From the sequence record PZ171032.1: 64,000 nucleotides of DNA; one strand, given 5' to 3'. Each line of letters starts with the position of its first letter. Positions within the stretch are counted from its first letter, which is position 1. Below the pieces are notes generated by a model. It was not told where the DNA came from and ran no database searches. It saw only the letters and a program-made list of their open reading frames with translations. The position numbers were made by a program, and so were the translations under genes. Positions 1 through 64,000 of this stretch are shown one piece after another. The DNA is from a phage.

Positions 1-63
1 TAGTGTCCGTATCACGGACAGTAGTGTCCGTATCACGGACAGTAGTGTCCGTATCACGGACAG
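1..63. repeat. three tandem copies of a 21-bp unit TAGTGTCCGTATCACGGACAG, each holding a 7-3-7 inverted repeat (TGTCCGT-ATC-ACGGACA); array is cut by the window edge
   Basis: Read directly: identical 21-mers at 1-21, 22-42, 43-63. Palindromic arms at 21-bp (two helical turn) spacing are typical of operators for a dimeric HTH protein. Confidence 0.9.
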
Positions 64-137
64 TTACTGACCTCTATTCCAGAGCGAACATAAAATATAC
101 GAATCCTTATAGTACAGATATTTAAGTTTTTACTGGT

Positions 138-488
138 CTAACCAGTTGTTGACATCCGAATAACTTCTTCTGGTGGCAAAACTTTGGAAAATGTGCATCT
201 TTTACCTCTCCCTTGTGTGGATGTTTCAACCACCCCTGCACACTCTAAAGTTTTAACGCACGCTGCTGCTTTTGTTTTCTTTATCCCAACATCTGCTGCA
301 ATTTTCCTTGTGCTGGGTGTGAAGCGTGAATTTCCTCCAAGCTTATACCAGTTGTGCAGGTAGCAGTATACGATCTTGTCATACAAGTCAAGAACAACAA
401 CCTCTCCAGTTGTGTCATTCAAAACTTTTGACATAGACAGTATTTCAAGGGGGACTTTAAGATATAGCAGCTTATCCCCATCTTTCAT
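138..488 (-). CDS. small putative DNA-binding protein (HTH/winged-helix-like)
   Basis: 116-aa ORF with AGGAG Shine-Dalgarno just upstream of the ATG; segment TRKIAADVGIKKTKAAACVKTLECAGVV looks like a helix-turn-helix. Sits next to the palindromic repeat array. No family assignment by eye. Confidence 0.5.
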   Translation of the reverse strand: MKDGDKLLYLKVPLEILSMSKVLNDTTGEVVVLDLYDKIVYCYLHNWYKLGGNSRFTPSTRKIAADVGIKKTKAAACVKTLECAGVVETSTQGRGKRCTFSKVLPPEEVIRMSTTG

Positions 489-535
489 ATCTCCTGATTC
501 TCCTTGTGTGGCAATTTTCTTTAAAATAGCAGGGA

Positions 536-1090
536 TTACTCCCCGCTGTCAATAGAAAAACTCATTGCAATACGGTATGCCTCTTCTAATGGTAAGAGTC
601 TCCCCCACACATCCCAACCGACATCAAGCTGCCTGCCAAACAACTGTTGTGTGGTTCCGTGAGCATGACCGAACAGTTGGACTGATCCGTGAGGCTTTCT
701 GTTCCACTTTGCAAATTGGTAATGGCTCATACAGATCAAATTCTTGTTGTGGCGAAGCTCGTAATAATCTACAACCTCATGACCGAACTCTTTCATAATT
801 CTGACAGTCGTCCTTGTGTCATGGTTGCCACGAACAAGAATAATATGTCCGTTCAGCATATTTAGAACATCTGGAAGCAATTTGTTGATATTCTTATCAT
901 TAGTGCACGCAATATCCCCCAAGTGAAACACAGTGTCTGCAGGTGACACAATAGAGTTCCACTTGGTGATGATTCCCGCATTCATACTGTCAAGATTGTG
1001 ATCATACTGAGATCTGTGTTTTTGACATGAATCAAACTCCATGACCCGCTGGTGGAGAAAGTGTGTGTCGCTTGTTACAAAGTATTTCAT
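536..1090 (-). CDS. calcineurin-like metallophosphoesterase (lambda-phosphatase / Ser-Thr phosphatase type)
   Basis: Motifs SDTHF, LGDIACT, VRGNHD, GHAH in canonical order. Start placed at the internal ATG (MKYF...) preceded by GAGGAA; the track ORF extends 35 codons further upstream into the next gene. Confidence 0.75.
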   Translation of the reverse strand: MKYFVTSDTHFLHQRVMEFDSCQKHRSQYDHNLDSMNAGIITKWNSIVSPADTVFHLGDIACTNDKNINKLLPDVLNMLNGHIILVRGNHDTRTTVRIMKEFGHEVVDYYELRHNKNLICMSHYQFAKWNRKPHGSVQLFGHAHGTTQQLFGRQLDVGWDVWGRLLPLEEAYRIAMSFSIDSGE

Positions 1091-1097
1091 ACATTCC

Positions 1098-1508
1098 TCA
1101 TTTAAGTTTAATGCAGTTTTTAAGCTGGCGTTCCATACGATCCACAACCTTGTCTGGAACATCATGAATGCTTTTATTACCGTGGAGGTTTTCAACCACG
1201 ATCACGGTATAACTATATCCATGACTGATCGCCATGTCAATATATTCTTGCACATATTTTTCTTTTGTAAACGTATTACTTACCACGATACGGTCGTAGC
1301 CCATACGCATCATATCTTCTACGTTATCTTTGCACCATTTTGCTGCAAGTGTTACTTTACTTGCATCCCAATTGTAATTGCCGTCATCGTCGTACCAGAA
1401 CATATCGTTCTCAAAATGTGGATACAGACCTTCTAAAGATAGCGCATTTGCCAGTGTTGATTTGCCAGACCCTGGTAGACCACGCACGATATATAGCATT
1501 TTAGACAT
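1098..1508 (-). CDS. P-loop kinase, polynucleotide 5'-kinase-like
   Basis: Walker A GLPGSGKST six residues after the chosen start MSKMLYIV (GGAGAG SD upstream); size and context fit a Pnk-type kinase. Confidence 0.55.
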   Translation of the reverse strand: MSKMLYIVRGLPGSGKSTLANALSLEGLYPHFENDMFWYDDDGNYNWDASKVTLAAKWCKDNVEDMMRMGYDRIVVSNTFTKEKYVQEYIDMAISHGYSYTVIVVENLHGNKSIHDVPDKVVDRMERQLKNCIKLK

Positions 1509-1568
1509 AGTAACTCTCCGTTTTAATTTTAATAATAGTATACCTAACTGTTTTGTTAATTTCAAGTG

Positions 1569-1598
1569 TTGACACCAGGTTATTTGTGTGGCAGAATA
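1569..1598 (+). promoter_or_regulatory. candidate sigma70 promoter (TTGACA, about 17 bp, CAGAAT) upstream of the RNA ligase gene
   Basis: Consensus -35 read directly; -10 is weak. Confidence 0.3.
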
Positions 1599-1626
1599 AA
1601 GGGACAAAATGACAAATGAGGAATGT

Positions 1627-2544
1627 ATGATGAAGTATTTTAATGCAGACGACCTGGTTGACAAAGGTCTTGTAACCAGCAGATATTACCCAGATCTTGG
1701 ATTAAAGATCTACAAATATGCCAGAAAAGTATTCTACAACAATTTATGGCATTTGTCTCCGCGTTTACTAGAGTGCCGAGGCATTGTTGTCGGTAATGAA
1801 GGAAATGTTGTGGCATGGCCCTTCACAAAAGTGTTTAATTTGGGAGAAAACTCCACCAACCTGCCTGACAATAAACTTGTGACGGCGGTAGAGAAAAAGA
1901 ACGGATTCCTTGGTGTGGTATCATCTCATAAAGGTGAACTATTGTTTTCAACAACCGGGTCTCTTGATTCTCCATATTGTAACCTTGCAAAGGAAACCAT
2001 CCAGGAGCAATGTGGTAATTTAGATCTTATCAAGAAGGTTATGGGCCATGAAAACATGACATTCATGTTTGAAATTTGTCACCCTTCAGATCCGCATATT
2101 GTTCAGGAAGATCATGGCGCATATTTGATAGGTTGCAGATATAATGATTCCGGAATAATGCTACCAGAAGCGGCTTTAGATGGGATTGCCAAATACCTTG
2201 GTGCAAAACGTCCTCACACTGTGCGTGAAATTCCGTTCAGTTATGCAAAAGAATTAGCTGCAGAAACAAGAGGTGAAGGGTATATGATTCGTAAGCCTTA
2301 CTACCCTTATGACCTGCAGCTGAAGATTAAGTCTCCATACTATCTGGCACGGAAGGCCGTAATGAGGGGTAAAGCTTGGAAGATTTGGGATGATGATATC
2401 TTTAAACGTATTGACGAAGAGTTTTATGGCATGGTAAACTTCATTCGTAGCAATTACACAGAAGATGTGTGGAACTGCCTCCTGGAGCAGGAACGCCGTG
2501 AGATACTTGATTACTATTTCCACAACGAGAACTATATGCAATGA
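1627..2544 (+). CDS. Rnl2-family RNA ligase (nucleotidyltransferase)
   Basis: EGYMIRKPYYPY and KIKSP match recalled T4 Rnl2 motifs IV (EGYVLKP) and V (KxK); candidate motif I KKNGF; motif III-like FMFE. Start set at ATGATG (1627) behind the same 17-nt initiation cassette used by the phosphatase gene. Confidence 0.55.
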   Translation: MMKYFNADDLVDKGLVTSRYYPDLGLKIYKYARKVFYNNLWHLSPRLLECRGIVVGNEGNVVAWPFTKVFNLGENSTNLPDNKLVTAVEKKNGFLGVVSSHKGELLFSTTGSLDSPYCNLAKETIQEQCGNLDLIKKVMGHENMTFMFEICHPSDPHIVQEDHGAYLIGCRYNDSGIMLPEAALDGIAKYLGAKRPHTVREIPFSYAKELAAETRGEGYMIRKPYYPYDLQLKIKSPYYLARKAVMRGKAWKIWDDDIFKRIDEEFYGMVNFIRSNYTEDVWNCLLEQERREILDYYFHNENYMQ

Positions 2545-2589
2545 AGAAGTGGAAAGTTATTTTTAATCACTCCAGCTTAAGGGGCCTGT

Positions 2590-3198
2590 ATGAAACTTGT
2601 ACATGGTGTTGGTGTTAATGATGCAGACTATCCTGTCAGGGTTTTAGACAAGGATACTGGAAAGAGAATCATGTGTCCTTTTTATATGACATGGTCAAAT
2701 ATGCTAGGAAGGTGCTACCTTAAAAACAAGAAATTTGAAGCTTATGCTATGGTAGAAGTCTGTGAAGAATGGAAAATCTTCAGCAACTTCAAGCGTTGGA
2801 TGGAAAAACAAGATTGGCAGGATAAATTTTTAGATAAAGATATCCTCTTTGAAAATAATCTTGTATACTGTCCAGAAGCGTGTATTTTTGTTCCCCGTGA
2901 AATAAACAACTTCTTTGTAGCAAGGATGCCACAAAGAGGGGAGTGTTTAATGGGAGTAAGAAGAAAAGGCCCATCTTTTGCTGCCTATTGCAAAGATGGG
3001 GTTAAGGACACGCAGGTTTATCTTGGAACCTTCCCCACGCAGATTGAGGCACATATGAGATACTTAGAATGTAAACTGCAACTTCTTAGAGATTTGATTA
3101 GAACTGTAGATGACAGTAGGTTGCTATTAGGATTACGAAGAATTGAAAATAAGATAGTTTTAGCTTTATCTTCAAAAACACCGATAGAGAATTTTTAG
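2590..3198 (+). CDS. homing-endonuclease-like DNA-binding protein with C-terminal AP2 domain
   Basis: C-terminal GVRRKGPSFAAYCKDGVKDTQVYLGTFPTQIEAHMRY fits the AP2 DNA-binding domain found in phage HNH/homing endonucleases; N-terminal YxxWxxMxxRC-type motif. No clear catalytic motif seen. Confidence 0.45.
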   Translation: MKLVHGVGVNDADYPVRVLDKDTGKRIMCPFYMTWSNMLGRCYLKNKKFEAYAMVEVCEEWKIFSNFKRWMEKQDWQDKFLDKDILFENNLVYCPEACIFVPREINNFFVARMPQRGECLMGVRRKGPSFAAYCKDGVKDTQVYLGTFPTQIEAHMRYLECKLQLLRDLIRTVDDSRLLLGLRRIENKIVLALSSKTPIENF

Positions 3199-3206
3199 AG
3201 GGATGT

Positions 3207-3554
3207 ATGAAAGTTTGGATAGATGATTTGCGTAACCCTGCTGACTACGGGCAGACAGATGCAATTTGGTTTAAAACTTCACAAGAGGCTATGGAGTTTC
3301 TCAATAATCCTGCTAAAATGTATCGAAGAGTGACAGAGTGGTTCTTTGACCATGATTTGGGTGAAGCCTCTGATCAAGACGGGTATGCTGTTTTATTGCG
3401 CCTGGAAGAGCTATTTGTATTTGGTAAGCCCCCTGTAGTTGACAACGTGAAGATTTTCGTGCATACTTCTAACCCATCAGCGGCTCGTAAATTCATGCTT
3501 GCAGCTGACTCGTTTAAAAAGTTTGGAATAGAGATTAAACAAAACATCTACTGA
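3207..3554 (+). CDS. small protein with receiver (CheY-like) fold signature; function unknown
   Basis: WIDDLR ... FDHDLGE ... VHTSNP places acidic residues where a receiver domain has its DD/D/T pocket. Pattern only. Confidence 0.3.
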   Translation: MKVWIDDLRNPADYGQTDAIWFKTSQEAMEFLNNPAKMYRRVTEWFFDHDLGEASDQDGYAVLLRLEELFVFGKPPVVDNVKIFVHTSNPSAARKFMLAADSFKKFGIEIKQNIY

Positions 3555-3562
3555 GGACACTT

Positions 3563-4324
3563 ATGCGACGACTGATTATTATCTCCGGTGCTGGTTTGAG
3601 CGCTGAATCTGGTATTCCCACTTTCCGATCTGGTAGCACTGCAATGTGGGAGAATTTCAGCATCGATGAGGTGTGCAACATCCACACCTTTGCCAAGAAC
3701 TACTACAAGGTGCATGACTTTTACAATGCACGTCGTGTAGCTCTAGGCGGTGTTGAGCCTAACCTTGCACATCTTCGGATCGCTGAGTGGTATTCCCGCT
3801 GGTCTGGTCGTGTGATCAACCTTACCACCAATGTAGATGATTTGCTGGAGCGTGCTGGTGTAAAACATGAAGATATTTTACATGTTCACGGGTATTTGCC
3901 AGAAATAGTCTATGAGGACGATGAAGGAAGTGACGTCATTAAGGACATTGGATACTCTGAGGTAGATGCAGGAAAGTATACCTGGGTTAAACCTAATGTG
4001 GTGTTCTTCGGAGAAGTAGCTCCGAAGTATACAGACATGTATGACCTGTTGACTTCTCTTACAAGCAATGATATAGTTATCCTTGTAGGGTGTTCCAACA
4101 CAGTTATCAATTTTAACTGGGAGCTATTCCCTGCCTGCAATAAGGGCACCAAACTGCTGATCGTTAACAAATACGACTCACAGCATCTAGAGGAGAATGG
4201 CATTTCACGTAGTGATATTTACCAGTACGAGGATCGCGGCATCCCGGTTTGGTTTAACGGGGCGGTTGACGCTTTCTCTGATAAAACATTCATTGAGACC
4301 GTAGAAAACTTTATGGAACTTTAA
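3563..4324 (+). CDS. Sir2-family NAD-dependent deacylase / ADP-ribosyltransferase-like protein
   Basis: IISGAGLSAESGIPTFRS (GAGIS..GIP.FR motif), NVDDL, HVHG; lacks the paired CxxC zinc motif. Confidence 0.7.
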   Translation: MRRLIIISGAGLSAESGIPTFRSGSTAMWENFSIDEVCNIHTFAKNYYKVHDFYNARRVALGGVEPNLAHLRIAEWYSRWSGRVINLTTNVDDLLERAGVKHEDILHVHGYLPEIVYEDDEGSDVIKDIGYSEVDAGKYTWVKPNVVFFGEVAPKYTDMYDLLTSLTSNDIVILVGCSNTVINFNWELFPACNKGTKLLIVNKYDSQHLEENGISRSDIYQYEDRGIPVWFNGAVDAFSDKTFIETVENFMEL

Positions 4325-4337
4325 AAGGAGACCTTTA

Positions 4338-5051
4338 ATGCTGAATACTAAATTAATTGACAACCTGGAAAAACTATCCCAACCTGAAAACTACCTTTGG
4401 TCTGCCAACTGGGTGGAAAACTGGAACCGTGTGGCAGCTAAAGTGAAAAAATCATACACACCATTCGAATTACAGCTTAGCTTCATTGAGGAAGAGTTCA
4501 ATGAAGTTTTGGAAGAGCTGGAGAAAGGTGATGGTGGAGATCACCTGCTAAAGGAGGCCTGCGATCTTCACGTTGTCACAAGTTATGCAGCTTATCTTGT
4601 TAATGACAATCACGAAAAGTGGTCAAACCTGTTTGATAATCCACGAGGTCTTAAGTTCAAGATCGGTGAGTTCTATGACACACTGATCGCTGCGAAAAAC
4701 ACATCCAAGCAAAGAGCGTCAGCTTACCGTTTAGCGGAGTTGTCAACAGCTTTGCTGTTCCAGCTTAGCGGCGATGTGTGCGGGATGATGCGTAAGGTTC
4801 TCAAATCGAATGACAGCAAGTTTGCACGGGTCAACCATCTACGGTATTCACACGGTGCCAGTGCAGATATGCCTGCTGAACAACTCATAGAGTTGGAGAT
4901 TAAAGATCTTGAGCGACGCTTTGATGGTCGATATGAAGGTTTTGTTGCTAAGGAAGAATTCTACAACGGTAATAAAGTTATCATATTCCTTGACAGTAAA
5001 GGTAAGATCATGAAGCCTTCGAGCTTCAAGGATGTAGCAGAGTATATTTAA
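4338..5051 (+). CDS. MazG-like nucleotide pyrophosphohydrolase domain protein (tentative)
   Basis: Acidic helix pattern FIEEEFNEVLEELEKGDGGDHLLKEACD resembles the EExxE...E..D metal-binding signature of all-alpha NTP-PPases. Confidence 0.35.
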   Translation: MLNTKLIDNLEKLSQPENYLWSANWVENWNRVAAKVKKSYTPFELQLSFIEEEFNEVLEELEKGDGGDHLLKEACDLHVVTSYAAYLVNDNHEKWSNLFDNPRGLKFKIGEFYDTLIAAKNTSKQRASAYRLAELSTALLFQLSGDVCGMMRKVLKSNDSKFARVNHLRYSHGASADMPAEQLIELEIKDLERRFDGRYEGFVAKEEFYNGNKVIIFLDSKGKIMKPSSFKDVAEYI

Positions 5052-5058
5052 CAACATG

Positions 5059-5085
5059 GCCGGGATTACCCGGCTTTACTTGTTG
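5059..5085 (+). terminator. rho-independent terminator candidate (GCCGGG-atta-CCCGGC + TTTACTTGTTG)
   Basis: Hairpin plus T-rich tail read directly after the stop of the preceding gene. Confidence 0.55.
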
Positions 5086-5423
5086 TGGAAAGTATGCAAG
5101 TGAGGCAGATAGTTATGTACAAGCACTCTAGAGATCTTGAAAACGATGCTGTGTTTGGGGATCAGATGAAAGAGTTGGTTAAACTTATAGGCAGGATAGA
5201 GGATAAGTTTGACACTAAGATCTACATCGACAGCAAAGTATTCAACCACAAAATATGGACAAATCTGTGTGTTGGACTACATGGAGATAAAGATGTGGTA
5301 AATTTAGTTGTAATTAAGTTCATAGTGTGGCAGAATAAAACTATAAATTATTACGATCCACACCTGCTTGTTTACCCGATAAAAGACCTATTAGATAAGG
5401 AGGACTGCAATGCCGTTATTTAA
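5085..5423 (+). CDS. hypothetical protein
   Basis: 112-aa ORF in co-directional packed array. Confidence 0.45.
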   Translation: MESMQVRQIVMYKHSRDLENDAVFGDQMKELVKLIGRIEDKFDTKIYIDSKVFNHKIWTNLCVGLHGDKDVVNLVVIKFIVWQNKTINYYDPHLLVYPIKDLLDKEDCNAVI

Positions 5424-5679
5424 TCTTGCTAAACCTGTAGAAGCACACCAGTTTGACGGAAGCTCTTCATCAGTATCTGATCTGCAACGGTGGATTGATA
5501 CGGGTGTGTTTACATCGTCACCTGTTCGGACCAGAGATCTTCGTCGCATGTGTGAGCTTGTAGAGCCGTTTGGTAACCTAGTCTTGTACCAGGGTGATTG
5601 GCTTGTTGATTTTATGGGGGACTGGTTGGTAATGAGTAAAGAAGAGATGTTTAAAATTTTTAAGGAAGAGGCCGAGTAA
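5410..5679 (+). CDS. hypothetical protein
   Basis: 89-aa ORF overlapping neighbours by a few nt (translational coupling pattern). Confidence 0.45.
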   Translation: MPLFNLAKPVEAHQFDGSSSSVSDLQRWIDTGVFTSSPVRTRDLRRMCELVEPFGNLVLYQGDWLVDFMGDWLVMSKEEMFKIFKEEAE

Positions 5680-6962
5680 TGCATCAAATCAAAACAACAC
5701 TGTACGCACTGAACAAAGATGGCAGCTACCAACAGTGGAAAGTATTCACGGATGGTGATAAGGTTATCGTAGAGTTTGGCAAGCTTGATGGTAAACTACA
5801 ATACAAAGAGACGATCTGCACACCTAAGAACGTGGGTCGCGCCAATGAAACTACAGCTGAGCAACAGGCCGAGCTGGAAGCGATCAGTAAGTGGGAAAAA
5901 CAGGTCCGACTCGGGTACGTGGAGAGTATGGAAGATTGTGAGCAAGGTGTTGATCTTTTACCCATGTTGGTGCATGACTACCTGAAGCGTGGCAAGGCAC
6001 TTAAATTACCTTGCTGGATCTTGCGTAAGTTAGATGGCCTTCGTCTGCTTGTTGTTTTCCAAAATGGTGAGCCTAAATTTATTTCCCGTGGTAATAAGTC
6101 CTACCCTATTCAAGGAAAGCTTTTAGAGCAACTTCGTTCTTTCCATTCTACCACTGGGATTAAACAACTTGATGGGGAACTATACATTCATGGTCTTCCT
6201 TTGCAGAAAATAGTGTCTCTTGCTAAACGGTGGCGCACACAGGAAGAGATTCAGGCCGAGATCGATAAAGACTATGAGGCAGATAAAAAACGCCGTCATG
6301 CAGCAATTAAGGCAGGCTTATCAACATACAAAAACTTCAACAAGGTAGATATTCCTGTCGATGTTGAGCCTGTTCGTGATGATTTGCGTTACGGTGGGTA
6401 CTGTAGCTACGATCTGGAGTATCACATTTTTGATATTCCTAGCGACAAGGTGTGGTGGGATCCAGAAACAGAGTCTGGACGCTGCAAGGATCTTATGGAT
6501 GCAGAGGATACCGTTACCACTCTGATGCTTGACCATATCAAGGTTGTTGACGCAGAGCTTGCGTACACAGTTGATCATTGCGAAGAATCTGTTGGTATAT
6601 TCATGTCCGAAGGATATGAAGGTACTATCATGCGTAATTTCTGCGGTAAATACGAGTACGGTCAGCGAACATCTGAAGCATTGAAATGGAAAAAGTTCAA
6701 CGACGCAGAGGTGAAAGTTATTGACGTTGAGAAAGATAAGAATGATGAAGGTGTTCTTATCTGTGTTGACAAGGAAGGTGTTATTGTTAAAATGAAGATG
6801 AAAGGCACGCACGAGGAGCGTAGCTATGACAGGATGCAGGAAATGATCGGCAAGTTTGTCACCTTCAAATATCAATCAAGGACAGAAGACAACAACTACC
6901 AATTCCCTGTCGGTATCTGCGTCCGAAATGTTGACCCAGACACTTGGGAGGTTCTGGAATGA
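5679..6962 (+). CDS. ATP-dependent DNA ligase
   Basis: Motif I KxDG (ILRKLDGLR), motif IV-like EGTIMR, motif V-like KWKK; size about 427 aa. Confidence 0.7.
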   Translation: MHQIKTTLYALNKDGSYQQWKVFTDGDKVIVEFGKLDGKLQYKETICTPKNVGRANETTAEQQAELEAISKWEKQVRLGYVESMEDCEQGVDLLPMLVHDYLKRGKALKLPCWILRKLDGLRLLVVFQNGEPKFISRGNKSYPIQGKLLEQLRSFHSTTGIKQLDGELYIHGLPLQKIVSLAKRWRTQEEIQAEIDKDYEADKKRRHAAIKAGLSTYKNFNKVDIPVDVEPVRDDLRYGGYCSYDLEYHIFDIPSDKVWWDPETESGRCKDLMDAEDTVTTLMLDHIKVVDAELAYTVDHCEESVGIFMSEGYEGTIMRNFCGKYEYGQRTSEALKWKKFNDAEVKVIDVEKDKNDEGVLICVDKEGVIVKMKMKGTHEERSYDRMQEMIGKFVTFKYQSRTEDNNYQFPVGICVRNVDPDTWEVLE

Positions 6963-7086
6963 TGTAGGATGGTTTAGTAGGTAACGGTAGCCAATTGAAT
7001 GATGGTTTTTCAATTGGCACCTACATAACCACACTATGCAGTGTTGTTGATCGGGTTAGTTATGAGCAAACTGGAGAGTATGAAAA

Positions 7087-7584
7087 ATGAAACTTGATAA
7101 AAATGTTCAACGAAAAGCTTTCTTGGATCTTATTGGCTGGGCAGAGGGAACAACAACCCACCCTGCCACCAAATGTGGAGGATACGATGTTGTAGCATAC
7201 GGGATGGACGGAAAACCTGAAATCTTTACAGATTTTTCTACGCACCCTTTTGCAAACGGTCGCCCTGGTAAAGTGTTTAACTCAAAAGGGCAAAGAACTA
7301 CAGCCTGCGGTAAATATCAATTTCTTGTCAAATACTGGGAACACTACAAAAAACAGCTTAAGTTGCCTGATTTTGGACCAGACAGTCAGGATAAGTGGGC
7401 GATCCAGTTGATCAGAGAACGTAAAGCACTTGAAGATATAGATAACGGTCATATTAAATCTGCTATACGTAAGACCTCAAATATTTGGGCTTCGTTCCCA
7501 TACAACCAGTACGACCAAAATCCAAAAACCATTGACAAGTTGCTTAAGAAATTTGTAGAGTTTGGAGGTGTTGTTCTGGATTAA
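7087..7584 (+). CDS. lysozyme / lytic transglycosylase of the phage lambda R type
   Basis: QRKAFLDLIGWAEGT and downstream blocks (GKYQFL, KQLKLPDF, SNIWAS) are colinear with lambda R as recalled; 165 aa. Confidence 0.85.
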   Translation: MKLDKNVQRKAFLDLIGWAEGTTTHPATKCGGYDVVAYGMDGKPEIFTDFSTHPFANGRPGKVFNSKGQRTTACGKYQFLVKYWEHYKKQLKLPDFGPDSQDKWAIQLIRERKALEDIDNGHIKSAIRKTSNIWASFPYNQYDQNPKTIDKLLKKFVEFGGVVLD

Positions 7585-7638
7585 TGATCAAAAGGTAGGC
7601 CACTCGCCTACCTTGCTACACCAGAGGTGTGTTGAGAT

Positions 7639-8400
7639 ATGACGATACATTTCTTTTTTAATGATCACTATCCTTATTGGTACAAGGATGGTGATCTAAT
7701 CTTTTGGAAACCTGGCTGCAGTAGAAATGGAAATAGGGCTGGACACTACAACAAAAAGACTGGATATTTCCAAGTGTATAATAAGCTGACAAATGTTAAA
7801 CGTGGCAGACATAGGGAAATTTTTGACATGTTTTACGGATGTGTCACAGATACTTGGCATATCGATCATATTGTCTCTAAGAAAAATTCTACTAACGGGG
7901 TGCCTGTAGACAAGATAGAAAACCTTCAAATGTTGAAGCCTTGGGATAACTACTGTAAGAGAGCCTTGGAAAATGTACAAAGCAATAATACCTCTACAGT
8001 GACTGGGGTGGTATGGCTGAAAAGAGAGGGTAAGTGGAGGGCAAGTAGAAGGATAAATAGGGTAAATGTTAGGTTGGGAGATTTTGACACTTTCGAAGAG
8101 GCTAAGTCTAGGATTGAATGGTCAATAGCTAACCCTGAAGAGGCTTTAAAGATAGTTCCAAACCCGCACAAGAATAATATCCTGCCTGGTATTGATTGGT
8201 CTAAGAAAGATACCTGTTGGAGGGCACGAGATAACAAAGGAAGAAACTTAAGGTGCTTCAACGACAGGAAGTGGCTAAATCCGTGGTGGGAGGCAGTTTG
8301 TGCAAGAAAATCTTGGGAAGTAAACTGTCTCTACGGAGGGATGTCACTAACTGAGTGGAAGTTATCCAGAGGCTATCCAAGACCTTGTGTTGAGGATTAA
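7639..8400 (+). CDS. HNH homing endonuclease with AP2 DNA-binding domain
   Basis: HIDHIVSKKNSTNG...NLQML (HNH core) followed by GVVWLKREGKWRASRRINRVNVRLGDFDTFEEA (AP2). Confidence 0.7.
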   Translation: MTIHFFFNDHYPYWYKDGDLIFWKPGCSRNGNRAGHYNKKTGYFQVYNKLTNVKRGRHREIFDMFYGCVTDTWHIDHIVSKKNSTNGVPVDKIENLQMLKPWDNYCKRALENVQSNNTSTVTGVVWLKREGKWRASRRINRVNVRLGDFDTFEEAKSRIEWSIANPEEALKIVPNPHKNNILPGIDWSKKDTCWRARDNKGRNLRCFNDRKWLNPWWEAVCARKSWEVNCLYGGMSLTEWKLSRGYPRPCVED

Positions 8401-8463
8401 TCATTGACATAACCACACGGACGTGGTATTTTTACCTCATAAAATGTTTAGGAGGGTTTAACC

Positions 8464-8670
8464 ATGAAAGATTTTCTGTTGGCAATTTTGTTCATGGCAG
8501 CATGTCTGGCCTGTGGTGTCGTGTTTGCAGGTGAAACAGCGTATCTTGTCGATGTATATCGGGACAATGGTAAACGTATTTGCCTTTATGAGACAAGCCA
8601 AGGTGAGCTCTACGAACTTGTGAAACAAGGTGAGGCAGGTTCCTGCCCTCGCACCCATTTCTTTGAATGA
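8464..8670 (+). CDS. small secreted or lipoprotein-like protein
   Basis: N-terminal signal-peptide-like segment MKDFLLAILFMAACLACG with possible lipobox; 68 aa. Preferred over the antisense ORF 8458..8658. Confidence 0.45.
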   Translation: MKDFLLAILFMAACLACGVVFAGETAYLVDVYRDNGKRICLYETSQGELYELVKQGEAGSCPRTHFFE

Positions 8671-8679
8671 GGAGGATAC

Positions 8680-9144
8680 GTGGAAGACGGACGTTTAATG
8701 AAGTCTGAACGCAGGCTTATTGTGCAACTGATCCCAGAAACAGCTTGGTATAATAACCTCCGAAACGCTGTGAAGAAGAGTGAGTGGGATAAGATCCGTA
8801 AGAAGTGCTACAGAGAGGCAAACTACACTTGCGAGGTGTGCGGCGGTAAAGGCAGCAAACATCCAGTGGAGTGTCATGAACTTTACACTTTCGAAGAGGG
8901 AGTGATCCGGCTTGTCGGACTGATAGCGTTGTGCCCAGATTGTCACACATCGGTACATCCTGGATTAGCAAATATCCGTGGAAAGTATGCTCAGGCAGTT
9001 AATCAGTTGGCTAAGGTGAATAAGATCACCAGAGGTATGGCAGAGGCGTATTACCGAGACTGCTTTGCAGAGTGGCGCGAGCTTAGTAAAGTTCCAGAAT
9101 GGAAGACTGACTTTTCGTGGATAGAGGGTTACCTTGATGGCTAA
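8680..9144 (+). CDS. zinc-binding HNH / His-Me-finger-like protein
   Basis: CEVCGG ... HPVECHE ... CPDCH spacing resembles HNH-type zinc-coordinating nucleases. Confidence 0.35.
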   Translation: MEDGRLMKSERRLIVQLIPETAWYNNLRNAVKKSEWDKIRKKCYREANYTCEVCGGKGSKHPVECHELYTFEEGVIRLVGLIALCPDCHTSVHPGLANIRGKYAQAVNQLAKVNKITRGMAEAYYRDCFAEWRELSKVPEWKTDFSWIEGYLDG

Positions 9145-9427
9145 GAGATCTGTAAAAGAGAAATTCGATAAGACAGCTTTTGTATTCGATACACCTCTGG
9201 ACGATATCATCAGAGGTATGCAAGCCTTGTATCGGAAGGCTGAATCTGAGCAGTTGTCTGAATCAGAACTTTACTGGCTTGGTTGGTGGGAGTTAAACCT
9301 GCCTAAAGCTGAAAGCTCTTGTCTGAGAACTGTTAAAACGTGCGCCCAAGAAAACGCTGCACTTGGAATCTACCACAAAAGGAAAAGATCAACAAAAAGC
9401 TCTCCAAGAAAGACTAAAAAGTCTTGA
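9134..9427 (+). CDS. hypothetical protein with basic C-terminal tail
   Basis: 97-aa ORF; C-terminus KRKRSTKSSPRKTKKS. Confidence 0.4.
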   Translation: MMAKRSVKEKFDKTAFVFDTPLDDIIRGMQALYRKAESEQLSESELYWLGWWELNLPKAESSCLRTVKTCAQENAALGIYHKRKRSTKSSPRKTKKS

Positions 9428-9453
9428 CAAAAGTGTTATTAATCTGATATTAT
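9424..9453 (+). promoter_or_regulatory. sigma70-type promoter (TTGACA-17-ATATTA/TATTAT)
   Basis: Near-consensus hexamers read directly, about 35 nt upstream of the 9487 ORF. Confidence 0.6.
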
Positions 9454-9486
9454 CGGTCAGATATCTATAAACTAGGAGAACTAGGT

Positions 9487-9795
9487 ATGCTTAAAATTTT
9501 TATTGTTGAAGATAAAGATATTGTCCAGTTGTATGCAAACGAGAATCATAAAGGTATGATTCTGAAGAAGGCAAGCAACCTTCATGAAAACACAATTCAA
9601 CCTGGCGATGTAATTAAGATCTGTGGTTATATGATACCAGACTCCTTGATGAAAATAACCCACCACTGGGGGTCTAATCCGTTCCTTTTTGAAAAGTATT
9701 GGGATGTTGAGTCACTTATTGCAGAGAGTGATGATGCATTCCATTACAGCATCCAACCATCTTGCAGAATAACTAACAGGAGGGTCTTTGAGTAG
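9487..9795 (+). CDS. hypothetical protein
   Basis: 102-aa ORF downstream of promoter. Confidence 0.45.
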   Translation: MLKIFIVEDKDIVQLYANENHKGMILKKASNLHENTIQPGDVIKICGYMIPDSLMKITHHWGSNPFLFEKYWDVESLIAESDDAFHYSIQPSCRITNRRVFE

Positions 9796-10927
9796 AGAAT
9801 ATCCACTTATTGAGTCCATAGATTGTCTGGCTGATCTTCTTGAACCTGACGCTATAGTTTATTATGACTTCGATCAGGTTGCATATCAAGCTGCAGCAAG
9901 TTGTGAAAAAAGGACAATTGAGGTAACACACAAAGCCTCCGGACGTAAGAAGATGTTTAAAACACGAACAGAGTTCTGGGGGCGTCAGAAGAACACCGTT
10001 GGTGGTTGGCTAAAAGCTGAGAATACCAACCGTGAAGCCGCATGTAAAAAGTCTGGTAAGGAGTTTATTCCGTGGACACGTGAAGATTTTGATGTCTTGG
10101 ATATCCAAACACCTGACCCTGTAGAGAACTGCTTGCACACAATAAAATGTAAGGCAAATGCAGTTCTTAACTATCTTGGTATTCCGGAAGAGCGATGTGT
10201 CGGGGTGTTGGGAGGCACAGGTAACTTCAGACTAGATCTTCCAATGCCGGAAAGATACAAAGCCAACCGTAACAATACTCTTCGACCACTGCTGCTTGGA
10301 GATGCAAGACAGTATCTCCAAAAGCAGTATAATGCTCAAGTGATCAACGGTATCGAGGCTGATGACTGGTTAGCTATCCAGCAATTTGAAGGTTGGAACC
10401 ACTACCAAAAAACAGGTAAGTTCAACAAGTTTATTATCTCTATTGATAAGGACCAAAGAACACTACCGGGGCTTGTGTTCGATCCCATGCGAAACGATAA
10501 GGGAGATTTTGTAAGGGAAACCCCTATGCTGATCGATAACGGTATGGGGAACATCTTCATGAAGCCTAATGGAGAGGTTGGTGGTTACGGAATGCTGTTC
10601 TTCGGATACCAAATGCTGTGTGGTGACTCTGCTGACAACATCAAGCCGTATCAGGGACTTATCGGTAAGGGTAAGTTCGGAGATGCCTCAGCATTCTACC
10701 TACTGTCTCAGTGCAGCACTCCAAAGGAGATGTGGATGGCTATTATTGATCAGTACAAGAAGTGGTTCCCGAAAGGTGTTGTTAAGTATACTGACTTCAA
10801 TGGTATTGATCGTAGAATTTCCGTAGGTCAATGGATGAGTATAATTTTTGACTGTTTGTATATGAAGCGAACATTCAATGATCAAACAAAACTTGTTAAC
10901 GTTCTTAGAAATGTTGGAGCAATTTGA
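9788..10927 (+). CDS. 5'-3' exonuclease / flap endonuclease (FEN, T7 gp6 / T5 D15-like)
   Basis: YKANR, GIEADD and GDSADNIKP...GKGKFG (H3TH) motifs characteristic of the 5'-nuclease family. Confidence 0.8.
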   Translation: MSREYPLIESIDCLADLLEPDAIVYYDFDQVAYQAAASCEKRTIEVTHKASGRKKMFKTRTEFWGRQKNTVGGWLKAENTNREAACKKSGKEFIPWTREDFDVLDIQTPDPVENCLHTIKCKANAVLNYLGIPEERCVGVLGGTGNFRLDLPMPERYKANRNNTLRPLLLGDARQYLQKQYNAQVINGIEADDWLAIQQFEGWNHYQKTGKFNKFIISIDKDQRTLPGLVFDPMRNDKGDFVRETPMLIDNGMGNIFMKPNGEVGGYGMLFFGYQMLCGDSADNIKPYQGLIGKGKFGDASAFYLLSQCSTPKEMWMAIIDQYKKWFPKGVVKYTDFNGIDRRISVGQWMSIIFDCLYMKRTFNDQTKLVNVLRNVGAI

Positions 10928-11259
10928 TGACTAAAAATTCTGTAGATAACGCAATTATGGAAGCTGTTTTTGAGGATGATCACACAACAGGGACACTTAA
11001 AACAAAAAATACATTCGTTGTTGCCACAGGTATGTGGCGGTTGTATGAAGATGACACCATTTCATACATCCTGTACACGGATGATTACGCAGATGACCGT
11101 GTATGGTCTGCTGTTTTAAAAGAGGATTGTGAGCTGATTGAGGGCGAGCGGTTATGCATGTTCACCAGTGTGGAAACAGATGTTAAGCTTTGCTCTCTCG
11201 TCTTGTTCAAAGATAAGGCTTACGCTCCTGATGAAGGAGAGGAGGACGAAGAAGCATGA
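10924..11259 (+). CDS. hypothetical acidic protein
   Basis: 111-aa ORF; C-terminus EGEEDEEA. Confidence 0.45.
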   Translation: MMTKNSVDNAIMEAVFEDDHTTGTLKTKNTFVVATGMWRLYEDDTISYILYTDDYADDRVWSAVLKEDCELIEGERLCMFTSVETDVKLCSLVLFKDKAYAPDEGEEDEEA

Positions 11260-11885
11260 GAGAGCGTCTATTATCCATAGACCAGTCGTTGACGCACACA
11301 GCTTGCGTTGTATGGGACGATGGAAAGCCTGTTCATAAGGTTGTGTTACGAACTCAAAGCTCATCTGCAAAAGAGAAGAAACCAGGGACGGTTTCTTTTG
11401 CAACAGCTGCTGAGCGTATTGACTGGATCTGCAAACAGGTCAGATATTATATCCACACGCACGGCGTTGACACCGTAGTTATGGAAGGGCTTTCCTTTGG
11501 ATCACGCGGGGATGCCACACGTGAACTGGCTGGGTTGTTTTACGGTCTTGAAGTTATGCTTTGGGATGCCTTAGCCGATTGTGAAAATGACGGCCTGTTT
11601 AAGGTCCACACAGTGACACCAACAACTGCCAAAAAGTTTGCTCGTAGTCATCTTCCTGAGGAACTTGCTTTCGAGGAGAAGAAAAAGCTTGACAAAAAGA
11701 CAGGTAAAGAGCATACTGTGAAGAAACCTGTTACGATGGATAAAAAGTTGATGGTTAAGGCCTGCGAAGTATCTGAACCTGGGTTCCTAGATGGGATCAA
11801 TTTGGTACAAGGTAAGGCCGATCTTGCAGATGCTTATTGGATAGGCAGGGCGCATCTGGAGGGATTATCGCAAAGCGTAAAATAA
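11256..11885 (+). CDS. RuvC-like Holliday junction resolvase (tentative)
   Basis: LLSIDQSL (N-terminal Asp), VVMEG, VHTVTPTTAKK and KADLADAYWIGRA blocks parallel RuvC catalytic motifs. Confidence 0.55.
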   Translation: MRERLLSIDQSLTHTACVVWDDGKPVHKVVLRTQSSSAKEKKPGTVSFATAAERIDWICKQVRYYIHTHGVDTVVMEGLSFGSRGDATRELAGLFYGLEVMLWDALADCENDGLFKVHTVTPTTAKKFARSHLPEELAFEEKKKLDKKTGKEHTVKKPVTMDKKLMVKACEVSEPGFLDGINLVQGKADLADAYWIGRAHLEGLSQSVK

Positions 11886-12442
11886 GAAAGAAAGCTGTCA
11901 AAGCTCCCGTTCATAACGGGTGGTTAAAAGATTCTAAGGACATAGCCAACTTTCGAAAAGAATTGTCAGAGGAGCAGGATGGTCTTGATCCAATCTTGTG
12001 CGAGCCACTTCGTAAGCCTTGTTTAGATCATGATCATCTGACTGGTCGTTGCAGGGGTGTTTTGTCTCAATGCACTAATACCTTTGAGGGGTATGTGCTT
12101 AAATACTGGATGAAATACTGTAACGAGTATACAGATTGCAGTTTATCAGAGGCGTTGCGCCGGATGGCTGACTATTTGGAGAAAGACTACAGCGACTTCC
12201 CGCTCCACAAAAACTACAGAGATGATATGACAAAGTTCTTGAGGAGATGCTCTAAAGCTACGATCATTGCACGAGCAGAATCAGATCTCAATCTTGTCAT
12301 TAATCCGGAGTGCACCAAGCATGAGGCTATTGAGTTCTACATGCAGGAGTTTATAAAGAAAACTGAGGAGAGAGATTTCTATGGGGATGAAAAAGGTATT
12401 CAATCCTTGCGACTCAGTCCTGATCAGGATGAAATACCGTAA
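11837..12442 (+). CDS. endonuclease VII-type (His-Me finger) nuclease
   Basis: PCLDHDHLTGRCRGVLSQCTNTFEG matches the T4 endonuclease VII signature LDHDH..G...RG.LC..CN..EG. Start uncertain (49-nt overlap with upstream gene). Confidence 0.7.
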   Translation: MDRQGASGGIIAKRKIRKKAVKAPVHNGWLKDSKDIANFRKELSEEQDGLDPILCEPLRKPCLDHDHLTGRCRGVLSQCTNTFEGYVLKYWMKYCNEYTDCSLSEALRRMADYLEKDYSDFPLHKNYRDDMTKFLRRCSKATIIARAESDLNLVINPECTKHEAIEFYMQEFIKKTEERDFYGDEKGIQSLRLSPDQDEIP

Positions 12443-12602
12443 CTGGAAAGGTGTTGTTGCAGATCGCTGCGTTACTGAGCCTAATTTATGGTTTGGCTCT
12501 ACAGAGTATCATAAAGAAGAGCAGTGGTTGATGCGTGCCTTCGATGTAGACAAGGGCGAATATCGTGACTTCGCTTTAAAAGACATTCTTCAGTTTTACT
12601 AA
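12381..12602 (+). CDS. hypothetical protein
   Basis: 73-aa ORF; real start may be an internal ATG. Confidence 0.35.
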   Translation: MGMKKVFNPCDSVLIRMKYRNWKGVVADRCVTEPNLWFGSTEYHKEEQWLMRAFDVDKGEYRDFALKDILQFY

Positions 12603-12614
12603 GGAATCTTAACG

Positions 12615-13598
12615 ATGATGACAAAGTTAACTCTTGAGCAAATTTTAACACTAAAGCAACAGGGATACACTAATAGACGAATTGCTCGTGAATTTTTAGG
12701 CCGTGAGTCACGTGAGAGCTGGATCCGACTACAGCTTAAACGTGCACAAGAGAATATGTCAGAGATTGTAGGAGAAGCAACGGAGCGCTTCCTTGAAGAG
12801 CACAAAGGCGCTAAAGTTTGGGTGTATGATACAGAGACATCCCCAACAAACGGCTGGTTCTTTGGGCACTATAAGACCAACATTCAAACCTGTGGTATTG
12901 AAGTTATGCCTTATATGCTAACTTTCGCAGGTAAGTGGTTAGACAGCCCTAGTGTGGTTGACTGCGCTCTTCCAGATTACAAAATGTGGGATGAGGATAT
13001 TCACAATGATCTCGAATTGATTCAGGATTTGTGGTATTATCTGGATAAATGCGATGTCGCAGTAGCCCACAATTCAGGTTTTGACTGCGGGTGGGCCAAC
13101 CAACGATTTGCATTTCACGGGTTGCCTCCAACAAGCCCCTACAAAGAGGTTGACACCCTTAAAATGATCAAGAAGGCATTCCGTTTGAATGCAAACACTT
13201 TGGAGTATGCATGCAAATACTTCCAACTGGCCAGACAGAAACTGATTGATCACACATTTGAAATGTGGATCAAGTGTGTCCATGGCGATCTTGAGGCATT
13301 TAAACAGATGCGGGAGTATAATGTTGGTGATATCCTGTCTCTGGAAGGACTGTATTTGCTGGCTCGCCCGTTTGCTAAGCAGCACCCCAACATGTCATTG
13401 TACTACCAGGATGAGGAGCCAAAAGTTCGTTGCCCACGCTGTGGTGGAGAACACCTTCACGAGGAAGAAGCTTTGGCGTATACTCAACTGAGTGCATTTA
13501 AAACATACCGCTGCGAAGGTTGTGGATCTGTTGTTCGTGACCGTAACAACATCCGCACCAGAGAAGAAATGAAAAACACCCTGATTCAGATAATCTAA
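12615..13598 (+). CDS. DEDD-family 3'-5' exonuclease with N-terminal HTH and C-terminal zinc ribbon
   Basis: Exo motifs VWVYDTETS, AHNSGFDCGW, YNVGDILSLEGLY; HTH LKQQGYTNRRIAREF; CPRCGG...CEGCG. Confidence 0.65.
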   Translation: MMTKLTLEQILTLKQQGYTNRRIAREFLGRESRESWIRLQLKRAQENMSEIVGEATERFLEEHKGAKVWVYDTETSPTNGWFFGHYKTNIQTCGIEVMPYMLTFAGKWLDSPSVVDCALPDYKMWDEDIHNDLELIQDLWYYLDKCDVAVAHNSGFDCGWANQRFAFHGLPPTSPYKEVDTLKMIKKAFRLNANTLEYACKYFQLARQKLIDHTFEMWIKCVHGDLEAFKQMREYNVGDILSLEGLYLLARPFAKQHPNMSLYYQDEEPKVRCPRCGGEHLHEEEALAYTQLSAFKTYRCEGCGSVVRDRNNIRTREEMKNTLIQII

Positions 13599-13606
13599 CA
13601 ATTATA

Positions 13607-13636
13607 GGGAGGCTTGCGCCTCCCTTTTCCTTTTGG
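13607..13636 (+). terminator. rho-independent terminator (GGGAGGC-ttgc-GCCTCCC + TTTTCCTTTT)
   Basis: Perfect 7-bp GC stem plus U-tract read directly after the exonuclease stop. Confidence 0.75.
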
Positions 13637-13643
13637 AGGCACT

Positions 13644-14462
13644 TTGAGCAAGAAAGAATCCAACGACAAATATTACACAAACCCTGAGTATGCAGAATAT
13701 CTTGTTGGTAAAGTAAAAGATAAGTATGGGAATTGTGCATACGTTGAGCCTTCTGCTGGAAGGGGTTCTTTTTCAAAACTATTTTCAGAGATACTGTCGT
13801 ACGATTTAGTACCAGATCCTGAATTTGAAGGACCAACACCGTGCATTCAGGCAAACTTCTTGGAGGTGCATCCCAAGGCAGATGTCTTCATAGGTAACCC
13901 ACCATTTGGCAAGAATTCATCCTTAGCTTGCAAATTCTTTAACCATTGTGCATCATTGCTAGAGCTTGGAGGGGCTATAGCCTTCATCTTGCCACGGACA
14001 TTTGAAAAAATATTTTTTGCAAACAAACTGGACATGTCGATGCACCTTGTCTACAGCGAAAGGTGCCCTAAGAATTCGTTTTTACTTAATGGCAAACCTT
14101 ATGACGTGCCATGTGTTTTCCAAATTTGGGAGAAAAAGGCGTGCAATAGGGATCCTGTAGAGATTGGAGAGAATAAGTTATTTTCTTTTAGCACACCAGA
14201 TGACTACGACTTCTGTGTAAGACGTGTTGGGTATAATGCTGGAAAAGTATTGGGGGATGATGACCCAAAATCTGAAGAATCAACATATTTCATAAAATCT
14301 TTAGTTAACGGTGTTGACAGAGTGTTTGCTGAATGCTATTCTTCTTTTCAAGAAGAAGCAGGTAAGACTGCTGGAATGAAGAGTATAGGTAAGAAAGAAC
14401 TACAATACATTTTGGAGACCAGGTATGATCAAAAGCATAGACTTGACCAAAGAACTTACTGA
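13644..14462 (+). CDS. DNA N6-adenine methyltransferase (motif I then NPPF)
   Basis: VEPSAGRGSF (AdoMet motif I) and FIGNPPFG (motif IV). Start set at TTG behind GGAGG, downstream of the terminator hairpin; the track ORF start lies inside the hairpin. Confidence 0.7.
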   Translation: MSKKESNDKYYTNPEYAEYLVGKVKDKYGNCAYVEPSAGRGSFSKLFSEILSYDLVPDPEFEGPTPCIQANFLEVHPKADVFIGNPPFGKNSSLACKFFNHCASLLELGGAIAFILPRTFEKIFFANKLDMSMHLVYSERCPKNSFLLNGKPYDVPCVFQIWEKKACNRDPVEIGENKLFSFSTPDDYDFCVRRVGYNAGKVLGDDDPKSEESTYFIKSLVNGVDRVFAECYSSFQEEAGKTAGMKSIGKKELQYILETRYDQKHRLDQRTY

Positions 14463-14883
14463 TGCAAAAGCTTTTGGTGAGACAGCGGTACAAAGAGGAC
14501 AGGCGATGGGACTGGCACTACCTTTCGTCTTAAAAGAGCACTTTACAGATTTTCAACTTATCAAAGGTGATAAGGGAATGCTTATCCTGGAGCATAAGTT
14601 GAGTAAGAAACGCTATAAAGTCGTTTTTAATTCTAAAGCTCCAACAAAACTGGGATTCAGAACTTACAATCTTAACCCATCCTACACTAAGGGTGTTGGA
14701 AGGGTAGAACAACAGCATTTCAGTGCCAGAGCTTCTTTAGCCCCTTTGATGCTAAATTTCTCAGGGGTGGCTTTAGGATACCTTGATAAGAAAAGGGTTC
14801 TTCATGTTCGTTTCACAGACTTTGTAACGCTTTTAGCTAACAACGAGGTTGATGAGAAGGGACGTGTAAAAACAAACTTCTAA
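14425..14883 (+). CDS. hypothetical protein
   Basis: 152-aa ORF, GGAG SD, 38-nt overlap with the MTase gene. Confidence 0.5.
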   Translation: MIKSIDLTKELTDAKAFGETAVQRGQAMGLALPFVLKEHFTDFQLIKGDKGMLILEHKLSKKRYKVVFNSKAPTKLGFRTYNLNPSYTKGVGRVEQQHFSARASLAPLMLNFSGVALGYLDKKRVLHVRFTDFVTLLANNEVDEKGRVKTNF

Positions 14884-14898
14884 TAACGCATAGTATGA

Positions 14899-15102
14899 TT
14901 GGAGACCGAAATGACACTAGAGTTAACAATTCCAGACAGCTTTTCAGAAAACTTTATCCCAGAAATGATGAGTAAGATGCGATCATTGCTTGATCAGATT
15001 GAGGAGGCTGTTTGGGAAGACGATGCTGTAGTGGCTAACGAGCTGGTAGATAAGTGTAAAAGTATTATTGATGCAGTTGAAGAATACCACGGAGGTTTTT
15101 AA
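14899..15102 (+). CDS. hypothetical acidic protein
   Basis: 67-aa ORF. Confidence 0.4.
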   Translation: METEMTLELTIPDSFSENFIPEMMSKMRSLLDQIEEAVWEDDAVVANELVDKCKSIIDAVEEYHGGF

Positions 15103-15716
15103 TGGATATTATTGTTCTTAACGCCCCACCTAGCAGTGGCAAGGATCACATTGCAGATCTCTTGTTGGAAGCTATTCCTAACTCACACCACCGCGAGGTT
15201 AAGGAAATGCTCTTCAGTGTGGCAATTAAGGCAGCTGGTGTAACCCCTCAACTCTGGAATGCACTTTATGACCGCCACTACAAGGAAGAGCCTTGCCCTT
15301 TCTTAATGATAGACGGCAAGCATGTTTCTCCGCGAGAATGGATGATCCATTGTAGTGAAAATCTGATTAAACCTATTTTTGGTGAAGATGCTTTCGGTAA
15401 AGCCGCAGTCGCATCTTTGAAGAAAGATTTCCCTGAAGGTAAAGGGGTTGTTGTTTACTCCGATGGTGGATTCAAAGAGGAGCTGGCATGCCTTAGTGAG
15501 TACGCATACAGCACAGGTGGAGATCTGTTGTTGTTCCGTATTCACCGTGTAGGATATGACTGGGGAAATGATTCCAGAACCTATCTAAGTCTGGAAAAGA
15601 ACGGAATAAAAGGGGTTGAGTTTGATGTTGTAAACCCTGAAGGTGCACCTTGGGAATGTGCATCGGAGATTGTGTGCAAGTATATTGATGCTAAAGAGGC
15701 CCAAGAAGAATGTTAA
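15102..15716 (+). CDS. deoxynucleoside monophosphate kinase (T4 gp1-like)
   Basis: N-terminal IIVLNAPPSSGKDHIADLL resembles the atypical P-loop of phage dNMP kinases. Confidence 0.55.
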   Translation: MDIIVLNAPPSSGKDHIADLLLEAIPNSHHREVKEMLFSVAIKAAGVTPQLWNALYDRHYKEEPCPFLMIDGKHVSPREWMIHCSENLIKPIFGEDAFGKAAVASLKKDFPEGKGVVVYSDGGFKEELACLSEYAYSTGGDLLLFRIHRVGYDWGNDSRTYLSLEKNGIKGVEFDVVNPEGAPWECASEIVCKYIDAKEAQEEC

Positions 15717-16303
15717 TCGGAATTGATGTAGATTTGACACTGGTAGATTCAGGAACAGCATGGTGGGAGTGGTTGGAGCGTTTGTATGGTCCAGCCAGTA
15801 AGACAGTCGCTAAACCTTCTAACGGGCTGATGTATTACGATCTGTCAAAGTATTGGCCTGATCGCCCCAAAGAAAACATCATAGGGCCTTTTGATTTCTG
15901 GAGTGACCCGTTCCTTTACGACTTTCTTAAGCCTGAAGAGGGGGCTATTGAGGTTATGAAAGATTTGGTGGCTCGTGGTCACAAGCTTGCGTTTATCTCG
16001 GTATGCAAGAAAGGTCACCTTGCATCTAAATCAAGGTTCTTAAAGCGTTGGACCAGTGATTTTATGGATCTGGACGATCACACCCAGGGCCACGGCTTCT
16101 ACGCCACACATTTCAAAGGAAATGTGGCTGTAGATGTTATAATTGACGACAGGCATGAATACCTGAACCAATTCGCTTCACGACCTGAAGTTATTAAAAT
16201 CCTAAAAGATACGCCTTATGAGCAATTCGAGGAGTTAAAGGTCAGTGTTGACTATACCGCTAATAGCTGGTATAAAATAGGAAAGTTTTTAGAAGGTATT
16301 TGA
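15710..16303 (+). CDS. HAD-superfamily hydrolase, 5'(3')-deoxyribonucleotidase-like
   Basis: HAD motif I IGIDVDLTLVDSG (DxDxT), motif II AFISVC, motif IV DVIIDD. Confidence 0.6.
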   Translation: MLIGIDVDLTLVDSGTAWWEWLERLYGPASKTVAKPSNGLMYYDLSKYWPDRPKENIIGPFDFWSDPFLYDFLKPEEGAIEVMKDLVARGHKLAFISVCKKGHLASKSRFLKRWTSDFMDLDDHTQGHGFYATHFKGNVAVDVIIDDRHEYLNQFASRPEVIKILKDTPYEQFEELKVSVDYTANSWYKIGKFLEGI

Positions 16304-16304
16304 A

Positions 16305-16505
16305 ATGGGCAGATGTTCTAAAGGTGGCGATCCTGTAGTCAGATATGGAGACTGGCTAGAGGTATATAATCTGGAGGGAAAGCTGGTGTATGCTTCCAGG
16401 ATCACCCAGGATATGTGCTCTGATATGTTTAACAGGTACCTTGCATTTAAGGCCAACATAAACCCAGATGAAATTTCCAAAATTAAAACAAGGAGAGCTA
16501 AATAA
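16305..16505 (+). CDS. hypothetical protein
   Basis: 66-aa ORF, stop overlaps thyX start. Confidence 0.4.
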   Translation: MGRCSKGGDPVVRYGDWLEVYNLEGKLVYASRITQDMCSDMFNRYLAFKANINPDEISKIKTRRAK

Positions 16506-17488
16506 TGCTAAAACTGTGCACTGCAAAGATTATTGCTGACAGCATTTCCGAGAAAGGTAAGCGTATAACCACTTTTGAGCTAGAGTATCCTAGAATCATT
16601 CACTCTGAACTCATGACACACCGAGTTTTCAGCAGAAACGCCATGTCCTCTCGTGCAGTACCTGTTAACAAAATGCTGCAGCAGGTTGTGGAAAATCCTG
16701 CAATGCCAGTTCGTTTTGGTGTAAACCAGCGAGGTATGGAGGATGGTGGCGATCACGATCAGAAGATCCGTGTCGAGTATACTGATCTTGAGTTCTCTCC
16801 TGAAAAGTTCTGGAAAGAAGCTGCCAAAAATGCAGCCTGGCATGCTGAGAAGTTTGCTCTTGCTGGATACCATAAGCAGGTGTGTAACCGCTTAGTAGAG
16901 CCGTTTCAGCGCATGAAAACAGTTGTAACAAGCACCGAGTGGAATAATTTTTTCCACCTCCGTTGCTGGCACGATGCGGATCCTACGATTCAGATGTTGG
17001 CTAATTGTATGTGGGAGGCTATGGCTAATAGCACTCCTGAAATCCTTAAACCCGGTCAATGGCACACCCCATATGTAGAGCACATTTATTTGGACGGTGA
17101 GTTTAACTATGCTGTACGGGATGCAGAAGGAAAGCTCTGCGTTCTCAATACTGAAGAAGCTCTGTCTATTAGTGCAAGCTGTTGTGCACAAGTATCTTAT
17201 CGCAATATTGACAGCACGTTTGAAAAGGCAGACAATGTGGCTAAAAAATTGATTGGTGGGGATCGTATTCATGCAAGCCCTTACGAGCACCAGGCAACAC
17301 CTATGGATCACGATAATGCAATGGAACGTTTAAACTACTATCTGTCTTCATGTGAAATCACACAAGACAGTTGTGTTTGGCAGGAAGGTGTAACCCATCA
17401 AGACCGTGATGGTAAATTCTGGTCTGCCAACTTTTGTGGGTGGGTTCAGCACAGACAACTGCTTAATAACCACTTCATGAAAGGTTAA
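16505..17488 (+). CDS. thyX: flavin-dependent thymidylate synthase (ThyX-like)
   Basis: HRVFSRNAMSSRAVP (ThyX HR-x7-S signature; first Arg replaced by Thr) and NNFFHLRCWHDADPTIQ matching recalled Thermotoga ThyX block NFLNLRADSHAQWEIQ. Confidence 0.65.
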   Translation: MLKLCTAKIIADSISEKGKRITTFELEYPRIIHSELMTHRVFSRNAMSSRAVPVNKMLQQVVENPAMPVRFGVNQRGMEDGGDHDQKIRVEYTDLEFSPEKFWKEAAKNAAWHAEKFALAGYHKQVCNRLVEPFQRMKTVVTSTEWNNFFHLRCWHDADPTIQMLANCMWEAMANSTPEILKPGQWHTPYVEHIYLDGEFNYAVRDAEGKLCVLNTEEALSISASCCAQVSYRNIDSTFEKADNVAKKLIGGDRIHASPYEHQATPMDHDNAMERLNYYLSSCEITQDSCVWQEGVTHQDRDGKFWSANFCGWVQHRQLLNNHFMKG

Positions 17489-17489
17489 T

Positions 17490-17519
17490 CCTATCACAGT
17501 GATAGGTAACTTTTGTGTT
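17490..17519 (+). terminator. terminator candidate: palindrome CCTATCACAGTGATAGG followed by TAACTTTTGTGTT
   Basis: Read directly; the palindrome could instead be an operator for the adjacent promoter. Confidence 0.45.
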
Positions 17520-17546
17520 GACTAATAGTATCAGATAATCTATAAT
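17518..17546 (+). promoter_or_regulatory. sigma70-type promoter (TTGACT-17-TATAAT)
   Basis: Near-consensus hexamers with 17-bp spacer read directly. Confidence 0.7.
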
Positions 17547-17586
17547 AATGGCTCACTTTGTTGGTGAGCCAGAGATGGAGACAGAT

Positions 17587-18048
17587 ATGAGTAATGTTAT
17601 GATTCCTAAAAAGACATTTATTTCAGTTACTTTAGATTTCCTAGCTACCGTCCCTGGGTTTAACGTTCGCACACGAAACGGTCTCCGAGCTGCACTCTTC
17701 GCCGTAGGGTTTGATTTAAAAAATATTGATGTTCTTCGTGGAAAAAACGTTCGATGCAAAAATAAGCCAACCCATTATCGAAAGGCAGATGTATTTGCTG
17801 GTGTCATGCGTGCAGACTTTAGATACCCACAAATGTATAACGGTGTAGATATTTTAGATGTAGATAAAGCACCCGGTGAGGCAATGCTTGTTCAAGATCT
17901 TCCGTATGATATCCCTGTAGAGGATCGTGTTAATGTAAGAAAGTATACAAAACAATCTGAAAAGGCTGAAGATATTCATATTGTTGATGAACCTTTCAAT
18001 TTTGAAGATCTGCATCGCCTGGAAAAATTATTCGGTATTGAAAGCTAA
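17587..18048 (+). CDS. hypothetical protein
   Basis: Start moved to MSNVMIPKK (GGAGACAG SD) because the track start at 17548 lies within 2 nt of the -10 hexamer. Confidence 0.45.
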   Translation: MSNVMIPKKTFISVTLDFLATVPGFNVRTRNGLRAALFAVGFDLKNIDVLRGKNVRCKNKPTHYRKADVFAGVMRADFRYPQMYNGVDILDVDKAPGEAMLVQDLPYDIPVEDRVNVRKYTKQSEKAEDIHIVDEPFNFEDLHRLEKLFGIES

Positions 18049-18058
18049 GGTGGTGAAG

Positions 18059-18289
18059 ATGAGTCATAACTCCAAGTGGAAGGATCTTGGTTTTGCAAGT
18101 CGGGCAGAATATGTTGGTTGGCTTTGGTTCAACGGCCTGACAAACGATATTAAAATGTATGATGATGTTTATTATGACGAGTATACAGGCAAAATTATAA
18201 ATATCTCTGTAGAAGAGGATACCTTTATCCAGCAAGATACTGATACCTGCCTTGATAAATACGTTAATGAAGTGGAGGAAGCAAATTGA
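18059..18289 (+). CDS. hypothetical protein
   Basis: Start at MSHNSKW behind AAGGTGGTG; the longer track ORF overlaps the upstream gene. Confidence 0.4.
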   Translation: MSHNSKWKDLGFASRAEYVGWLWFNGLTNDIKMYDDVYYDEYTGKIINISVEEDTFIQQDTDTCLDKYVNEVEEAN

Positions 18290-20601
18290 TCACCAAGGTA
18301 ATTAAAAGCAACGGATGTGAAGTGGCATTCGATCCAGAACGTTTAAATAAGGCAGCTATTTTCGGTGACGACGGTAACGGCAATTGGTCACATATTGCAC
18401 TGGATGCATACAAACGACTGTATGATGGATGCACAACCAAAGAAGTTAACCAAGCTATTATAGACTCCTGTGTTAGCCGTAAAGACGAAGCACATTCCCG
18501 TATGGCTGGTCGTGTTCTTATTGGTCAGATTTATAAAGAGGCTTTTGGAGGGTTTACAAAGATCCCTTCCTTACCATCATTTTACAACGACATGGTTGAG
18601 AAAGGGTATTGGGAGGATATGGGTTATAGCTTTACCGAGTTAAACACTTTAGGCACTGTTATTGATCACAGTAAAGATCTCGGTTATGGCTATGCAGTCC
18701 TTAAACAGTTTCGCGACAAATACGGGATCAAGGATACTCTTAAAGACACCTTGTTTGAATCTCCTCAGATGATGTTTATGGGGATAGCAATGGCTGTCAT
18801 GAAGAATATGCCGAAAGAACGTCGTATCAACGATGTTGTAAAATTATACACTTATCTGTCCGACTTAAAGATCAATGCCCCGACACCGTACTTAAACGGG
18901 CTGCGCACAGGTAAGACAGGGTATGCATCTTGTTGTGTAATAAAAGCTGACGATACAGCAAAATCCATTGGTGTGGCACGTGAAGTTGCGTACACAATGA
19001 CGGTTAACCAGGCAGGTATCGGCTACTACTTATCCTCAAGATCTGCAGGCGATGGTGTTCGTGGTAACACTATTAAACATATGGGTAAGATTCCATATTA
19101 TCGAGGTATTGATGCTGGTGTTAAGGAGAACAGACAACAATCACGTGGCGGTTCTGCAACAGTATCATTCCTTGCACTGGACCCGCAGATTGATGAGCTA
19201 ATCCGTTTGAGAAACCCTATGACTGTTGCTTCAAAAAGAATCAACACCATGGACTACTCCATCGGTATTAATAGGTCGTTTATCAACCGTGTGGCTAAGA
19301 ATTTGGATTGGATGCTTGTTTCTTATAAGCACGCGCCTCAACTGCATGAGGGTATCTTCACCATGTCTATGGAGGAGTTTGATGCAGAGGTTGATCGTAT
19401 TGCTAAAGATGACAGTATTCCTAAAACATGGATCCGGGCCAGAGATCTTGCTGTTGAACTGATCACGCAGCGTACTGAGGTGGGAAGGCTGTATGTATAC
19501 TGGACAGATGAGATGAATAGACATACACCTTTTAAAGATGTGATCTATTCAAGTAACCTGTGTGCAGAAATAGCCCTCCCGACAAAAGGATATTCAGATA
19601 TGCGTAATATCTTCAAGTACGATGCTGATGATGGAGAGGTTGCATTGTGCTTCCTGTCATCTCTTGTAGCTGGGAGGGTTACTCCAGAGGAGTATGAGGA
19701 TGTTGCATACTATACGGTGCTTATGATTGACAATGTTATGGAAATCATGACATATCCGTATGAAAATATGGAAAGCACAGTTAAAAAACGCAGATCCATC
19801 GGGGTTGGCCTTACCAATGTTGCACATTTTATTGCCAGCCACAAGGTTACTTACGGATCTCCTGAAAGTAAACAGCTCGTTCACGATCTTGCAGAACTTC
19901 ACAGCTACAGCTTGCATAAGGCAAGTTTACGGTTGGCAAAAGAGCGTGGTGTCTGCGAGTGGATGCATAAAACAAAATATCCAGAAGGTTGGTTACCAAT
20001 CGACACCTATAACAAAGAGGTCGATAGCGTGGTGAAAGATCCTTCTCTTAAACAGGATTGGGAAGGGTTACGTAAAGAAATCATTGAGAATGGTGGGCTA
20101 CGTAATAGCGTTCTTGAAGCATATATGCCTAATGAAAGCTCTTCGCTGGCAACAAACACCACTAACGGGGTTTATCCTGTCCGTGAGCACATTATCTTTA
20201 AAAAGTCGCCACAAGGGCAGGTGCTGTTTATCGTTCCTGACTATGATGAGTTGAAAGAGTATTACACCTCGGCTTGGGACGTTGATACTAACGACATGAT
20301 CGATATGTATGCCGTGATTCAAAAATTCACAGGTCAGGCAATCAGCGCGGATTTATACATAGACTACACCAAGTTGAAAGATGGTAAAATTTCAATGAAG
20401 GAGCAGTTAGGGTACCTTATCCGTGCCACTAAATTCGGGATGAAGACATGGTATTATTTAAACTCTAGGGTTGGTGCTGGTGACTCCTTGGCAGAGGAAC
20501 TTCATGCCAAGAAACAGGCTGAAGATGAAACCAGAAAGAACTATCCTTTGATTGCAGATAGTTCAGTTGAAGATTCGTATTGCGAAAGCTGTGCACTATA
20601 A
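18286..20601 (+). CDS. nrdA: ribonucleoside-diphosphate reductase large subunit (class Ia)
   Basis: 771 aa; N-terminal ATP-cone (VIKSNGCEVAFDPERLNKAA); overall length and conserved blocks typical of NrdA. Confidence 0.9.
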   Translation: MITKVIKSNGCEVAFDPERLNKAAIFGDDGNGNWSHIALDAYKRLYDGCTTKEVNQAIIDSCVSRKDEAHSRMAGRVLIGQIYKEAFGGFTKIPSLPSFYNDMVEKGYWEDMGYSFTELNTLGTVIDHSKDLGYGYAVLKQFRDKYGIKDTLKDTLFESPQMMFMGIAMAVMKNMPKERRINDVVKLYTYLSDLKINAPTPYLNGLRTGKTGYASCCVIKADDTAKSIGVAREVAYTMTVNQAGIGYYLSSRSAGDGVRGNTIKHMGKIPYYRGIDAGVKENRQQSRGGSATVSFLALDPQIDELIRLRNPMTVASKRINTMDYSIGINRSFINRVAKNLDWMLVSYKHAPQLHEGIFTMSMEEFDAEVDRIAKDDSIPKTWIRARDLAVELITQRTEVGRLYVYWTDEMNRHTPFKDVIYSSNLCAEIALPTKGYSDMRNIFKYDADDGEVALCFLSSLVAGRVTPEEYEDVAYYTVLMIDNVMEIMTYPYENMESTVKKRRSIGVGLTNVAHFIASHKVTYGSPESKQLVHDLAELHSYSLHKASLRLAKERGVCEWMHKTKYPEGWLPIDTYNKEVDSVVKDPSLKQDWEGLRKEIIENGGLRNSVLEAYMPNESSSLATNTTNGVYPVREHIIFKKSPQGQVLFIVPDYDELKEYYTSAWDVDTNDMIDMYAVIQKFTGQAISADLYIDYTKLKDGKISMKEQLGYLIRATKFGMKTWYYLNSRVGAGDSLAEELHAKKQAEDETRKNYPLIADSSVEDSYCESCAL

Positions 20602-20608
20602 TTTTAAA

Positions 20609-20630
20609 GGGGCTTCGGCCCCATTTTAGA
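20609..20630 (+). terminator. hairpin GGGGC-ttcg-GCCCC + ATTTTAGA between nrdA and nrdB (attenuator or terminator candidate)
   Basis: Read directly. Confidence 0.45.
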
Positions 20631-20639
20631 GGTAGAATA

Positions 20640-21728
20640 ATGGCTGTATTTAATGCTGAGAACACCGCTCATAAAACTGGTGACTATCCGCTGTTTCTGG
20701 GACAGCAAATGGGTATGTACGACTCTATCAACAAAAAATATCCACAACTGTTTGAACTATACAAAAAACAAAAAGAGCAAGATTGGGCAGAGGATGAAGT
20801 GGATTTGTCGCAATCTATTTCAGATTTTGTGACATGCTCAAAGTCAACTTATGACGTGATGGTGCAGACCTTGATGTGGCAATGGGAGGCTGATAGCGTT
20901 GCGGCAAGATCGATCATCTGCCTCTTTTCACCATTCATCACTAATAGTGAGCTTTTCACTCTATTGATGAAACAGTCAGAGATTGAAGTTCTTCACGCAC
21001 TAACTTACTCAGAGATTGTTAGACAATGCCTCCCCAATGCCCGTGAGATTATAGAAGAGATTCAGGAAAACCAAAACGTTCTGAGCAGATCCGGCGTTAT
21101 TGTCAAATACATGCAAGAGCTTGAGGTTATTGGTGCAAAATACCGACTGGATCCTTCTAGTGTTGAAGAAGATGTTGTGCGGAAATGCATTCTTAGAGCG
21201 CTTTTTGCACTTTTAGCTCTGGAAAGTATTGAGTTTATTGCAAGTTTTGCATGCACTTTCGCAGTAGCTGAACAGGGTATCTTTGTTCAGGTGGCGCAGC
21301 TTGTTCAAAAAATCATGCTTGACGAAATGCTACATTCGAAAGGTGATTTTGCCATCATTGATATCTTGCTTAATGATCCCGCATGGGAGAAAAGCTTCCT
21401 TGAGATAAAGGGGGAGTTAAAAGAGATTCTTGATGAAGTACGAACCAAAGAGTACGGTTGGAGTGACTATATTTTCAGCGAAGGAAGAGCGATTATAGGT
21501 CTTAACTCACCGTTGCTTAAAGAGTGGGTTGACTATAACTGCTCACCGATTTATGATTACTACGACATCGACAAAGACTTTGTGCCGCCAACAAAGGACC
21601 CGCTACCGTTTATGCAGGTGTGGATGAAACCTTCATTACAACAGACGGCGAACCAAGAAATGTCGAACACTGACTACCGCGTCAACACAACTGTTAACGA
21701 CGCTGAAGAAGAAATTTGGGAGTTTTAA
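20640..21728 (+). CDS. nrdB: ribonucleoside-diphosphate reductase small subunit (class Ia)
   Basis: Start at MAVFNAEN behind GAGG; NrdB-like iron-ligand helices; follows nrdA. Confidence 0.9.
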   Translation: MAVFNAENTAHKTGDYPLFLGQQMGMYDSINKKYPQLFELYKKQKEQDWAEDEVDLSQSISDFVTCSKSTYDVMVQTLMWQWEADSVAARSIICLFSPFITNSELFTLLMKQSEIEVLHALTYSEIVRQCLPNAREIIEEIQENQNVLSRSGVIVKYMQELEVIGAKYRLDPSSVEEDVVRKCILRALFALLALESIEFIASFACTFAVAEQGIFVQVAQLVQKIMLDEMLHSKGDFAIIDILLNDPAWEKSFLEIKGELKEILDEVRTKEYGWSDYIFSEGRAIIGLNSPLLKEWVDYNCSPIYDYYDIDKDFVPPTKDPLPFMQVWMKPSLQQTANQEMSNTDYRVNTTVNDAEEEIWEF

Positions 21729-21731
21729 TAT

Positions 21732-22010
21732 ATGAGCTGCGAAAAATCTTTTTTCATCATCATTTACGGTAAGGATAACTGCCCACATTGTGTCAGAGCA
21801 AAAGAATTTGCAATCAGCAAAGGTCTGCCTTTTGTATATAAGACACTTGGCGAGGGCTACACAAAAGAAGAGCTTATTGAGAAGTGCAGTCCAATTGTCC
21901 CCAGAACGTTGCCGCAGATCTTCTTAGAAAGCGATCTTGACAGTGTCCATATAGGCGGTGCCGACGATTTCATCTCTTTTGTTAAGAATGGTTTTGGAGA
22001 GAAAAAGTGA
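21732..22010 (+). CDS. glutaredoxin/thioredoxin-like redoxin (NrdH/NrdC-like)
   Basis: YGKDNCPHCVRAKEF CxxC active site; 92 aa; placed between RNR genes. Confidence 0.75.
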   Translation: MSCEKSFFIIIYGKDNCPHCVRAKEFAISKGLPFVYKTLGEGYTKEELIEKCSPIVPRTLPQIFLESDLDSVHIGGADDFISFVKNGFGEKK

Positions 22011-22867
22011 AAGTTGTAAAACGGGACGGTAGAGAAGAGTTCTATAACGGAATTAAGGTGATCAAGGCGGCAGAGTCCGCCTTACTTGAGTCTGGACATA
22101 CTGAAGAAGAAGCTTACCGGATCGCCTGCGCGGTTAATGAAGTTGTTGCTAACAATCTACCAACCGACCAGTGCACGATCTCTGTAAAAAATATCCATAT
22201 CCTTGTTGAAGATGCTCTTATGGATATGGGTTTAAAATGTGCAGCCAGAGAATACATCCAGTATAGACAGACAAGAGATAATAACAGAGAGGCAGGTGGA
22301 AAACTGCTTGCAGATATTAGTGGCTTCTTGGATCGAACTTGTGATGAATTTACAAAAGAAAACGCAAATAAGCCTACTAATCATGTACACACTCATCGCG
22401 ACCTGCTTGCAGGTATTCTTAGCAAACACCTTGCATCAACACAGATCCTGCCAGACCGTGTCTCCGAAGAGCACAATAAAGGATTCATCCATGTGCATGA
22501 TCTTGACTACTTGATCAGTCCGTTAACAAACTGTTGTTTGGTAAATTATCCAGATATGTTGGAAAACGGATTCAACATTGGTAACGCCCATGTCAGTAAG
22601 CCGAAGTCAATAGGGGTTGCAACAACAATCCTTAGCCAAATCTCTAGTGCGGTAGCTAGTGCTCAATATGGTGGTCAGACTATGAGCCATATTGATCATT
22701 ATCTGGCACAGTATGCTGAAGCGACCTATGAGAAGAACCTTAAATTTTGCCAGGAACATTGGTTGCCAGATGCTGAAACTGTTGCAATGCAAATGACAGA
22801 TAAAGACGTGTTTGACAGCATGCAGACGTTGCTTTATCAGATCAACACACTAACCTCGGTAAACGGT
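22007..22867 (+). CDS. nrdD: anaerobic ribonucleoside-triphosphate reductase, exon 1 of 3
   Basis: ATP-cone VVKRDGREEFYNG; sequence colinear with recalled T4 NrdD up to ...INTLTSVNG. Exon ends with U (GGT), followed by an in-frame TAA that opens the intron. Confidence 0.85.
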
Positions 22868-23124
22868 TAACAAACTGGCCGTTTTAAAACTCTGCTAACC
22901 TCAGTATGAGGGGTCAGCTGATCGCTGGCTAACGGGGAACGCTAAGGCGAAAGCTATGCCAATCCCGTGACTAGCTTCACAAGGAGTGAGGCGGTTGTAA
23001 CGACTAACCTTTTGGTGTAGGGATTATGGAAGATTCCGAAACGCAGGGGTCTGATTAATAATCACACGGTGTGATTTCAGGCAAGAGATAGTCTGGCCTT
23101 GTGGAAACATAAGGGTGGGGACCG
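22868..23124 (+). mobile_element. group I intron 1 in nrdD (257 nt, no ORF)
   Basis: Exon ends in U, intron ends in G. Internal guide GCCGUUU (22878-22884) pairs with the last 7 exon nt AAACGGU. R-like GTTGTAACGACTAAC and S-like AAGAGATAGTC core elements. Exon 2 reading frame resumes exactly as in T4 NrdD (NG|QTPF). Confidence 0.8.
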
Positions 23125-23424
23125 CAAACCCCTTTTATCACATTAAGTTTAGGTCTGGACACCTCAGTATTTGGTAGAATGATTACCAAAAACTACTTGA
23201 AAGTCCACAAAATGGGTCTTGGTGAAGAACGTATCACACCTGTGTTCCCTAAGGTGCTGTTCTTCCTGGAAGATGGTGTCAACATGAACCCTGGAGATCC
23301 TAACTATGATTTGAAACGATTAGCTCTGGAATGCTCTGCAGAGCGGATTTATCCTGACTTTGTTTCTGTTCCACTAAATCGTAAAGTGACAGGCTCGACA
23401 GATGGCAAAGTAACGAGCATGGGT
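23125..23424 (+). CDS. nrdD: anaerobic ribonucleoside-triphosphate reductase, exon 2 of 3
   Basis: Translation QTPFITLSLGLDTSVFGRMITKNYLKVHKMGLGEERITPVFPKVLFFLEDGVNMNPGDPNYDLKRLALECSAERIYPD... is colinear with the central part of T4 NrdD; the track ORF 23179..23433 is this exon. Confidence 0.8.
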
Positions 23425-24186
23425 AAACTATAACTGCTCATGTAAAATCTATCTAAACGGGGAAACTCCAGAACGGACAATCCCGTGCTAAACGTAACAG
23501 AACTCCTGACCAAGAGGAGTCCTGAAATGAGAAAACAAATTCGTGATTTTGAAGGTTATGAAATTGACGAGATGGGCAATGTTTATTGCACCCGCTACGA
23601 AAATGAAAGAATTATTCATTCGTGGGAAGAGATAAACACAGGTTACCGTCTTGTTAGGATACGCAAGAACAAAAAGACTGTTTGCCTAAGGGTTCACAGA
23701 CTTGTTGCTGAAGCGTTCTTACCAAATCCAGACAATTTACCCTATGTTAAGCACAAAGGGGACAACAGGAAAGATAACAGTGTGTACAACCTTGAGTGGG
23801 GAGCTTGCCCAGACAATACGCAAGAAGGATACAACAACAACTGTTATGCTTTTTACACAAGATGCCACGGTGTGAAAGCCACCAACAAATTAACTGGTGA
23901 GGTTTTCCACTTTAAAAGTCTGAGATGTTGTGCTGATGTTTTAGGAGTAGATAGAAAAAGAATATCTGCTATCCTGAAACGTGGTGCGCCTAATAACTAT
24001 GATTACGAGTTCTGTTACGAAATGCCTAACGACTAACCGTGATGAATGTAGCGGTGTAGGGTGTAAGCCGATGACACTCGAAATGGTAGACACACTAAGT
24101 GTGAAGATATAGTCTGATCTGCATGGGGACATGCAGCAGCACGTAAAGGTGCGGGGGTGGACTTGCGAACCACCCTGAACATAATG
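23425..24186 (+). mobile_element. group I intron 2 in nrdD (762 nt) carrying an HNH homing endonuclease ORF
   Basis: Exon 2 ends in U (ATG GGT), intron ends in G (..ACATAATG). Candidate guide GCUCAUG near the 5' end; S-like AAGATATAGTCTG near the 3' end. Exon 3 resumes at CRSFLS exactly as in T4 NrdD. Confidence 0.7.
23485..24036 (+). CDS. HNH homing endonuclease (intron-encoded)
   Basis: VHRLVAEAF...HKGDNRKDNSVYNLEW HNH_3-type motif; lies wholly inside intron 2. Confidence 0.75.
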   Translation: MLNVTELLTKRSPEMRKQIRDFEGYEIDEMGNVYCTRYENERIIHSWEEINTGYRLVRIRKNKKTVCLRVHRLVAEAFLPNPDNLPYVKHKGDNRKDNSVYNLEWGACPDNTQEGYNNNCYAFYTRCHGVKATNKLTGEVFHFKSLRCCADVLGVDRKRISAILKRGAPNNYDYEFCYEMPND

Positions 24187-25149
24187 TGTAGAAGTTTCTT
24201 ATCGAAATATAGCGACCCTGTAACAGGTGAGGAGAAATACCTTGGCAGATTTAACTTAGGCGTTGTTAGCCTTAACCTGCCAATGATTGCGGCAAAAGCT
24301 AAGATGGAAGGTGTTGATTTCTTTGCAGTTCTTGACGAATACTTGGATCTTGCATACGAGGCTCACCTTGTAAGGGTTAACCGTCTAAAAGGAACAAAGG
24401 CAGGGCAGAACCCCATCATGTGGTGTGAAGGCGCTCTTGCTCGCCTAGATCCTGAAGAAAGTATTGATAAACTCTTCTATGACGGGTACGCTTCCATCAG
24501 CATTGGGTACATTGGTGTGTATGAAACCTGTCAGATTTTGGGCAGAGAGGGTGACAAGGCTTTAGCTCTTGGAATCCTTCAGCACATGAGAGATGCTTGT
24601 GAGCGATACAAGAAGGAAAGTAGACTAGCATTTAGCTTGTACGGCACTCCTTCTGAGAGTCTATGCTATAAAGCTGCAACCTGTCTGGATCGTGAATATC
24701 CGGAAGTGTTGAAGCACGAGCATGAATATCTCACCAACAGTTTCCATCAGCCAGTGTGGATAAATAGCTCTCCTTTTGATAAGTGGGAGTATGAGGAAGG
24801 TTTTGCTATGATCTCCTCTGGTGGCAACATTGGATACGTAGAGACACCTAACCTGAAAAACAACCTGGATGCTTTAGAGGCTCTTGTTGACTTCGGGTAT
24901 AAACATATTATGTATTTTGGTATTAACCAACCTGTGGATAAATGTCTCAAGTGTGGTTTCTCTGGTGAGTTCAGTGCAACAGCTAAAGGGTTCTGCTGCC
25001 CTGCGTGCGGATGCCACGATGAACAATATATCTCAGTGATCCGAAGAGTGTCTGGATATCTTTCCAGTCCTAACTCCCGTCCTTACAATAAAGGTAAGCA
25101 AGCGGAAGTTATCGAGCGAGTTAAGCACTACGGAAGTTGTGGTTGCTGA
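24187..25149 (+). CDS. nrdD: anaerobic ribonucleoside-triphosphate reductase, exon 3 of 3 (glycyl-radical domain)
   Basis: C-terminal zinc site CLKCGF...CCPACGC and glycyl radical motif RRVSGYL; colinear with T4 NrdD C-terminus. Confidence 0.85.
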   Translation, partial: CRSFLSKYSDPVTGEEKYLGRFNLGVVSLNLPMIAAKAKMEGVDFFAVLDEYLDLAYEAHLVRVNRLKGTKAGQNPIMWCEGALARLDPEESIDKLFYDGYASISIGYIGVYETCQILGREGDKALALGILQHMRDACERYKKESRLAFSLYGTPSESLCYKAATCLDREYPEVLKHEHEYLTNSFHQPVWINSSPFDKWEYEEGFAMISSGGNIGYVETPNLKNNLDALEALVDFGYKHIMYFGINQPVDKCLKCGFSGEFSATAKGFCCPACGCHDEQYISVIRRVSGYLSSPNSRPYNKGKQAEVIERVKHYGSCGC

Positions 25150-25212
25150 TTCTTGACAAAAGCCACAAGGATGTGGCATATTATTGACACACAGTGAGCT
25201 AGGAGGTGCAGT

Positions 25213-25329
25213 ATGTCATCAGGTATTTATAAAATTTGCAAGTGCGGCTGTAGTTGTAATCTTCGTTGGTGCAAGGCACTAGACGATTTTATTTGGCATT
25301 GCCCTAAATGTGATGCGGAGTATCTATGA
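25213..25329 (+). CDS. small Cys-rich (zinc-ribbon-like) peptide, 38 aa
   Basis: AGGAGGTG SD 5 nt upstream of ATG; MSSGIYKICKCGCSCNLRWCKALDDFIWHCPKCDAEYL; stop overlaps nrdG start (ATGA). Below the track size cutoff. Confidence 0.45.
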   Translation: MSSGIYKICKCGCSCNLRWCKALDDFIWHCPKCDAEYL

Positions 25330-25799
25330 ACATTGCTGGATACACAGAAGTATCTTACACAGAAGGGCCAGGTATTAGAACTGCCTTGTGGGTATCTGGG
25401 TGCCCACACGCTTGCCCTGGTTGCTTTAATCAGGCATTTTGGTCAAAAGATAAGGGGAGGGAGTTCACTGAAGAAGATTTGCAAAAAATCTTGTCAGATC
25501 TGGATAACCCGTCTGTGTGCGGTATCTCTCTGCTGGGTGGAGAACCATTAGCATACTATAATGAGCCAGGTATTATTAGCCTGATGGAGAAAATTAAGGA
25601 AAAATTTGGTGACAAGAAAACTATTCTTGTATATACTGGGTTCACATTTGACCATATCTCTAGTGATGTTCTTAAACTGGCTGATATCATCATTGACGGT
25701 AAGTATGTAAAAGATTTACCAACCAAGAAACCGTTCCGAGGCAGTGATAACCAAAGAATGTTTAAAAAAGTATCAGGTGGTTGGGTTCAGGTAGACTAG
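25326..25799 (+). CDS. nrdG: anaerobic ribonucleotide reductase activating protein (radical SAM)
   Basis: CPHACPGCFN CxxxCxxC cluster motif; 157 aa; directly downstream of nrdD. Confidence 0.85.
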   Translation: MNIAGYTEVSYTEGPGIRTALWVSGCPHACPGCFNQAFWSKDKGREFTEEDLQKILSDLDNPSVCGISLLGGEPLAYYNEPGIISLMEKIKEKFGDKKTILVYTGFTFDHISSDVLKLADIIIDGKYVKDLPTKKPFRGSDNQRMFKKVSGGWVQVD

Positions 25800-25802
25800 T
25801 TG

Positions 25803-25832
25803 TTGACAAAGCTTTGTTTAGATAGGTATAAT
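25803..25832 (+). promoter_or_regulatory. sigma70-type promoter (TTGACA-18-TATAAT)
   Basis: Consensus hexamers read directly. Confidence 0.7.
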
Positions 25833-25863
25833 TATCGTAAAATGAAAGCAGAGGAGGTGCCAA

Positions 25864-25977
25864 ATGGCTAAAAAAGCCTTGAAGAAGGCGTACAAGAAAG
25901 AGATTGCGCTTGAGCTTAAGAAAAAACACAAGCGTGAAAAGAAACATCATGAAGATGAAGAGGGGGTGCAACAGTGA
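25864..25977 (+). CDS. small Lys-rich peptide, 37 aa
   Basis: GAGGAGGTG SD; MAKKALKKAYKKEIALELKKKHKREKKHHEDEEGVQQ; stop overlaps GTG start of the next ORF. Confidence 0.35.
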   Translation: MAKKALKKAYKKEIALELKKKHKREKKHHEDEEGVQQ

Positions 25978-26324
25978 CACAAGAACGTATCGATTTGGCT
26001 AATAAGTTTGTAGACCTCATTTTGCCACGGTTAGTTACTCAACATGCAGATGCTATTTCTACTAATCTTGATGGCTTACGCCTAATGCTGAATCGCACAG
26101 ATGACCCTCGTATTCGGGCTGATTTAGAAGCCTCTGCCAACAAACTGGAAAAGTTCTTGCAAGTAGACACGCAAGAAGCCTTGCACAAGATTATGGTGGA
26201 AGGTTTCTCTAAAGAATTTACCATTAAAGAGCTTAAGGAGCTGATCCACCAAGAAGAGATGAATATCCGAGTTCAGGCTGTTGCAAGCAGCATGGAAGCG
26301 GCTATTGAAAAACTGTTGCAGTAA
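25974..26324 (+). CDS. hypothetical protein
   Basis: 116-aa ORF, GTG start. Confidence 0.45.
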   Translation: MTQERIDLANKFVDLILPRLVTQHADAISTNLDGLRLMLNRTDDPRIRADLEASANKLEKFLQVDTQEALHKIMVEGFSKEFTIKELKELIHQEEMNIRVQAVASSMEAAIEKLLQ

Positions 26325-26362
26325 AAGTACTTGGCACATCTCAATCTGAAAGGAGTCCCAAC

Positions 26363-27151
26363 ATGGGTCGAGCTAAAGAAACAAAACGCATGCGTGATGA
26401 AGCTAGAGAGGCTCGCAAATCTGATCGCCTGCGTAAGGCTGCTGAGAAATTTGCTGACGAAAGAGAGCACACCGCTCCAGCTCTCCGACCAATGAATAAG
26501 AAGCAGCAAAAGTATCTTGATTATCTAGGGTCACGTAAGATTATTATTGTAAACGGCGTGTTTGGATCCGGTAAGACATTCATGGCATCTGCATATGCAG
26601 GTGATCTTCTGCGTAAGAACGAGATTGATAAGATCATTGTTGCACGCCCTTACGTTCAGACAGGGAAGACTTCAGGATTTAAACCTGGAAATGCAATGCA
26701 GAAACTGTGGCCCTATCTTCGAAGCATGATGGACACGATTTGTCGCCGTGTTGGCAAAGGTGCTTTTGCCGCAATGCTGGGAGACGGTCAGAACAGCCGT
26801 ATCGAGATTTGTGAAGTTGAAAGCATTCGTGGTCGTAGTTTCGATGAGCGATGCTTTGTCCTGATTGACGAGGCACAGCAAACTAACCCTGAAGAAATGT
26901 TGTCAATTATCACAAGGATCTCTGATCAGGCCACCCTTGTAATTATGGGGGATAATAGCCAACGTGACATCCCTGGTAAATCTGGACTTGCATGGGTGAC
27001 GGATTTCTTTACTCGTCATCCAGATCCTGATGTTGGAATGATCAGCTTTGATAGTCCAGACGATGTCGTTCGTTCCGGGTTGGGTCGTCAGATCGCACTC
27101 AATCTTATTGAGGATCGTGCAAATCATATTTGGACCCCTGTTTCCGAGTAA
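26363..27151 (+). CDS. phoH: PhoH-like ATPase
   Basis: Walker A GVFGSGKTFMA and PhoH-typical downstream blocks; 262 aa. Confidence 0.85.
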   Translation: MGRAKETKRMRDEAREARKSDRLRKAAEKFADEREHTAPALRPMNKKQQKYLDYLGSRKIIIVNGVFGSGKTFMASAYAGDLLRKNEIDKIIVARPYVQTGKTSGFKPGNAMQKLWPYLRSMMDTICRRVGKGAFAAMLGDGQNSRIEICEVESIRGRSFDERCFVLIDEAQQTNPEEMLSIITRISDQATLVIMGDNSQRDIPGKSGLAWVTDFFTRHPDPDVGMISFDSPDDVVRSGLGRQIALNLIEDRANHIWTPVSE

Positions 27152-27195
27152 TATAGAAGGGTGGTTATTCCACCCTTAAATATCTAAAACAGTTG

Positions 27196-27224
27196 TTGAC
27201 AAATAGGCAAGCTTTAGATATTAT
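27196..27224 (+). promoter_or_regulatory. sigma70-type promoter (TTGACA-17-TATTAT)
   Basis: Consensus hexamers read directly. Confidence 0.7.
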
Positions 27225-27252
27225 TATCGGACAAAACAAAGAGAAGGACAGT

Positions 27253-27564
27253 ATGGCTACAATACAAGAGAGATTGAATAAAATATACTGCCTGTTTGTC
27301 TATAACGGCGAGACAATTTTGGCAAATAAAGGATCCAAGAATGTGTGGACCAAGGACAGCGGTGGTAATATAATTAACTTAGCGTTGCTACGTGAGCGCC
27401 GACACAGATTCTTTATCGAGTCTCGAATTATTGAAAGCAGCACTTGCTACAGAACAGGCGATAAAGTAATTGTTGACAATGATACGTGGTATGTGGTAGA
27501 CTGGCAATCATTGAGTTGTGATGCTTCTGACAATCGTAAGTATTCCATAGTGATTGCTAAATAA
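27253..27564 (+). CDS. hypothetical protein
   Basis: Start moved to MATIQERL (GAGAAGGA SD) downstream of the promoter, which overlaps the track ORF start. Confidence 0.45.
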   Translation: MATIQERLNKIYCLFVYNGETILANKGSKNVWTKDSGGNIINLALLRERRHRFFIESRIIESSTCYRTGDKVIVDNDTWYVVDWQSLSCDASDNRKYSIVIAK

Positions 27565-27624
27565 AGGTAAATGTGAATCAGGTTTAAATAAATAGCTTTC
27601 AACTTCCAATATTAAGGATTTCTC

Positions 27625-28674
27625 ATGAATTTAACACCTCGCAGCACCATGGTACACGGCATGAAAGAAAAACAGAACGGTTTCGAACCTATGAGTAATA
27701 AAATGTTTGGTATGCCGGGCGGTATCATGGAAACATACAGCTACCCAACACCTGTTGTTGACCACGTTCTTTATATCGACGATTTGGAAGACCTGCAGGA
27801 TCATATGTCTCGTCTGCAGACGATCCGTATGGCTCAGCCGGAAGAAAGCATTCGGGTGATCATCAATAGCCCTGGTGGTTGCGTGCACATTGCAATGGCT
27901 TATCTGCAGGCATTCCGCGAGTCTCAGGCAAGCGTTGTTGCACATGCTGAAGGGATGTGCTGCTCTGCGGGAACAATCTTATGGCTGGGTTGTAAAGAAC
28001 GCACTGTGGCTCCGGACACAGAATTTATGTTCCACTATTATCAAGGTGGCACTTATGGTAACGGTGTGAACATGAATACTCAGGTCAGCTACTGGAAAAA
28101 ACGTTTTGAACGCCTGATCGAAAAATACTACGGTGGGGTGCTGACAGAAGATGAGATCGCATCCATCACAGCTGGTGGCGAAGTGTGGTTGGACGGAGAA
28201 GAGCTGGCAGCACGCACTGGAGCTATTATTCTGGATGAAGGCAACATACAACGCATCCAGAACGGACAAAAACCGAAAAAGCTTCTGGCAAAAGGTGATG
28301 AAGAAGGCGTGTTAGGTGAAGCAGGTCTTCCGGAGATTCACCAGTGCACATCTTTAGATGAGTTAGTTCATGCTGTTGAATCTGCAAAAGCGGGTGGTTC
28401 GAAAGGTGATGTTCACACTGTGTTCCTGAATCTGCAGATGGAAAGTGGCGAGACCGTCAGAATTGCCCTGGGTGAGATTACTTCAGAAGATCTGCAGAGA
28501 TTCTCTGTCGTTGAACTTCAGGATATTCTGTCTCAATTGAAGACTACTCTGAACGGCGGTGAAGAGGTTAAGGTGAAAGATAAGACGCGCAAGCGTCTGG
28601 TGGACAATATTATTAAAACAGCAAAAGAGCTCAATGAAAAAATCCTGGGTGCAGGAATTGTCGAAGAAGCTTAA
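27625..28674 (+). CDS. ClpP-family (S14-like) serine peptidase with about 150-aa C-terminal extension
   Basis: VIINSPGG, catalytic-Ser context GMCCSAGTILWLG, His context FMFHYYQ, in ClpP order. Confidence 0.55.
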   Translation: MNLTPRSTMVHGMKEKQNGFEPMSNKMFGMPGGIMETYSYPTPVVDHVLYIDDLEDLQDHMSRLQTIRMAQPEESIRVIINSPGGCVHIAMAYLQAFRESQASVVAHAEGMCCSAGTILWLGCKERTVAPDTEFMFHYYQGGTYGNGVNMNTQVSYWKKRFERLIEKYYGGVLTEDEIASITAGGEVWLDGEELAARTGAIILDEGNIQRIQNGQKPKKLLAKGDEEGVLGEAGLPEIHQCTSLDELVHAVESAKAGGSKGDVHTVFLNLQMESGETVRIALGEITSEDLQRFSVVELQDILSQLKTTLNGGEEVKVKDKTRKRLVDNIIKTAKELNEKILGAGIVEEA

Positions 28675-28686
28675 ACATTAATTCTA

Positions 28687-28712
28687 AAGCCCTCTTCGGA
28701 GGGCTTTTATGA
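28687..28712 (+). terminator. rho-independent terminator (AAGCCCTC-ttcg-GAGGGCTT + TTAT)
   Basis: Read directly after the ClpP-like gene. Confidence 0.7.
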
Positions 28713-28725
28713 TCTGGAGATTTGC

Positions 28726-29259
28726 ATGACTTGTGCTAGAAAACCTGATGAACAACGTAACGCCTACGATGAGTATGTGACACCGGAGTGGTGTGCAGAA
28801 GGGCTGTATGACCTTATTCCGTTCCCAGAAGACTGGACCTACTTAGAGCCTTGCAGGAATAGTGCCTCAGGTGTGTTCTACTCCCGTATGCCGTTAGGAT
28901 CTGCATGGGGAGAAATCCAAGAAGGTGTTGACTATCTGAATACAGAATACAACCATGTTGACTGTATTATCACCAACCCGCCGTACAGCCTGGCTCGTGA
29001 GTTTGTGGACAAGGCGTTGAAAGATGCCGACGTAGTTATTATGCTTTTGCGTCTTAATTTTCTGGAAAGCAAGGCCAGATTTGAATGGTGGCTTGATAAT
29101 GCACCTACCACTGTGATTACAATATCTAAGCGCCCGTCATTCCAATCCAATGGTAGAACGGATGGGCAGGCATATGCATATTTTGTATGGGACAAGAAAA
29201 ACCGTCTAGACTTGCCGCCATTTATGTGGTTGGCACCACCAGAGGTAGATTTGAAATGA
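28726..29259 (+). CDS. small DNA methyltransferase (NPPY motif; N6-adenine or N4-cytosine)
   Basis: DCIITNPPYS motif IV; 177 aa. Confidence 0.6.
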   Translation: MTCARKPDEQRNAYDEYVTPEWCAEGLYDLIPFPEDWTYLEPCRNSASGVFYSRMPLGSAWGEIQEGVDYLNTEYNHVDCIITNPPYSLAREFVDKALKDADVVIMLLRLNFLESKARFEWWLDNAPTTVITISKRPSFQSNGRTDGQAYAYFVWDKKNRLDLPPFMWLAPPEVDLK

Positions 29260-29540
29260 AAATGAGTGCTAAGGACAAGTTGCACCAGTTAGCGCTAAAA
29301 CGTCCTGTAACGCTCCCTGACGAGCTTAACTCCATTTATGATGCGATTGTAGGGGAGATACAAAATAAAGCGTTAGCAGGCTTTCTGGGATGCGGATTTT
29401 CGATAAATCTACCCTCACATCTCTCAGATTACTTCCCGCATATTGTTGGGGATTTGAGGGCAGGAGGTCTGCAGGTAGATGTTGTTGGCATCTCTCCAGA
29501 GAAAAATAGCACGGTTGCCTACTTGACAGTAACCTGGTAG
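29256..29540 (+). CDS. hypothetical protein
   Basis: ATGA overlap with MTase stop. Confidence 0.45.
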   Translation: MKMSAKDKLHQLALKRPVTLPDELNSIYDAIVGEIQNKALAGFLGCGFSINLPSHLSDYFPHIVGDLRAGGLQVDVVGISPEKNSTVAYLTVTW

Positions 29541-29574
29541 TTATGTATTGTTGTTCTCAACAAGGGGGTCATTT

Positions 29575-29814
29575 ATGTACAAGTCATTTTCAATTTACTC
29601 AAGACAGGCGAAACACTACACAGAGATCCTGATTACTCAGAAAAAATCTGTAGAAGGTGAGTGGGAATATCACCATAAAATGTTGCGTCCAGATTGGGTT
29701 TTTGATAGACTTATTGCTATGATCCCTCTTGGAGAAGTATACCCTCTGACAGCCCATCGCGATGCTTGGGATTTAATTTATTACATAGATTCATTTAAGG
29801 AGCCTAGATTATGA
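29575..29814 (+). CDS. hypothetical protein
   Basis: Start at MYKSF behind AAGGGGG. Confidence 0.4.
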   Translation: MYKSFSIYSRQAKHYTEILITQKKSVEGEWEYHHKMLRPDWVFDRLIAMIPLGEVYPLTAHRDAWDLIYYIDSFKEPRL

Positions 29815-30209
29815 AGATTGAGATTACTAAAGAAGGTAAGAAAGTGTCCGGCAACTATGCAACAGTAATTCGGGATTTAATGTTTGAAGCCACCAAGATC
29901 GGTACATCTAAAGTTGGTCAAACTGTTAGTGTGAAAAGTAATATCTCCACAGGAGAGAAGGTATTCATTGTGGTCAAAGGGCAGGATCCCGTGGGAGGAA
30001 CAGTGGGCCGAGGTGGCTACCTGTGCATTTCTGAAGAGCCGCGTATGTTAGTGGCTGACGCTACTATGGGTGGGAAACGTGTGTGCGAGGCGGATGAGGT
30101 AATGATTATCCAACCTGTTGATCCAGATGACCCAGCAACTTGGGTGGTAGGAAATGAAATCTTCTCTTTAGAAGAGTTATCCTTCCCAGCACCGCGCTCT
30201 GTTCAGTAA
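29811..30209 (+). CDS. hypothetical protein (MKIEIT... N-terminus)
   Basis: 132-aa ORF. Confidence 0.45.
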   Translation: MKIEITKEGKKVSGNYATVIRDLMFEATKIGTSKVGQTVSVKSNISTGEKVFIVVKGQDPVGGTVGRGGYLCISEEPRMLVADATMGGKRVCEADEVMIIQPVDPDDPATWVVGNEIFSLEELSFPAPRSVQ

Positions 30210-30246
30210 TAATTTATCTTACCAGGGACGGTAGGTAGGAGGTAGC

Positions 30247-30480
30247 ATGAAAGTTAAATTTCTTACAGATTTAGGGTACCCTTCCTTAGTTGACTGCGTT
30301 GGTAAAATTGTGGAAGCAAAACGACTATCTGCAAACGATAATGTTGTCATGGTTAAGGGAAAAGATTTACTATCTGCAGGTGCAGAGTCTGGCAGGATCT
30401 CTCCTGATTATATGTATTACCTATCTTTAAGTAATCTGCCAGAGCGAGGCGGTAAAGGCCTTGAAGTTGTGGAGGAGTGA
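30247..30480 (+). CDS. small acidic protein, paralog family A
   Basis: MKVKFL... VVMVKGKDLLSAGAESG ... GLEVVEE. Confidence 0.55.
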   Translation: MKVKFLTDLGYPSLVDCVGKIVEAKRLSANDNVVMVKGKDLLSAGAESGRISPDYMYYLSLSNLPERGGKGLEVVEE

Positions 30481-31010
30481 CAGGTATGCTTCTGATTAAC
30501 CGGGAAGACCTCTATGGGGACAAAGACCCTGTTGTGTTTGTTGATCGTAGGTGGAGATACACTGAAGAACAATTGGCGGCAAAAAATTTAACTGCAAAAC
30601 GCAGAAAGATCATCCAGTGCAAATACAAATACGCACAGTTTGCTGCAAAAGTGTCTCCACAAATCGAGAGCTTTGTGCTTAAATTGTATGACGAATACCT
30701 CAAATTCAAATTGGATTTTGTACAGGTATACCGTGCACAGATACGCCCAGATACCAACATATGTAGATGGAAGGTTGTTTGTGACGGTAAAGATTTGCCG
30801 CTCAGCTTGACAATTGAGCGGCGTTATGGATATCATGAGTGTGGTCTGTATGATATTTGGGATGTCATTGTAGATCCTGCTAAGTACCTGAACACAGAGG
30901 AGCTGGAATATATCAATAAGGTTATTCTAGATATGTTTTTCAACTACACCCGTGAAAACTCCGAGAAAGAACGAGATAATTTTCTTGACACCATCAGCAA
31001 CCATCTGTAG
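30477..31010 (+). CDS. hypothetical protein
   Basis: 177-aa ORF. Confidence 0.45.
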   Translation: MTGMLLINREDLYGDKDPVVFVDRRWRYTEEQLAAKNLTAKRRKIIQCKYKYAQFAAKVSPQIESFVLKLYDEYLKFKLDFVQVYRAQIRPDTNICRWKVVCDGKDLPLSLTIERRYGYHECGLYDIWDVIVDPAKYLNTEELEYINKVILDMFFNYTRENSEKERDNFLDTISNHL

Positions 31011-31040
31011 TATATAATTTAACCTACAAAGGGAGGACTA

Positions 31041-31277
31041 ATGAGTATAAATGTTGTGCTAATAGGTTACCTGGTAATAGCCGTTATAACGGCGGTATTC
31101 TTGACAGGTGTATGCATCGTGTTCACACGAAGGGTGAAGTTTGATGATTTTATCATTATCATCACTGCTGCACCTTTTTGGCCTGTTGTTATCCCCATCG
31201 TGATAATGTGCCTGGTGGATTACTACAAGAATATCCGTAAGGAGAAAAAGGAGAGTAGGGATGGAGACCGCACCTAA
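31041..31277 (+). CDS. small membrane protein (two predicted TM helices)
   Basis: Hydrophobic stretches VVLIGYLVIAVITAVFLTGVCIVF and IIIITAAPFWPVVIPIVIMCLV. Confidence 0.5.
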   Translation: MSINVVLIGYLVIAVITAVFLTGVCIVFTRRVKFDDFIIIITAAPFWPVVIPIVIMCLVDYYKNIRKEKKESRDGDRT

Positions 31278-31402
31278 AACTGTTTATACTGTTCTTAAAG
31301 AGATTGCGTTCTACGCAGATCTTAGCCAGGCACCTTTATGGGAAAAGAGCATGTATTTAAAATGGTGCGTTAATTTAGGGAGACCTTCCAGTGTTTCAAG
31401 CC

Positions 31403-31510
31403 ATGTTTATTGAGATGCTATCTGGGGTATTGTTACTGGTAGCCATCTTAGGTGGTGCAGTTCTGATGTATAACTATCTTGAAAAAGGAGACAGTAATGG
31501 CAAAAAATAA
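31403..31510 (+). CDS. tiny hydrophobic peptide, 35 aa (tentative)
   Basis: MFIEMLSGVLLLVAILGGAVLMYNYLEKGDSNGKK; below track cutoff; weak SD. Confidence 0.25.
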   Translation: MFIEMLSGVLLLVAILGGAVLMYNYLEKGDSNGKK

Positions 31511-31682
31511 ATCTTTAGAGCAGGCTGAAAACCTTCTCCACGAGCTGGTAAAGGAGTGGAAAGTTGAATACTCAGATTTTAATGCACGGGAGGGTGAAGA
31601 TTATTGGCCTACGGAGCGATCAGAGGGCGAATGGTATCAAGATTTTATAGAGTGGCTATATCAGACGTGTGATGAGGGGTGA
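31497..31682 (+). CDS. hypothetical acidic protein
   Basis: Start at MAKNKSLEQ behind AAGGAG. Confidence 0.45.
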   Translation: MAKNKSLEQAENLLHELVKEWKVEYSDFNAREGEDYWPTERSEGEWYQDFIEWLYQTCDEG

Positions 31683-32140
31683 CGATGTTTGTTAAATATG
31701 TAAAAACGTGCCTCAACAATCTTGGTAGAGAGCATTGGTACACCTTGCTTGAAAAAGGAGAAATTCTAACAAAATCTGGAAAGATAACTTTGATACCCTT
31801 GGACGATAAATACCCGTCACTCCTTGTCATAGATGATTACGTTACAGGTGTATCGTACGAGGTCTCTGTGGAGAGGTTAATACGCAGATCTGGAGGTCCT
31901 TATGACCGAAGAGAGTATGTTTTCGATTCTGTTACAGAGAGGGAAGATCCGTCTCTAATGTTCAGGATGGTAATCAGAGATATGAGGTCATCTATAGACA
32001 GGATCGTAAAGGACATTAAGGAGCCTTTTAGGGTAAAAGTTAAGAAGTTTTTTGATTCTAAGATTAACATACTTGCCGTTGTGCTAGGCGTAATTCAACT
32101 TCTGTTAATTTTGCACTATCTTGAACTGTTGTTTAAGTAG
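31679..32140 (+). CDS. hypothetical protein with C-terminal TM helix
   Basis: 153-aa ORF; C-terminus ILAVVLGVIQLLLILHYL. Confidence 0.45.
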   Translation: MTMFVKYVKTCLNNLGREHWYTLLEKGEILTKSGKITLIPLDDKYPSLLVIDDYVTGVSYEVSVERLIRRSGGPYDRREYVFDSVTEREDPSLMFRMVIRDMRSSIDRIVKDIKEPFRVKVKKFFDSKINILAVVLGVIQLLLILHYLELLFK

Positions 32141-32200
32141 TGTGCAATAAGGCACAAAGGATGTGCCATAACTAAATAAACTAAGAAAGAGGTAGAGAGA

Positions 32201-32548
32201 ATGCCAAAGATTAAATCGATATTAATGTGGGTAGCTGTTGTAGCTTTTGTAGGATACTGGACTTGGGAAACTGAATTAAAAGATATTGGATATACCAGTC
32301 TTGAGAACAAGGCGTGCATTGGCATAACCGATGCATTCAGGCAAAATGCTATGGATCACGAATGTGTCGATGCAGACATAGATGAGAAACTGTCTAAGGA
32401 CAAAGACTTCTACCACGGGTATGCTTTGCTTGATAGTGGGGACACTGTAGAGTTCTGGTCGTGGTTCCGTAAAGATGGAACAATAAAAACAGCAGTAAAG
32501 ATCTCTAACAAAGAGTTAATGCTGTTGCAGCAGAAGGAGGCTCAATGA
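32201..32548 (+). CDS. hypothetical protein with N-terminal TM/signal anchor
   Basis: ILMWVAVVAFVGYWTW. Confidence 0.45.
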   Translation: MPKIKSILMWVAVVAFVGYWTWETELKDIGYTSLENKACIGITDAFRQNAMDHECVDADIDEKLSKDKDFYHGYALLDSGDTVEFWSWFRKDGTIKTAVKISNKELMLLQQKEAQ

Positions 32549-32832
32549 TCTGGATATCCTATGCTGATGGCACCATGCTGTATACTGCAGGTACCAGATA
32601 TGAAGTTCAGGAGAACGATAAAAAATTTATCGTAAGAACATTTGACAAGGACGACAACCTTTTGCTAGAATTAACTTACAAGGTTGGGGATGTATCTAGC
32701 ATCCAATTGGATTGTGGTCATAAAGATAACCCCCTCAAAAAACCTGGAATAGGCAAGGCTTCAGAAGAACGTTTGTCTCGTATTGCAGAAAGCGTTTCTA
32801 ACCAAAAACCCAAAAAGAGGACCAGAAAATGA
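32545..32832 (+). CDS. hypothetical protein
   Basis: 95-aa ORF, overlapping stop/start. Confidence 0.4.
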   Translation: MIWISYADGTMLYTAGTRYEVQENDKKFIVRTFDKDDNLLLELTYKVGDVSSIQLDCGHKDNPLKKPGIGKASEERLSRIAESVSNQKPKKRTRK

Positions 32833-33029
32833 GTGACAAAATTCTTAAATTTAATACCTACTACGAGAATGATTTGAACGATCTGTATTATATAGTGCGT
32901 AGCGAAAACCCGAATGTAGTGCTGTTTTGCAGAGAACCTTTCAAAAGAGAGGAGATTGAATCTACCATGGATGTGGATCAGATTTCACACCTGCTGCTCC
33001 TTGGATCATTAAAAGAGGCAGTATTCTAA
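32829..33029 (+). CDS. hypothetical protein
   Basis: 66-aa ORF. Confidence 0.35.
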   Translation: MSDKILKFNTYYENDLNDLYYIVRSENPNVVLFCREPFKREEIESTMDVDQISHLLLLGSLKEAVF

Positions 33030-33048
33030 ACCAGGGTGGAGGGTTTTT

Positions 33049-33234
33049 ATGAAGCACTATTGTCTATCTGGTAGAATGGGTGCAGATTGTGATTGGGTTT
33101 TCTTAAAACTTGTCAGCATTCGAGAGTTCATCCCGGAGGAAGAGCAAGAAAGCGAGCTGATGTCATGGATCAACCATTACGGTAACACTTTTCGGCATGT
33201 TAAGGTGGAAGAGTTGCCAAGCGAGGCTGATTGA
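33049..33234 (+). CDS. hypothetical protein
   Basis: 61-aa ORF. Confidence 0.35.
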   Translation: MKHYCLSGRMGADCDWVFLKLVSIREFIPEEEQESELMSWINHYGNTFRHVKVEELPSEAD

Positions 33235-33236
33235 CT

Positions 33237-33326
33237 ATGATTGCATCAATATTAACGTTTATGGGCGGCGTGGCATTCGGATTCATTGTTTGCCTGTTTA
33301 TAGTGATTATGTCTATGCGAGGCTGA
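33237..33326 (+). CDS. tiny hydrophobic peptide, 29 aa
   Basis: MIASILTFMGGVAFGFIVCLFIVIMSMRG; fills the gap between two genes exactly. Confidence 0.3.
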   Translation: MIASILTFMGGVAFGFIVCLFIVIMSMRG

Positions 33327-33329
33327 ATT

Positions 33330-33626
33330 ATGAAACTTTTTGAGTGGTTTAAAAAGTTTAAATATAAAGCTGTAGCCATCGTGCCATGGTCCATTCAATG
33401 GGTGGACGATGAGGGATTACCAATTCCAGGTGATAAAGACACGGGATACTGGATCATGCTTGAAAACGGGTTTGGAAAGCGAAAATATACGTGCACAAAC
33501 TCTACTCGATCTGCACTTAATAGAGTGCCTGGTTACAAACTTATGGTTGTGTGGAAAATGTCAGGCGTGCCTCCAGCTAACGCTCAATTTCTTACTGACA
33601 ATCCAACCACGGTGGAGGGAGATTGA
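33330..33626 (+). CDS. hypothetical protein
   Basis: 98-aa ORF. Confidence 0.4.
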   Translation: MKLFEWFKKFKYKAVAIVPWSIQWVDDEGLPIPGDKDTGYWIMLENGFGKRKYTCTNSTRSALNRVPGYKLMVVWKMSGVPPANAQFLTDNPTTVEGD

Positions 33627-33910
33627 CAATGAAAAAGATTAACAGTGGTGAAGTTGAGTTTAAACTTGTCGGGAAAGGCACTTACTGGGAAGTTCGTCAA
33701 AAGGTATATTTGTTCGGTCTTATTCCCTATTGGTCTAAATTCTACTGGGGAGCTAACGAGTTGGGAAGATACGCCACCAAATCAATGGTACTTATTGGTA
33801 TAGCAGAGTACATTGCAGCCAGAGATAGGGTTGGAGACACTTATTACTATACTGCGGACGATATTCGTAACAGTGTTTACGTCCCACAACCACCTGATGG
33901 AGACCGTTGA
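33623..33910 (+). CDS. hypothetical protein
   Basis: 95-aa ORF. Confidence 0.4.
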   Translation: MTMKKINSGEVEFKLVGKGTYWEVRQKVYLFGLIPYWSKFYWGANELGRYATKSMVLIGIAEYIAARDRVGDTYYYTADDIRNSVYVPQPPDGDR

Positions 33911-34134
33911 TGAAAGTTAAAGTTTTAGATTCAAGCTTCTATATTGGTCAGGAGCCTTTAGTAGGAAAAGTGTTTACTGCTATCCCTAACGAAGATTACC
34001 CTGACCTTTTAAAAATAAAAGGAGCAGATCTTATTGCCGCTGGTGCATCTCAGGACTGCTTTGACAGTCAGTGGACCTACAACTTTGCCCTAGGCGAGGA
34101 TGTAGAGGTAGTGGAGGACGATCATGAAGGTTAA
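33907..34134 (+). CDS. small acidic protein, paralog family A (duplicated module 1)
   Basis: MMKVKVLDSS...LLKIKGADLIAAGASQD...DVEVVEDDHEG. Confidence 0.55.
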   Translation: MMKVKVLDSSFYIGQEPLVGKVFTAIPNEDYPDLLKIKGADLIAAGASQDCFDSQWTYNFALGEDVEVVEDDHEG

Positions 34135-34378
34135 AATTCTTGATTCTAACGTCTACTTGGGACAATCCTTCCTGAAGGGAAAGGTCGTTCCTGCGGTATA
34201 CTTTGAAGGGTTGCCGTGGGATGATCCTGTGCGGCAACATCACAGTTATGTAGGCCACAACGTGGTGTTTATCTTGGGATCAGACCTGATCACCGCTGGT
34301 GCACCTGAATATTATTTCGGGGAAGAGTCCTATTATGCCTTTGGGGTAGGGTCAGATGCGGATATTGTAGAGCTGTGA
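34124..34378 (+). CDS. small acidic protein, paralog family A (duplicated module 1)
   Basis: MKVKILDSN...VVFILGSDLITAGAPEY...YYAFGVGSDADIVEL; C-terminus matches 36241 ORF (FAFVVGSDVEVIEE). Confidence 0.55.
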   Translation: MKVKILDSNVYLGQSFLKGKVVPAVYFEGLPWDDPVRQHHSYVGHNVVFILGSDLITAGAPEYYFGEESYYAFGVGSDADIVEL

Positions 34379-34390
34379 TGGGTAACCGTT

Positions 34391-34789
34391 GTGAAAAATA
34401 AACTGTTTAAAGTTACAATGAAAATTCGCGGAGCTTGGAGCGTAAAGCAAGGGCGTATTCCGGAATTTGAGAAAGACTTCTACGTAGTCTCCACCTCGGA
34501 GGAGGCTGCATGCTGGCAGGCTGGCTATGCCTATGCAAGAACCTGGTACGAAGGATACCAGACTGGGGGCTATGACGGAGAAATTATCAGCAAGGGTGTA
34601 GAAGAAATTAATGTGTTGACAAGTGAAAAAGTTTTTGTTATAGTGCATCCAGATTCCAGAGTGAAGCATTACTGGAATGCCAGAACAAAAACTTGGACAC
34701 CGTTTGCAGATTCTGCTACACCACTTTTAAACCAAAAAGCTCTTGACTCTGCCCCAAGCTATGGGGTTGTTGAAGAAAAGCTAAACTGA
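34391..34789 (+). CDS. hypothetical protein, paralog of 36600 ORF (family D)
   Basis: FVIVHPDSRVKHYWNARTKTWTPFADSATPLL aligns with FVMRHPHSNIAYYWDVLNNEWTPDLQKATVL of 36600..36995. Confidence 0.5.
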   Translation: MKNKLFKVTMKIRGAWSVKQGRIPEFEKDFYVVSTSEEAACWQAGYAYARTWYEGYQTGGYDGEIISKGVEEINVLTSEKVFVIVHPDSRVKHYWNARTKTWTPFADSATPLLNQKALDSAPSYGVVEEKLN

Positions 34790-34806
34790 AACAGTGAGGT
34801 GTCACT

Positions 34807-35097
34807 ATGATGGATTTAGTTCTGAATATTGATAACGCAGGAGAGGTTAAAGACGATGGTGTAACAAGCATGGACCAACCATGCCCTGCCAAGATTGACT
34901 CAAAATGGACATATAAGTTTGACGGAGAGATCTTTGCAAATGATGAAAAGGTTGTAGATGCTGCAGCCATTTTGAACGCTCTAGGGTACGACCCTGTGAA
35001 TTCTTTGATCAAGGATCCTGTTGAGTTTGCAGAGTATGTTCGAAAAATGGCAGATCTTGCTGTAGATATTTTAGATACTATCGATAATAAGCTGTAA
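34807..35097 (+). CDS. hypothetical protein
   Basis: 96-aa ORF. Confidence 0.4.
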   Translation: MMDLVLNIDNAGEVKDDGVTSMDQPCPAKIDSKWTYKFDGEIFANDEKVVDAAAILNALGYDPVNSLIKDPVEFAEYVRKMADLAVDILDTIDNKL

Positions 35098-35103
35098 AAA
35101 CTG

Positions 35104-35132
35104 TTGACACAACGCTTCAGCTATAGTATTAT
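35104..35132 (+). promoter_or_regulatory. sigma70-type promoter (TTGACA-17-TATTAT) upstream of the HPF-like gene
   Basis: Consensus hexamers read directly. Confidence 0.7.
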
Positions 35133-35184
35133 TGTTTTCAAAGAGAGATGGTTGTTATTCTCTCTTCCTTAAAAGGAGCACGTT

Positions 35185-35502
35185 ATGCAAATTGAAATCA
35201 CTGGCAACGTAGAAATCACTGAAGGTATGGTGTCTTTCATTTCCCACAAAATGTCTAAGCTGGAGCGTTTGCACCCCTCTGCCAACTATGCACGTGTTAG
35301 TGTAAAAGTTGAAAATGATCACCAGGAAGTTATGGCGTTCATTTTTGACAATTCTGGAAAAGAAGTTATTGCCAAAGCTAAAGGCAGTGATGCTTACGAG
35401 GCAACTGACCGTATGGTAGATGTTGCAGCACGTCAGCTGGCTAAATGCGGTGGAAAGAAAGGTAAGGGGAAAGGCAAAGTAAAGATTGACTTTGGAGAAT
35501 GA
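35185..35502 (+). CDS. ribosome hibernation promoting factor / RaiA (YfiA)-family protein with Lys/Gly-rich tail
   Basis: MQIEITGNVEITEGMVSFISHKMSKLE...VSVKVE...AKAKGSDAYEATDRMVDVAARQLAK matches recalled E. coli HPF (MQLNITGNNVEITEALREFVTAKFAKLE...VLKVE...ASAEGQDMYAAIDGLIDKLARQLTK). Confidence 0.75.
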   Translation: MQIEITGNVEITEGMVSFISHKMSKLERLHPSANYARVSVKVENDHQEVMAFIFDNSGKEVIAKAKGSDAYEATDRMVDVAARQLAKCGGKKGKGKGKVKIDFGE

Positions 35503-35511
35503 GGTGCTACA

Positions 35512-35613
35512 ATGGGCGTGATTAAGAAATTAGTCCCAAATGTAGAGATTGCATGCTTTGAAATTATGTTTGCAATCGCAGTTGTAGTTAATGTGTTAGG
35601 TTACGGCTATTAA
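35512..35613 (+). CDS. tiny hydrophobic peptide, 33 aa
   Basis: GAGGTG SD; MGVIKKLVPNVEIACFEIMFAIAVVVNVLGYGY. Confidence 0.3.
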   Translation: MGVIKKLVPNVEIACFEIMFAIAVVVNVLGYGY

Positions 35614-35639
35614 TATCAAATAATTGAGGAGACCTCTAA

Positions 35640-35909
35640 ATGAAAATTAAATTATTCAAAACTGAGCTGGCAGACAAAAATTGTGGTCTGGTTGAAGGCA
35701 TGATTGTTGAAGCACAACCAGTGGACTATATGAAGGTGGTTCGTGATGCCCTGGGTGAAGGTTTTGATCTGATGGAGCCAGCTCTGCGGGAAGATGTTAT
35801 CGAGATGGCTAAAAAGCACACACCTGAAGGTTTGGTGGTGTTTATTGCACCGGGTAACGGAGAAGAGTTGATTGTAACTCCTGATGTGTATGAGATTGTA
35901 GAGGAATAA
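35640..35909 (+). CDS. small acidic protein, paralog family A
   Basis: MKIKLF... ends VYEIVEE. Confidence 0.5.
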   Translation: MKIKLFKTELADKNCGLVEGMIVEAQPVDYMKVVRDALGEGFDLMEPALREDVIEMAKKHTPEGLVVFIAPGNGEELIVTPDVYEIVEE

Positions 35910-35999
35910 TCCTGCTTGTATTAGCATACTTCCTCGATAAGGAAGGTTTGTAATTATTTGTGGGAAAGGAATCCCATCTCTTACCAGAGGTGATACTAT

Positions 36000-36263
36000 A
36001 TGATTGTTTATTTTAAAACTTCAGGTGGATACCCTGATTCTCAAAGCTTGATCGGAAAAACGTGCACAGCATACTCACCTCTTGATGAGGAGGTAAGCGA
36101 TATTCTACGAAATATGTATCGGATTGATCCCCAAGAAGCTTTTGATCAAAACCTTGTATTTGTCAAAGGCTCAGACATGAAGTCTTTGGGAGCATTCCCT
36201 GAAGCAGATGATGATGCCGTTTATTCGTTCATGACCCCTTTTGAAGCTATGGTTGTTGGGTGA
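36000..36263 (+). CDS. small acidic protein, paralog family A (duplicated module 2)
   Basis: ...LVFVKGSDMKSLGAFPE... Confidence 0.5.
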   Translation: MIVYFKTSGGYPDSQSLIGKTCTAYSPLDEEVSDILRNMYRIDPQEAFDQNLVFVKGSDMKSLGAFPEADDDAVYSFMTPFEAMVVG

Positions 36264-36600
36264 TAATATGAAAGTACGCTTTATTGGTGAAACAATTCCT
36301 GTGCATCTCCGGTCGCCTGAAGATTCTGCGGATCTTGCATCTCAGAAGGCGAGAGGTTATGATAAGAAAGTAATCTCAACCGATGTAGAACTTGAGGCTA
36401 CTAGTCTACCTGACCCTGCTGCATTCTTTAATCATTATGGATACTATTTCAGCAATCTGATGAATATCGGTGAGCTTGTGTTTATTAGTGGTGGAGAAAT
36501 TGTTAGCAAGCTTGGCGGAGATCCGGATGTCTTTCATGAAACCTGTCCTTTTGCATTTGTGGTGGGTTCGGATGTGGAAGTTATTGAGGAGGTGCAGTAA
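36241..36600 (+). CDS. small acidic protein, paralog family A (duplicated module 2)
   Basis: MKVRFIG...LVFISGGEIVSKLGGDPD...FAFVVGSDVEVIEEVQ. Confidence 0.55.
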   Translation: MKLWLLGDNMKVRFIGETIPVHLRSPEDSADLASQKARGYDKKVISTDVELEATSLPDPAAFFNHYGYYFSNLMNIGELVFISGGEIVSKLGGDPDVFHETCPFAFVVGSDVEVIEEVQ

Positions 36601-36995
36601 TGGTAAGCCTATACCGTGTTGAGTATAGCTCAGATACTGTATACAACGTAAGAAGCAAAGATCGCAGCGACAGAGTGCAAGAAATGTATGTTCTTGCCGA
36701 CAGTCCGTTATCTGCAGCGTTCAAGGCAGGGGCTCTTGCATCTCGTTGGAAATTTGAAGGCGGATCTTTCTATGAAGAAACCCTTGAAGATTCTGTTGTT
36801 ATTTCTTCTGTAGAGGTTTCAGATGACTACGAAGGGAAAAAGTTCGTAATGCGGCACCCACACAGCAACATTGCGTACTACTGGGATGTTCTGAACAACG
36901 AGTGGACCCCAGATCTTCAGAAGGCCACTGTGCTAACACCGTTTTTGGCAGATAAGTTCCCACCAGAAGGTAATTTATCCGCACTGTTTCAGTAA
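36600..36995 (+). CDS. hypothetical protein, paralog of 34391 ORF (family D)
   Basis: See 34391..34789; same position relative to two family-A genes. Confidence 0.5.
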   Translation: MVSLYRVEYSSDTVYNVRSKDRSDRVQEMYVLADSPLSAAFKAGALASRWKFEGGSFYEETLEDSVVISSVEVSDDYEGKKFVMRHPHSNIAYYWDVLNNEWTPDLQKATVLTPFLADKFPPEGNLSALFQ

Positions 36996-37013
36996 TTTTC
37001 TTGCACACAGGTG

Positions 37014-37042
37014 TTGACAACACCAACCCTGTGTGAAATAAT
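37014..37042 (+). promoter_or_regulatory. sigma70-type promoter (TTGACA-17-AATAAT) with flanking inverted repeat ACACAGG/CCTGTGT
   Basis: Read directly. Confidence 0.55.
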
Positions 37043-37071
37043 ACCTTCATCTTAACAAGACGGGAGACTGA

Positions 37072-37332
37072 TTGATGAAGATTAAACTGAAAAACCTTGA
37101 AATGGCAGAGATTCAGAATGGTGTTGATTTCCGCTCTAAAGATGGTGACATCTTAGAGGTAAATCTTCCAACCTACGAGCTGATTAAAGGTTTTGGCAAC
37201 GTTCAGGAAGAGGATATTCCAGAAATTCTTATGATGTTGATTCTTGACGGAACTGTGTTTGTAGGTGAAGGTGAGAACGCTATTGCAATCCCAGGCCATT
37301 TTTATGAAGTAGTTGACGAAGAGGTGCTGTAA
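37072..37332 (+). CDS. small acidic protein, paralog family A
   Basis: MMKIKLK... ends FYEVVDEEVL. Confidence 0.5.
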   Translation: MMKIKLKNLEMAEIQNGVDFRSKDGDILEVNLPTYELIKGFGNVQEEDIPEILMMLILDGTVFVGEGENAIAIPGHFYEVVDEEVL

Positions 37333-37683
37333 ATGAAAGTAGAAATTACTGGTTTTGATGTTAGTGTGGTTCCGGAAGATATTTTAGCTAAACTCCCGGA
37401 AGGTTTTGGTAACGGTGTTGTGGTGGATGCTGTTCCTCCTACTAAAGACATTCTGCTGCAGTATGGTGTAGCAGAGGAAGATGTCGATAAAGTTCTTACA
37501 ATGATGGCAATCGATCGTGTTGTCGTTGTTAAAGGTCTCGATAATTTTGAGAGTGATCCTCTGATTATTCGCGGGGATGACTATAAAATCATCGATAATG
37601 AAGGCCAAGAGTTCTATGAGCCTTGTGCAGAAGATATTCTTAACTTATTACTGGAAGCAGGCACCGAAGAGGAGGACGAATAA
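37333..37683 (+). CDS. small acidic protein, paralog family A
   Basis: MKVEITG...RVVVVKGLDNFESDP... acidic tail EAGTEEEDE. Confidence 0.5.
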   Translation: MKVEITGFDVSVVPEDILAKLPEGFGNGVVVDAVPPTKDILLQYGVAEEDVDKVLTMMAIDRVVVVKGLDNFESDPLIIRGDDYKIIDNEGQEFYEPCAEDILNLLLEAGTEEEDE

Positions 37684-38012
37684 TGAAGATTGACCCGTTA
37701 CTGAAGGCTCGTGCAGAAAAAGCGTACACCATTAAGCTGACCAACCTGGTTCCTACTTGTCATCCAGATGTAGGTTGGCCTGAAGGTCTGGTAGAGGGGA
37801 CTGTAACAGCTGCATACCTTCCTAACATCAAATACCTTATGGAAATCTTAGAGATGGATGAGGAAACTGCAGAACAGTTCCAGTTGGATATGAAACAGAG
37901 TGGGACTCTGGTTATTCACGGGTGGTATAATACTAAAGATGCAGAAGACCCTCTGGTAACTTCTAATCTGGCATATGAAATCTTAGGGCCTTTGAACCTG
38001 GAGGAAGACTAA
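37683..38012 (+). CDS. small acidic protein (family A-like)
   Basis: MKIDPL... ends LNLEED. Confidence 0.45.
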   Translation: MKIDPLLKARAEKAYTIKLTNLVPTCHPDVGWPEGLVEGTVTAAYLPNIKYLMEILEMDEETAEQFQLDMKQSGTLVIHGWYNTKDAEDPLVTSNLAYEILGPLNLEED

Positions 38013-38299
38013 TGAAAGATCTGGTTAAGATTAAGATTAAAGATACCAATGGGGAGCTCAGCCATTTTGGAATTAATGATGGTGACGAGCTGATCGCACA
38101 CCTGCCTACCAAGGAGGTTGTAAGCAAAGCAGTTGCCGGAGAAGAAGCTGCAATGCAGGCTGCAGGTGTGGATGAAAACTATGTAGCTATGTGCATGTGC
38201 CGAGATCAGGTTGTTCTGTATAAAGCGTATCGACCAAACGGAGCCACGGAGTGGCTTGTATTCCGACCCGAAGGATATGAAATCTTAGAGGCACTATGA
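38012..38299 (+). CDS. small acidic protein (family A-like)
   Basis: MKDLVKIKIK... ends GYEILEAL. Confidence 0.45.
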   Translation: MKDLVKIKIKDTNGELSHFGINDGDELIAHLPTKEVVSKAVAGEEAAMQAAGVDENYVAMCMCRDQVVLYKAYRPNGATEWLVFRPEGYEILEAL

Positions 38300-38379
38300 T
38301 AAATCTTGCCAAGGTTGCAACGGCACTGTTAATTATTTGCTGGTCAGTAACCTTAACACTGTGTCTTGTATTTCAGTGA
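38296..38379 (+). CDS. tiny hydrophobic peptide, 27 aa
   Basis: ATGA overlap with upstream stop; MINLAKVATALLIICWSVTLTLCLVFQ. Confidence 0.3.
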   Translation: MINLAKVATALLIICWSVTLTLCLVFQ

Positions 38380-38388
38380 GGTGCTTGT

Positions 38389-38652
38389 ATGAACATCCTG
38401 ATGTGGGTTATAGCAGTGGCGTTTGTTGCATGTTTTTGCTGCTGGGTTGTGGTGAGGATTTCTGTAGCTACCCTTCGGAAGTTGGGGTTCTCAGAATGGG
38501 ATATTAATATCCTTTCTTTTCGCAATGAAACAATCTCAGCCGCCCTGCTTTGTAAGAAATTTAAGTGGGAACCTTGTGAGGTCATGAGCTATCTAAGAAC
38601 AGGCGATATCCCTGAAAGATTTAAAAAAGTTCTTGACGGCAAGGATAAATGA
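38389..38652 (+). CDS. small membrane protein
   Basis: N-terminal TM ILMWVIAVAFVACFCCWVVV. Confidence 0.45.
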   Translation: MNILMWVIAVAFVACFCCWVVVRISVATLRKLGFSEWDINILSFRNETISAALLCKKFKWEPCEVMSYLRTGDIPERFKKVLDGKDK

Positions 38653-38807
38653 CAGTATAGTGACTAACAAGAGGTGAGGGGTGACTGATTTTACTGAAGC
38701 TTTAATGATGGCCTTGTCTGTTTTAGCGCTATCGGTGTGTTTTGGGGCGTTATTCACATCTCTGGTTAAAGTTTTACATACAGTATTATTACCCAAGGGG
38801 CGCAGTA

Positions 38808-39059
38808 ATGACGAAGATTGACTTGAATGCTGGCGATCATGTTGTTGTCAAATGCATTGGAGATTATCTTGGATTCACAATCGGCAATACTTACGAGGCG
38901 ATAGTGGCGAAGGTTTATCATGATAAAGTCCTCAGTCTTGTATTTGACTGCGATGATGATGGGGATGACCGATACGTCTGTGAGGTGCTGGCACGAGACG
39001 ATAGTGAAGACCAGAAATTTCTGGTTATTGAACTGAACGGTATTTTTGTAGAACGTTAA
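38808..39059 (+). CDS. hypothetical acidic protein
   Basis: Start at MTKIDLNAGDH; the track ORF starts upstream at 38742. Confidence 0.45.
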   Translation: MTKIDLNAGDHVVVKCIGDYLGFTIGNTYEAIVAKVYHDKVLSLVFDCDDDGDDRYVCEVLARDDSEDQKFLVIELNGIFVER

Positions 39060-39087
39060 TTTAAAACAACATAAGGAGACTCTTACT

Positions 39088-39393
39088 ATGGCTAAATCTA
39101 AAGTTGAACTGTTCACCTCTCTTCCTTCTGACACTGCAGAGCGTGATCGCCTTCGCAAAACAATCGAAGAACTGGTGGAACTCCAACTTCAGATTAAAGA
39201 TCTGAAAGATGCCATTAAGGATATCATTCTCGTTGAGAAGCAGGATCATCTGTATTCTCCTAAATTCATCAAATCTTTGGTGGCTACAGAGTTTGATATC
39301 CGCTACGAAGCTGAAAAACGTCGCGCTAAGATTGAAGAAGAGGTTGAGCACATGTCTGAGGCAGACATTCTGTTCAAACGCTCTGTAGAATAA
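39088..39393 (+). CDS. hypothetical coiled-coil protein
   Basis: AAGGAG SD; heptad-like sequence. Confidence 0.5.
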   Translation: MAKSKVELFTSLPSDTAERDRLRKTIEELVELQLQIKDLKDAIKDIILVEKQDHLYSPKFIKSLVATEFDIRYEAEKRRAKIEEEVEHMSEADILFKRSVE

Positions 39394-39400
39394 TATGGCA

Positions 39401-39430
39401 GAGGGGCTACGGCCCCTCTTTCACTATTTG
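39401..39430 (+). terminator. rho-independent terminator (GAGGGGC-tacg-GCCCCTC + TTTCACTATTT)
   Basis: Read directly. Confidence 0.65.
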
Positions 39431-39445
39431 CAAAAGGAACCAGCT

Positions 39446-39772
39446 ATGAGAATGCCAATCACTGTGAAAGAGCTAAATGAACGTGATGCAGGTGGTCTAT
39501 GGCCTGCACGAAAAATCCGCTGCGTCTATATGAAAGAGAATCTTGAACACCTTGATCAACAGATCAAGGTCGGTGATATTTTCGAGGTCTTCTATTCCAA
39601 TCGTCGCAACTGGGAAACCATTCAGCCTTCTGGTTTTGTTCTTGCCAAACTTGACACTGGAGAAGTGATTATCCCTGGGTTGGATATTGTCTTCGAAATT
39701 ATCCAGGAGTGGGATCCGGATAAGATTAGATACGAAGAATTATTCGGTAAAGGTATTATCAAACCTGTGTGA
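39446..39772 (+). CDS. hypothetical protein
   Basis: Start moved to MRMPITV downstream of the terminator hairpin. Confidence 0.45.
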   Translation: MRMPITVKELNERDAGGLWPARKIRCVYMKENLEHLDQQIKVGDIFEVFYSNRRNWETIQPSGFVLAKLDTGEVIIPGLDIVFEIIQEWDPDKIRYEELFGKGIIKPV

Positions 39773-40080
39773 GGTGGATTATGTCTACAAAGGCAGCTAA
39801 ATACTCTTATATGCCATCAACCTCTGCAGAGGTAGACTTTAGTTTCGATGTATTTCCACTGTTTGAGGTGGTTCTGGCATACCCTACAATACTATCTACA
39901 CCTGAATCACTTGTGCCTGTTAAGTTGCAGAACGCTATGCATTCCATGCACTACAACAATAAATGTAGGCACAGATGGTGTCAGGACGAGGAAAAAGATT
40001 TGGATAGTTTGAGGGATTTTGACAGTCACCTTTTGACACCTTTTAGCTACTCCAATCTTGATAAGCCCTCTTGGGTATAG
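39769..40080 (+). CDS. hypothetical protein
   Basis: 103-aa ORF. Confidence 0.4.
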   Translation: MRWIMSTKAAKYSYMPSTSAEVDFSFDVFPLFEVVLAYPTILSTPESLVPVKLQNAMHSMHYNNKCRHRWCQDEEKDLDSLRDFDSHLLTPFSYSNLDKPSWV

Positions 40081-40104
40081 CAAAATATCAAATTTAAGAC
40101 ACCT

Positions 40105-40134
40105 AGGACGCTCTGTGGCGTCCTTTTCTTTATC
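40105..40134 (+). terminator. rho-independent terminator (AGGACGC-tctgtg-GCGTCCT + TTTCTTTAT)
   Basis: Read directly. Confidence 0.75.
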
Positions 40135-40293
40135 TGGTGCACGATTGCATACCTTTGACAGATAATCTCATTACAGAGCGTTTAAGAGCTTCCTACAAAC
40201 AAATCTCTCTTTCGAGCGTAGCGAGAACGCACGTCCGTTTTGACCCAAATCACCATACGCTCGGATTTTAACCAAACCCTCGCGGCGTTTCTG

Positions 40294-40322
40294 TTGACAC
40301 ATTACCGCTTCAGTGATAGTAT
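40294..40322 (+). promoter_or_regulatory. sigma70-type promoter (TTGACA-17-TAGTAT)
   Basis: Read directly; drives the small peptide gene at 40343. Confidence 0.55.
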
Positions 40323-40342
40323 CCACACATAGTTTGGAGAAT

Positions 40343-40444
40343 ATGGAATACACAATGAAAACACTGTCAGAGGTTTTAGTGGTGATCCTGATGATCATTA
40401 CGTCCATAGCAGCTGTTGCCGGAATACTCACGGGTGGAACATGA
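40343..40444 (+). CDS. tiny hydrophobic peptide, 33 aa
   Basis: GGAG SD; MEYTMKTLSEVLVVILMIITSIAAVAGILTGGT; stop overlaps next start (ATGA). Confidence 0.35.
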   Translation: MEYTMKTLSEVLVVILMIITSIAAVAGILTGGT

Positions 40445-40653
40445 TCAACACACATGCATCTGAAGAGATATCCGAAGGAGTGACCATATGTCCCTTGGCT
40501 GAGCTAGGGAAAGAGGAAAACTTCGATTCTGAAGATTCTCCATCTCCGTCCCAGGGAGACCCTGAGGCTGATGACCTAACGTGGGAGGATATCATAGCCA
40601 TCTGGTTCTCTATTATGCCTGAGCACGAAGAGTTCAGAGGTGGGAGACTATGA
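40441..40653 (+). CDS. hypothetical acidic protein
   Basis: 70-aa ORF coupled to the upstream peptide gene. Confidence 0.4.
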   Translation: MINTHASEEISEGVTICPLAELGKEENFDSEDSPSPSQGDPEADDLTWEDIIAIWFSIMPEHEEFRGGRL

Positions 40654-40774
40654 AGCACCGAGCCCACACAGGTTCCTCATGCTTTAGCATGGCCTGAAGA
40701 GGCAAACGTGCATAATTCCTGTGCATTGGAACGTATAAAACCCTGTTCACACTCTCATTTCCAGAGGAGATTTC

Positions 40775-40990
40775 ATGAAAATAGAAATATTTGGTGGGGC
40801 TGACAACACTCGTGGCCTGATTTACCTTGAATTCGATGAATCATACCTGCCAGAGGTGTTAAATATGGACTCTGTTGCTGAGGCTTTGGGGGTAAGTCCT
40901 AAAGAACTCCACTCTTGTGCTGAGATCGATGGTTGGGAAGAGACCATGAACATTGATTTCAGTGAAGTAGGTGATGAACCGCTGGACTGA
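40775..40990 (+). CDS. small acidic protein (family A-like), last gene of the rightward block
   Basis: MKIEIFGG... acidic C-terminus. Confidence 0.45.
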   Translation: MKIEIFGGADNTRGLIYLEFDESYLPEVLNMDSVAEALGVSPKELHSCAEIDGWEETMNIDFSEVGDEPLD

Positions 40991-41119
40991 CACACAATAT
41001 TAGATGTCCGGCTAAAGTGCTGGAAGCACCTATAGCATATCTTTCAACTAAATTTCCTACCACCACAATCACTTACCTCCCACACATGACTGTTTGCTTG
41101 TTTAGTGAGCAGTCATGCC

Positions 41120-41147
41120 TTGACATTCTTGCCTATCCTGATAAAAT
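41120..41147 (+). promoter_or_regulatory. candidate sigma70 promoter (TTGACA-16-TAAAAT) firing into the ORF-free region
   Basis: Read directly; no ORF of 60 aa or more follows for about 900 bp. Confidence 0.4.
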
Positions 41148-42489
41148 TAAGTTCTTCTCTTTTCTTTTACCGAGTAATTCGGGTTTTCTGTTCTCTTCGG
41201 TTTGAAGGGGTATGGAGATACACCTGAGTGAACAGGGTGAACAACCGAACATTCGGCTATGGCATTAGCATGGCGAAGCGAACGGGTGACGAAAGAGGGG
41301 CCGGAGGACACCAGTCACTGCCATATGATATATGGGTGATAACCTGAAGAGTCTGAATAAGTGTTTAAGTACCAGTCAGAGGAAAAGGTGAATGGTAGCC
41401 GAAGGGGGAGGGGGGGTTTCTTGTATCTTTAATTTGTATATTATGTATACACTTGTAAACCAATTTCATCTGAATCTGTTTACCATACAAAGTGGATTGA
41501 GACAAATATTACCTATTAAACTTGAATTATTTATAGAAAATACCACAACACACCTTAAGTCTTTGATTTTACACATAAATCCTACAGATATTCAACCTCC
41601 ATATTTAACATACTTGTAACATATCCTATACCACACCTGCCTGATCAATTTCCCCAACTACATCCTCTATATTTTACCTGCCTGTACTACCCCTGCCCCG
41701 CCGGGAGTCCCGTCATATCTGGCTTTCCAGCAAATATCCCACCAACAAATATCATTGCCTGAAGAGGGTTTCATCCCATAATACATGCCTTATCTGAAGA
41801 GCGCTTCATACACCACGTAAATTTTTTAATTGACCCCTCCCCGCCGCCGGAGAGGTTGGCTTTTCCCACACAGACCTGAAGAGTCAGCCAGAAATATCTG
41901 AATAGGCCCAATTCTACCACGATTTTGACCTGACCTACAGGGAGGCCCGAAGGGTCTAGCTTTCAGCTAGAGTCCTTGCAGGACCTACAGGAGTGCTGCC
42001 AGGCGGACGGAATGGGAATACTTCTCATTTTTATAATAATTCTCAAATATCGAGGCAGTGAGGCAAATTAATAGGTGAGGCCGTTCACACAGTGGCACAA
42101 CATTTGCAACCTATCTTGTGTGGGGGAATGATAATACCTATCATTGTGAGAACCATTATCATTACGGGCAATTTAACATAATACCCATTATGCGCACCAC
42201 TGGCGATACATACAGGGATTGATAACATGAGTTACAGTTTACGCATATAACAATTATATTTCTTATCATTTGTGTGGGATATAGTTAGCAGCCAATAGAT
42301 TAGATATTGACCTGCATACTTCCAACCGTCTAGACGTCTAAACGCCCACACACCAAGGATTATACATACACTCCTGAATGTAAACAGGGCCGCAAAAATG
42401 CTACCATACAAGCTTGTAAATTTTTCATGCAGCACTTGACAAAGAGGAGAAAAACTTGTCTGACATAATGTGACCTAACTGACACAACA

Positions 42490-42590
42490 TGACACTTTTA
42501 CACACCTATTAGTTTACACACTGGATTGTTTACATTCCTGATTGTTCACATGCTAACCATTTACATGATTGACTGTTTACACACCGATAA
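42490..42590. repeat. iteron-like array: six copies of a TTTACA(C/T)-containing motif at roughly 15-bp spacing
   Basis: Read directly: cTTTTACACAcc, aGTTTACACAct, tGTTTACATtc, tGTTCACATgc, cATTTACATga, tGTTTACACAcc. Confidence 0.6.
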
Positions 42591-42594
42591 TCAG

Positions 42595-42843
42595 CCATGC
42601 CATTCGTTTGCATGACAATAATTATACATGACAATAATCGCACTGATTATAATTAGCATGACATAATATAAAAGCAGGGCAACTATTAGCAGATCTATAG
42701 TTGCCCTGCTTGTTATGTCATGATTAACTAAATACAAGGCAACTATGATCTGATTAATAGTTTGCAGACAAACTATCACGGGGGTGATGGTTACTGCTTT
42801 TATATTATGTCGCGACTCCGTCGCGCCATGCCATTCGTTTGCA
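42595..42843. repeat. direct repeat pair CCATGCCATTCGTTTGCAT (about 230 bp apart) flanking a perfect 14-bp-stem palindrome (42673-42710) and CATGACAATAAT repeats
   Basis: Read directly. Confidence 0.6.
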
Positions 42844-43454
42844 TAGTTGCCTTATTGTTACAGGTAAAATAATTACATTATTAATTATTTCTTATCTTTC
42901 TCTTAGTCATCTAATGATTCCAGTCAGTATAGTAATGTACAGTAAACATTAGACGACTAAATATTTCTATGCTTATGATAACTTGCCGTGACAATTTCGG
43001 ACTGTTTACGAAAAATGTTGACACCTGGGCGGGTTTATGTTATGCAGTTTACACGAATAATTATTTCATACAGGTATTGACTATTCCGTTATTCTGTGGT
43101 TGGAATAAATACTTTGCAGGCTATAGAATGGTGTGCGTACGTGAATTCTAAGATCTGGCGGCTATAGTTACACCCGATTTTTCACGTAGAACACGCTTTT
43201 TGGTTTGTGTAAGTGTATGACTTATAAAGATTTTTAGTTGTTGACAGGATATTGAAGATGTGCATCAGGTTAAATTTTGTGCAATAGCTGCAGTACGTGC
43301 ATTTTTGGAAGGAAAAACGTGTAAAAATGGTCCTGCTACCACATAATGAAAGATTATGCAATAGCTATTTTATATGTATATTTGTACAGTGTGTGGGATT
43401 GATGGCTCGTCAATTATTCCACTTGCTGGGTGGGGCCGTTTGTGGTAGGAGGAG

Positions 43455-43486
43455 AGCAGACAAAAAGAAAGGGGCCTAAGCCCCTT
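43455..43486 (-). terminator. rho-independent terminator for the leftward block (AAGGGGC-ttag-GCCCCTT + TCTTTTTGTCTG on minus strand)
   Basis: Read directly, just downstream of the last minus-strand gene. Confidence 0.7.
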
Positions 43487-43505
43487 GATAATGTAAATTG
43501 TTGTA

Positions 43506-43770
43506 TTATTTGTTACTCATCCAGTTTTCCCAAGCTGCCTGATAATCTGCCTCACTGCGGCGGATCTCTTCTTGTTCTTCAAGCCGGATCTCTTCTTCCA
43601 GGTACCCCAAGATATCGGCTTTTTTTGGTCTGGCGTAACATCCAATCATCTTTTTTACGGGTAAAGATCTTATATGCTTTCTCGCAAACCTCTTTTTTGC
43701 TACCTTTTTGGACTTCAAGAACTTTGTAGGCCATGTACTGAACTAGTTTGAGCTGATCAAGACGTTTCAT
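43506..43770 (-). CDS. hypothetical basic protein; two overlapping frames (43579..43770 and 43506..43718) joined across an A7 run
   Basis: AAGAGG SD before the 43770 ATG; frames switch at CCAAAAAAAGCC (about 43605-43615). Confidence 0.4.
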
Positions 43771-43833
43771 GATGTTTACCTCTTTATGGGGTTCTGGTTT
43801 GGTGTGGGCCTTTTGGCCCGTGTCATTATCTTA

Positions 43834-44106
43834 TTACTTACGGCGGCAAAATTCAAGTGTTTTTAATTGATAATCTTCCTCAGCTTGGAGTACAACCGCC
43901 TCGATCATTTCGTTGGCATTGGTGAAGCCATACCCTTGAGCGAACTCATCCGCGCCACCTTCGTGATCATGTTCTGCGTTCATCGCTTCCACAAAATGGA
44001 ATTCAAGATTGTTGAGGTAAGGGCTTGATGTTCCGTCCTCTTTTTCGATGAGATCCCAGATAGCATTAAAACGTGATTCGACTTCTTGATTAATCCAGCT
44101 TGACAT
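43834..44106 (-). CDS. hypothetical acidic protein
   Basis: 90-aa ORF. Confidence 0.45.
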   Translation of the reverse strand: MSSWINQEVESRFNAIWDLIEKEDGTSSPYLNNLEFHFVEAMNAEHDHEGGADEFAQGYGFTNANEMIEAVVLQAEEDYQLKTLEFCRRK

Positions 44107-44318
44107 AATGTTTTCCTCTCTTCTGGTTGTTGTGTGGGCACTTTTGCCCCTTCAAGATAAATGATACCCCCACCACCTGGCAGATGTCAACGGTTTTTAT
44201 AGTTTTTTATATAACAGGCACCCACGGTGATTGTCTCCCCCCGTCGCCAAGTGCCACCCGTGAGACAAGTATACCAAAAAACAGGACCATTGCAAGCCCT
44301 GTTTATAGTCTATAAGGA

Positions 44319-44510
44319 TTATATTTTTTCGCCTATGTAGTCCGGCCTATTCTTTTCGGTCATACGCTTAAGCATTTTTTGCATATGGCTTATAGCTTGT
44401 AATGTATCCTCTTCCAGGGATGAATCTAGATAATCAGGATCATTCTTCACCTTGCAATGATTATGATAACGCAGTACCGCCAGTACTTTTTTAACTTCTT
44501 CCGCTGTCAT
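44319..44510 (-). CDS. hypothetical protein
   Basis: 63-aa ORF. Confidence 0.4.
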   Translation of the reverse strand: MTAEEVKKVLAVLRYHNHCKVKNDPDYLDSSLEEDTLQAISHMQKMLKRMTEKNRPDYIGEKI

Positions 44511-44518
44511 TATCGCGC

Positions 44519-44653
44519 CTAAAACAATGAGTTAATATATAACACCAGATCGCTGACTACCAGGACAACATTAATCAGCACATACCTAACCATAAAGGGA
44601 AAGATCGCCAACATTGCCGCCACGATCCCCATGGTAATAATTATCTTTCTCAT
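44519..44653 (-). CDS. small membrane peptide, 44 aa (tentative)
   Basis: MRKIIITMGIVAAMLAIFPFMVRYVLINVVLVVSDLVLYINSLF; below track cutoff. Confidence 0.3.
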   Translation of the reverse strand: MRKIIITMGIVAAMLAIFPFMVRYVLINVVLVVSDLVLYINSLF

Positions 44654-44918
44654 GGTTAACGGTTCACGTAAGTTTTCCCGTTTACGGTTATCGGCAGATC
44701 CTCCAGGTCTGGATCTTCTTTAAGGTCGCGAGCAAGTTCACCGCACCGAACGCCCTCGAATCCGTAGTACTCTGTCGTGCCATCCTGGAAAGTTTTAGCG
44801 GCAAGGCATAGGCGATAAGTAACACCGATTTGATTGACGGCATGGATATCAGTTAGATCTACCTCTTTTGCCAGCTTTTTGGCGCTTACAGGGCCAACCA
44901 GGGGCGCTATTCGTAGGA

Positions 44919-44950
44919 TAGAAATAAAAAGCCCCGCACAATGGCGGGGC
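44919..44950 (-). terminator. rho-independent terminator (minus strand GCCCCGC-cattgt-GCGGGGC + TTTTTATTTC)
   Basis: Read directly, immediately downstream of the 44959 gene stop. Confidence 0.8.
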
Positions 44951-44958
44951 GTTGGTTG

Positions 44959-45156
44959 TTATTTGTCTTTATGGCGGTATCGTTCTGCCTGTCGTTCACG
45001 TTCCAAAAGTAGGCCGGGCAATTTACGATCATAATGGTTACGCCAGATCTTCCCAAACCTTTTTGGCTTATTCAGTTTATTGTTACGCTGGCGGCGTTCT
45101 GGCAGCTCTTCGGAATCATGAGGGCGCTTTACAATTTTCTCGAAATTAATTTTCAT
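44959..45156 (-). CDS. small highly basic (Arg/Lys-rich) protein
   Basis: Start at MKINFEKIV behind AAGGGGGG; the track ORF starts 8 codons upstream. Confidence 0.45.
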   Translation of the reverse strand: MKINFEKIVKRPHDSEELPERRQRNNKLNKPKRFGKIWRNHYDRKLPGLLLERERQAERYRHKDK

Positions 45157-45517
45157 ATATTCCCCCCTTACTGATCTCAATATTTGCCTGAATCGCCCGG
45201 ATACGGCGCTTTATAACTTCCTGATCTGTGTGGTCGTATCCCCAAAAGTCCACAATTTTTGCGCCCCCCGCCTCCAGGCGGTATAGTGTTTCCTGCATTT
45301 TGTAAGCCGGGATCGGTCGCGGTGTTACTTGGTCACCTTCTTTATTTTTATACTTTATAATATAATCTTCGTTATCGTTGAATGTCCAAAATGGATATTC
45401 TGCAAGGGCGGCACTTCCTCTTTCCTTTTTGTCCTGGATCTTATTTACAATTAAAGCCGTAGCAATAGCGCCAATAATAAAACTTGCCCCGCTGATCATG
45501 TTACTTTCTCCTTTCAT
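45146..45517 (-). CDS. membrane-anchored hypothetical protein
   Basis: N-terminal TM ISGASFIIGAIATALIV; likely start at second Met behind AAAGGAG. Confidence 0.45.
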   Translation of the reverse strand: MKGESNMISGASFIIGAIATALIVNKIQDKKERGSAALAEYPFWTFNDNEDYIIKYKNKEGDQVTPRPIPAYKMQETLYRLEAGGAKIVDFWGYDHTDQEVIKRRIRAIQANIEISKGGIYEN

Positions 45518-45575
45518 TGTGTTGATAAACTATCTTTATAGATGGCCCTGCTACCAGGACCACCGAAAAAACAGT

Positions 45576-45821
45576 TTATTTGACGATACCGACAAAACAG
45601 ATCCCGCCTTCCCCTATATAGGCAATATCGGTAATTTTATAATTTGTCAAGATCCGCGTGTTCAGCTCATTAATAAAATCGGTCATCGCGTTGGTGTAGT
45701 TGTCTTCCGTATCTAAGGCATAATCCCAGGTGTAAACCTTTTTACGTCCGAAGCCTTTTACCATGATACGGGCGCTTTTGGTGTTAGTAGGGGCATAATA
45801 CTTGGTGATTAGTGCTGCCAT
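45576..45821 (-). CDS. hypothetical protein
   Basis: AAGGAG SD; 81 aa. Confidence 0.5.
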   Translation of the reverse strand: MAALITKYYAPTNTKSARIMVKGFGRKKVYTWDYALDTEDNYTNAMTDFINELNTRILTNYKITDIAYIGEGGICFVGIVK

Positions 45822-45862
45822 GGTTTTAACTCCTTTGCATTAGTTCAGTGTTAACAGTATAA

Positions 45863-45909
45863 AGTTTACTTTATTGATGGCCCTGGAGTCAAGGCCATCT
45901 AAAAATAAA
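45863..45909 (-). promoter_or_regulatory. conserved 47-nt intergenic cassette, copy 1: hairpin GATGGCC...GGCCATC with embedded minus-strand promoter TTGACT-18-TAAACT
   Basis: Identical except one base to copy 2; on the minus strand the -35 sits in the hairpin loop and the cassette begins 2 nt after the upstream stop codon. Confidence 0.5.
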
Positions 45910-45911
45910 TT

Positions 45912-46253
45912 TTACTCGTTTTCTTCCAGCTCTGAAAGCTCTTCTTTCACTTCTTCCAGCTCTGTCTGCAATTCCCGGTATTCTTCATCGTCCTCAATAT
46001 CCAGGCTGTCGATGTAGTCGCTAAATCCGCAGCGGTAAGCGATAGGATCTAACTCCTTGAGGATACGCGACGGAAGAAAAGAAATGTTTCCGATCATAAT
46101 TTCGCCGTAGATCTCGTCTAACCATTCATCATAGTTTTCGTCGTACTTGTCCTCGTCGATTTCAAAGTTATCGATCTTGTTCTCAAGGTCTGCGATCTGT
46201 TTTTTCAGCGCGGCGATCTGCATAGCTTTTTCTGCGGCGGTCATAGTAGTCAT
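45912..46253 (-). CDS. hypothetical acidic coiled-coil protein
   Basis: AAGGAG SD; 113 aa. Confidence 0.5.
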   Translation of the reverse strand: MTTMTAAEKAMQIAALKKQIADLENKIDNFEIDEDKYDENYDEWLDEIYGEIMIGNISFLPSRILKELDPIAYRCGFSDYIDSLDIEDDEEYRELQTELEEVKEELSELEENE

Positions 46254-46304
46254 GGTGTTTTCTCCTTTTGTGTGTTCTGGGAAGTTTTCCCGTTTACGTG
46301 TCTA

Positions 46305-46332
46305 AGTATACCGATTTGGGTTAGCTTGTCAA
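46305..46332 (-). promoter_or_regulatory. minus-strand sigma70-type promoter (TTGACA-16-TATACT), followed by AGACAC and a GGGAA-aac-TTCCC 5'-UTR hairpin
   Basis: Read directly on the reverse complement. Confidence 0.55.
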
Positions 46333-46452
46333 TTAAAAATTTAAGAAAAATTTTGCGACACCGTTGGCGCTACCCATCAACATTTGCGCCAGGATGTACC
46401 CAATGATGCAAACGATGATGGTTACCTTTGTGTGCTGGCGTGTAGTGCTCAT
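46333..46452 (-). CDS. small membrane peptide, 39 aa
   Basis: AAGGAGG SD; MSTTRQHTKVTIIVCIIGYILAQMLMGSANGVAKFFLNF. Confidence 0.4.
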   Translation of the reverse strand: MSTTRQHTKVTIIVCIIGYILAQMLMGSANGVAKFFLNF

Positions 46453-46483
46453 CTTCAAGCCTCCTTTTAGCCTAACTGAGATT

Positions 46484-46530
46484 AGTTTACTTTATTGATG
46501 GCCCTGGTGTCAAGGCCATCTAAAAATAAA
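46484..46530 (-). promoter_or_regulatory. conserved 47-nt intergenic cassette, copy 2 (hairpin with embedded TTGACA-18-TAAACT)
   Basis: See copy 1. Confidence 0.5.
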
Positions 46531-46531
46531 C

Positions 46532-46927
46532 TCAATAAGTTTTTAGTACTTTCCCGTCCAATCTGTCAAGCTGGATCTCGATAGCTGCAGAAAACCTATT
46601 GTAAACCACATCACCCAGGGAGTCCAGCCAATCTATGACGTTATATACCTGCTCTTTATTCTTGCAAGTCCGGATCCGTTTCATTACGTAAGACGGATCA
46701 ATATTAGCGCTCTCGTTGTTGTGGTCCTGCGCATGGCCTGCTGCGCTAGTTATAGATTTTACAACCACCTGAAAGGGCTTTAAGGTGCCTTTTGCGTTCA
46801 TCTCACGCGCTTTTGCTGCGCGGTTGTTATATGTTACACAACGGCGGCAAATGTTGACCAAATGCATATCAATAATTTTTTCATCGTTTGCCAGTTCGTT
46901 CATGATGCGGCGTACGTTCTTATTCAT
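46532..46927 (-). CDS. hypothetical protein
   Basis: 131-aa ORF. Confidence 0.5.
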   Translation of the reverse strand: MNKNVRRIMNELANDEKIIDMHLVNICRRCVTYNNRAAKAREMNAKGTLKPFQVVVKSITSAAGHAQDHNNESANIDPSYVMKRIRTCKNKEQVYNVIDWLDSLGDVVYNRFSAAIEIQLDRLDGKVLKTY

Positions 46928-46975
46928 GATCTTTTTCCTTTGTGCTGGCGGGAAACATTCCCGCCTTTTGTGTCT

Positions 46976-47003
46976 AGTTTACTTAAATTTTGCAGCGTGT
47001 CAA
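46976..47003 (-). promoter_or_regulatory. minus-strand sigma70-type promoter (TTGACA-16-TAAACT), followed by AGACAC and a GGCGGGAA-tgt-TTCCCGCC hairpin
   Basis: Read directly on the reverse complement; same architecture as 46305..46332. Confidence 0.55.
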
Positions 47004-47009
47004 TGATTT

Positions 47010-47408
47010 TTATTCGTGGGCGCATGTTACAATGTGTTTTTTATAGCCCAGGTGGTCAGCAAGTGCCGACAAAAACTCTTCTTCGTAGATCCAGCCGTCG
47101 GCAGTGATCCCCATAGCATTTAATGCGCTCTCAAGTGCTGCGTTAGCTTTATCGTAACCGTGACCGCTCGCCTTGCCGCCAGTATAACCGTACTTATTGT
47201 TCTTGTTGTCGTGAATCCAAAACACGCAGTAGTGAGTGTTCCCGCTGGCGGCGGCATAATACCGGATCTCAGCTACTTCGTGCAAATTATTGCCATCGTC
47301 CAGGCCAACCAGATTATAAGCCTTGTAGAATCCACGATCACGGCGGCAGTTCTTGACATCAGAAAAAGAAAAGTCCGCATTATCAAAATTAAAGGTAGTG
47401 GTTTTCAT
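47010..47408 (-). CDS. hypothetical protein
   Basis: 132-aa ORF. Confidence 0.5.
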   Translation of the reverse strand: MKTTTFNFDNADFSFSDVKNCRRDRGFYKAYNLVGLDDGNNLHEVAEIRYYAAASGNTHYCVFWIHDNKNNKYGYTGGKASGHGYDKANAALESALNAMGITADGWIYEEEFLSALADHLGYKKHIVTCAHE

Positions 47409-47472
47409 GATTTTATCCTCTTAGTGTCTTTTGTGCTTTTAGTGTATTTGGTGTCGGACTATATGTCAATAC

Positions 47473-47670
47473 TTATTTTTTATTAAACCAGTGGTTGATC
47501 TGGCCTTTTGTCAGGGCGCAACGATTAAGCTGTTGCCGGGTATAGCTCTGACCGCGACGGAATTTATAAAGGCCTTGCCCGTTGTTGATGGTTACGTCCA
47601 CCTGGCAAACCATTTGATCGGTGACGGCCTGGCGAGTGTTGCGACGTACTTTAATTCCGTAGGCGTTCAT
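47473..47670 (-). CDS. hypothetical basic protein
   Basis: 65-aa ORF. Confidence 0.4.
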   Translation of the reverse strand: MNAYGIKVRRNTRQAVTDQMVCQVDVTINNGQGLYKFRRGQSYTRQQLNRCALTKGQINHWFNKK

Positions 47671-47687
47671 GATTTTTATCCTCTCTG

Positions 47688-47930
47688 TTAATTAGTGTGG
47701 TGTTGTTCACCTTGCGAGGATAAGAATAACAGAACTATCCGAGCTGTCAACCATTGGTTAGAATTATTTTTTGGGCAGAATTCTCCAGCCGCCGCCCCTG
47801 CCAGGTTAACCATCATTTTTTCGTACTCTTCTTTATGTTCCAACGCTCCCGCCATAGCCTTTTCAACCAGGGTGATAGCCTCAGCGTCATTAATCGCTAC
47901 ATTTCCCAGGTGAGTAGCATTACCTTTCAT
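47688..47930 (-). CDS. hypothetical protein
   Basis: 80-aa ORF; GGAGG SD. Confidence 0.45.
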   Translation of the reverse strand: MKGNATHLGNVAINDAEAITLVEKAMAGALEHKEEYEKMMVNLAGAAAGEFCPKNNSNQWLTARIVLLFLSSQGEQHHTN

Positions 47931-48087
47931 TTTTGCACCTCCTCTTCAATTGTTTACCCTACAGCATGGGCCTACCAGGTTTGCAAGATTTCACCCTCTC
48001 CCACCTGGTCAGTTAGGTCCTGCCAGGCTGGCCCCGCCAGGTTGCAACGGTTAGCGCATCAGGTTAGAAAAATTTTTTGAAAAGGTG

Positions 48088-48116
48088 TTGACAGCGGCCC
48101 CGCCAGGTGGCACAAT
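48088..48116 (+). promoter_or_regulatory. candidate plus-strand promoter (TTGACA-17-CACAAT) inside the leftward block, preceded by four CCAGGT(T/G)GCA-like repeats
   Basis: Read directly. Confidence 0.4.
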
Positions 48117-48119
48117 ATA

Positions 48120-48230
48120 CCTATCGAAAGGACGGCAGGCACCGGTGACGGGGGAGACAACCACCGGGGATGGGCGCTGCATAAAATGAGAACGGTTATC
48201 ATTATCATTTAAAAATTTATGCAAAAAATC
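48120..48230 (+). ncRNA. candidate small RNA unit 1 (structured, GC-rich stem then AT-rich tail)
   Basis: Downstream of promoter; CCGGTG...CACCGG stem, GAGACAA core, GCATAAA...TTTATGC inverted repeat. Homologous to unit 2. Confidence 0.3.
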
Positions 48231-48264
48231 CTTGCCTTCTTTGTCCTGTGTGATACTATAATAA

Positions 48265-48360
48265 CAAGCCGGGGCAACAGGGGCCGGGAGACAATCACCG
48301 GGCCTGCCCGTTATTCTGCAAACGAGAATGATTATCATTCAAAATTCTAAATGAGAACTC
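48265..48360 (+). ncRNA. candidate small RNA unit 2 (paralog of unit 1)
   Basis: Own promoter-like site (TTGCCT ... TATAAT at 48232-48262); shares GGGAGACAAnCACCGGG and GAGAAnGnTTATCATT blocks with unit 1. Confidence 0.3.
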
Positions 48361-48459
48361 CTCGCATTTAATAAATTTAATTAGCACGCTAATTACCCTC
48401 CGTAACAATTTCCTATAAAATAGTATCCACTAAAATATTCCCATATAGAAATTTTAAAA

Positions 48460-48640
48460 ATCCATTTCTGAAAACGAAAAATCGATTTCGTCCCCAAAAA
48501 TTTCAGGTCGAGAGCCGGAACGATTTCCAGAAAATCCGATTCAGAAAACGAAAAACAGATCGAGTACTGAGAAATTTATCGAGAAAAATTTTCAGAAAAT
48601 TCAATCTTTGAAACGAAAAACAGATCGAGTACTTGGAAAG
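48460..48640. repeat. three degenerate tandem repeats of about 68 bp, each with GAAAACGAAAAA(C/T)AGATCGAGTACT core
   Basis: Read directly at about 48467, 48540 and 48607. Confidence 0.6.
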
Positions 48641-48943
48641 CTGCGCCACAACTTCAAGGTAGTGGTTGGATTATTACTATAAAAGGTCAAGGGTAAGTGG
48701 GGGAAGTTCTAGTAGAAGGGTGTGAGCATGTGCGGGAAATCTGTAATGGTGGTCTGGAATATGGTGCAGACGATAGGATGAGTGGTTCATCTCGTCGTGC
48801 CTGCTCTGAAAAATCCATTTTAGTTTTCGATCCATTTTCTGATTTTCTAAGGATTTTAAAATATCCTGGTAGGTAAAATATCAAAAGGAGGAAATCCATT
48901 TTAGAAATCCTCCTGATCTCTGGCAACCTGATAACTTAAAATA

Positions 48944-49276
48944 TCAGGCTCCCAGTGTGTTCTTTCCTTTATACAACCGTAAGGGTATAGTTTTTGTAAC
49001 AGTCCATCTCCCCAGCCCTTCCCAGTTCCAGTTGTAGGCATGGTACCCGGTTACGCATGCACTGCTGGAGTGATCATAGGCATAAGAGAACGCTATACGC
49101 ACCAAATGAAACCAGTCTTTCCACGGTTGTGGTCCGTAAGCTTTTCTCCAACACCGACACAAGCTAAATGTCTCAAGAATAGGCAGGATAACAAATCCAT
49201 ACACCGCCACCAGAATAGCCAACGCAATGATTGTCAGGAATACATACCCTGCAGTTGAAACGATGATCTCTGTCAT
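48944..49276 (-). CDS. membrane protein (two or more TM helices)
   Basis: IIVSTAGYVFLTIIALAILVAVYGFVILPI. Confidence 0.5.
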   Translation of the reverse strand: MTEIIVSTAGYVFLTIIALAILVAVYGFVILPILETFSLCRCWRKAYGPQPWKDWFHLVRIAFSYAYDHSSSACVTGYHAYNWNWEGLGRWTVTKTIPLRLYKGKNTLGA

Positions 49277-49476
49277 TTGTCGTCCCCTTTCTTATGGATA
49301 TAGATATGAGAGCCTGCCTGTATATAAATTTCTCGACCATCTTCTGCAAAGATATGAAATACACGATCACCTTCATACTCGATACGAGATATCTTCATAA
49401 TGGTCTTTCCACCTGGGATACGGATCTCGTCCCCCACAGCGATGTTCCATGCAGATTTAAGCTTAAACATCTGCAC
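49273..49476 (-). CDS. hypothetical protein
   Basis: 67-aa ORF. Confidence 0.4.
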   Translation of the reverse strand: MQMFKLKSAWNIAVGDEIRIPGGKTIMKISRIEYEGDRVFHIFAEDGREIYIQAGSHIYIHKKGDDK

Positions 49477-49708
49477 CCTCCTTTGGGAACTTGAACTCTG
49501 GCATAGCCATATACGCTACAACAGGGTTGTGATCAAAGTAGAACTGACCGTTAATTATCCCGGTTTTACTCACATAGTTACCAGATCCTGCAAGAGCAAC
49601 CTCGCAAGCTCCGAAATCTACATTGCCATCCTCATCAGCCATGGCTACGATATACTTTCCTAGAGGCATGTTTTTAACGCCGTCTACAAATGTCCACCCT
49701 TTGTTCAT
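49463..49708 (-). CDS. hypothetical protein
   Basis: 81-aa ORF. Confidence 0.45.
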   Translation of the reverse strand: MNKGWTFVDGVKNMPLGKYIVAMADEDGNVDFGACEVALAGSGNYVSKTGIINGQFYFDHNPVVAYMAMPEFKFPKEGADV

Positions 49709-49728
49709 ACTTTATCTCCTGCACTTTC

Positions 49729-50061
49729 TTAAGGTAACCAGTAAACAATCTCGCCTTTCAGCTTCATGTCGTTTCCAACATAAATTTCCCAGCCATCCAT
49801 CTTAGCAACTGTAGGCCCAAAGTCATCCGCACCCCTTACCTCTTTCCAGGCTCCGTAGTCAGGTTGCCAGATATAGAATCCACCTTCTTTGTCCCATGCT
49901 CCGTACACTACGTTTAACAGGTTTCCCATTGCAACAATGGTGGGCCGTGGGAATAATACATCTACAGATGCGCCACAATTTCGGGTATCTTTTAAGTTGC
50001 AATCCCAAAAGATGTCTGCCAGTGTGGCGGCGATAGCTTTACGTCTTTCCAATGTTACCAT
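49729..50061 (-). CDS. hypothetical protein
   Basis: 110-aa ORF. Confidence 0.45.
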   Translation of the reverse strand: MVTLERRKAIAATLADIFWDCNLKDTRNCGASVDVLFPRPTIVAMGNLLNVVYGAWDKEGGFYIWQPDYGAWKEVRGADDFGPTVAKMDGWEIYVGNDMKLKGEIVYWLP

Positions 50062-50071
50062 GGCACGATAC

Positions 50072-50263
50072 TCACTTGTTGTTAATAAGTTCTAAAACTT
50101 TCTGTCTTACTTTGTCAAGGTCTGTTGATTCAAAAACTGTGCGATATCCCCAACTTTGCCCATAGGAGTGACTGCAATCTCCGTAGCACCATTGCTCAAT
50201 TTGATAGTATTCAAGGAAGGGGTGCTGTCTAACTATGATGCCATCCCGGTTAAAAATTACCAT
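50072..50263 (-). CDS. hypothetical protein
   Basis: 63-aa ORF. Confidence 0.4.
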   Translation of the reverse strand: MVIFNRDGIIVRQHPFLEYYQIEQWCYGDCSHSYGQSWGYRTVFESTDLDKVRQKVLELINNK

Positions 50264-50326
50264 AATACGTCGCTCTCTGTTAGTCTGTGCGTATATTATA
50301 CACTGTAGTTTTCAGATGTCAATCTT

Positions 50327-50521
50327 TTACAGGTTACTCCAGTATACTCGGCATTTACATTTCGGGCAATGAGGCTCTTTTATGTAATAACCATCAGTCT
50401 TTGGAACACTTTTTGGTGCAGTTTTAAGATTGTACCGAGTAAAACACCGGAAGCAGGTTACCTCTCCAACCTGTTGATCGTTTATCCACTCGCCAGAGTA
50501 AAGCTCTCTCTTGTTTCTCAT
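50327..50521 (-). CDS. small zinc-ribbon protein
   Basis: CFRCF...CPKCKC; start set at MRNKREL behind GGGAGAG (the track ORF starts at an upstream GTG). Confidence 0.45.
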   Translation of the reverse strand: MRNKRELYSGEWINDQQVGEVTCFRCFTRYNLKTAPKSVPKTDGYYIKEPHCPKCKCRVYWSNL

Positions 50522-50547
50522 AATTCTCTCCCAAATCCTCTGCAATC

Positions 50548-50718
50548 TTATACCAAAATCTCCAGCCAGAAAGCACACGGGAACACTTTGATGATTGAAT
50601 CTTTACCTGGTTCAGCAGTTCTTTTTCCGTAGGGTAGGTAGAAATACCCTCCTGCAGATTCGAACACAGCCCCTTCGGTTGTATCTATCACAGCCAGAAT
50701 TAAGATTTTAGTCTCCAT
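50548..50718 (-). CDS. hypothetical protein, 56 aa
   Basis: GAGAGGGAG SD; METKILILAVIDTTEGAVFESAGGYFYLPYGKRTAEPGKDSIIKVFPCAFWLEILV; below track cutoff. Confidence 0.35.
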   Translation of the reverse strand: METKILILAVIDTTEGAVFESAGGYFYLPYGKRTAEPGKDSIIKVFPCAFWLEILV

Positions 50719-50771
50719 AGTGCTCCCTCTCTCAATCGTTGTGGTGACTATACCATCTCAAAAACCCGCTG

Positions 50772-51230
50772 TCAACACTTTTTGTACTCCACCACGATAA
50801 TATTCATATCAAAAGTGGCAAGGTTAATAACGTCCTCTACGTGCTCCCACTTCAAACCGCCTATGCCGCACCCGATCTTAGGGATGTAGAATGGTAAAGT
50901 CGATCCACTGAATACCTCATTGACTAGCTCAAAGCCTTTCAGGATTGAGAAATATTCAGCATTAGGTCCTGGGTAGAACTGAGTATACAGATTGATTCCG
51001 TAGACAATACCTCTCGGAGATAAGTGCTCCCATCGGGAGAACGCACCCAGTTTACTTAGGCAACCGTGTCTGGTCTCTTTGTCAGCTGCCAATGCTTGAG
51101 GGAACTCACGGGCAATCTGTTTTGCTATCCCCTTGCCCATTGTGTGGAAGCAGTTACAACCGTGGATCAGGTGACCAGCACCGCTCTTAAAAAGGGAGAT
51201 TAAATCTCCCTCTACAGTATCAATAATCAC
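50772..51230 (-). CDS. macro domain protein (ADP-ribose binding / ADP-ribosyl hydrolase-like)
   Basis: VIIDTVEGDL...GAGHLIHGCNCFHTMGKGIAKQIAREFP and later IGCGIGGLKWEHV match macro-domain glycine-rich loops (compare recalled DarG-type HGCNAQGVMGSGIA). Start set at GTG behind GAGGAG, overlapping the upstream stop. Confidence 0.6.
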   Translation of the reverse strand: MIIDTVEGDLISLFKSGAGHLIHGCNCFHTMGKGIAKQIAREFPQALAADKETRHGCLSKLGAFSRWEHLSPRGIVYGINLYTQFYPGPNAEYFSILKGFELVNEVFSGSTLPFYIPKIGCGIGGLKWEHVEDVINLATFDMNIIVVEYKKC

Positions 51231-51645
51231 GGTATGCCAGCTCCTCTTCCGCAATTTCAAAAAACTCAGTCCAGCACTGTGGCATATTGGAGTTACCGAA
51301 GTGGCTTTCATAGTAAAGGTTCTCACCACTTGGAAGATAGAAATCTGTTACCTCATAGAATCCACAATCGTCGCACTCGCCTTCTTCAAACTTAGCCTCA
51401 ACCTTAATACCGAGGAAGGTGAAAAGTTTATGGATATCTTCAGTTTCGAACTCCCAGTGAATGTTGTTTTCCGCATCGGTGTAGAACTGGATCAGCAGAC
51501 CATTGTCCAGTTTACCAAAATACTCTGTGAAGTAACTTCCTTCCCAGAAATCTTTATGACAAATAATATCCATGCGTTTGCCCATAATAATGGTGTGAGC
51601 GTTTTGGGCATCGTCACGAATCAGTTTTGGCATTTCATAGATCAT
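51220..51645 (-). CDS. hypothetical acidic protein
   Basis: 141-aa ORF. Confidence 0.45.
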   Translation of the reverse strand: MIYEMPKLIRDDAQNAHTIIMGKRMDIICHKDFWEGSYFTEYFGKLDNGLLIQFYTDAENNIHWEFETEDIHKLFTFLGIKVEAKFEEGECDDCGFYEVTDFYLPSGENLYYESHFGNSNMPQCWTEFFEIAEEELAYRDY

Positions 51646-51713
51646 CTTAGTTCTCCGGGTTCAACAGGTGGTGGTGCTACAGGAAGATCATAAAACATGG
51701 CTATCACAGTCTC

Positions 51714-51911
51714 TTACACAGGAATTGCTTCAAACAGGCCGTTATCTATACCATCCTTCAGATAAAGATTATACTCTATGTCGGTATCTGTATAAAGGGC
51801 AGCATCCAGCATTCTATCTGTGAGTCCATCCATTGGGTGGAGAAACCACCACCCACGCCAGTCAAAGTAACAACCTGGTGCATCTTCTCTTACACGGATT
51901 CGATAAATCAT
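51714..51911 (-). CDS. hypothetical protein
   Basis: 65-aa ORF. Confidence 0.4.
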   Translation of the reverse strand: MIYRIRVREDAPGCYFDWRGWWFLHPMDGLTDRMLDAALYTDTDIEYNLYLKDGIDNGLFEAIPV

Positions 51912-52007
51912 GGGCAGTGGCCTCCTGTTAGTTATACATCCCAGTTTTCTTCGTTCATCACGTCCTCCCGTTTTATGAAGTTATAATTGCACACCTTTCA
52001 ACCTGTG

Positions 52008-52424
52008 TCAACAGAAAACTTCAACAAATTCTTCCACAGTTTTAATGTCGTGGGAAAAAGGTTTACGGCTATAACGGGCAATAGCACTATCAACCACCGC
52101 CCGGTACTCAAGATCTTCAGAGTATTTCATGAAGCATTGCAGTGTTTCTGGACAGATAGCCAGATAGCTCCACCACCCTTCATCAGATTGATAGTCAAAG
52201 CCCATGCTCTCCAACCATGAAGCATATACTCCAGCACCCTCAAGCCAGTGAGTATTTTCATCCAGAAACTTGTTAACAGACATGTGAGCTTCTAAGCACT
52301 TGTCCAGCTCTTTTCCGTTAACCAGCCACGCACTGACCGTGGCGCATCCAAGGTCTACAGATTGAGTTGACAGGTTGTATTGGTCATAGTTCTCAGGTTT
52401 AACAATGATATCTTCTAATGTCAT
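52008..52424 (-). CDS. hypothetical protein
   Basis: 138-aa ORF. Confidence 0.45.
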   Translation of the reverse strand: MTLEDIIVKPENYDQYNLSTQSVDLGCATVSAWLVNGKELDKCLEAHMSVNKFLDENTHWLEGAGVYASWLESMGFDYQSDEGWWSYLAICPETLQCFMKYSEDLEYRAVVDSAIARYSRKPFSHDIKTVEEFVEVFC

Positions 52425-52486
52425 TTTTCAGATCTCCTTATACAAAAATGCCCCACCCTTTCGGGCAGGGCTATGTCAGTTAGGTG

Positions 52487-53110
52487 CTAAAAGTATTCAT
52501 AGAGGTATCCATCGGGAGCTGGAATTTTTTCATGAATGTAGTAATCAACACATATTCCGGTTTCTCTTCTACAAGAGTTGTGGGATACCCATTCTTTAAG
52601 AATGTTGCCATTCATGTCCAGCCTCCTTACATTTTTACACCGTCTACCGCTGGTGCTTCTATGCAACAGAATATCCTCCGTCTGCTTGTCTTTATTTTCT
52701 CCCCAGGTCGTTAAACGGATATTATCAAAAGAGTACCCTTTGAAATCATCTATCCTGTCACAAGAAGGCTTTTTCCTTTTGTCGTATCCGCTGGCTACCC
52801 ACTGATCATACAACTCTTTGTAACCGTTTAGGTATAGCCACTCCTTAAACTCTTTTTTGGTGTAAGTCGGAGGAGGGTGACCTCTTTGCTTGCTGTTGCA
52901 CTTTTGAGACTTGTACAGCACGCGTATTACACCTTTTTCTGAAGAGTCGTGGGAAAACTGGTCAGCCTCTCTGCTGGCCTTCTTACAGCACTCTTTGCAC
53001 TTATTAAGATGACCGTCAGCCATCTTTGGATGTTTGTAAAACTCGGAGAGGTTTTTCACCTCTCCGCACTTGATGCACCTCTTACAATGCGTAGATTCTA
53101 CTTTTACCAT
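52487..53110 (-). CDS. zinc-finger protein, possibly a free-standing homing-endonuclease-like gene
   Basis: N-terminal CKRCIKCG...CKECC zinc finger with F.K motif and basic C-terminal region; no catalytic motif recognised. Confidence 0.3.
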
Positions 53111-54353
53111 ATTGCAGACCTACCGGAGCGAAAGGTATGTCATCACAGAAGTCATACTGCGCCGGATTCTGACCCATCGGGTCATCTTCCGCATCATTTA
53201 CAGGAGGAGCGTCTACAGTGTTTTGCTGTGGAGCTGCTTCCTGTTTGGCAGCCTGAGGTTCTTGATGGTCGGTTGACCCAGCACCGTTCTTGATCCAATC
53301 GTACAACGGTTCAGCCAGATTAGTCAAGACATCTTTTGCTTCTGCAGTAATTGCCGCTGCAAAATCATCAACTTTCGTTTTCTTGTCAATACGGCGACAA
53401 GCGTTCAACACCGCATTACCGACACTGGCACCTACTTCATCTTCAGTTCGGTTGGTGGCTTGAGCATACTCTTTCTTAAGCTCAATAGTGACTACGTGTA
53501 GTGTTTTAGCCACTCCTAGTGGGTCGTCTACCTTAAACCCGCGATCCAGGATGATTTGCAACGCATTGATGCTATGCCCCGTTTCCACACCGATAGGGTC
53601 GTAAGAGGATTTACGCTTGCCACCAGAGCCTTGAGTACCGTTCTCTGCCTTAGGAGGATAGGCCTTGAAACCACTGATAATGTTTCCGGTGTCTTTGTCA
53701 ACAATGGCTGCAACACGACCACCTACCACCAGGTCTTTAAGCTGCTCATCAGTTACAACCATAGCACCTTCGCCAATCTTGTGGTCATTAACAGTAACCA
53801 CGTTGCCAACAATCTGAGTCACATCACCATAGATGCGTAAAACGTCCTGATTGGCATTCTGCTGAGGTTTCTGCTTCTGGCCTTGTGATTGTGCACCTTG
53901 TTGCTGTTTTTGCTGCTGAGTCGCTGCTGGAGCCTCTCCTGCACCCAGCTTAACCATCTTAGCCAGTGAGCCTTTGTAGTAGGTCTTACCGTTATGCTCG
54001 TTTGCCTTCAAAGGGATATTTACGATCCATCCTGGCGTTACGGTTTCCCACTTGTCATCAATTTTAACAGAGACAGAGTCTTGATGACCCGGTTTAAGCA
54101 GCTTATCGCCCATACTGATCCAAACTTCTTCACCACCTTGAAGTAGGTTATCAGAGGAATCCAGTTCAGAAATCAGTAAAGAGATGGTGTGGCTGGATTC
54201 AATTTTCTTACCTTGCCACACAGTGGTTTTAATACCTGTTGTAGGATCAGCACCTTTGATAGGCTTGATGCTGACACGTTTAATCATGCCGTGAGCTAGT
54301 AAAACAGTTTCACGCGGATTCATCGGGTTAGCGAATTGTTGAATAACGCTCAT
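53082..54353 (-). CDS. SSB-like / ssDNA-binding or recombination-associated protein (tentative) with Q-rich linker and internal DFCDDIPF motif
   Basis: Gln-rich low-complexity linker ([20 protein letters not shown]) and ...YDFCDDIPF resembling the E. coli SSB C-terminal tip, but followed by 19 more residues that overlap the downstream gene. Confidence 0.35.
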
Positions 54354-54718
54354 TATTTGTCTCCTTGTTCTTCGTTAGTGTTTGCCGTGTGTGCAAACCC
54401 TGCTTGAATTAATTTGTCCTGAACTTGAGCCAACAGGCCCATTGCAAAACTTGTGGTCCCAGAGAGGGCCATCAACATATCTCGTTGTTGAGCTACCCAA
54501 CCTAAGGCATAGTCCAAACGACGATATTTTTCTTCTTCACGCAGAGCCTGAAATAATTGTTCAGCCTCCGGTTGTTGTGTGAGCTCCTGAAGTCTTCCCA
54601 TGAAAGAAGAAAGCACTAGCAAAAGAGACACTTGATCTTTACTTAACCCTAAGAAAAATTCTTGAGGTTGTTCTTGCTCGTTCATCGCAACCGACTCTTG
54701 ATCGTTCATTTGTTCCAT
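54353..54718 (-). CDS. hypothetical protein
   Basis: 121-aa ORF. Confidence 0.45.
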   Translation of the reverse strand: MEQMNDQESVAMNEQEQPQEFFLGLSKDQVSLLLVLSSFMGRLQELTQQPEAEQLFQALREEEKYRRLDYALGWVAQQRDMLMALSGTTSFAMGLLAQVQDKLIQAGFAHTANTNEEQGDK

Positions 54719-54801
54719 TATGGAATCTCCGATTTTATTTGAACAACATAGAAGGAGACACTATTTTAGCATCCCCTTCTGTAAATTACAATAGGTATTT
54801 G

Positions 54802-55047
54802 TTAGCCAATCACTTCGAAAGTTCCCCAATTCCCGTCCAGCAGGCAGGTGATCGGATCCCCATCGTCGTCAAAGATTTCAAAGTTTTCAGCATCCAGGAT
54901 GTGGCCCTCAAACACAATACTTTCGTCGCCACCACCAGAGATAACAGCGTATTCCTTACCTTGAGTCAAGTTTTGACACCCTTTGCCACCAAAACCTACT
55001 TCAACACAACGTACTTTCTGTCCTGCGCGAGCAACTACTCCAGTCAT
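54802..55047 (-). CDS. hypothetical protein
   Basis: 81-aa ORF. Confidence 0.4.
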   Translation of the reverse strand: MTGVVARAGQKVRCVEVGFGGKGCQNLTQGKEYAVISGGGDESIVFEGHILDAENFEIFDDDGDPITCLLDGNWGTFEVIG

Positions 55048-55064
55048 CTTAAGGTCTCCTGATA

Positions 55065-55385
55065 TTAATCGTCAAGTTCAAAATAGATTTTAACAGCTTC
55101 ATCGAAGATTGGAATCCCGATGTTGTTGATAAGCTGCCAAACTACCATATCTTTACCTGGATCTGGGAGAATGTCAACCTTTCTCCATGCGCTGTATACC
55201 CAGTTCGGACCGCCTTCTGCACTAACTGGCAGATTTTCACCAGCCTCCTGTAGATACTTATACAGCAAAAGATATTCTGGATACTCCAGAACACTGTCCT
55301 CTGTAGTATATAGCAGTTCACGGTATACTTTTAAGAACCCTGCTGGGGTGATGTTTTCAGTCTTCATTTGCTGCTTCTCCTGCAT
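55065..55385 (-). CDS. hypothetical protein
   Basis: 106-aa ORF. Confidence 0.45.
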   Translation of the reverse strand: MQEKQQMKTENITPAGFLKVYRELLYTTEDSVLEYPEYLLLYKYLQEAGENLPVSAEGGPNWVYSAWRKVDILPDPGKDMVVWQLINNIGIPIFDEAVKIYFELDD

Positions 55386-55746
55386 TCATCAGATCTGCCA
55401 TAGCGTCACCCACGAAGAGAACAACCACATCGTTTACCGCGTCAGCATCATCTTTGTTGACGTTGCTGAATTTAGGACACACAGCAATAATCATATAGAC
55501 ACCGTTACCCACCTGAACTGTCCGTGTGGTGCACATCATGGCGGTATTTGTGCCTTCTTTGAAGGCGAAGCCTTGAAGACGCTCCTCTAGAGTGTTACCG
55601 GTAGACTTCAGAAGCGCCAGCTCGTCCAAGGCATAGATGATATCTCCGGAAGTTAGTGTTGCCTTGCCATCAGACACCATAATCACTCCATCAGCACCGT
55701 CAAGCTTAGAGGCTTCAAAGATATCAATATCCCAAATATTTTTCAT
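55357..55746 (-). CDS. hypothetical protein
   Basis: 129-aa ORF. Confidence 0.45.
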   Translation of the reverse strand: MKNIWDIDIFEASKLDGADGVIMVSDGKATLTSGDIIYALDELALLKSTGNTLEERLQGFAFKEGTNTAMMCTTRTVQVGNGVYMIIAVCPKFSNVNKDDADAVNDVVVLFVGDAMADLMNAGEAANED

Positions 55747-56078
55747 TACGCTTCCTCGTCGTCTAAGTAATCATCAAGAGAGGTGAAGATTTCACCGAAG
55801 TATTCTAAGATTTCTAGCTCACGTGTGGTGCAGCAAACATAATCGCCCTGGTCGTCCTTAATAGTGGCCTCTTTACCCAGAATATCTACTTCAAGTTCAT
55901 CGTTCAACAGGACTGTCCCTGTGTAAACTTTGTCAGCTGTGCAGTCCCGAAAAGCAGAGTCCTTCTCCAGATAGTCTGGCTTAACCTTGGCTTTAATTCG
56001 TTGGTATTGTTTGGTCATTGTTGTGGTCCCCTTTCGTTTTGATAGGACCATTGTATTAGGTCCTATCGCTGTTGTCAA
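55746..56078 (-). CDS. small protein, paralog family C
   Basis: KAKVKPDYLEKDSAFRDCT...IKDDQGDYVCCT aligns with KITLKPECVANDRAFKDCT...FKDDEGDSVWCT of 56082 ORF; likely start at internal MTKQYQ. Confidence 0.5.
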   Translation of the reverse strand: MTTAIGPNTMVLSKRKGTTTMTKQYQRIKAKVKPDYLEKDSAFRDCTADKVYTGTVLLNDELEVDILGKEATIKDDQGDYVCCTTRELEILEYFGEIFTSLDDYLDDEEA

Positions 56079-56081
56079 GTA

Positions 56082-56336
56082 TTAATGTTCAGGTTTTACA
56101 AAAACGACTTCATTAACAGTGCACCAGACAGAGTCTCCTTCATCATCTTTAAAGGTAAGGCACTGTGCTGAGTTTTCCAGCTCATCGATCTCTTCTTGTG
56201 ATAAAGGGGCCCCTTCTTCCAGAAGGGCTTTTACCAGAGGGTTCTCACAAAACTCTGCTTCATAAATTGCACCGACTGTGCAATCTTTAAAAGCTCGGTC
56301 ATTTGCAACGCATTCTGGCTTCAAAGTAATTTTCAT
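56082..56336 (-). CDS. small protein, paralog family C
   Basis: See 55746 ORF. Confidence 0.5.
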   Translation of the reverse strand: MKITLKPECVANDRAFKDCTVGAIYEAEFCENPLVKALLEEGAPLSQEEIDELENSAQCLTFKDDEGDSVWCTVNEVVFVKPEH

Positions 56337-56412
56337 CTTGGCAGTCTCCTTAGTTATTTAAAAATCACCGATCTGTTTGTGTGAAGCATCTTATATCTAA
56401 TCTTACTTCTTG

Positions 56413-56811
56413 TCAATGGCTATTTTCAATCAGCCACACAGGGTCGAGGTAAATTTGTTGGCGTGTTGCCCAATGACAAACTTCATTGTACATCTGAATC
56501 TCTTTGTCCGTCAGTTCACGAATAGGCTCATCTATACCCTCATTTTTGTGGTAATCCCAGTCGGCATCGATTTCCCACAGCCATGACTTGTTGTCACCAC
56601 GCTTACGCACACAGAAGTCACCGGGACGGCCTGCCAATGCATTTAAGAACTCGTTCTCCGCTCGCTCTTGGAGAATACTAAGGAGCAAAACGTTAGAACA
56701 TGACCGTAGAATATGCTTCAGCTCACAATCATCAATCTCAACTTCAATACGTTGTTTGACTGTGTGGGTACCTTTTACTAACATCCTACCTCCTCTAAAC
56801 GAACTCTGCAA
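56413..56811 (-). CDS. hypothetical protein
   Basis: 132-aa ORF. Confidence 0.45.
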   Translation of the reverse strand: MQSSFRGGRMLVKGTHTVKQRIEVEIDDCELKHILRSCSNVLLLSILQERAENEFLNALAGRPGDFCVRKRGDNKSWLWEIDADWDYHKNEGIDEPIRELTDKEIQMYNEVCHWATRQQIYLDPVWLIENSH

Positions 56812-56989
56812 GGGTTGTGTTGTTCACTGCACCGCAGTAAATGGAGTATCCCAGCCCATTAGAGTGCAGAAACCACGGCGTGCCGAAATTATCTTTCACG
56901 TAGACATCGCCGTTGCTTGTAAAGGGCCAATATTCTTCACCAAGGGTGAAATACCTACTCATACCCTCAGCCAGATACTTTACTTTCAT
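56795..56989 (-). CDS. small protein, paralog family B
   Basis: YFTLGEEYWPF...YVKDNFGTPWFLHS... aligns with neighbours. Confidence 0.5.
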   Translation of the reverse strand: MKVKYLAEGMSRYFTLGEEYWPFTSNGDVYVKDNFGTPWFLHSNGLGYSIYCGAVNNTTLAEFV

Positions 56990-57213
56990 AGGCCCTCTTC
57001 AACAGCTACAAACTTGGCAAGCAGGGTGGTTCCGTAGATATGATACTCACCGTTTGCCAGATGGGAGATAAACCAGGCAATCCCTTCCTCGTCTTTAATC
57101 ATCTTGTTTGCACGATTTTTATCGTAATAAACCTCGTAGGTCTTTCCTTCTTTAAAGAATGACAGGTCTGTCATCTTTTCTTCTACAAAAGTAGCTTTAA
57201 CCAAAGTTGTCAT
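56986..57213 (-). CDS. small protein, paralog family B
   Basis: FFKEGKTYEVYY...MIKDEEGIAWFISH... Confidence 0.5.
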   Translation of the reverse strand: MTTLVKATFVEEKMTDLSFFKEGKTYEVYYDKNRANKMIKDEEGIAWFISHLANGEYHIYGTTLLAKFVAVEEGL

Positions 57214-57584
57214 TGATCGGTCTCCTTCTTGTTAAGTCTGAATACTGCAATAATAGCATTCCCAAGGTGCAGTGTCAAATCATTTCCAAGATACCACAGC
57301 ATTCCACGGTCATCTTTGATGAAAGGGTGACAATCTGGTGCCTTCCAGACATTGTACACTTTCCCAACCTGAAAGAAATCAGGCCCTGTTGGGATTTTAG
57401 TGCCTGGCCACACTTGAGATACCTGAACACACTCCACCTGCATAATAACAGGGATAGTCATGGATGTAAATGTTTTTGTTGGTTCTACTACCATAAAAGT
57501 CTCCTCTTTGCTCAACAACACTTCCATGTGTTGATAGTTTACATTAGTGACAATCACCCCAATTACGACCACACAGGTATTCAC
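57210..57584 (-). CDS. protein with C-terminal paralog family B domain
   Basis: FFQVGKVYNVWK...FIKDDRGMLWYLGN...; N-terminal part may be shorter than the track ORF. Confidence 0.45.
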   Translation of the reverse strand: MNTCVVVIGVIVTNVNYQHMEVLLSKEETFMVVEPTKTFTSMTIPVIMQVECVQVSQVWPGTKIPTGPDFFQVGKVYNVWKAPDCHPFIKDDRGMLWYLGNDLTLHLGNAIIAVFRLNKKETDQ

Positions 57585-57897
57585 CTGTGATCTGGAACGG
57601 GACGCCCATCATTTTAGAAGCTTGCCAGAAGCAATGCACCACCATTTCACCCACAGGGCTCCAGATAAGTTCAAGCTTTCCGTCATCGTTCAGGATAGGA
57701 TCGTACACCGTGTTTCCGTCTCTGTCAACCACTTCGTTTCCGTCCTCATCCTTGCGTGCCTTTTTGTACTTATGACCGTCGAACACATGAAGTTTGGCCT
57801 CCTGCTCTGCCTTAAATGCTTCCAGTTCTTCAATTGTGTCGAAGGTGTACACAGTCTTATACTTCGGTGTGTCAGGCACTTGAAGTTGGTACTCATC
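57544..57897 (-). CDS. DNA polymerase (family A, T7 gp5-like), exon 2 of 2 (motif C to C-terminus)
   Basis: Exon begins DEYQLQV, completing ...YYH|DE (motif C HDE); C-terminus ...GEYLCGRNWGDCH matches recalled T7 gp5 end ...GKMGPNWAICH. Confidence 0.75.
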   Translation of the reverse strand, partial: DEYQLQVPDTPKYKTVYTFDTIEELEAFKAEQEAKLHVFDGHKYKKARKDEDGNEVVDRDGNTVYDPILNDDGKLELIWSPVGEMVVHCFWQASKMMGVPFQITGEYLCGRNWGDCH

Positions 57898-58739
57898 CAA
57901 TAGTTCAGGTAGGTCGTTAAGCTACCCCGCACCATTACGTGCACAGCCATACAGTTTCCTGTATGGATCGGACTATCTCACTACCTTGTTACCAAGGCAC
58001 CTCCCATTTCGACCGCACTTGCTGGCCTACTCTACTCGCTTCTTCGCACCAATTTATGTTGGCGCTATGCTTTCGATAGTCTCTGAACGTTACTACCAGG
58101 TGTAGTTTTTAGAGATATGTTTCCACTGTCTTCTTTGCTTTATGGCTCTGACCGTCTCATAAGGATACCCAAGATCCCTAATCTCGCATTGTCGTAAACC
58201 ACTTTGTAACAGTTCGCAAATCTCCGTTACCTCATCCTCGGTCAGTACAGCGTTGGCATTATACTCACCGACTGGCCTTACTCTGAGGTCATTATCATAA
58301 GCGTGTTTGATATTTCCACCAGGGGTGGTCCATTCAAGGTTCCAGTATGCATTGTTGTATTTGTTTCCGTCCTTATGGTTCACCCATGTGAGCCTTTCAG
58401 GATCAGGGTTTGATACAAAGCATTCAGCAACCAAGTGGTGGACACCTTTTGTGCACTGCTTCCCCTCGATGAACATGGTTACGCAAAGGTAACCTCGACC
58501 ATTATCAAAACAGAACATTGTTGTATGATCACGTTTCGATAAAGGTATTGTTCCATCATCAAACACGGTATATCCGTGATAATCAACTGATCTAGCCATT
58601 TTAACTACACCCCTTTAGTCTTCGCTGCGGATTAGCATATTGAGCTTTTACCATGTTTAGGTGTAAAAGTCAACTTAGCCTTCCCGTCAATTAAAGAGGT
58701 TTTCGACGTGCATCACTGCACGAAGCCACAATGTTATTT
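57898..58739 (-). mobile_element. group I intron in the DNA polymerase gene (842 nt) carrying an HNH homing endonuclease ORF
   Basis: Exon 1 ends in U (CAT), intron ends in G (..TTG). Minus-strand R-like GTTCAGAGACTATCG directly after the HNH stop and S-like AGATAGTCC core elements. Frame and motif C are restored across the junction. Confidence 0.75.
58093..58599 (-). CDS. HNH homing endonuclease (intron-encoded)
   Basis: VHHLVAECF...VNHKDGNKYNNAYWNLEW HNH_3-type motif; AAAGGGGTG SD. Confidence 0.75.
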   Translation of the reverse strand: MARSVDYHGYTVFDDGTIPLSKRDHTTMFCFDNGRGYLCVTMFIEGKQCTKGVHHLVAECFVSNPDPERLTWVNHKDGNKYNNAYWNLEWTTPGGNIKHAYDNDLRVRPVGEYNANAVLTEDEVTEICELLQSGLRQCEIRDLGYPYETVRAIKQRRQWKHISKNYTW

Positions 58740-61163
58740 ATGGTAATAGATAATACGACGAACACCTTCATCGTACCACCCACGCTTCACCATTTGGTGG
58801 TGCATAAGTATCCCAACTAAGTCACACAGCGATGCACCACCATTCTGTTGGTATGCATTAAGTAAAGAGTGTTTAGATCGGGTCCAGATGGCATGACCAT
58901 CAAAAGAGTAGATAAACTTCTTACCCGTTGCTTCCCAGAATTTCTCCAGATCCTCTTTACGCCCCTTAAGACCAGGGTTGGCATCCCAAAGTGCATCGAT
59001 CACCCTTTGTCCCAACTCTGGAGAGATGTCCAGCATATCTGCAACTTTATCTTTTTGTGCCCCGTACATAACCCCATACGTGATAGGTTTACCGTCGTTA
59101 CGAGACACCTCTCTGCCTGCTACTTTTGTATATGCCTCAGCATTGTTTTGGTGTGCGTCCCCGTTACTTACAACATCATAATACAAGCCGTTGTCGAACT
59201 CAAAGGCACCCCAAGCCCCGATAAGCTGCTCTAAGTTGGACCCGTCAATACCGATCTCAAAGTATCCTGGAGGAACACCCCACAGACTACGCATCTCTTT
59301 ACCCATAACCACTTTAGGAGATGGTTTAGGCATGTTTGCACAAATACTGTGTTTCTGTCTGGAAGTGTTTGTTAATCCAGAGCTTTTAGCAGGAAGCTTA
59401 TGGTCAATCTTCAAACGTGGGTGATTAAGAAGACCAGTATCAACCTTATCCTCCTTAATTGGATCAAGGACCGATCTGCGGTTTCGCAATGATAACCACA
59501 AGACGATATCTTTAGCCATCTCTCCGTTCAATTTTTCAAGATTCGGACATAGGTGTCCAAACGTATCTTTCAGTTGCGGAGAAGTAATAAGTGCTCTGGC
59601 TTTTCTACGTATTTTCCCGAATACTTCCTTTTTAATCCTTTCGGAGTTAGGAAAGCTTCGGAACTTGTGCACGGTTGTCTGGAACTTAGCATCAGTTTTG
59701 TTCCAGAAGTTGATAATCAGGTCACAATACTCTGACTCTAAAAGCTCGTCCATATATGCATATACTCGTGCATCAACATCTGCATCAGGTAGAGCTTTCT
59801 TCTTGCTGTCTTTAGTTACATCCTTAGTTCTCCACATTGTCGGAAGCCAACCAGCACTGATCAGGTATCGCTTAATATCGTCCTGATTGCTGATTTTCAT
59901 AGGTATCTTGCAGTCAGGCATTCGCTTCTGCTGCAGATCGCTTATTGCCTGATCCATCAGCTCTTTAGGTAAAGGTTGTGGTGTGGAGGTGCCCTTAATA
60001 TAACCTCTCAAGAAATCAGCCATCTTGTCTGGGTCTTTGCAGCCCATCTCTTCACACCATTTTATCCCCATTTTACTGACATCTCCTGTGGAGGTAAATG
60101 CTCGCTTAGGTGGGGCTTTGAACTCTAAAGCGCTCATGTCTACAGGATAGCCAAGCTTATCTTTTAACCATTTCCAACCATTATTGGAGATTGTCCCATC
60201 TTGGTTAAACGGCTTTTCAGGGAACTTGGGCCGCTGAGACATTGACAGCTCTTTTAAAGGTAGTTGTGGTTCAACACGATCAGCTATTTCTTTCATCCAC
60301 GCATCGCAACGGTCACGTAAAGCAATAGCCCCGTCTATGTCGAAATACACACCCTGACGGGCCTGCAGCTCCATCAGGAAGTGCTGCAGCATGCCTCGGC
60401 GTAATGCGTTCTTCCAGGTGATCTTCTTGAACCCTTTTGGCTTCTCTTTGGCAGGATCGTACATAAAGTTCTGCATGTCAGATTTGCCGTAGAATACACC
60501 TTTTGATTCCGCTACCAGCTCTTTCCAGAGCAGCTCCTGGATGATAACGTCCTCGAATACACGATCCACATACTTCCACAGCGGAAGATCGCGCCAGTCA
60601 TCAATTTGAACTTTCTGGTTACCAAGAGCGTAGCCCCATGCCATAAGGCCGTGAGGACCAACAGGCTGCATTTTCTTAGTAACCGGGTTGAATACAGAGT
60701 CCGGACAACCTTTTGGTAAAGGGCGATCAGGCCACAAGATTCGGCTCATCGCCAACGTATCGAACAGGTTAACCTGGTGGTCGTTGATAGTCCCCATACA
60801 TTTAGGATCACGGAACATATCAAAATGAATACCGGATAATCTCTCCATCAGCATAAAGTCATAACTGTAGCAGTTATGGCAGTTCAAAGCTGTTGGTGAC
60901 CAGTCGGAATTTCCTGTAAGCCAACCTTCCAACTCCGAAAAATCTGCTATGCGAACTTCAAAATCTTTATAAAGAGTTTTCTTTGCCAGAATAAAGTTCT
61001 TAGCCTTCTCTATATCCTCCTCGGAGTAGTGTGTGCGGTCATTTAGAGGAAGGAACAGCATAAAACGGTTCTTATTCAGCTCTTTAAACAGGCCGCAATG
61101 ATAATAAAGATCTGGGTCTTCCAGCAAACCGGATGACTCAAAATCGAACGACCACATGCTCAT
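58740..61163 (-). CDS. DNA polymerase (family A, T7 gp5-like), exon 1 of 2
   Basis: 3'-5' exo motif FDFESSG; LMAWGYALGN, GIDGSNLEQL (motif A), KPITYGVMYGAQ (motif B) colinear with recalled T7 gp5; track ORF stops just before motif C. Confidence 0.85.
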
Positions 61164-61221
61164 ATACAGTTCTCCTTAAAGGGGAGGCGGTTGTACTACC
61201 CCTCCCACTCTTTGTTAAACA

Positions 61222-63300
61222 TTAAAAAGGTGTTTCATCATCCTCAAAACCAGGAACATGGTCAGAGGACGGATCATCGTACTGGAGGTCTTCCTGCGTG
61301 TCAACAGGCTTAACAGTAGGAGTTACAACCTTATCAGCCACAACCTTACCCATAGGTGTTTCTACAACTGCATGCTCCTGATCCTCAAACATAGCCTGAG
61401 GTCTCCAAACAACCTCCCCACCTTCTCCATCTGTAAACATTTGCATTTCTTTGTCCCAGTACCAATTACTGGCATCATGGAACTTACCTGTATGTGGGTC
61501 CATAACCAAAGTGTCTGCAATACCTAAAGTTTTTGCTGGACGGTTTTTAAGACCTACCAGTCGGACACGCCCACGAGAACGATCCACCATTTCTTCGGCC
61601 TCGACACCTATGACTACCCAACTCAACTGTTCAAGCCCAGCCGATCCTCGCAAATTCTCTTTTCGCACAGGATACCAGAAAGGTAACGGGTTACCATCCT
61701 TGTCCTTAGGAGGCACAATCTCTGTACGTTTGAGGTGAGCGATCACCAAGATAAACACATTGAACTGCTTACAAAACGCAGCCAGCTGGGTCATAGCCAT
61801 GTCCAGTTCTTTTCGCTCATCCTTAACATTAAGCCCCGAAATTACCATAGACAGGTGATCCAGCACAATATAACGGCAATGGTACAGGCAAACCATTTGC
61901 TTAAGCTTGGTAATCAACTCGTCCACCGGAATAGACCCGAAATGTTTGAACACTTTGATTTTTCCAGCTTTTGCCCATGATTGGTGAATCTCTGCGTGTT
62001 CTTGATCAGTTAAAAACTGGCTAGGATCTTCAACAAACTCTTTAACATCAAACCCTAGCTGGTTTGCATACAAGGAGTTAATTGCTTCCTCTGGGTCCTC
62101 CTCAAGATGGATCATGCATAGACGATCATCCTCTTCATAGTCATCGGCCTTCGGGCATGTCGGGTCCATCAAGTATCTTGCAATACAATGTTCCAGTTTT
62201 TTAGCTACAGTTGTTTTACCGCCCCCTGATGGCCCTGTAAGCATTACGAGTGTCCCTTTGTGCAAGCCTTTTAGCATTTTTTGCAGTTTTGGAAACTCTG
62301 CGCTGATATCTACCCCGTTGGAAGTCTTTTTCCGCAAAGATTCGATAGAGAAGTCTTCTAAATCCGACACAGCATCAGGCACATACTTAACAGGATGCCG
62401 GAACATGTTTACAATATCTTCCAGCTTTTTAGCCTTTAGCATGTCACGGATATCTTTTACACCGTCAGGATCGTTTACCTCACCGGGGTATTCTACGTGG
62501 TAAACGTTATCAGCCATCAAAAATGCTGCGATATTGTGCGTGGCCTCAACACCTTTAATGACGTGTTTTTGCTTCTCTACCTCGTTAGCTGCATCGTTAT
62601 CCATTGCCAGCACAACTGTTCCATAGCTACGGATAAACTTCTCATTGTTTGCAAAAGTATCTACTGCGTTTGCACATCCACAGTTAATTCCAACAAAAGG
62701 CAGGCATGGTTTTCCTGCCAGATCGCCACCGTTGATAACTGCATCGATCCCGTCCTGGACCTCTTTAGCCCACTGTTTCACCTTTGCCGGGGCTTTAGCG
62801 TTGGTGAGAATCCCTTTTACTTGTATCTGATATGCAGCCTGCCATGCTGCAATAACATCACCTTCTCCCTCACAAACGTTAATCTGCTTACGGTTGTTGG
62901 AAGATGCACACAGCTTTTGACCAAACATCTGAGAGTTAGCCTTTACTATGCCAACAACGGAGAAATGGCCTCTTTGCTCTTTAGGAATCGTCCAGTCACG
63001 CTTTTTGAAACCGGACAGATTTCCGTAGCGGTCGTAATATGGGAAATATGTTGCAGTGACTGTCACACCATCTTCTTGGGATAATGCTGATCGCACACCA
63101 AAATATTGTGCAGCCATCAGACCGATATTTTGTTGTGGGACAGGGACAATTTTAGTATTTTCTAAAACAGTCTCTACAGTTTCAACTTCTTTTTCATCAC
63201 GATAGTCTCGTTTCACACTTCCCCCACTTTTATACTTAGTTGCTTTCGGGTTTGGCTCACCGAAACGGTTGTATGCAGATGCCATAAATTTACTTCCCAT
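61222..63300 (-). CDS. DNA primase-helicase (T7 gp4-like: TOPRIM + DnaB-family helicase)
   Basis: TOPRIM VCEGEGDVIA; Walker A LTGPSGGGKTT; Walker B IVLDHLS; acidic C-terminal tail ending ...EDDETPF. Confidence 0.85.
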   Translation of the reverse strand: MGSKFMASAYNRFGEPNPKATKYKSGGSVKRDYRDEKEVETVETVLENTKIVPVPQQNIGLMAAQYFGVRSALSQEDGVTVTATYFPYYDRYGNLSGFKKRDWTIPKEQRGHFSVVGIVKANSQMFGQKLCASSNNRKQINVCEGEGDVIAAWQAAYQIQVKGILTNAKAPAKVKQWAKEVQDGIDAVINGGDLAGKPCLPFVGINCGCANAVDTFANNEKFIRSYGTVVLAMDNDAANEVEKQKHVIKGVEATHNIAAFLMADNVYHVEYPGEVNDPDGVKDIRDMLKAKKLEDIVNMFRHPVKYVPDAVSDLEDFSIESLRKKTSNGVDISAEFPKLQKMLKGLHKGTLVMLTGPSGGGKTTVAKKLEHCIARYLMDPTCPKADDYEEDDRLCMIHLEEDPEEAINSLYANQLGFDVKEFVEDPSQFLTDQEHAEIHQSWAKAGKIKVFKHFGSIPVDELITKLKQMVCLYHCRYIVLDHLSMVISGLNVKDERKELDMAMTQLAAFCKQFNVFILVIAHLKRTEIVPPKDKDGNPLPFWYPVRKENLRGSAGLEQLSWVVIGVEAEEMVDRSRGRVRLVGLKNRPAKTLGIADTLVMDPHTGKFHDASNWYWDKEMQMFTDGEGGEVVWRPQAMFEDQEHAVVETPMGKVVADKVVTPTVKPVDTQEDLQYDDPSSDHVPGFEDDETPF

Positions 63301-64000
63301 TAATTCTGCTCCTTACTACAGGCTCGTTTGCTAAGAATACGGCTTTTGCCCAGCCACGTGGTGTGAGGCTTCGAATCATCTTCGTTCTTGCACTCTTTCC
63401 ACCCAGCTTGGCGTGTTGCATGGAATACCCGCTAACCACGTCAACTATTTGCGGGACAGGTTTTGTGGCCGGGATTATAAATCCATTACCTATCCAGCCG
63501 CAAGTTATTTTTGGATAGGCATCACGTGGAGCTATAAATTCAGGAAACCATGGGTTTACATCATCTTCCGGTAAATACCCGCCATAGTCAGAAGGATGAA
63601 AACGGTAATCAGGTTTGCGCCACAGTGTGGACATAACACCTACAGGATTCTCTACATGCCACGGGCAATCGTAAATCTCTCCCAGCTCTTCCGCAACCCG
63701 AGCATCCCTTACAGCATTAATTTGGATCATGGGATCCTTAGCCAGCTTTTTCTTAAAATGTGCAGCACCTGATACCGCTAAATGCGTGCACGGAGGAAAT
63801 GCAAGAATAAAGTCTGGAGCTGGGTACATGCAAAAAGTTTCCTGAGGGAACCATGGGTCAATCCAATAATCCACATAGTGAATGTTGGGATGATCGGTTA
63901 TCACCTCTGCATAACTGCCGTGATCAGCACCTTCTGCATTAAAGCACAGGCACAGATACCCAGCTTTTGCCCAGTCAATGACTGCACCACCAGATCCGTC
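63290..64000 (-). CDS. DNA cytosine-5 methyltransferase (5' end lies beyond the window)
   Basis: Motif IV AFPPCTHLAVSGA (PC), motif VI HVENPVG (ENV-type); reading frame continues upstream of the track start to the window edge, where DGSGGAV resembles motif I. Confidence 0.65.
   Translation of the reverse strand, partial: DGSGGAVIDWAKAGYLCLCFNAEGADHGSYAEVITDHPNIHYVDYWIDPWFPQETFCMYPAPDFILAFPPCTHLAVSGAAHFKKKLAKDPMIQINAVRDARVAEELGEIYDCPWHVENPVGVMSTLWRKPDYRFHPSDYGGYLPEDDVNPWFPEFIAPRDAYPKITCGWIGNGFIIPATKPVPQIVDVVSGYSMQHAKLGGKSARTKMIRSLTPRGWAKAVFLANEPVVRSRINGK

Follow-up and report, generated by a model that had tools for sequence, protein, structure and literature searches.

Group I introns in phage ribonucleotide reductase genes

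The intron of the phage T4 nrdD (sunY) gene is a mobile, self-splicing element (reviewed in PMC2988022). It is the single intron of that gene, as the original prediction had stated, and is 1033 nt long (2417..3449 of the T4 sequence compared). In Staphylococcus phage Twort, nrdE contains two group I introns, one of which encodes an HNH endonuclease (PMC3653736), while the Felix O1-like cases have been published as a homing endonuclease interrupting nrdD, with the intron unmentioned (PMC4837284, PMC3728262). I-HmuI is an HNH protein, the endonuclease of the DNA polymerase intron of Bacillus phage SPO1 (PDB 1U3E).

The 64,000-nucleotide stretch of DNA analysed here (the window; PZ171032.1) comes from a Vequintavirus, an rV5-like coliphage (E. 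coli), and its nrdD is very probably a split gene with two mobile group I introns (Table 1). Two introns in nrdD are not unique: GenBank records already annotate the arrangement in part, BASEL GenBank records give this nrdD as a joined CDS (PMC8594841 methods), and the nrdD of Vibrio phage F96 contains two introns as well. Twort nrdE resembles the locus in being an RNR large-subunit gene with two introns near conserved catalytic residues, one of them with an HNH gene (PMC3653736). However, Twort nrdE is class Ib, belongs to a Gram-positive phage and has been shown experimentally to splice, whereas in the window we infer splicing because both introns display canonical group I features: a U-G pair at the end of a P1 formed with an internal guide; an omega-G; restoration of the frame on excision; and a conserved core made up of the P3/P7 pseudoknot, P4-P6, P8, P9 and the J8/7-P7 consensus.

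Table 1. Predicted features of the nrdD locus and its two introns (window coordinates)
Feature	Position	Strand	Details
nrdD exon 1	22007..22867	+	aa 1-287; ORF list, Pfam, colinear with intron-less Murica and rV5 nrdD
Intron 1	22868..23124	+	257-nt group I intron, ORF-less; starts UAAC..., omega-G 23124
Intron 1 P1	22861..22884	+	exon AAACGGU 22861-67 with guide GCCGUUU 22878-84, 7 bp
Intron 1 core	22890..23048	+	P3 through P7.2; folding and EmilHeitz comparison
Intron 1 P3	22890-95 : 23043-48	+	CUCUGC with GCAGGG
Intron 1 extra hairpins	22899-22911, 22913-22929	+	two, between P3 and P4
Intron 1 P4	22932-37 : 22963-68	+	
Intron 1 P5	22941-59	+	
Intron 1 P6	22974-92	+	
Intron 1 J6/7 and P7 5' strand	22993-23006	+	
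Intron 1 P7.1	23007-16	+	
Intron 1 P7.2	23020-37	+	
Intron 1 3' part	23050..23124	+	P8, J8/7 and P7 3' strand, P9, tail
Intron 1 P8	23050-81	+	
Intron 1 J8/7 and P7 3' strand	23082-93	+	CAAGAGAUAGUC
Intron 1 P9	23097-23114	+	GAAA loop; then tail to omega-G 23124
nrdD exon 2	23125..23424	+	aa 288-387, QTPFITLSLG...TSMG
Intron 2	23425..24186	+	762-nt group I intron, P7.1/P7.2 and P9.1/P9.2; omega-G 24186
Intron 2 5' half	23418..23505	+	P1 to P6 5' strand
Intron 2 P1	23418-24 : 23436-42	+	exon CAUGGGU with guide GCUCAUG, 7 bp
Intron 2 P10 5' strand	23428-32	+	CUAUA
Intron 2 P3	23448-53 : 24085-90	+	5' and 3' strands
Intron 2 P4	23457-62 : 23481-86	+	
Intron 2 P5	23467-77	+	
Intron 2 P6	23493-23505 : 24007-19	+	5' and 3' strands
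HNH homing-endonuclease gene, I-HmuI type	23527..24036	+	169 aa, in P6 loop of intron 2
Intron 2 3' half	24007..24186	+	P6 3' strand to tail
Intron 2 J6/7 and P7 5' strand	24020-35	+	
Intron 2 P7.1	24036-55	+	
Intron 2 P7.2	24059-79	+	
Intron 2 P8	24091-24103	+	
Intron 2 J8/7 and P7 3' strand	24104-14	+	
Intron 2 P9	24119-36	+	
Intron 2 P9.1	24139-52	+	14-nt hairpin
Intron 2 P9.2	24155-75	+	
Intron 2 tail	24176-86	+	UGAACAUAAUG
nrdD exon 3	24187..25149	+	aa 388-707; Gly_radical aa 580-682
NrdG	25326..25799		downstream of nrdD (ORF list)

Exons, junctions and the predicted spliced NrdD

Three nrdD pieces appear in the list of open reading frames (22007..22870, 23179..23433 and 24157..25149), and the original prediction joined them into one continuous NrdD at 22867/23125 and 23424/24187. 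This is borne out: the joined exons give 2124 nt in frame, encoding 707 aa and a stop, colinear with the NrdD of rV5, Murica and T4. The junctions can be set to the base because close relatives lack one or both inserts exactly there. In particular, phiWec191 nrdD lacks exactly intron 1; HeinrichReichert nrdD lacks exactly intron 2; and rV5 and Murica lack both, their uninterrupted nrdD having the length of the spliced window CDS. The predicted group I rule also holds at both introns, with U at the exon ends (...AAACGGT and ...CATGGGT) and G at the intron ends (...GGGGACCG for intron 1 and ...ACATAATG for intron 2).

Exon 1 begins with a GTG that overlaps the glutaredoxin stop codon. At its junction, exon 2 does not open with a start codon: the first in-frame ATG (23179) comes after 18 conserved codons. 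The first codon of exon 3 is that of the catalytic Cys388, aligned with T4 Cys290. Pfam matches the NRDD domain in the spliced product in one stretch from aa 118 (model 1-562/562, E 2e-159), together with an ATP-cone at aa 2-91, within exon 1, and the Gly_radical domain (E 2.5e-24) of exon 3, which includes the glycyl-radical motif RRVSGYL and the Zn-ribbon cysteines. The product thus has the marks of a class III NrdD, namely a full NRDD domain, glycyl-radical motif, catalytic Cys and C-terminal Zn-ribbon cysteines. It is identical to Murica NrdD at 702 of 708 positions, gap-free, and shares 45% identity with spliced T4 NrdD; its MGCRSF aligns at T4 Cys290 and its RRVSGYL with T4 RRTCGYL. Against these references the frame is kept and the glycyl-radical domain is present.

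Inteins are known in phage RNR genes (PMC3653736), and inserts of that kind would be translated and then removed at the protein level. This reading, whose probability we regard as negligible, is refuted by the stop codons that close the frame right behind both 5' junctions (TAA 22868-70 behind exon 1, TAA 23431-33 behind exon 2). In addition, intron 1 contains no long ORF, and the HNH ORF is bounded by a start and a stop codon of its own, with no Pfam match to an intein family.

Functional split RNR genes are also known in phages (PMC3653736). By analogy with phage Aeh1 NrdA, which is split by the mobE endonuclease gene, the inserts might stay in the RNA and three separately translated NrdD polypeptides assemble. 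Many GenBank records do list the pieces as separate nrdD_1/_2/_3 CDSs, and in-frame starts are available for the exon 3 piece (GTG 24157) and for exon 2 (ATG 23179). We nevertheless consider this highly improbable. A start at ATG 23179 would leave out 18 codons (QTPFITLSLGLDTSVFGR) whose conservation extends as far as T4; both junctions lie at the very bases expected from the P1 and omega-G rules, with the frame exactly restored; intron 1 is ORF-less; and the inserts contain a covarying, conserved ribozyme fold that a free-standing endonuclease cassette would not need.

Ribozyme folds and endonuclease cargo

Both inserts match the Rfam group I model RF00028 on the + strand, as expected from the original prediction, but both remain below its gathering score of 50 bits: intron 1 scores 30.2 bits (E 2.4e-5 in a 1.7-kb region, 9e-4 in the whole window) and the 3' half of intron 2 scores 33.2 bits (E 2.9e-6 and 1e-4, respectively). 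The low score of intron 2 can be explained by the 500-nt ORF in P6. AMO3598, an ORF-less natural relative whose ribozyme is about 90% identical to that of intron 2, reaches 70.4 bits, above the gathering score, and the T4 nrdD intron scores 105.3 bits. Intron 1 in its same ORF-less form scores 29.8 bits in HeinrichReichert, and its ORF-containing variant in EmilHeitz 27.1 bits.

The predicted fold of intron 2 is well conserved. In a five-member alignment, 97.9% of cells are paired over 48 pairs and 17 of these pairs show changes on both sides, whereas slid controls reach 35-46% paired cells, with no more than 3 pairs changed on both sides; in 500 shuffles, the observed pairing and covariation values were never attained. 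All 12 helices, which for this count were picked by hand, form in all five members. In Alf5, P1 consists of GAUGGGU with GCUCAUC, so that exon and guide covary, and UGUAG at 24187-91 of exon 3 can pair with the intron 2 CUAUA as P10.

The 7-bp P1 predicted for intron 1 is present, with U22867-G22878 as the splice-site wobble pair. The intron folds with an MFE of -88.3 kcal/mol (z = -4.0), and unconstrained folding recovers P3, P4-P6, P7.1, P7.2, P8 and P9. Comparison with EmilHeitz, for which helices were likewise chosen by hand, reveals compensatory changes in P1, P3, hairpin B, P6 and P9. P1 there pairs exon CAACGGU with guide GCCGUUG (A-U to C-G relative to the window); P3 pairs CUCUCC with GGAGAG (a G-C to C-G swap); and P9 is CCCUGUG/CACAGGG rather than CCUUGUG/CAUAAGG. 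All intron 1 helices form in both variants, although the covariation support is thin, coming from two diverged variants only. The pair of hairpins between P3 and P4 is atypical.

In the Vequintavirus phages EmilHeitz, FFH2, FV3, slur16 and JEP1, the insertion site of intron 1 is occupied by an HNH-bearing variant. This variant is 86.7% identical to intron 1 of the window over the 5' 141 nt and has the same P1-P7 and P9 architecture, including both P3-P4 hairpins. However, it is 797 nt long and contains a 177-aa HNH ORF in its P8 loop, where the window intron is ORF-less; its P7.1-P8 segment cannot be aligned with the window's by BLAST; and its exon flanks are nearer to intron-less alleles than are the window's flanks.

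Intron 2, as predicted, contains an HNH gene. Its start is most likely ATG 23527 rather than GTG 23485, and GAGGAG lies 8 nt upstream of that start, within a hairpin (23502-23520). The last ten or so codons and the stop codon double as the P6 3' strand, J6/7 and the P7 5' strand, and the records of relatives annotate the same 510-nt CDS. The protein matches PHROG 59 (E 2.8e-32) and is colinear with I-HmuI over residues 3-166 of 169 (E 1.8e-7); on it, Pfam HNH_3 (19.7 bits, cut-off 24.8) and a NUMOD-like domain (20.2, cut-off 27) are below cut-off. The apparent likeness to I-HmuI extends over the full length and includes an N-terminal NUMOD4-like strand, the HNH motif, a C-terminal helix-turn-helix region and a similar size (174 aa in I-HmuI), although sequence identity is low and target gene and host differ. 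H76, N88 and N97 of the predicted endonuclease are invariant among six homologs. Just before the catalytic His, the putative endonuclease has Lys, as against Asp/Asn in I-HmuI and other homologs (Asp in I-HmuI itself).

Homing, lineage and significance

We sampled 60 of the 121 Vequintavirus records and compared nrdD for intron presence and absence. The gene spans 2124, 2381, 2886, 2921, 3143 or 3683 nt in these records, and six intron configurations occur among alleles that are at least 91% identical. Relative to Murica, the spliced nrdD shows 53 synonymous and 6 non-synonymous codon differences, and in all three exons the ratio of synonymous to non-synonymous differences from intron-less alleles is about 9:1, a pattern that points to purifying selection on all three. 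This bears on a further reading, that mobile elements with non-splicing ribozymes inactivated nrdD and left the exons as pseudogene fragments. The endonuclease gene of intron 1 was lost or never present, the Rfam scores are sub-threshold, and nrdD is absent from some related genera and thus dispensable there (PMC7344957). Such decay is very unlikely, given the predominance of synonymous differences, the absence of frameshifts and stops, the intact core helices in both introns, the ORF in P6 that accounts for the low intron 2 score, and the persistence of the same two-intron arrangement in several independent Vequintavirus isolates in GenBank.

The exon changes in intron-plus alleles are dense next to the insertion sites and mostly synonymous. 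Alleles with intron 1 have in common 15 differences in spliced positions 804-873, around junction 1, and those with intron 2 share 17 differences immediately 3' of junction 2 (positions 1164-1215). Judged from allele comparison, these tracts are the co-conversion signature of homing, and the one next to junction 2 is indirect evidence that the intron-less allele may be cut or nicked.

In the split-gene reading, each intron on the primary transcript would fold into a group I core (P1, P3/P7 pseudoknot, P4-P6, P8, P9). Splicing would begin with attack by an external guanosine behind U22867 and U23424. The 3'-OH released on each exon would next attack behind the intron's terminal G (23124 or 24186), so that all three exons end up joined in a single mRNA encoding a class III ribonucleotide reductase of 707 aa; the Cys388 codon would be joined to that of Gly387 only through removal of intron 2. 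In mixed infections, the putative HNH endonuclease may cut or nick intron-less nrdD alleles, whereupon recombinational repair would copy the intron and adjacent exon sequence to the recipient (homing with co-conversion). For the ORF-less intron 1, the only routes of spread would be homologous recombination in the flanks and the help of an endonuclease acting in trans, for example one from the HNH-bearing sibling variant of other Vequintaviruses.

Homology between the ribozyme of intron 2 and the T4 nrdD intron extends over the full length (P1, P3-P9, P7.1/P7.2, P9.1/P9.2). The two have the same host gene, an identical guide (GCUCAUG) and a 3' tail UGAACA..UG, and their cores are 80% identical over 113 nt; by this homology of sequence and structure, intron 2 can be assigned to the T4 nrdD (sunY) lineage. 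Intron 1, in contrast, gave no BLAST match to the T4 nrdD intron, with generic core similarity only. The T4 intron splits codon Y180 (EY/EV), which aligns with window Y277, where neither window intron lies. Intron 1 is at G287/Q288 (T4 G190/Q191), 32 nt downstream of the T4 site, and intron 2 at G387/C388 (T4 G289/C290), 110 codons downstream. Group I introns thus occupy no fewer than three distinct sites in phage nrdD, which cluster at conserved catalytic segments.

Introns at the MG/CR site of intron 2 also occur in nrdD of Phapecoctavirus nepoznato, AMO3598 (unclassified in its record), Felixounavirus Alf5 and UAB_Phi87, and Vibrio phage F96. Like intron 2, they stand immediately before the codon of the catalytic Cys, and their ribozyme and HNH protein are homologous to those of the window (HNH protein identity 91% in nepoznato, 51% in F96 and Alf5); in nepoznato and F96 the HNH stop codon lies in P7, as in the window. 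They differ in host phage lineage and in P5, P6 and P8 lengths, and AMO3598 has lost most of the ORF. The T4 intron carries a different cargo, the GIY-YIG-type I-TevII in the P9.1 loop, 3' of the core. A single guide GCUCAUG can pair with either the T4 site (UAUGAGU before the junction) or the catalytic-Cys site ((C/U)AUGGGU). It is conceivable, if rather doubtful, that one ribozyme lineage came to occupy two nrdD sites in different phage groups through ectopic transposition by P1-guided reverse splicing, followed by an exchange of endonuclease cassettes that would have set GIY-YIG in P9.1 against HNH in P6; alternatively, endonuclease-driven homing accounts for everything.

The two introns in this nrdD are genuine, but as mobile introns they are nothing out of the ordinary and will not surprise specialists in phage introns. 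Its value for annotation is more general: dozens of Vequintavirus, Phapecoctavirus and Felixounavirus records show nrdD as two or three fragments accompanied by a "hypothetical protein" or "endonuclease", and the exact joins follow from the coordinates. The same joining logic can be applied to the DNA polymerase gene of the window. The biological value is modest. A T4-type ribozyme is common to distant phage families with different endonuclease cargo, and closely related coliphages able to co-infect one host display every on/off combination of the introns. They are therefore well suited, as a natural system, to studies of homing, co-conversion and what becomes of an ORF-less intron beside its ORF-bearing sibling.

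The split nrdD gene and its product

For the nrdD region (22007..25149), matches occur in 299 phage records, led by Vequintavirus (rV5-like) coliphages at 94-98% identity; the genes here run nrdA, nrdB, glutaredoxin, nrdD, nrdG, phoH. The original prediction divided this anaerobic (class III) ribonucleotide reductase gene into three exons separated by two group I introns, and the three ORF pieces are found where it placed them. Joined, the exons form 2124 nt in frame and encode 707 aa. As the group I end rules state, T is the last base of exons 1 and 2, and G that of each insert.

Coordinates of the nrdD locus, its introns and the DNA polymerase element in the window
Feature	Coordinates	Strand	Size	Remark
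nrdD exon 1	22007..22867	+		GTG start
Offset of the BASEL nrdD start	22007..22219	+	213 nt	
Intron 1	22868..23124	+	257 nt	no ORF
Two hairpins of intron 1	22899..22929	+		
nrdD exon 2	23125..23424	+		
Intron 2	23425..24186	+	762 nt	HNH ORF
Hairpin holding GAGGAG	23502-23520	+		overlaps end of P6 5' strand
HNH ORF, best reading	23527..24036	+	169 aa	ATG to TAA
Shared end of HNH gene and ribozyme	24007..24036	+	~10 codons and stop	
P7.1 of intron 2	24036-55	+		
P7-P9.2 end of intron 2	24101..24184	+		intron positions 677-760
nrdD exon 3	24187..25149	+		
DNA polymerase ORF (PolA-type)	61163..58734	-		
DNA polymerase intron candidate	57948..58749	-		
HNH ORF in that candidate	58599..58093	-	168 aa	in P6

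The Pfam NRDD model covers the product in one stretch (model positions 1-562/562, E 2e-159), and the glycyl-radical domain is retained. In alignments to NrdD references, the product shares 45% identity with the 605-aa spliced NrdD of T4, whose Cys290 lines up with Cys388 and whose glycyl-radical motif lines up with RRVSGYL, and it matches Murica NrdD without gaps at 702/708 positions. BASEL records place the nrdD start 213 nt further downstream than the GTG adopted here. This GTG overlaps the glutaredoxin stop and is also the start in the rV5 and Murica records; a Pfam match to an N-terminal ATP-cone at aa 2-91 supports it as the likely start.

The junctions are fixed because intron-less alleles exist. 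Phage phiWec191 reads ...GTCAACGGG|CAAACCCC... at junction 1, with no bases between those equivalent to window 22867 and 23125, and HeinrichReichert reads ...AGCATGGGT|TGCCGGAG... at junction 2, with none between 23424 and 24187; in rV5 and Murica, nrdD is uninterrupted at 2124 nt. Relative to Murica nrdD, there are 53 synonymous and 6 non-synonymous codon differences, distributed across the three exons, and the exons therefore constitute a working gene. Readings of the split nrdD as an intein, a gene in pieces or a pseudogene were also weighed, and all were rejected. On the sequence evidence, the two-intron nrdD is real and the original interpretation correct, with splicing at the RNA level and endonuclease activity as predictions.

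Vequintavirus nrdD introns are described in none of the papers found by our literature search. For rV5, the genome paper records introns in the terminase gene (TerL) only (PMC3606486), and rV5 nrdD is intact. In the BASEL collection, for which comparative genomics was used to set intron boundaries (PMC8594841), nrdD is annotated as a joined CDS. In Felix O1-like phages, nrdD has been described as "interrupted by a homing endonuclease", with the intron unmentioned (PMC4837284, PMC3728262). Split phage RNR genes, nrdD included, are a recognised class (PMC3653736), and the introns of T4 are textbook examples (PMC2988022). The two-intron nrdD is partly annotated already and is of modest interest.

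Ribozyme structure of the two introns

An Rfam scan of the window with the group I intron model RF00028 gave no match at the gathering threshold (50 bits). The permissive scan identified both inserts, as the original prediction had proposed, at scores below gathering: 30.2 bits for intron 1 and 33.2 bits for intron 2. In intron 2, the model aligns to the 3' half only, because P6 houses an ORF of about 500 nt. Most of this ORF has been lost from a natural relative, the 290-nt ORF-less insert of phage AMO3598, which retains pieces of both ends of the HNH reading frame, is about 90% identical to intron 2 in its ribozyme parts and, at 70.4 bits, exceeds the gathering score. The T4 nrdD intron, delimited here as 1033 nt, scores 105 bits and is 80% identical to intron 2 over 113 nt by BLAST; it interrupts codon Y180, but the intron 2 site is the Gly387/Cys388 boundary (aligned with T4 G289/C290). 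This Cys-codon site also holds homologous introns in nepoznato, AMO3598, Alf5 and F96.

Covariation was assessed in five ORF-excised ribozymes (window, Phapecoctavirus nepoznato, Vibrio phage F96, Felixounavirus Alf5 and T4), with P3 and P7 bracketed separately as a pseudoknot. The 48 pairs of P1, P3, P4, P7, P7.1, P7.2, P9 and P9.2 are 97.9% paired, and 17 of them change on both sides. Sliding the 3' partners by 1-3 columns reduced pairing to 35-46%, with at most 3 pairs changed on both sides, and in 500 shuffles the observed values were never reached. P5, P6, P8 and P9.1, whose length-variable loops were misaligned by MAFFT, were excluded from this count and form in all five members when checked by hand. 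The guide GCUCAUG has as its partner exon CAUGGGU in the window and UAUGAGU in T4; the segment that Rfam labels 'P1' (24036-55) was reassigned to P7.1 by comparison with T4. The P7-P9.2 end of intron 2 also resembles, at 75-83% identity, short segments of many unrelated phages, including phiKZ-like Pseudomonas, Xanthomonas and Aeromonas phages, and it matches the Vequintavirus terminase large-subunit gene (RudolfGeigy, rV5_ev158), a gene with reported introns in rV5 (PMC3606486).

The unconstrained fold of intron 1 (-88.3 kcal/mol, z = -4.0) recovers P3, P4-P5, P6, P7.1, P7.2, P8 and P9. A diverged 797-nt sibling is found at the intron 1 site in EmilHeitz, FFH2, FV3 and JEP1; its first 141 nt are 86.7% identical to intron 1, and its P8 loop houses a 177-aa HNH gene. 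Between intron 1 and the EmilHeitz form, an A-U pair of P1 becomes C-G through one exon base and one guide base, and compensatory changes occur in hairpin B, P6 and P9. The P3 aligned by Rfam, the 3' half of hairpin B, was rejected because this segment is a hairpin with compensatory changes in EmilHeitz; P3 was taken instead as CUCUGC/GCAGGG, with 6/6 positions paired and a G-C to C-G swap in EmilHeitz. Two hairpins between the P3 5' strand and J3/4-P4 are both conserved in EmilHeitz with compensatory changes. Their position is non-standard for peripheral helices and could not be matched to a standard group I element, and they probably explain the low Rfam score.

Intron 1 is inserted at G287|Q288, 32 nt 3' of the T4 nrdD intron site. 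By BLAST, it occurs only in 42 Vequintavirus records (14 ORF-less, 28 ORF-bearing); outside this genus, distant searches gave just one 50-nt match, covering P4-P5, in Bacillus phage S4-2. A pattern scan of IMG/VR viral contigs gave a single 137-kb contig with intron 1 and no new relatives.

The HNH gene of intron 2

The HNH gene that had been proposed within intron 2 is supported by matches to PHROG 59, annotated as HNH endonuclease (E 2.8e-32), and, over the whole length, to I-HmuI (PDB 1U3E, E 1.8e-7); two Pfam domain matches fall below their cut-offs. The invariant His and two Asn of the homologs are kept. The T4 intron enzyme differs, being I-TevII, encoded in another loop downstream of the core. 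For the ORF, the preferred start is ATG 23527, chosen over GTG 23485 because of the RBS GAGGAG, an I-HmuI alignment beginning at residue 3 and the 510-nt CDS annotated in relatives. The end of the gene (YEFCYEMPND and the stop) doubles as the P6 3' strand, J6/7 and the P7 5' strand. The GAGGAG lies within a hairpin with a covarying counterpart in nepoznato, and by analogy with T4 introns this hairpin may restrain HNH translation.

Intron distribution and probable co-conversion

Among 60 records sampled across the 121 of Vequintavirus, nrdD spans 2124 nt (no intron), 2381 nt (intron 1 alone), 2886 nt (intron 2 alone), 2921 nt (the ORF-bearing form of intron 1 alone), 3143 nt (both introns) or 3683 nt (ORF-bearing intron 1 and intron 2), and about half of the sample is intron-less. 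The window's combination also occurs in phages navn, 241Ecol014PP, A135 and A147.

Several further observations concern the window and other phages. About 20 GenBank records (MG0656xx: A135, A147, C2, A142 and others) carry a Campylobacter jejuni phage label and share 94-98% identity with the window's nrdD and DNA polymerase region, which suggests mislabelled hosts or contaminant phages. Vibrio phage F96 nrdD (OZ196197.1) has two HNH-bearing inserts, at QYG|GQT and MG|CR sites, and Felixounavirus Alf5 an intron at the MG|CR site; nrdD of F96, Alf5 and AMO3598 is annotated as gene fragments. Within the DNA polymerase gene of the window lies a third group I intron candidate (RF00028 39.9 bits, E 2.9e-8 on 1.7 kb). 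A 2001-nt query across this locus corresponds to 2001, about 1435 or about 1159 nt in relatives; presence of the element is therefore variable, and one form appears to lack the ORF.

The nrdD exon differences are concentrated beside the insertion sites. Around junction 1, 15 differences (spliced positions 804-873) are common to two intron-1-plus alleles and include the P1-forming bases of intron 1 (GUAAACGGU vs GUCAACGGG); at junction 2, 17 differences immediately downstream (positions 1164-1215) are common to two intron-2-plus alleles and include a possible P10 of intron 2 (UGUAG vs UGCCG). Such clustered exon changes are the pattern expected from co-conversion during homing, and the co-converted tracts would also shield the allele against its own endonuclease.

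Follow-up and report, generated by a model that had tools for sequence, protein, structure and literature searches.

The open reading frame at 27625..28674 (+ strand, ATG start, 349 aa) of the 64,000-nucleotide stretch analyzed here (the window; sequence record PZ171032.1) is a real gene for a ClpP-like serine peptidase, and with moderate confidence we regard its product as a non-virion, catalytically competent peptidase of the ClpP fold that belongs to the middle gene block and acts independently of an ATPase, being neither a prohead protease nor a true ClpP. The window comes from a Vequintavirus, an rV5-like coliphage, with 98-99% identity to rV5-like phages. The product corresponds to rV5 gp122, a member of phrog_5410, and is 100% identical to the protein of JES2013 and FFH2. 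The gene is conserved and already catalogued, and is no surprise to specialists: rV5 gp122 has been annotated as “ClpP protease subunit” since 2013, the annotation “ATP-dependent Clp protease proteolytic subunit” is routine across Vequintavirinae (well over a hundred genomes), and similar names are attached to related genes in hundreds of other phage records. In the literature, no functional work was found on non-structural phage ClpP-like proteins, any member of the gp122 family included; one preprint on phage Tn-seq dealt with a jumbo phage that is unrelated. If gp122 is a stand-alone cytoplasmic protease of mid-infection, it would join the small number of proteases encoded by phages that serve something other than morphogenesis, and it would be of interest to identify its substrates, be they host takeover factors, defence factors or phage regulators. 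The rV5-like phages are therapeutic and biocontrol candidates, and Vibrio phage ICP1, which carries a homologue, is a major model system.

The gene and its transcription unit

The features around the protease gene are as follows.

26363..27151 (+): PhoH-like ATPase gene, 262 aa (PF02562, 3.6e-47; phrog_170, 8.6e-75), the conserved upstream neighbor
27196..27224 (+): predicted sigma70-type promoter-like site, TTGACA-17-TATTAT, matching 11 of 12 consensus positions
27253..27564 (+): small open reading frame, homologue of rV5 gp121, 103 aa (phrog_5456, 3.8e-39)
27614..27618 (+): Shine-Dalgarno sequence AAGGA, 6 nt 5′ of the ATG, read from the sequence
28686..28713 (+): intrinsic-terminator-like hairpin with a U-rich tail, rV5 t122, from folding and rV5 Table S4
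28726..29259 (+): N6-adenine methyltransferase-like gene, 177 aa (phrog_799, 8.1e-67), the conserved downstream neighbor

An initial reading of the sequence alone had set the gene between phoH and a methyltransferase; both flanks are right, except that the 103-aa frame intervenes after phoH. Weak homologues of gp121 are found at the equivalent place in 4MG, Hena1 and CR9, where methyltransferase orthologues (59-65% identity) also lie directly downstream of the protease gene, and in Barbavirus a Dam-type methylase is found downstream of the ClpP-like gene. PADLOC returned no match for the protease or gp121, and Rfam and ARAGORN found nothing in the whole window. The start was kept at 27625 because AAGGA precedes the annotated ATG and no Shine-Dalgarno sequence precedes Met23, which was considered as an alternative.

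The gp121 frame is preceded by the promoter-like site and followed by the protease gene, and the rV5 equivalent of that site, P121, was predicted independently in the rV5 paper (Table S4). That the protease gene has its own terminator, as first proposed from the sequence, is upheld by the folding of the hairpin and by its identity to t122, a terminator that the rV5 authors predicted: the stem-loop AAAGCCCUC-UUCG-GAGGGCUUU (28686-28707), followed by UAUGAU, folds at -14.9 kcal/mol (z = -2.28). A consensus terminator scan found no + strand terminator 3′ of the protease gene, a negative that was discarded given the clear hairpin obtained by direct reading and folding. No such hairpin is present in 4MG, Hena1 or CR9, in which the methyltransferase start follows immediately on the stop codon. 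In the window, gp121 and gp122 are enclosed by the promoter-like site and the terminator; the gp121 homologue is probably co-transcribed with the protease gene, both being read from a host-type sigma70 promoter to gp122’s own terminator.

Timing is another part of the original description that needs amending. The gene had been assigned to “early metabolic genes,” but “early” was a deduction from the sigma70-type promoter at 27196-27224, and the sole measured timing, that of the ICP1 homologue gp211, is “middle-late”: gp211 is transcribed with nrdB and PhoH, whereas the ICP1 capsid operon (ICP1 gp122-126, with the protease gp125) is late. The ICP1 “middle-late” class coincides in part with the beginning of assembly. 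A literature search for Vequintavirus transcriptomes found nothing relevant. Within the window there is no exact copy of the rV5 late-promoter motif TGGTAAAATA; a one-mismatch site at 27363-27372 lies within gp121 and overlaps a sigma70-like -10 element, and was not taken as a sign of late transcription. In the preferred reading, gp122 would belong to a middle block of replication and nucleotide-metabolism genes.

Fold, catalytic residues and C-terminal extension

The protein divides into the following parts.

27625..27753 (+): residues 1-43, predicted disordered (pLDDT 32-38), with no match to the ClpP axial-loop region
27754..28269 (+): residues 44-215, ClpP-fold catalytic core (AlphaFold2 pLDDT about 90; Foldseek)
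27964-27966, 28033-28035 and 28180-28182 (+): catalytic codons for Ser114, His137 and Glu186 (the ClpP Asp171 position), respectively
28270..28413 (+): residues 216-263, linker, modeled at low confidence (pLDDT 42-62)
28414..28653 (+): residues 264-343, family-private C-terminal domain of about 80 aa, a beta-hairpin and three helices

Assignment to the ClpP family of serine peptidases, as first made from sequence motifs, is confirmed on several counts. Pfam CLP_protease (PF00574) matches residues 59-168 at E=2.1e-12 and 47.7 bits, against a gathering score of 20.2; the motifs INSPGG (residue 80), GMCCSAG (110) and FMFHYYQ (134) are all present; and the core, confidently modeled as the ClpP alpha/beta fold with its handle helix, matched >1000 ClpP chains in Foldseek, with E about 2e-10 and TM about 0.69 (normalized to ClpP length) over 160-188 aligned columns for cellular ClpPs. 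Of the catalytic triad, whose failure to align was to count against this assignment, Ser and His do align: S114 falls on ClpP S97, H137 on H122 and the oxyanion G85 on G68, each invariant in 20/20 family members, and Glu186 stands at the Asp171 position. This third position is also Glu in CR9 and Pakpunavirus, Asp in ICP1, and Gln in 4MG and Hena1. On the strength of the Ser, His and oxyanion Gly, gp122 is predicted to be a catalytically competent ClpP-fold serine peptidase; catalysis would have been kept through the Ser114-His137 pair, Gly85 and a Glu in place of the Asp. In the 4MG and Hena1 lineages, the Gln may mean that activity is modest or mechanistically different.

Compared with cellular ClpP (E. 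coli ClpP; MEROPS S14; TIGR00493), gp122 shares the fold with its handle helix, the INSPGG oxyanion loop, the positions of Ser and His, and an acidic residue (Glu186) at the Asp171 position. It differs in being phage-encoded and only about 20% identical; in apparently lacking a ClpP-like axial loop, since residues 1-43, predicted disordered, of which Y40 and P41 alone are invariant in the family, do not align with the axial loops; in carrying Gly185 for the Arg of the ClpP Arg-Asp ring sensor; and in its additional C-terminal linker and domain.

The C-terminal extension, put at 150 aa in the sequence-only reading, is present: the ClpP core ends near residue 200-215, and about 135-150 aa follow. 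The linker is probably flexible, judging from the model, and its length and sequence vary across the family. The domain beyond it is predicted to be folded and, among 1.84 billion proteins, is confined to the gp122 family; searches for fold relatives, scaffold-like or other, and for coiled-coil or scaffold character found none. This private domain, on its flexible linker, may serve to select substrates or a partner.

Relation to head-maturation proteases

The sequence-only reading started from the view that ClpP-like peptidases of phages are as a rule encoded in head modules, which is only partly true. A tblastn search found ClpP-like genes in 945 phage records, and in the 11 lineages sampled from the non-head type the gene lies elsewhere in every case (0/11 in the head module). 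The position of the present gene outside a head-morphogenesis module is confirmed both by its phoH and methyltransferase flanks and by near-identical genomes, in which the head module stands elsewhere, separate from the ClpP-like gene. Moreover, the search for another prohead protease, carried out in the genomes of close relatives, found one: the head module of a close relative comprises the portal, an XkdF-type protease (Peptidase_S78_2, 9.6e-18), a scaffold, a decoration protein and a gpE-like major capsid protein. Hence, gp122 is probably not the prohead protease.

Kinship is another matter. The phage ClpP-related head-maturation proteases (NF045542; phrog_1684, 94, 2976 and 133) are the best-scoring HMM family for gp122: the best NCBIfam model is NF045542 (“head maturation protease, ClpP-related”), at 2e-16 and 60.4 bits, below its cut-off of 120, and PHROG head-maturation families also match, at 1e-14 to 9e-22. 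Two head-module proteases, Gordonia phage Blino gp4 and Vibrio phage K254 gp4, share with gp122 an E-x-W where ClpP has Asp171 and an acidic residue where it has Met92, and in Blino gp4, as in gp122, the protease domain is followed by a long C-terminal extension, a layout frequent in the head-maturation family. These proteases are presumed to be ATPase-independent, as is proposed for gp122. Unlike them, gp122 is never encoded beside portal or capsid genes, has another head protease in the same genome, has a C-terminal domain unrelated to scaffolds, and has not been detected in virions, as far as the accessible portions of the virion reports extend.

The virion data deserve qualification. In the rV5 virion proteome, a mass-spectrometric set of 19 proteins only, gp122 is absent, and mature virions are a weak test. 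In CB7 virions the head-module protease CB7_5 is present, and the portion of the virion protein list consulted makes no mention of the ClpP-like protein. Maturation proteases often leave the head, and absence from the virion is a weak negative.

A known protease-scaffold combination is lambda gpC/Nu3, a protease with a nested scaffold, in which a ClpP/SppA-superfamily domain is followed by a C-terminal region that acts as scaffold; within the head operon, the C gene is flanked by the portal gene on one side and the decoration and major capsid protein genes on the other. The likeness to gp122 consists of a protease with a C-terminal region in a phage that, like rV5, has a gpE-like major capsid protein. 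In the rV5-like phages, however, the slot of gpC is filled by the XkdF-type protease and a separate scaffold. The suggestion that gp122 is a protease-scaffold fusion displaced from the structural module is thus not supported as a present function: relatives keep their own head protease and scaffold, the extension is not scaffold-like, and the protein is not seen in what could be consulted of the rV5 and CB7 virion data. As an account of evolutionary origin the same idea has merit, at the level of sequence comparison, because the protease domain scores best with ClpP-related head-maturation models and shares the E-x-W. The gene may be an old offshoot of that lineage, now lodged beside phoH.

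A morphogenetic function could survive in weaker form if gp122 were a relocated head-maturation protease that acts as an auxiliary, its C-terminal domain targeting it to the procapsid, where it would process head, scaffold or internal proteins beside the XkdF-type protease. The NF045542 and PHROG matches, the E-x-W and acidic residue held in common with Blino gp4 and K254 gp4, the long extension of Blino gp4, and an ICP1 homologue whose middle-late expression would have it present as assembly begins all speak for this. We nevertheless consider it unlikely. NF045542 reaches only half its cut-off (60 bits against 120); the relatives have a dedicated protease and scaffold by the portal and major capsid protein, as ICP1 has gp125; in 11/11 sampled lineages the gene lies away from the head module; the promoter-like site is of sigma70 type and not late type; the C-terminal domain is neither coiled-coil nor scaffold-like; and, within the limits noted for those sources, the CB7 head protease is seen in virions while the ClpP-like protein is unseen in those of rV5 and CB7.

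The docking surface and the link to PhoH

Resemblance to ClpP does not extend to the surface where its ATPases bind. In the pocket that receives the IGF/IGL loops of ClpX and ClpA, 6 of the 9 aligned positions are invariant polar or charged residues in the gp122 family: from E. coli ClpP to gp122, Y60 becomes R77, F82 becomes E99, I90 becomes H107, M92 becomes E109, L48 becomes Q65 and F112, which we take to be a docking-pocket residue of the E. coli enzyme, becomes T127, each in 20/20 members. The remaining positions are Y62 (I/V79), L114 (S/A129) and F49 (L/V/T66). The alignment is at ~20-26% identity (hhalign probability 95.8%) with His137 and the invariant motifs INSPGG and SAG fixing its register; with the exception of F112, the pocket residues are those listed in bioRxiv 10.1101/2023.03.01.530711. 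The ClpP equivalog model TIGR00493 gives 33.2 bits, below its cut-off of 308.6. By these comparisons gp122 appears not to be a true ClpP and to have lost the ATPase-docking surface, and since the equivalog model fails and the pocket is lost, the name “ATP-dependent Clp protease proteolytic subunit” is probably misleading.

With the pocket mostly replaced by invariant polar and charged residues, gp122 would most likely need no Clp ATPase and would assemble by itself into a peptidase active in the cytoplasm of the infected cell. A phage-encoded unfoldase was considered as partner and rejected: the annotation of the complete JohannBauhin genome, a close relative, lists no Clp-type unfoldase, and the only AAA+ protein in the relative’s genome is a MoxR-type ATPase ~50 kb away, with no evidence of linkage.

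Should gp122 instead assemble into rings like those of ClpP and bind host ClpX or ClpA through them, ATP-dependent proteolysis would be redirected during infection. The E. coli host supplies both ATPases, and the full ClpP fold with its handle helix, the conserved Ser and His and the above-threshold Pfam match are what such a surrogate would need. Even so, we hold it to be distinctly improbable: polar or charged residues stand invariantly at most of the aligned docking-pocket positions, the N-terminal 43 residues are disordered in prediction and unaligned with the axial loops, the ring-sensor Arg is Gly185, and TIGR00493 is missed by a wide margin. Host-protein degradation, one of the roles first suggested for the gene, is from sequence considerations unlikely to proceed through host ClpX/ClpA if it occurs, because the IGF-loop pocket is largely polar.

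The neighborhood offers another candidate ATPase. In 8 of the 11 sampled lineages PhoH is encoded 0-3 open reading frames upstream of the ClpP-like gene, a linkage that spans several genera of Vequintavirinae, ICP1, Barbavirus and KLEP7, groups between which PhoH identity falls to 21-27%. Related ClpP-like proteins (ICP1 gp211, Certrevirus CR9 gp221, KLEP7 gp112, Barbavirus gp072 and Pakpunavirus orf40; phrog_1827 and phrog_5410) have protease domains 30-36% identical to that of gp122, and in ICP1, CR9 and Pakpunavirus the pocket positions checked are likewise polar. Like gp122, these “ATP-dependent protease” genes of large virulent phages, typified by ICP1 gp211, have a non-head location, often just 3′ of PhoH.

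The recurrent linkage is a testable lead on phage PhoH. If the PhoH-like P-loop ATPase partners gp122, possibly with the small intervening open reading frames, in a phage-specific ATP-dependent degradation or remodeling machine, it would be the first concrete biochemical role for the widespread phage phoH. Adjacency over such divergence, co-expression in ICP1 and the remodeling of the canonical docking pocket into an invariant polar surface all fit this proposal, which is still a long shot. The adjacency could reflect synteny inherited with a block of nucleotide-metabolism genes, ribonucleotide reductase and glutaredoxin being also conserved nearby; no PhoH was found near the ClpP-like gene in Pakpunavirus, Sugarlandvirus or a T4-like vibriophage; and PhoH-family proteins have been tied to RNA metabolism rather than to the unfolding of proteins. 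It is correspondingly doubtful that the invariant polar surface is a dock for PhoH or, within the same machine, for the private C-terminal domain.

Least credible is a non-catalytic decoy or inhibitor that would shut down host proteolysis by assembling together with host ClpP or capping it. With the docking pocket lost, mixed complexes would be unproductive, and some relatives have Gln as the third triad residue, but the invariance of Ser, His and oxyanion Gly across 20/20 diverged members argues for retained catalysis, and co-assembly is doubtful at only about 20% identity to ClpP.

In the preferred reading, of a peptidase that acts on its own, partner or substrate choice would fall to the C-terminal domain. 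Tails differ among the ICP1 gp211-type genes. Several encode long C-terminal tails (326-383 aa), with no detectable sequence homology to that of gp122 outside Vequintavirinae, and some are short forms of 182-245 aa that have the protease domain and no tail.

The gene and its setting

The DNA comes from a Vequintavirus, an rV5-like E. coli myovirus, and 26300-29300 is 98-99% identical to PDX, nomine, JohannBauhin, JES2013 and more than 100 other phages. The product of the ClpP-like gene is 100% identical to the JES2013 and FFH2 protein and is the same protein as rV5 gp122, which Table S3 of PMC3606486 (2013) names "ClpP (ATP-dependent) protease subunit". With a place in the literature and annotations in more than 100 genomes, the gene itself is not new. 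What appears new in the searchable literature is that it falls below the membership cut-offs of both ClpP and the head-maturation proteases, that the ATPase-docking pocket, as aligned, seems to have been specifically lost, that it carries a private C-terminal domain, and that genes of this type are recurrently linked to phoH. None of this would be a great surprise to a specialist.

Features around gp122
26363-27151: PhoH gene, upstream of gp122
27196-27224: sigma70-type promoter-like site, 5′ of the gp121 homologue
27253-27564: 103-aa ORF, homologue of rV5 gp121, no assigned function, between PhoH and gp122
27614-27618: Shine-Dalgarno AAGGA, 5′ of the ClpP-like gene
27625-28674, + strand: ClpP-like gene (rV5 gp122), 349-aa ORF
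28686-28713: GC-rich hairpin with UUCG loop and U-rich tail, 3′ of gp122 (-14.9 kcal/mol, z = -2.28)
28726-29259: adenine-methyltransferase-like gene, downstream of gp122

The sequence-only reading had the ORF and its three motifs right (residues 80, 110 and 134), as well as the family, with Pfam CLP_protease matching at 47.7 bits against a gathering score of 20.2; the PHROG matched at full length is phrog_5410, "ATP-dependent protease" (4.9e-155). The terminator it claimed is the hairpin at 28686-28713; this hairpin and the promoter-like site have independently predicted counterparts in rV5, t122 and P121. The phoH and methyltransferase flanks are both present, except that the 103-aa ORF separates phoH from gp122.

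Proposed role, head assembly and the PhoH linkage

We put at roughly even chances the proposal that gp122 would be a catalytically active ClpP-fold peptidase, made mid-infection together with gp121 from a host-type promoter, that would act in the cytoplasm without a Clp ATPase, its private C-terminal domain recruiting substrates or a partner.

An auxiliary morphogenetic protease is an unlikely reading, though evolutionary affinity speaks for it. The nearest HMMs to the protease domain are those of phage ClpP-related head-maturation proteases, ahead of cellular ClpP (NCBIfam NF045542, 2e-16 and 60 bits, below its cut-off of 120; PHROG head-maturation families, 1e-14 to 9e-22). Two proteases encoded between portal and major capsid protein (MCP), gp4 of Gordonia phage Blino and gp4 of Vibrio phage K254, have in common with gp122 an acidic residue where ClpP has Met92 and, at the Asp171 position, an E-x-W motif (GEVW in gp122, AETW and DETW in the gp4 pair; ClpP has RDRF). 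Because of these shared traits, the earlier suggestion of a protease displaced from the structural module is plausible as an ancient origin, though not as a recent event or a present function. The structural genes lie outside the window, and the head module was read in JohannBauhin, 98.7% identical over the studied region. There the order is portal, 139-aa protease, scaffold, decoration protein (confirmed by PHROG) and MCP (Phage_cap_E, 5.7e-40). The protease is of the Peptidase_S78_2/XkdF type (9.6e-18), so that the search for a separate prohead protease finds one in this relative, and gp122 is a different gene. In none of 11 sampled lineages does the ClpP-like gene lie in the head module. 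Published mass spectrometry of rV5 virions identified 19 proteins, and gp122 (38,541 Da) is not among them; for Certrevirus CB7 it identified 26, one of which is CB7_5, the protease of the head module, and the part of the table covered does not name the ClpP-like protein (PMC7344957). By RNA-seq, the homologue gp211 of Vibrio phage ICP1, which sits in a neighborhood like that of gp122 in rV5-like phages, is "Middle-late" with nrdB, PhoH (gp208) and gp209-210, and the ICP1 capsid operon (its own gp122-126), containing the protease gp125, is late (PMC7567579). These virion and timing negatives uniformly point away from a head role without being decisive, since a maturation protease will often have left the head, and assembly overlaps with middle-late expression. 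gp122 is thus probably not the prohead protease.

That gp122 and PhoH form a coupled machine seems to us quite improbable. The two genes do recur together. The blocks of 4MG, Erwinia Hena1 and Cronobacter CR9 correspond gene for gene by homology (PhoH, ~205-aa ORF, ~103-aa gp121 homologue, ~160-aa ORF, ClpP-like gene, methyltransferase), the rV5 genus having a shortened form. An unclassified metagenomic phage contig, ICP1, Rheinheimera Barbavirus (with the same PhoH, Clp and Dam-methylase trio) and Pseudaeromonas KLEP7 also have PhoH 0-3 ORFs upstream of a ClpP-like gene. PhoH was not found near the gene in Pakpunavirus, Sugarlandvirus or a T4-like vibriophage. The linkage could reflect a functional tie; it could equally be inherited synteny of a nucleotide-metabolism block, as ribonucleotide reductase and glutaredoxin are also nearby. 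In 4MG, Hena1 and CR9 the methyltransferase gene starts right at the stop codon of the protease gene, and the terminator is therefore specific to rV5-like phages.

Relation to ClpP

An AlphaFold2 model built on a 20-sequence family alignment divides the protein into four: residues 1-43 are predicted to be disordered, 44-215 form the ClpP-fold core with high confidence (pLDDT about 90), 216-263 are a linker of low confidence, and 264-343 (pLDDT 73-91) make up a small C-terminal domain of a beta-hairpin and three helices. The core matches cellular ClpPs, handle helix included (Foldseek E about 2e-10, TM about 0.69 normalized to ClpP). This likeness is what would favor a ClpX/ClpA-dependent ClpP surrogate, a reading we hold to be very doubtful. 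Against the clpP equivalog TIGR00493, gp122 scores 33 bits (cut-off 308.6). The pocket that receives the ClpX/ClpA IGF/IGL loop (and ADEP) was mapped through a profile-profile alignment (probability 95.8%) with the ClpPs of E. coli, B. subtilis and S. aureus; the residue list, F112 excepted, was checked in bioRxiv 10.1101/2023.03.01.530711. The ICP1, CR9 and Pakpunavirus homologues also have polar residues at the pocket positions compared.

Pocket residues: E. coli ClpP, gp122, family (20 sequences)
L48: Q65; Q in 20/20
F49: T66; L, V or T
Y60: R77; R in 20/20
Y62: I79; V or I
F82: E99; E in 20/20
I90: H107; H in 20/20
M92: E109; E in 20/20
F112 (which we take to be a pocket residue): T127; T in 20/20
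L114: A129; S or A

The same alignment found no counterpart of the ClpP N-terminal axial-loop region, and Gly185 stands where the Arg-Asp ring sensor has its Arg. The complete JohannBauhin genome has no gene annotated as a Clp-type unfoldase, and its sole AAA+ protein is a distant MoxR-type ATPase. Judged by sequence, gp122 is not a bona fide ClpP, and the TIGR00493 failure, the polar pocket, the unmatched axial-loop region, Gly185 and the lack of an annotated unfoldase leave its usual name, "ATP-dependent Clp protease proteolytic subunit", unsupported.

Ser114, His137 and the oxyanion-loop Gly85 align to ClpP Ser97, His122 and Gly68 and are invariant in all 20 family members, which diverge to about 41% identity. 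For Ser and His, the foreseen refutation, a triad that does not align, is therefore not borne out. The third position is relaxed: where ClpP has Asp171, gp122 has Glu186, CR9 and Pakpunavirus likewise have Glu, ICP1 has Asp, and 4MG and Hena1 have Gln. A non-catalytic decoy, for which that relaxed position could speak, is scarcely credible beside the invariant Ser and His.

Other features of these genomes

The gp121 homologue is weakly similar over its full length to the ~103-aa ORF of 4MG and Hena1 (loci L003, 5201-5509, and L005, 5200-5514), and its residues 61-84 resemble the C-terminal part of the adjacent ~160-aa ORF (L003 5517-5999; L005 5522-6001; 40-46% over 20-24 aa). The ~103-aa and ~160-aa ORFs of the larger block may be mutually related; alternatively, gp121 may have arisen as a remnant or by fusion. 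In KLEP7, PhoH is annotated as two overlapping ORFs (gp115, gp114; locus L017, 2393-3174) just 5′ of the 383-aa ClpP-like gene; a frameshift, whether programmed or not, or an error in sequencing could account for the split. Another early or middle block of rV5-like genomes, outside the window, encodes a "putative metallopeptidase" (486 aa) and the MoxR-type AAA+ ATPase (JohannBauhin locus L011, 1534-2994 and 6646-7830; record 51533-52993 and 56645-57829), so the predicted proteases of these phages number at least three.

The class III anaerobic ribonucleotide reductase gene nrdD (21779-25397) has two interruptions relative to the uninterrupted JohannBauhin gene, to which the flanking pieces are 93-99% identical: 22867-23123 (257 bp, without a long ORF) and 23425-24194 (770 bp, with an HNH-like ORF of 183 aa at 23485-24036). 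Rfam at gathering threshold found no group I intron in them. Even so, both are probably introns or insertions of homing endonucleases, such as have been reported in other Certrevirus CB7 genes.

At about 41000-43800 lies an ORF-poor stretch of ~2.5 kb with the lowest GC of the window (0.389), where coding strand and GC skew change sign and whose JohannBauhin equivalent has no annotated CDS. The repeats clustered in it (42594-42860) comprise a hairpin with perfectly paired 15-nt arms (AAGCAGGGCAACTAT / ATAGTTGCCCTGCTT), more copies of the GGCAACTAT type, a direct repeat whose 20-nt units (GCCATGCCATTCGTTTGCAT) are identical and 231 nt apart, and an 18-nt inverted repeat, also perfect. The stretch may be a replication origin or may regulate divergent transcription.

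Finally, 18 or 19 "Campylobacter phage" records (including MG065635, MG065653, MG065658, MG065661, MG065662 and MG065682) give Campylobacter jejuni as host, yet share 98-99% identity with this region of an E. coli Vequintavirus; some lack annotation. Either they are rV5-like coliphages, mislabeled or co-isolated, or their stated host should be looked at critically.

What the first reader, a model, noticed from the sequence alone, without database searches (positions are those of the whole stretch)
29811..40990. Tandem, segmentally duplicated array of small acidic paralogous proteins (family A, at least 10 members, plus family D pairs)
At least ten ORFs of 70-120 aa start MK(V/I)(K/E)(I/F/L), share an internal (V/I)x(V/I)KGxDL(I/L)xAGA-like strand and end in an acidic G(S)D(V/A)E(V/I)(V/I)E(E) tail. 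A three-gene module (family A, family A, family D) is present twice, at 33907..34789 and 36000..36995, with matching C-termini (YYAFGVGSDADIVEL vs FAFVVGSDVEVIEEVQ; FVIVHPDSRVKHYWN..WTP vs FVMRHPHSNIAYYWD..WTP). Rapidly diversifying acidic paralogs in an early region are candidates for DNA mimics or anti-defence proteins, but I recognise no known family.
Basis: seen in the sequence. Interest (0 to 1): 0.7.

Follow-up and report, generated by a model that had tools for sequence, protein, structure and literature searches.

The report
Paralogous small-protein array in rV5-like phage
An rV5-like E. coli phage carries twelve small accessory genes from three uncharacterised families, two of them predicted to be SH3-like barrels; published transposon data show that one three-gene block is dispensable on lab E. 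coli but required on a clinical strain, so their function can now be tested directly.

Summary
The window is a Vequintavirus (rV5-like coliphage). The repeated-ORF pattern is real, but it is not one family of ten or more members.

- **Family alpha (5 genes):** 30247, 33910, 34124, 36000, 36268.
- **Family beta (5 genes):** 35640, 37075, 37333, 37683, 38012.
- **Family D (2 genes):** 34391, 36600.
- **Not members:** ORFs 29811 and 40775 share only the N-terminal MK(I/V)E-type motif.

AlphaFold models of one alpha and one beta protein (pLDDT 92 and 89) are both five-stranded SH3-like barrels. Beta carries a helical insert where three alpha members also carry inserts. Sequence homology between alpha and beta is not established (hhalign P about 1e-3).

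None of the three families matches Pfam, NCBIfam or PDB. Alpha corresponds to PHROG 5009/13367 (unknown function). It also occurs as a single gene in other phages and prophages, and as tandem domains within one protein.

The genes are under purifying selection (dN/dS 0.02-0.21). The array is 92-98% conserved across more than 115 genomes, so it is not rapidly diversifying.

Supplementary HIDEN-SEQ data for phage Bas54 show that insertions in the orthologues of 36000, 36268 and 36600 vanish on clinical E. coli CFE311 but are tolerated on K-12.

Best reading: these are host-specific accessory factors, probably counter-defence. They are not DNA mimics.

The parts
30247..30480 (+). alpha-1, 77 aa, SH3-like family alpha (rv5_gp122 / bas54_0166)
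   Evidence: phrog_5009 E 8e-36. hhalign to 33910 gives P 2.9e-11. In the tree it groups with lambdoid-prophage homologues at 83% bootstrap. No phenotype on CFE311.
33910..34134 (+). alpha-2, 74 aa; first gene of module 1 (rv5_gp135 / bas54_0159)
   Evidence: phrog_5009 E 4e-38. The AlphaFold model has pLDDT 91.9 and is a five-stranded SH3-like barrel. It overlaps the next gene by 11 nt.
34124..34378 (+). alpha-3, 84 aa; second gene of module 1 (rv5_gp136 / bas54_0158)
   Evidence: hhalign to 33910 gives P 4.3e-14. phrog_5009 E 3e-32. Natural chimeras between 33910 and 34124 exist (P0011, P0016).
34391..34789 (+). D1, 132 aa from a GTG start (123 aa from the internal ATG used in Bas54); third gene of module 1 (rv5_gp137 / bas54_0157)
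   Evidence: phrog_7379 E 4e-74. Homologous to 36600: blastp 2e-8, hhalign 1.7e-10. log2FC -2.14 with adjusted p of 0 on CFE311. Absent from L005 and truncated in Bas59.
35104..35132 (+). sigma-70-like promoter (11 of 12 positions), annotated as P144 in rV5, upstream of the HPF gene
35640..35909 (+). beta-1, 89 aa (rv5_gp141 / bas54_0153)
   Evidence: hhalign to 38012 gives P 1.2e-4 over 85 columns. The beta HMM scores E 5.5e-29. 'Intermediate' on K-12; log2FC -2.78 on CFE311, not significant.
36000..36263 (+). alpha-4, 87 aa, with a helical-type insert between beta2 and beta3; first gene of module 2 (rv5_gp142 / bas54_0152)
   Evidence: The alpha HMM scores E 2e-20. Weak match to phrog_5009, E 1e-4. 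100% amino-acid identity to bas54_0152, which has log2FC -7.16 and zero reads on CFE311.
36268..36600 (+). alpha-5, 110 aa, with long inserts; second gene of module 2 (rv5_gp143 / bas54_0151)
   Evidence: The alpha HMM scores E 1.4e-15. hhalign to 34124 gives P 8.5e-7. bas54_0151 has log2FC -6.17 and zero reads on CFE311.
36600..36995 (+). D2, 131 aa; third gene of module 2. Its start overlaps the stop of 36268 by 1 nt (rv5_gp144 / bas54_0150).
   Evidence: phrog_7379 E 2e-66. bas54_0150 has log2FC -6.77 and zero reads on CFE311, and is fully non-essential on K-12 (25 of 25 TA sites hit). Junction shown.
37014..37042 (+). sigma-70-like promoter (11 of 12 positions, extended -10), annotated as P150 in rV5, upstream of the beta block
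37075..37332 (+). beta-2, 85 aa (rv5_gp145 / bas54_0149)
   Evidence: The AlphaFold model has pLDDT 89.2 and is an SH3-like barrel with a helical insert. hhalign to 37333 gives P 1.6e-6.
37333..37683 (+). beta-3, 116 aa, with an acidic C-terminal extension (rv5_gp146 / bas54_0148)
   Evidence: hhalign to 37075 gives P 1.6e-6 and to 37683 gives P 5.6e-6. Net charge -21.
37683..38012 (+). beta-4, 109 aa (rv5_gp147 / bas54_0147)
   Evidence: hhalign to 37333 gives P 5.6e-6. The beta HMM scores E 1.6e-23.
38012..38299 (+). beta-5, 95 aa (rv5_gp148 plus gp149, split in the rV5 reference; bas54_0146)
   Evidence: hhalign to 35640 gives P 1.2e-4. The beta HMM scores E 4e-22. The orthologue is split into two ORFs in rV5.

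Best explanation
The region is the accessory part of a long rightward transcription unit of an rV5-like coliphage. It is driven by host-type promoters.

**What is there.** It encodes twelve real, conserved small proteins from three families:
- alpha, an SH3-like beta-barrel with a conserved G-x-D/E-L-x-x-A-G-A helix;
- beta, the same barrel with a helical insert;
- D, about 131 aa, fold unknown.

**Proposed function.** They are dispensable for growth on laboratory E. coli. They act as host-strain-specific infection factors, most probably by binding and neutralising host proteins through protein-protein contacts (counter-defence).

**Proposed unit.** The tightly packed block 36000-36268-36600 (alpha, alpha, D) works as one unit that the phage needs on E. 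coli CFE311. D1 contributes weakly on the same host. The remaining alpha and beta paralogues are presumed to serve other hosts or targets.

**Shown:**
- the gene families and their limits;
- the predicted fold of alpha and beta;
- purifying selection;
- non-essentiality on K-12;
- loss of insertion mutants on CFE311.

**Inferred:**
- early or middle expression;
- action by protein binding;
- that the CFE311 barrier is an immune system;
- that the three proteins cooperate.
For: - **Identity of the window:** Vequintavirus, 95-98% identical to phiWec193, nimi and rV5.
- **Families:**
- **Real genes:** dN/dS is 0.02-0.21 against four relatives, and orthologues are retained in a relative with only 29-73% amino-acid identity.
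- **Accessory character:**
  - no Pfam, NCBIfam or PDB match;
  - natural deletions, a split gene and chimeras exist;
  - alpha homologues sit in moron-type positions of temperate coliphages, between the Q antiterminator and the holin, and in the replication module of a 42.5-kb phage.
- **Functional data (preprint 10.1101/2025.11.20.689424, Extended Data Table 8):**
  - on K-12, bas54_0146-0159 and bas54_0166 are 'non-essential' or 'intermediate';
  - on CFE311, bas54_0152, 0151 and 0150 have log2FC -7.16, -6.17 and -6.77 with zero reads at 14, 21 and 24 TA sites and adjusted p of 0, and bas54_0157 has log2FC -2.14 with adjusted p of 0;
  - the mapping to the window genes is 96-100% amino-acid identity;
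  - the transposon lacks a terminator, and the authors argue against widespread polarity;
  - insertions in the upstream HPF gene have no effect.
- **Operon-like packing:** spacings of +4 and -1 nt within module 2.
- **Neighbour:** 39781-40080 corresponds to bas54_0140, reported in the same preprint as an anti-defence gene against DS-28.
Against: - No host target or defence system has been matched to the block. The preprint's authors did not follow up these genes.
- bas54_0151, 0152 and 0153 are already 'intermediate' on K-12, with lower insertion counts. The block may therefore have a general role that simply matters more in CFE311.
- Local polarity or translational coupling could make the alpha phenotypes secondary to loss of D2.
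- Seven of the ten alpha and beta genes show no phenotype in the one clinical host for which data are readable.
- The sheet titled CFE303 duplicates the CFE311 numbers, so no second host is available.
- Expression timing was not measured.
Confidence: 0.5

Rival explanations
1. Only the D proteins are the active host-range or counter-defence factors. The loss of insertions in the two upstream alpha genes would then be a polar or translational-coupling effect, and alpha and beta would have an unrelated or no important role.
For: - Both D copies are depleted on CFE311 (bas54_0150 at -6.77, bas54_0157 at -2.14), whereas the module-1 alpha genes just upstream of D1 are not.
- The 36268/36600 junction overlaps by 1 nt, and the Shine-Dalgarno sequence of D2 lies inside the alpha-5 coding tail.
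Against: - Insertions in the module-1 alpha genes do not reduce fitness even though D1 lies 12 nt downstream. Polarity is therefore not general.
- The transposon was designed for read-through, and the authors report little polarity.
- Alpha genes are under strong purifying selection.
- Alpha genes occur without D in many other phages.
Confidence: 0.15
2. Alpha and beta are general host-takeover or gene-expression modulators rather than inhibitors of immune systems. They could, for example, bind RNA polymerase, the ribosome or a nucleoid protein through a KOW- or SH3-like barrel. The CFE311 phenotype would then reflect strain physiology.
For: - The structural neighbours include Spt5/NusG KOW domains and ribosomal L24.
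- The genes flank a phage HPF/RaiA homologue.
- bas54_0151-0153 already show 'intermediate' insertion tolerance on K-12.
Against: - There is no Pfam KOW match at E up to 0.1.
- The proteins are acidic, which does not favour direct nucleic-acid binding.
- Most members are fully dispensable on K-12.
- The depletion on CFE311 is all-or-none, as is typical of conditional, barrier-type requirements.
Confidence: 0.2
3. They are DNA mimics, acting like Ocr or ArdA to decoy restriction enzymes or other DNA-binding defence proteins.
For: - The proteins have low pI (median 4.4-4.5) and acidic tails.
Against: - The compact five-stranded barrel of about 75-85 residues is not an elongated mimic of B-form DNA.
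- Net charge is only -1 to -12 for most members, and the neighbouring genes are similarly acidic.
- Part of the acidic tail is the embedded ribosome-binding site of the next gene.
- No Ocr or ArdA family match was found.
- Vequintavirinae are reported to be exceptionally susceptible to restriction-modification systems (PMC8594841).
Confidence: 0.03
4. The similarity is chance or compositional: short acidic ORFs with common N-termini, and no real families.
For: - ORFs 29811 and 40775 share only the N-terminal motif.
- The alpha-beta link is weak (P about 1e-3).
Against: - Within-family P values reach 4e-14.
- PHROG assignments are independent of this analysis.
- The deep HMM search recovers full-length homologues in unrelated phages.
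- The fold predictions are confident.
- The motif is enriched: 9 observed against fewer than 0.1 expected.
Confidence: 0.02

Closest known systems
PHROG families phrog_5009, 13367, 7345 and 8603 (unknown function)
   Same: Three alpha genes match phrog_5009 at E 3e-32 to 4e-38. Remote homologues from the deep search match phrog_5009 and phrog_13367.
   Different: These are catalogue clusters with no function, fold or literature attached. Alpha-4 and alpha-5 are filed in separate PHROGs (13920, 13661). The five beta genes sit in five single-genus PHROGs, so the catalogue does not show the families as defined here.
SH3-like small beta-barrel superfamily (SH3, KOW of Spt5/NusG, PsaE, retroviral integrase C-terminal domain)
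Small uncharacterised proteins of other phages with the same predicted fold (BFVD: Citrobacter phage Merlin, Cronobacter CS01, Shigella Sf20, RB49, Vibrio VpV262)
   Same: Foldseek TM-scores of 0.7-0.87 over the full length at 14-28% identity.
   Different: None has a known function. Most are single genes, not arrays.
Experimentally found phage anti-defence genes in the same genome type (bas54_0140 and the bas54_0063 MoxR ATPase, both against DS-28)
   Same: They come from the same screen and the same host (CFE311) with the same kind of phenotype. The bas54_0140 orthologue lies about 2.8 kb downstream of D2, inside the flagged interval.
   Different: There is no sequence relationship. For alpha, alpha and D no cognate defence system was tested.
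DNA-mimic anti-restriction proteins (Ocr, ArdA)
   Same: Small, acidic, and encoded among early or accessory genes.
   Different: The fold differs, the charge density is far lower, and there is no family match.

Membership tests
phrog_5009 (PHROGs v4, unknown function) | Significant full-length match to the family HMM | tested here: met
   30247, 33910 and 34124 match at E 8e-36, 4e-38 and 3e-32. 36000 matches weakly at E 1e-4. 36268 is not listed by PHROGs but is recovered by the alpha HMM built here at E 1.4e-15.
SH3-like small beta-barrel fold | Five antiparallel strands forming a closed or partly open barrel in the canonical order | tested here: met
Eukaryote-type SH3 or KOW domain (sequence family) | Match to the Pfam SH3 or KOW models (peptide-binding ALYDY/WW residues, or the KOW glycine-lysine motif) | tested here: not met
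   No Pfam family at E up to 0.1 for any alpha or beta protein. No PDB sequence match.
   There are two clusters of five. Profile-profile comparison of alpha against beta gives Prob 17-27%, P 0.7-1.4e-3. ORFs 29811 and 40775 are unlinked.
   Alpha and beta share the same barrel and strand order. The beta insert lies at the beta2-beta3 position, where alpha-3, alpha-4 and alpha-5 also carry inserts. This is compatible with distant homology but is not proof.
Segmental duplication of a three-gene module | Collinear repeated gene order | tested here: met
   The order (alpha, alpha, D) occurs at 33910-34789 and at 36000-36995.
Segmental duplication of a three-gene module | Positional counterparts are each other's closest relatives; residual DNA similarity remains | tested here: not met
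   - 33910 is closest to its neighbour 34124 (hhalign score 71.8), not to 36000 (23.8).
- 36000 against 36268 scores only 22.3.
- The tree gives no support for cross-module pairs.
- No DNA repeat links the modules.
- D1 and D2 share only 27% identity.
DNA-mimic anti-restriction proteins (Ocr/ArdA type) | Family HMM match; elongated surface with a DNA-like array of carboxylates | tested here: not met
   No Pfam match. The models are compact beta-barrels. Acidic residues make up 13-25% and net charge is -1 to -21. Surface electrostatics were not computed.
Anti-defence gene (functional definition) | Dispensable on a defence-free host, but required when a specific defence system is present | tested here: inconclusive
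   Literature data only. The orthologues of 36000, 36268 and 36600 are tolerated on K-12 and lost on CFE311. The responsible host locus is not identified and no clean deletions have been made.
Known defence or anti-defence catalogues | Match to a curated model | not tested
   The PADLOC library was not scanned; it holds host defence proteins, not anti-defence proteins. No anti-defence HMM library was available.

The most novel reading that the evidence does not exclude
The block alpha-alpha-D (36000-36995) is a previously unrecognised three-protein counter-defence module that disarms a still-unidentified immune system of E. coli CFE311. The SH3-like alpha domain (the PHROG 5009/13367 clan) would then be a widespread phage 'adaptor' fold for immune evasion. 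It occurs as single genes, as tandem genes and as tandem domains within one protein in many phages and prophages. The beta block would be its sister radiation, aimed at other hosts.
Probability: 0.3. Interest if true: 0.7.

Novelty: new variant of a known kind. Interest (0 to 1): 0.5.

Why it matters
rV5-like phages are among the most frequently isolated coliphages and are used in therapy and biocontrol cocktails. About half of their genes have no assigned function.

This analysis turns a stretch of twelve 'hypothetical proteins' into three defined families, with a confident predicted fold for two of them. It also links one block to an existing but undiscussed experimental phenotype: it is required on a uropathogenic isolate and dispensable on K-12.

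That makes a concrete experiment possible, namely finding the host barrier and the binding partner. It also nominates a widespread, uncharacterised small phage domain as a candidate host-interaction module.

The analysis corrects the impression of rapid diversification. The paralogues are old and conserved. This fits a standing repertoire aimed at different targets better than an ongoing arms race at this locus.

Tried and rejected
1. **Curated family searches.** Pfam, NCBIfam and PDB sequence searches for alpha, beta and D returned nothing above noise.
2. **Merging alpha and beta by profile-profile comparison.** With small and with enlarged profiles the result stays at P about 1e-3, so they were not merged.
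3. **Adding 29811 and 40775 to a family.** Rejected; only the first 6-15 residues align.
4. **Looking for alpha-D fusion proteins among the deep-search hits.** None found. The C-terminal domains fused to alpha elsewhere are unrelated to D.
5. **Giant repeat proteins in the deep search.** P0073 and P0085, and by the same hit pattern probably P0102 and P0111, were set aside. P0073 and P0085 were read and match through repeated 'V-x-KGD-x-L-x-AGAKY'-like strands of adhesin- or Ig-type repeats. They are judged spurious.
6. **IMG/VR scan for divergent syntenic loci using the HPF neighbour.** Only near-identical contigs were found.
7. **DNA repeats between the two modules.** None beyond a 30-nt remnant between 33910 and 34124.
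8. **Literature.** Searches by rV5 protein accession and by PHROG id found no papers. The rV5 genome paper does not mention paralogues. The mEp021 and EdH4 papers say nothing on these genes.
9. **Rfam scan of 28-45 kb.** No hits.
10. **Data for a second clinical host (CFE303).** Not recoverable, because the stored sheet repeats the CFE311 numbers.
11. **The rV5 annotation note linking gp137 (D1) to a Listeria phage A118 protein.** Not reproduced. D homologues are confined to rV5-like phages.

Full report
**Context**

The 11-kb interval is 95-98% identical to more than 115 Vequintavirus genomes, including rV5, phiWec193, nimi and the BASEL phages. In rV5 it corresponds to rv5_gp121-gp158. Almost all of these are annotated 'hypothetical protein'. 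All genes are on the + strand.

GC skew changes sign near 41 kb. All twelve of the strongest sigma-70-like promoter matches in 28.5-42.5 kb are on the + strand. They include the two annotated in rV5, at 35104-35132 and 37014-37042. The rV5 paper places the region in a long transcription unit (genes 82-163) that also holds the replication and nucleotide-metabolism genes, and it does not mention paralogues. 'Early' is therefore an inference, not a measurement.

Yes, in outline.

- The N-terminal motif M(M)K[VI][KER][IFLV] is found in 9 of 186 ATG-ORFs of the window. All nine are in this interval on the + strand, against fewer than 0.1 expected.
- All-against-all blastp and hhalign on window/L005 orthologue pairs for 29 genes (406 comparisons) give three clean clusters:
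  - alpha: 30247, 33910, 34124, 36000, 36268; P from 4e-14 to 3e-3;
  - beta: 35640, 37075, 37333, 37683, 38012; the best links are 1.6e-6, 5.6e-6 and 1.2e-4, and the rest run from 1e-3 to 4e-2 but are full-length and collinear;
  - D: 34391 and 36600; P 1.7e-10.
- HMMs built from these sets find exactly 5, 5 and 2 genes in all six frames of the 64-kb window.
- The 'VxVKGxDLxxAGA' motif belongs to alpha alone.

The acidic tail is partly a coding by-product. In eight of the ten alpha and beta genes the next gene begins within -11 to +12 nt of the stop. In the six junctions printed, the terminal Glu codons (GAGGAGG, GAAGAGG, GGAGGA) are that gene's Shine-Dalgarno sequence. Remote homologues in other phages also end in E-(V/I)-(V/I)-E-E, so the last strand with an acidic end is also a family trait.

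**One family or two?**

Profile-profile comparison of alpha against beta gives Prob 27% (P 6.7e-4) with small profiles and 17% (P 1.4e-3) with enlarged ones. It aligns only the first two strands. Control genes score P of 0.02 or worse.

AlphaFold2 models built on family alignments are confident:

| Model | pLDDT | pTM | Elements (DSSP) |
|---|---|---|---|
| alpha, 33910 | 91.9 | 0.79 | strands 2-5, 21-23, 33-37; helix 38-43; strands 56-61, 65-69 |
| beta, 37075 | 89.2 | 0.75 | strands 2-5, 26-28; helices 34-38, 45-57; strands 61-63, 70-72, 77-80 |

The beta helical insert lies between beta2 and beta3. Alpha-3, alpha-4 and alpha-5 carry their inserts at the same position.

My reading is two sequence families with one fold and one architecture. 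Common ancestry is plausible but unproven.

**Distribution**

- In a 5.8-billion-protein database, alpha, beta and D are essentially confined to rV5-like phages. The exception is a 75-aa alpha protein of E. coli prophages.
- That prophage gene lies between the Q antiterminator and the holin. It is present in 13 of 5,426 complete E. coli genomes and in the temperate coliphages mEp010 and mEp021.
- An exhaustive HMM search of 1.84 billion representatives finds 46 proteins at E up to 1e-3. Most are 63-87-aa proteins with the consensus MKVKLLNDGGY..GM...GKV..A...V.I.G.ELI.AGA...F...Y.F..G.E.EIVEE.
- Some hits carry two or three tandem alpha domains in one polypeptide (P0082, P0084, P0107). Others carry an alpha domain fused to unrelated C-terminal parts (P0104, P0095, P0106, P0094).
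- The sequenced repeat proteins among the long hits (P0073, P0085) are spurious matches.
- None of these proteins has a Pfam domain. Their PHROGs are all 'unknown function'.
- One homologue sits between a primase-polymerase and the AAA_24/DUF669/helicase genes of a 42.5-kb phage, which has a second copy elsewhere.
- Foldseek against BFVD finds many small uncharacterised phage proteins with TM-scores of 0.7-0.87.

**Evolution**

- The array is not rapidly diversifying. Pairwise dN/dS against rV5, FV3, S127 BCL3 and an IMG/VR contig is 0.02-0.21 for every alpha, beta and D gene wherever dS is usable. This is indistinguishable from the neighbours.
- A divergent metagenomic relative (L005, 128 kb) keeps all five alpha, all five beta and D2 at 29-73% amino-acid identity. 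It has an unrelated gene in place of D1 and an extra gene after D2.
- In a neighbour-joining tree each paralogue pairs with its L005 orthologue at 98-100% bootstrap. 30247 groups with prophage homologues (83%) rather than with its genomic siblings. No cross-module pairing is supported.
- No DNA similarity links the modules.
- The closest pair is the adjacent 33910/34124. Natural 33910::34124 chimeras exist.
- The repeated (alpha, alpha, D) order is real. It reflects old events, possibly an (alpha, D) duplication followed by local alpha duplication, rather than a recognisable segmental duplication.
- Natural losses occur:
  - Bas59 fuses 30477 to the C-terminus of D1 and so lacks module 1;
  - Bas54 lacks 31679-33330;
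  - the rV5 reference has beta-5 split into two ORFs.

**Function**

Phage MaxBurger (MZ501093) is Bas54 of the BASEL collection. Its genes map to the window at 94-100% amino-acid identity.

The HIDEN-SEQ preprint (10.1101/2025.11.20.689424) reports genome-wide transposon insertion data for Bas54. On K-12, all alpha, beta and D genes are 'non-essential', except bas54_0151, 0152 and 0153, which are 'intermediate'.

The TRANSIT resampling table compares K-12 with the uropathogenic isolate CFE311:

| Bas54 gene | Window gene | log2FC on CFE311 | TA sites | Reads | Adjusted p |
|---|---|---|---|---|---|
| bas54_0152 | 36000 (alpha-4) | -7.16 | 14 | 0 | 0 |
| bas54_0151 | 36268 (alpha-5) | -6.17 | 21 | 0 | 0 |
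| bas54_0150 | 36600 (D2) | -6.77 | 24 | 0 | 0 |
| bas54_0157 | 34391 (D1) | -2.14 | 19 | reduced | 0 |
| bas54_0153 | 35640 (beta-1) | -2.78 | 12 | reduced | not significant |

The other alpha and beta genes are within ±1.

These genes are not mentioned in the main text. The authors followed up only bas54_0063 and bas54_0140, both against the predicted system DS-28. The transposon has no terminator, and the authors argue against widespread polarity. Insertions in the upstream HPF gene are neutral.

Caveats:

- These are single-screen supplementary data.
- The sheet labelled CFE303 contains the CFE311 command line and numbers.
- Local translational coupling is possible.
- The host determinant is unknown.

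**Mechanism**

I commit to the following, at about 0.5 confidence. These are accessory, host-strain-specific infection factors that work by protein-protein binding. The alpha-alpha-D block at 36000-36995 acts as a unit against a barrier present in CFE311, most likely an immune system.

The fold, a small adaptor-type barrel with a conserved helix and tyrosine, fits a binding role. So do the tandem-domain and fusion variants, the moron-like positions in temperate phages, the dispensability on K-12 and the all-or-none loss on CFE311.

The DNA-mimic idea is rejected on three grounds: fold, charge density and the embedded ribosome-binding sites. The rivals that remain open are 'D only, with polar effects' and 'general takeover factor'.

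**Novelty**

The genes are catalogued as hypothetical proteins and as unknown-function PHROGs. I found no paper describing the families, their fold or the phenotype. They belong to a known kind of thing, phage accessory or counter-defence cassettes, but are built from components with no characterised relatives.

Noticed in passing
window 39781-40080 (+): This is the orthologue (99% amino-acid identity) of bas54_0140. The HIDEN-SEQ preprint reports that Bas54 needs this gene to overcome the predicted defence system DS-28 of E. coli CFE311. It lies inside the flagged interval but is unrelated to alpha, beta or D.
   Followed up: partly
window 35185-35502 (+): Phage-encoded ribosome hibernation factor (HPF/RaiA; Pfam PF02482, E 1.8e-12). 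It sits between the two modules and is non-essential on both K-12 and CFE311 in the Bas54 data. Several GenBank records also label the neighbouring beta-1 gene (35640) 'sigma 54 modulation factor'; the Pfam scan found no family for it.
   Followed up: partly
window ~41000-43400: This is an ORF-poor stretch of about 2.4 kb at the strand and GC-skew switch. It corresponds to the bas54_0134/0135 intergenic region, where HIDEN-SEQ recovered no transposon insertions. It may be a replication origin or another essential cis element. No Rfam family matched.
   Followed up: partly
window 29811-30209 and 40775-40990 (+): Both ORFs begin MKIEI, like the alpha and beta genes, but show no detectable homology to them. 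29811 belongs to phrog_5748. 40775 and its neighbour 40441 are very acidic (pI 4.05, net charge -15).
   Followed up: partly
window 33910-38299, gene junctions: The acidic C-terminal Glu codons of the upstream gene double as the Shine-Dalgarno sequence of the next gene. Examples are GAGGAGG in '...IEEVQ*' before 36600 and GAAGAGGAGGA in '...TEEEDE*' before 37683. This indicates translational coupling and a dual coding constraint.
   Followed up: yes
L016 (Bas59 EduardKellenberger), L014 (Bas54 MaxBurger), L001 (rV5): Natural structural variants exist. Bas59 fuses the 30477 orthologue to the C-terminus of D1 and loses about 3.5 kb, including module 1. Bas54 lacks 31679-33330. The rV5 reference has the beta-5 gene split into two ORFs. 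Metagenomic proteins P0011 and P0016 are 33910::34124 chimeras.
   Followed up: yes
Supplement of preprint 10.1101/2025.11.20.689424 (Extended Data Table 8): Sheet Data S6 is titled K-12_vs_CFE303, but its command line names the CFE311 files. A later block of the same table (read, presumably Data S7) gives identical values for all rows compared (bas54_0060-0168). The CFE303 comparison therefore seems to be missing. In the CFE311 data, bas54_0123-0134, which lie across the intergenic gap, are also depleted 4- to 36-fold.
   Followed up: partly
GenBank MG0656xx records: Eighteen records named 'Campylobacter phage', with host listed as Campylobacter jejuni, are 95-97% identical to this rV5-like coliphage over the whole 11-kb interval. 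This suggests mislabelled or contaminant genomes.
   Followed up: no
L002-L004, L015 (E. coli prophages, phage mEp021): A 75-aa alpha homologue (42-49% identical to 30247) lies in a run of small unknown genes between the Q antiterminator and the holin of temperate coliphages. It is present in 13 of 5,426 complete E. coli genomes.
   Followed up: partly
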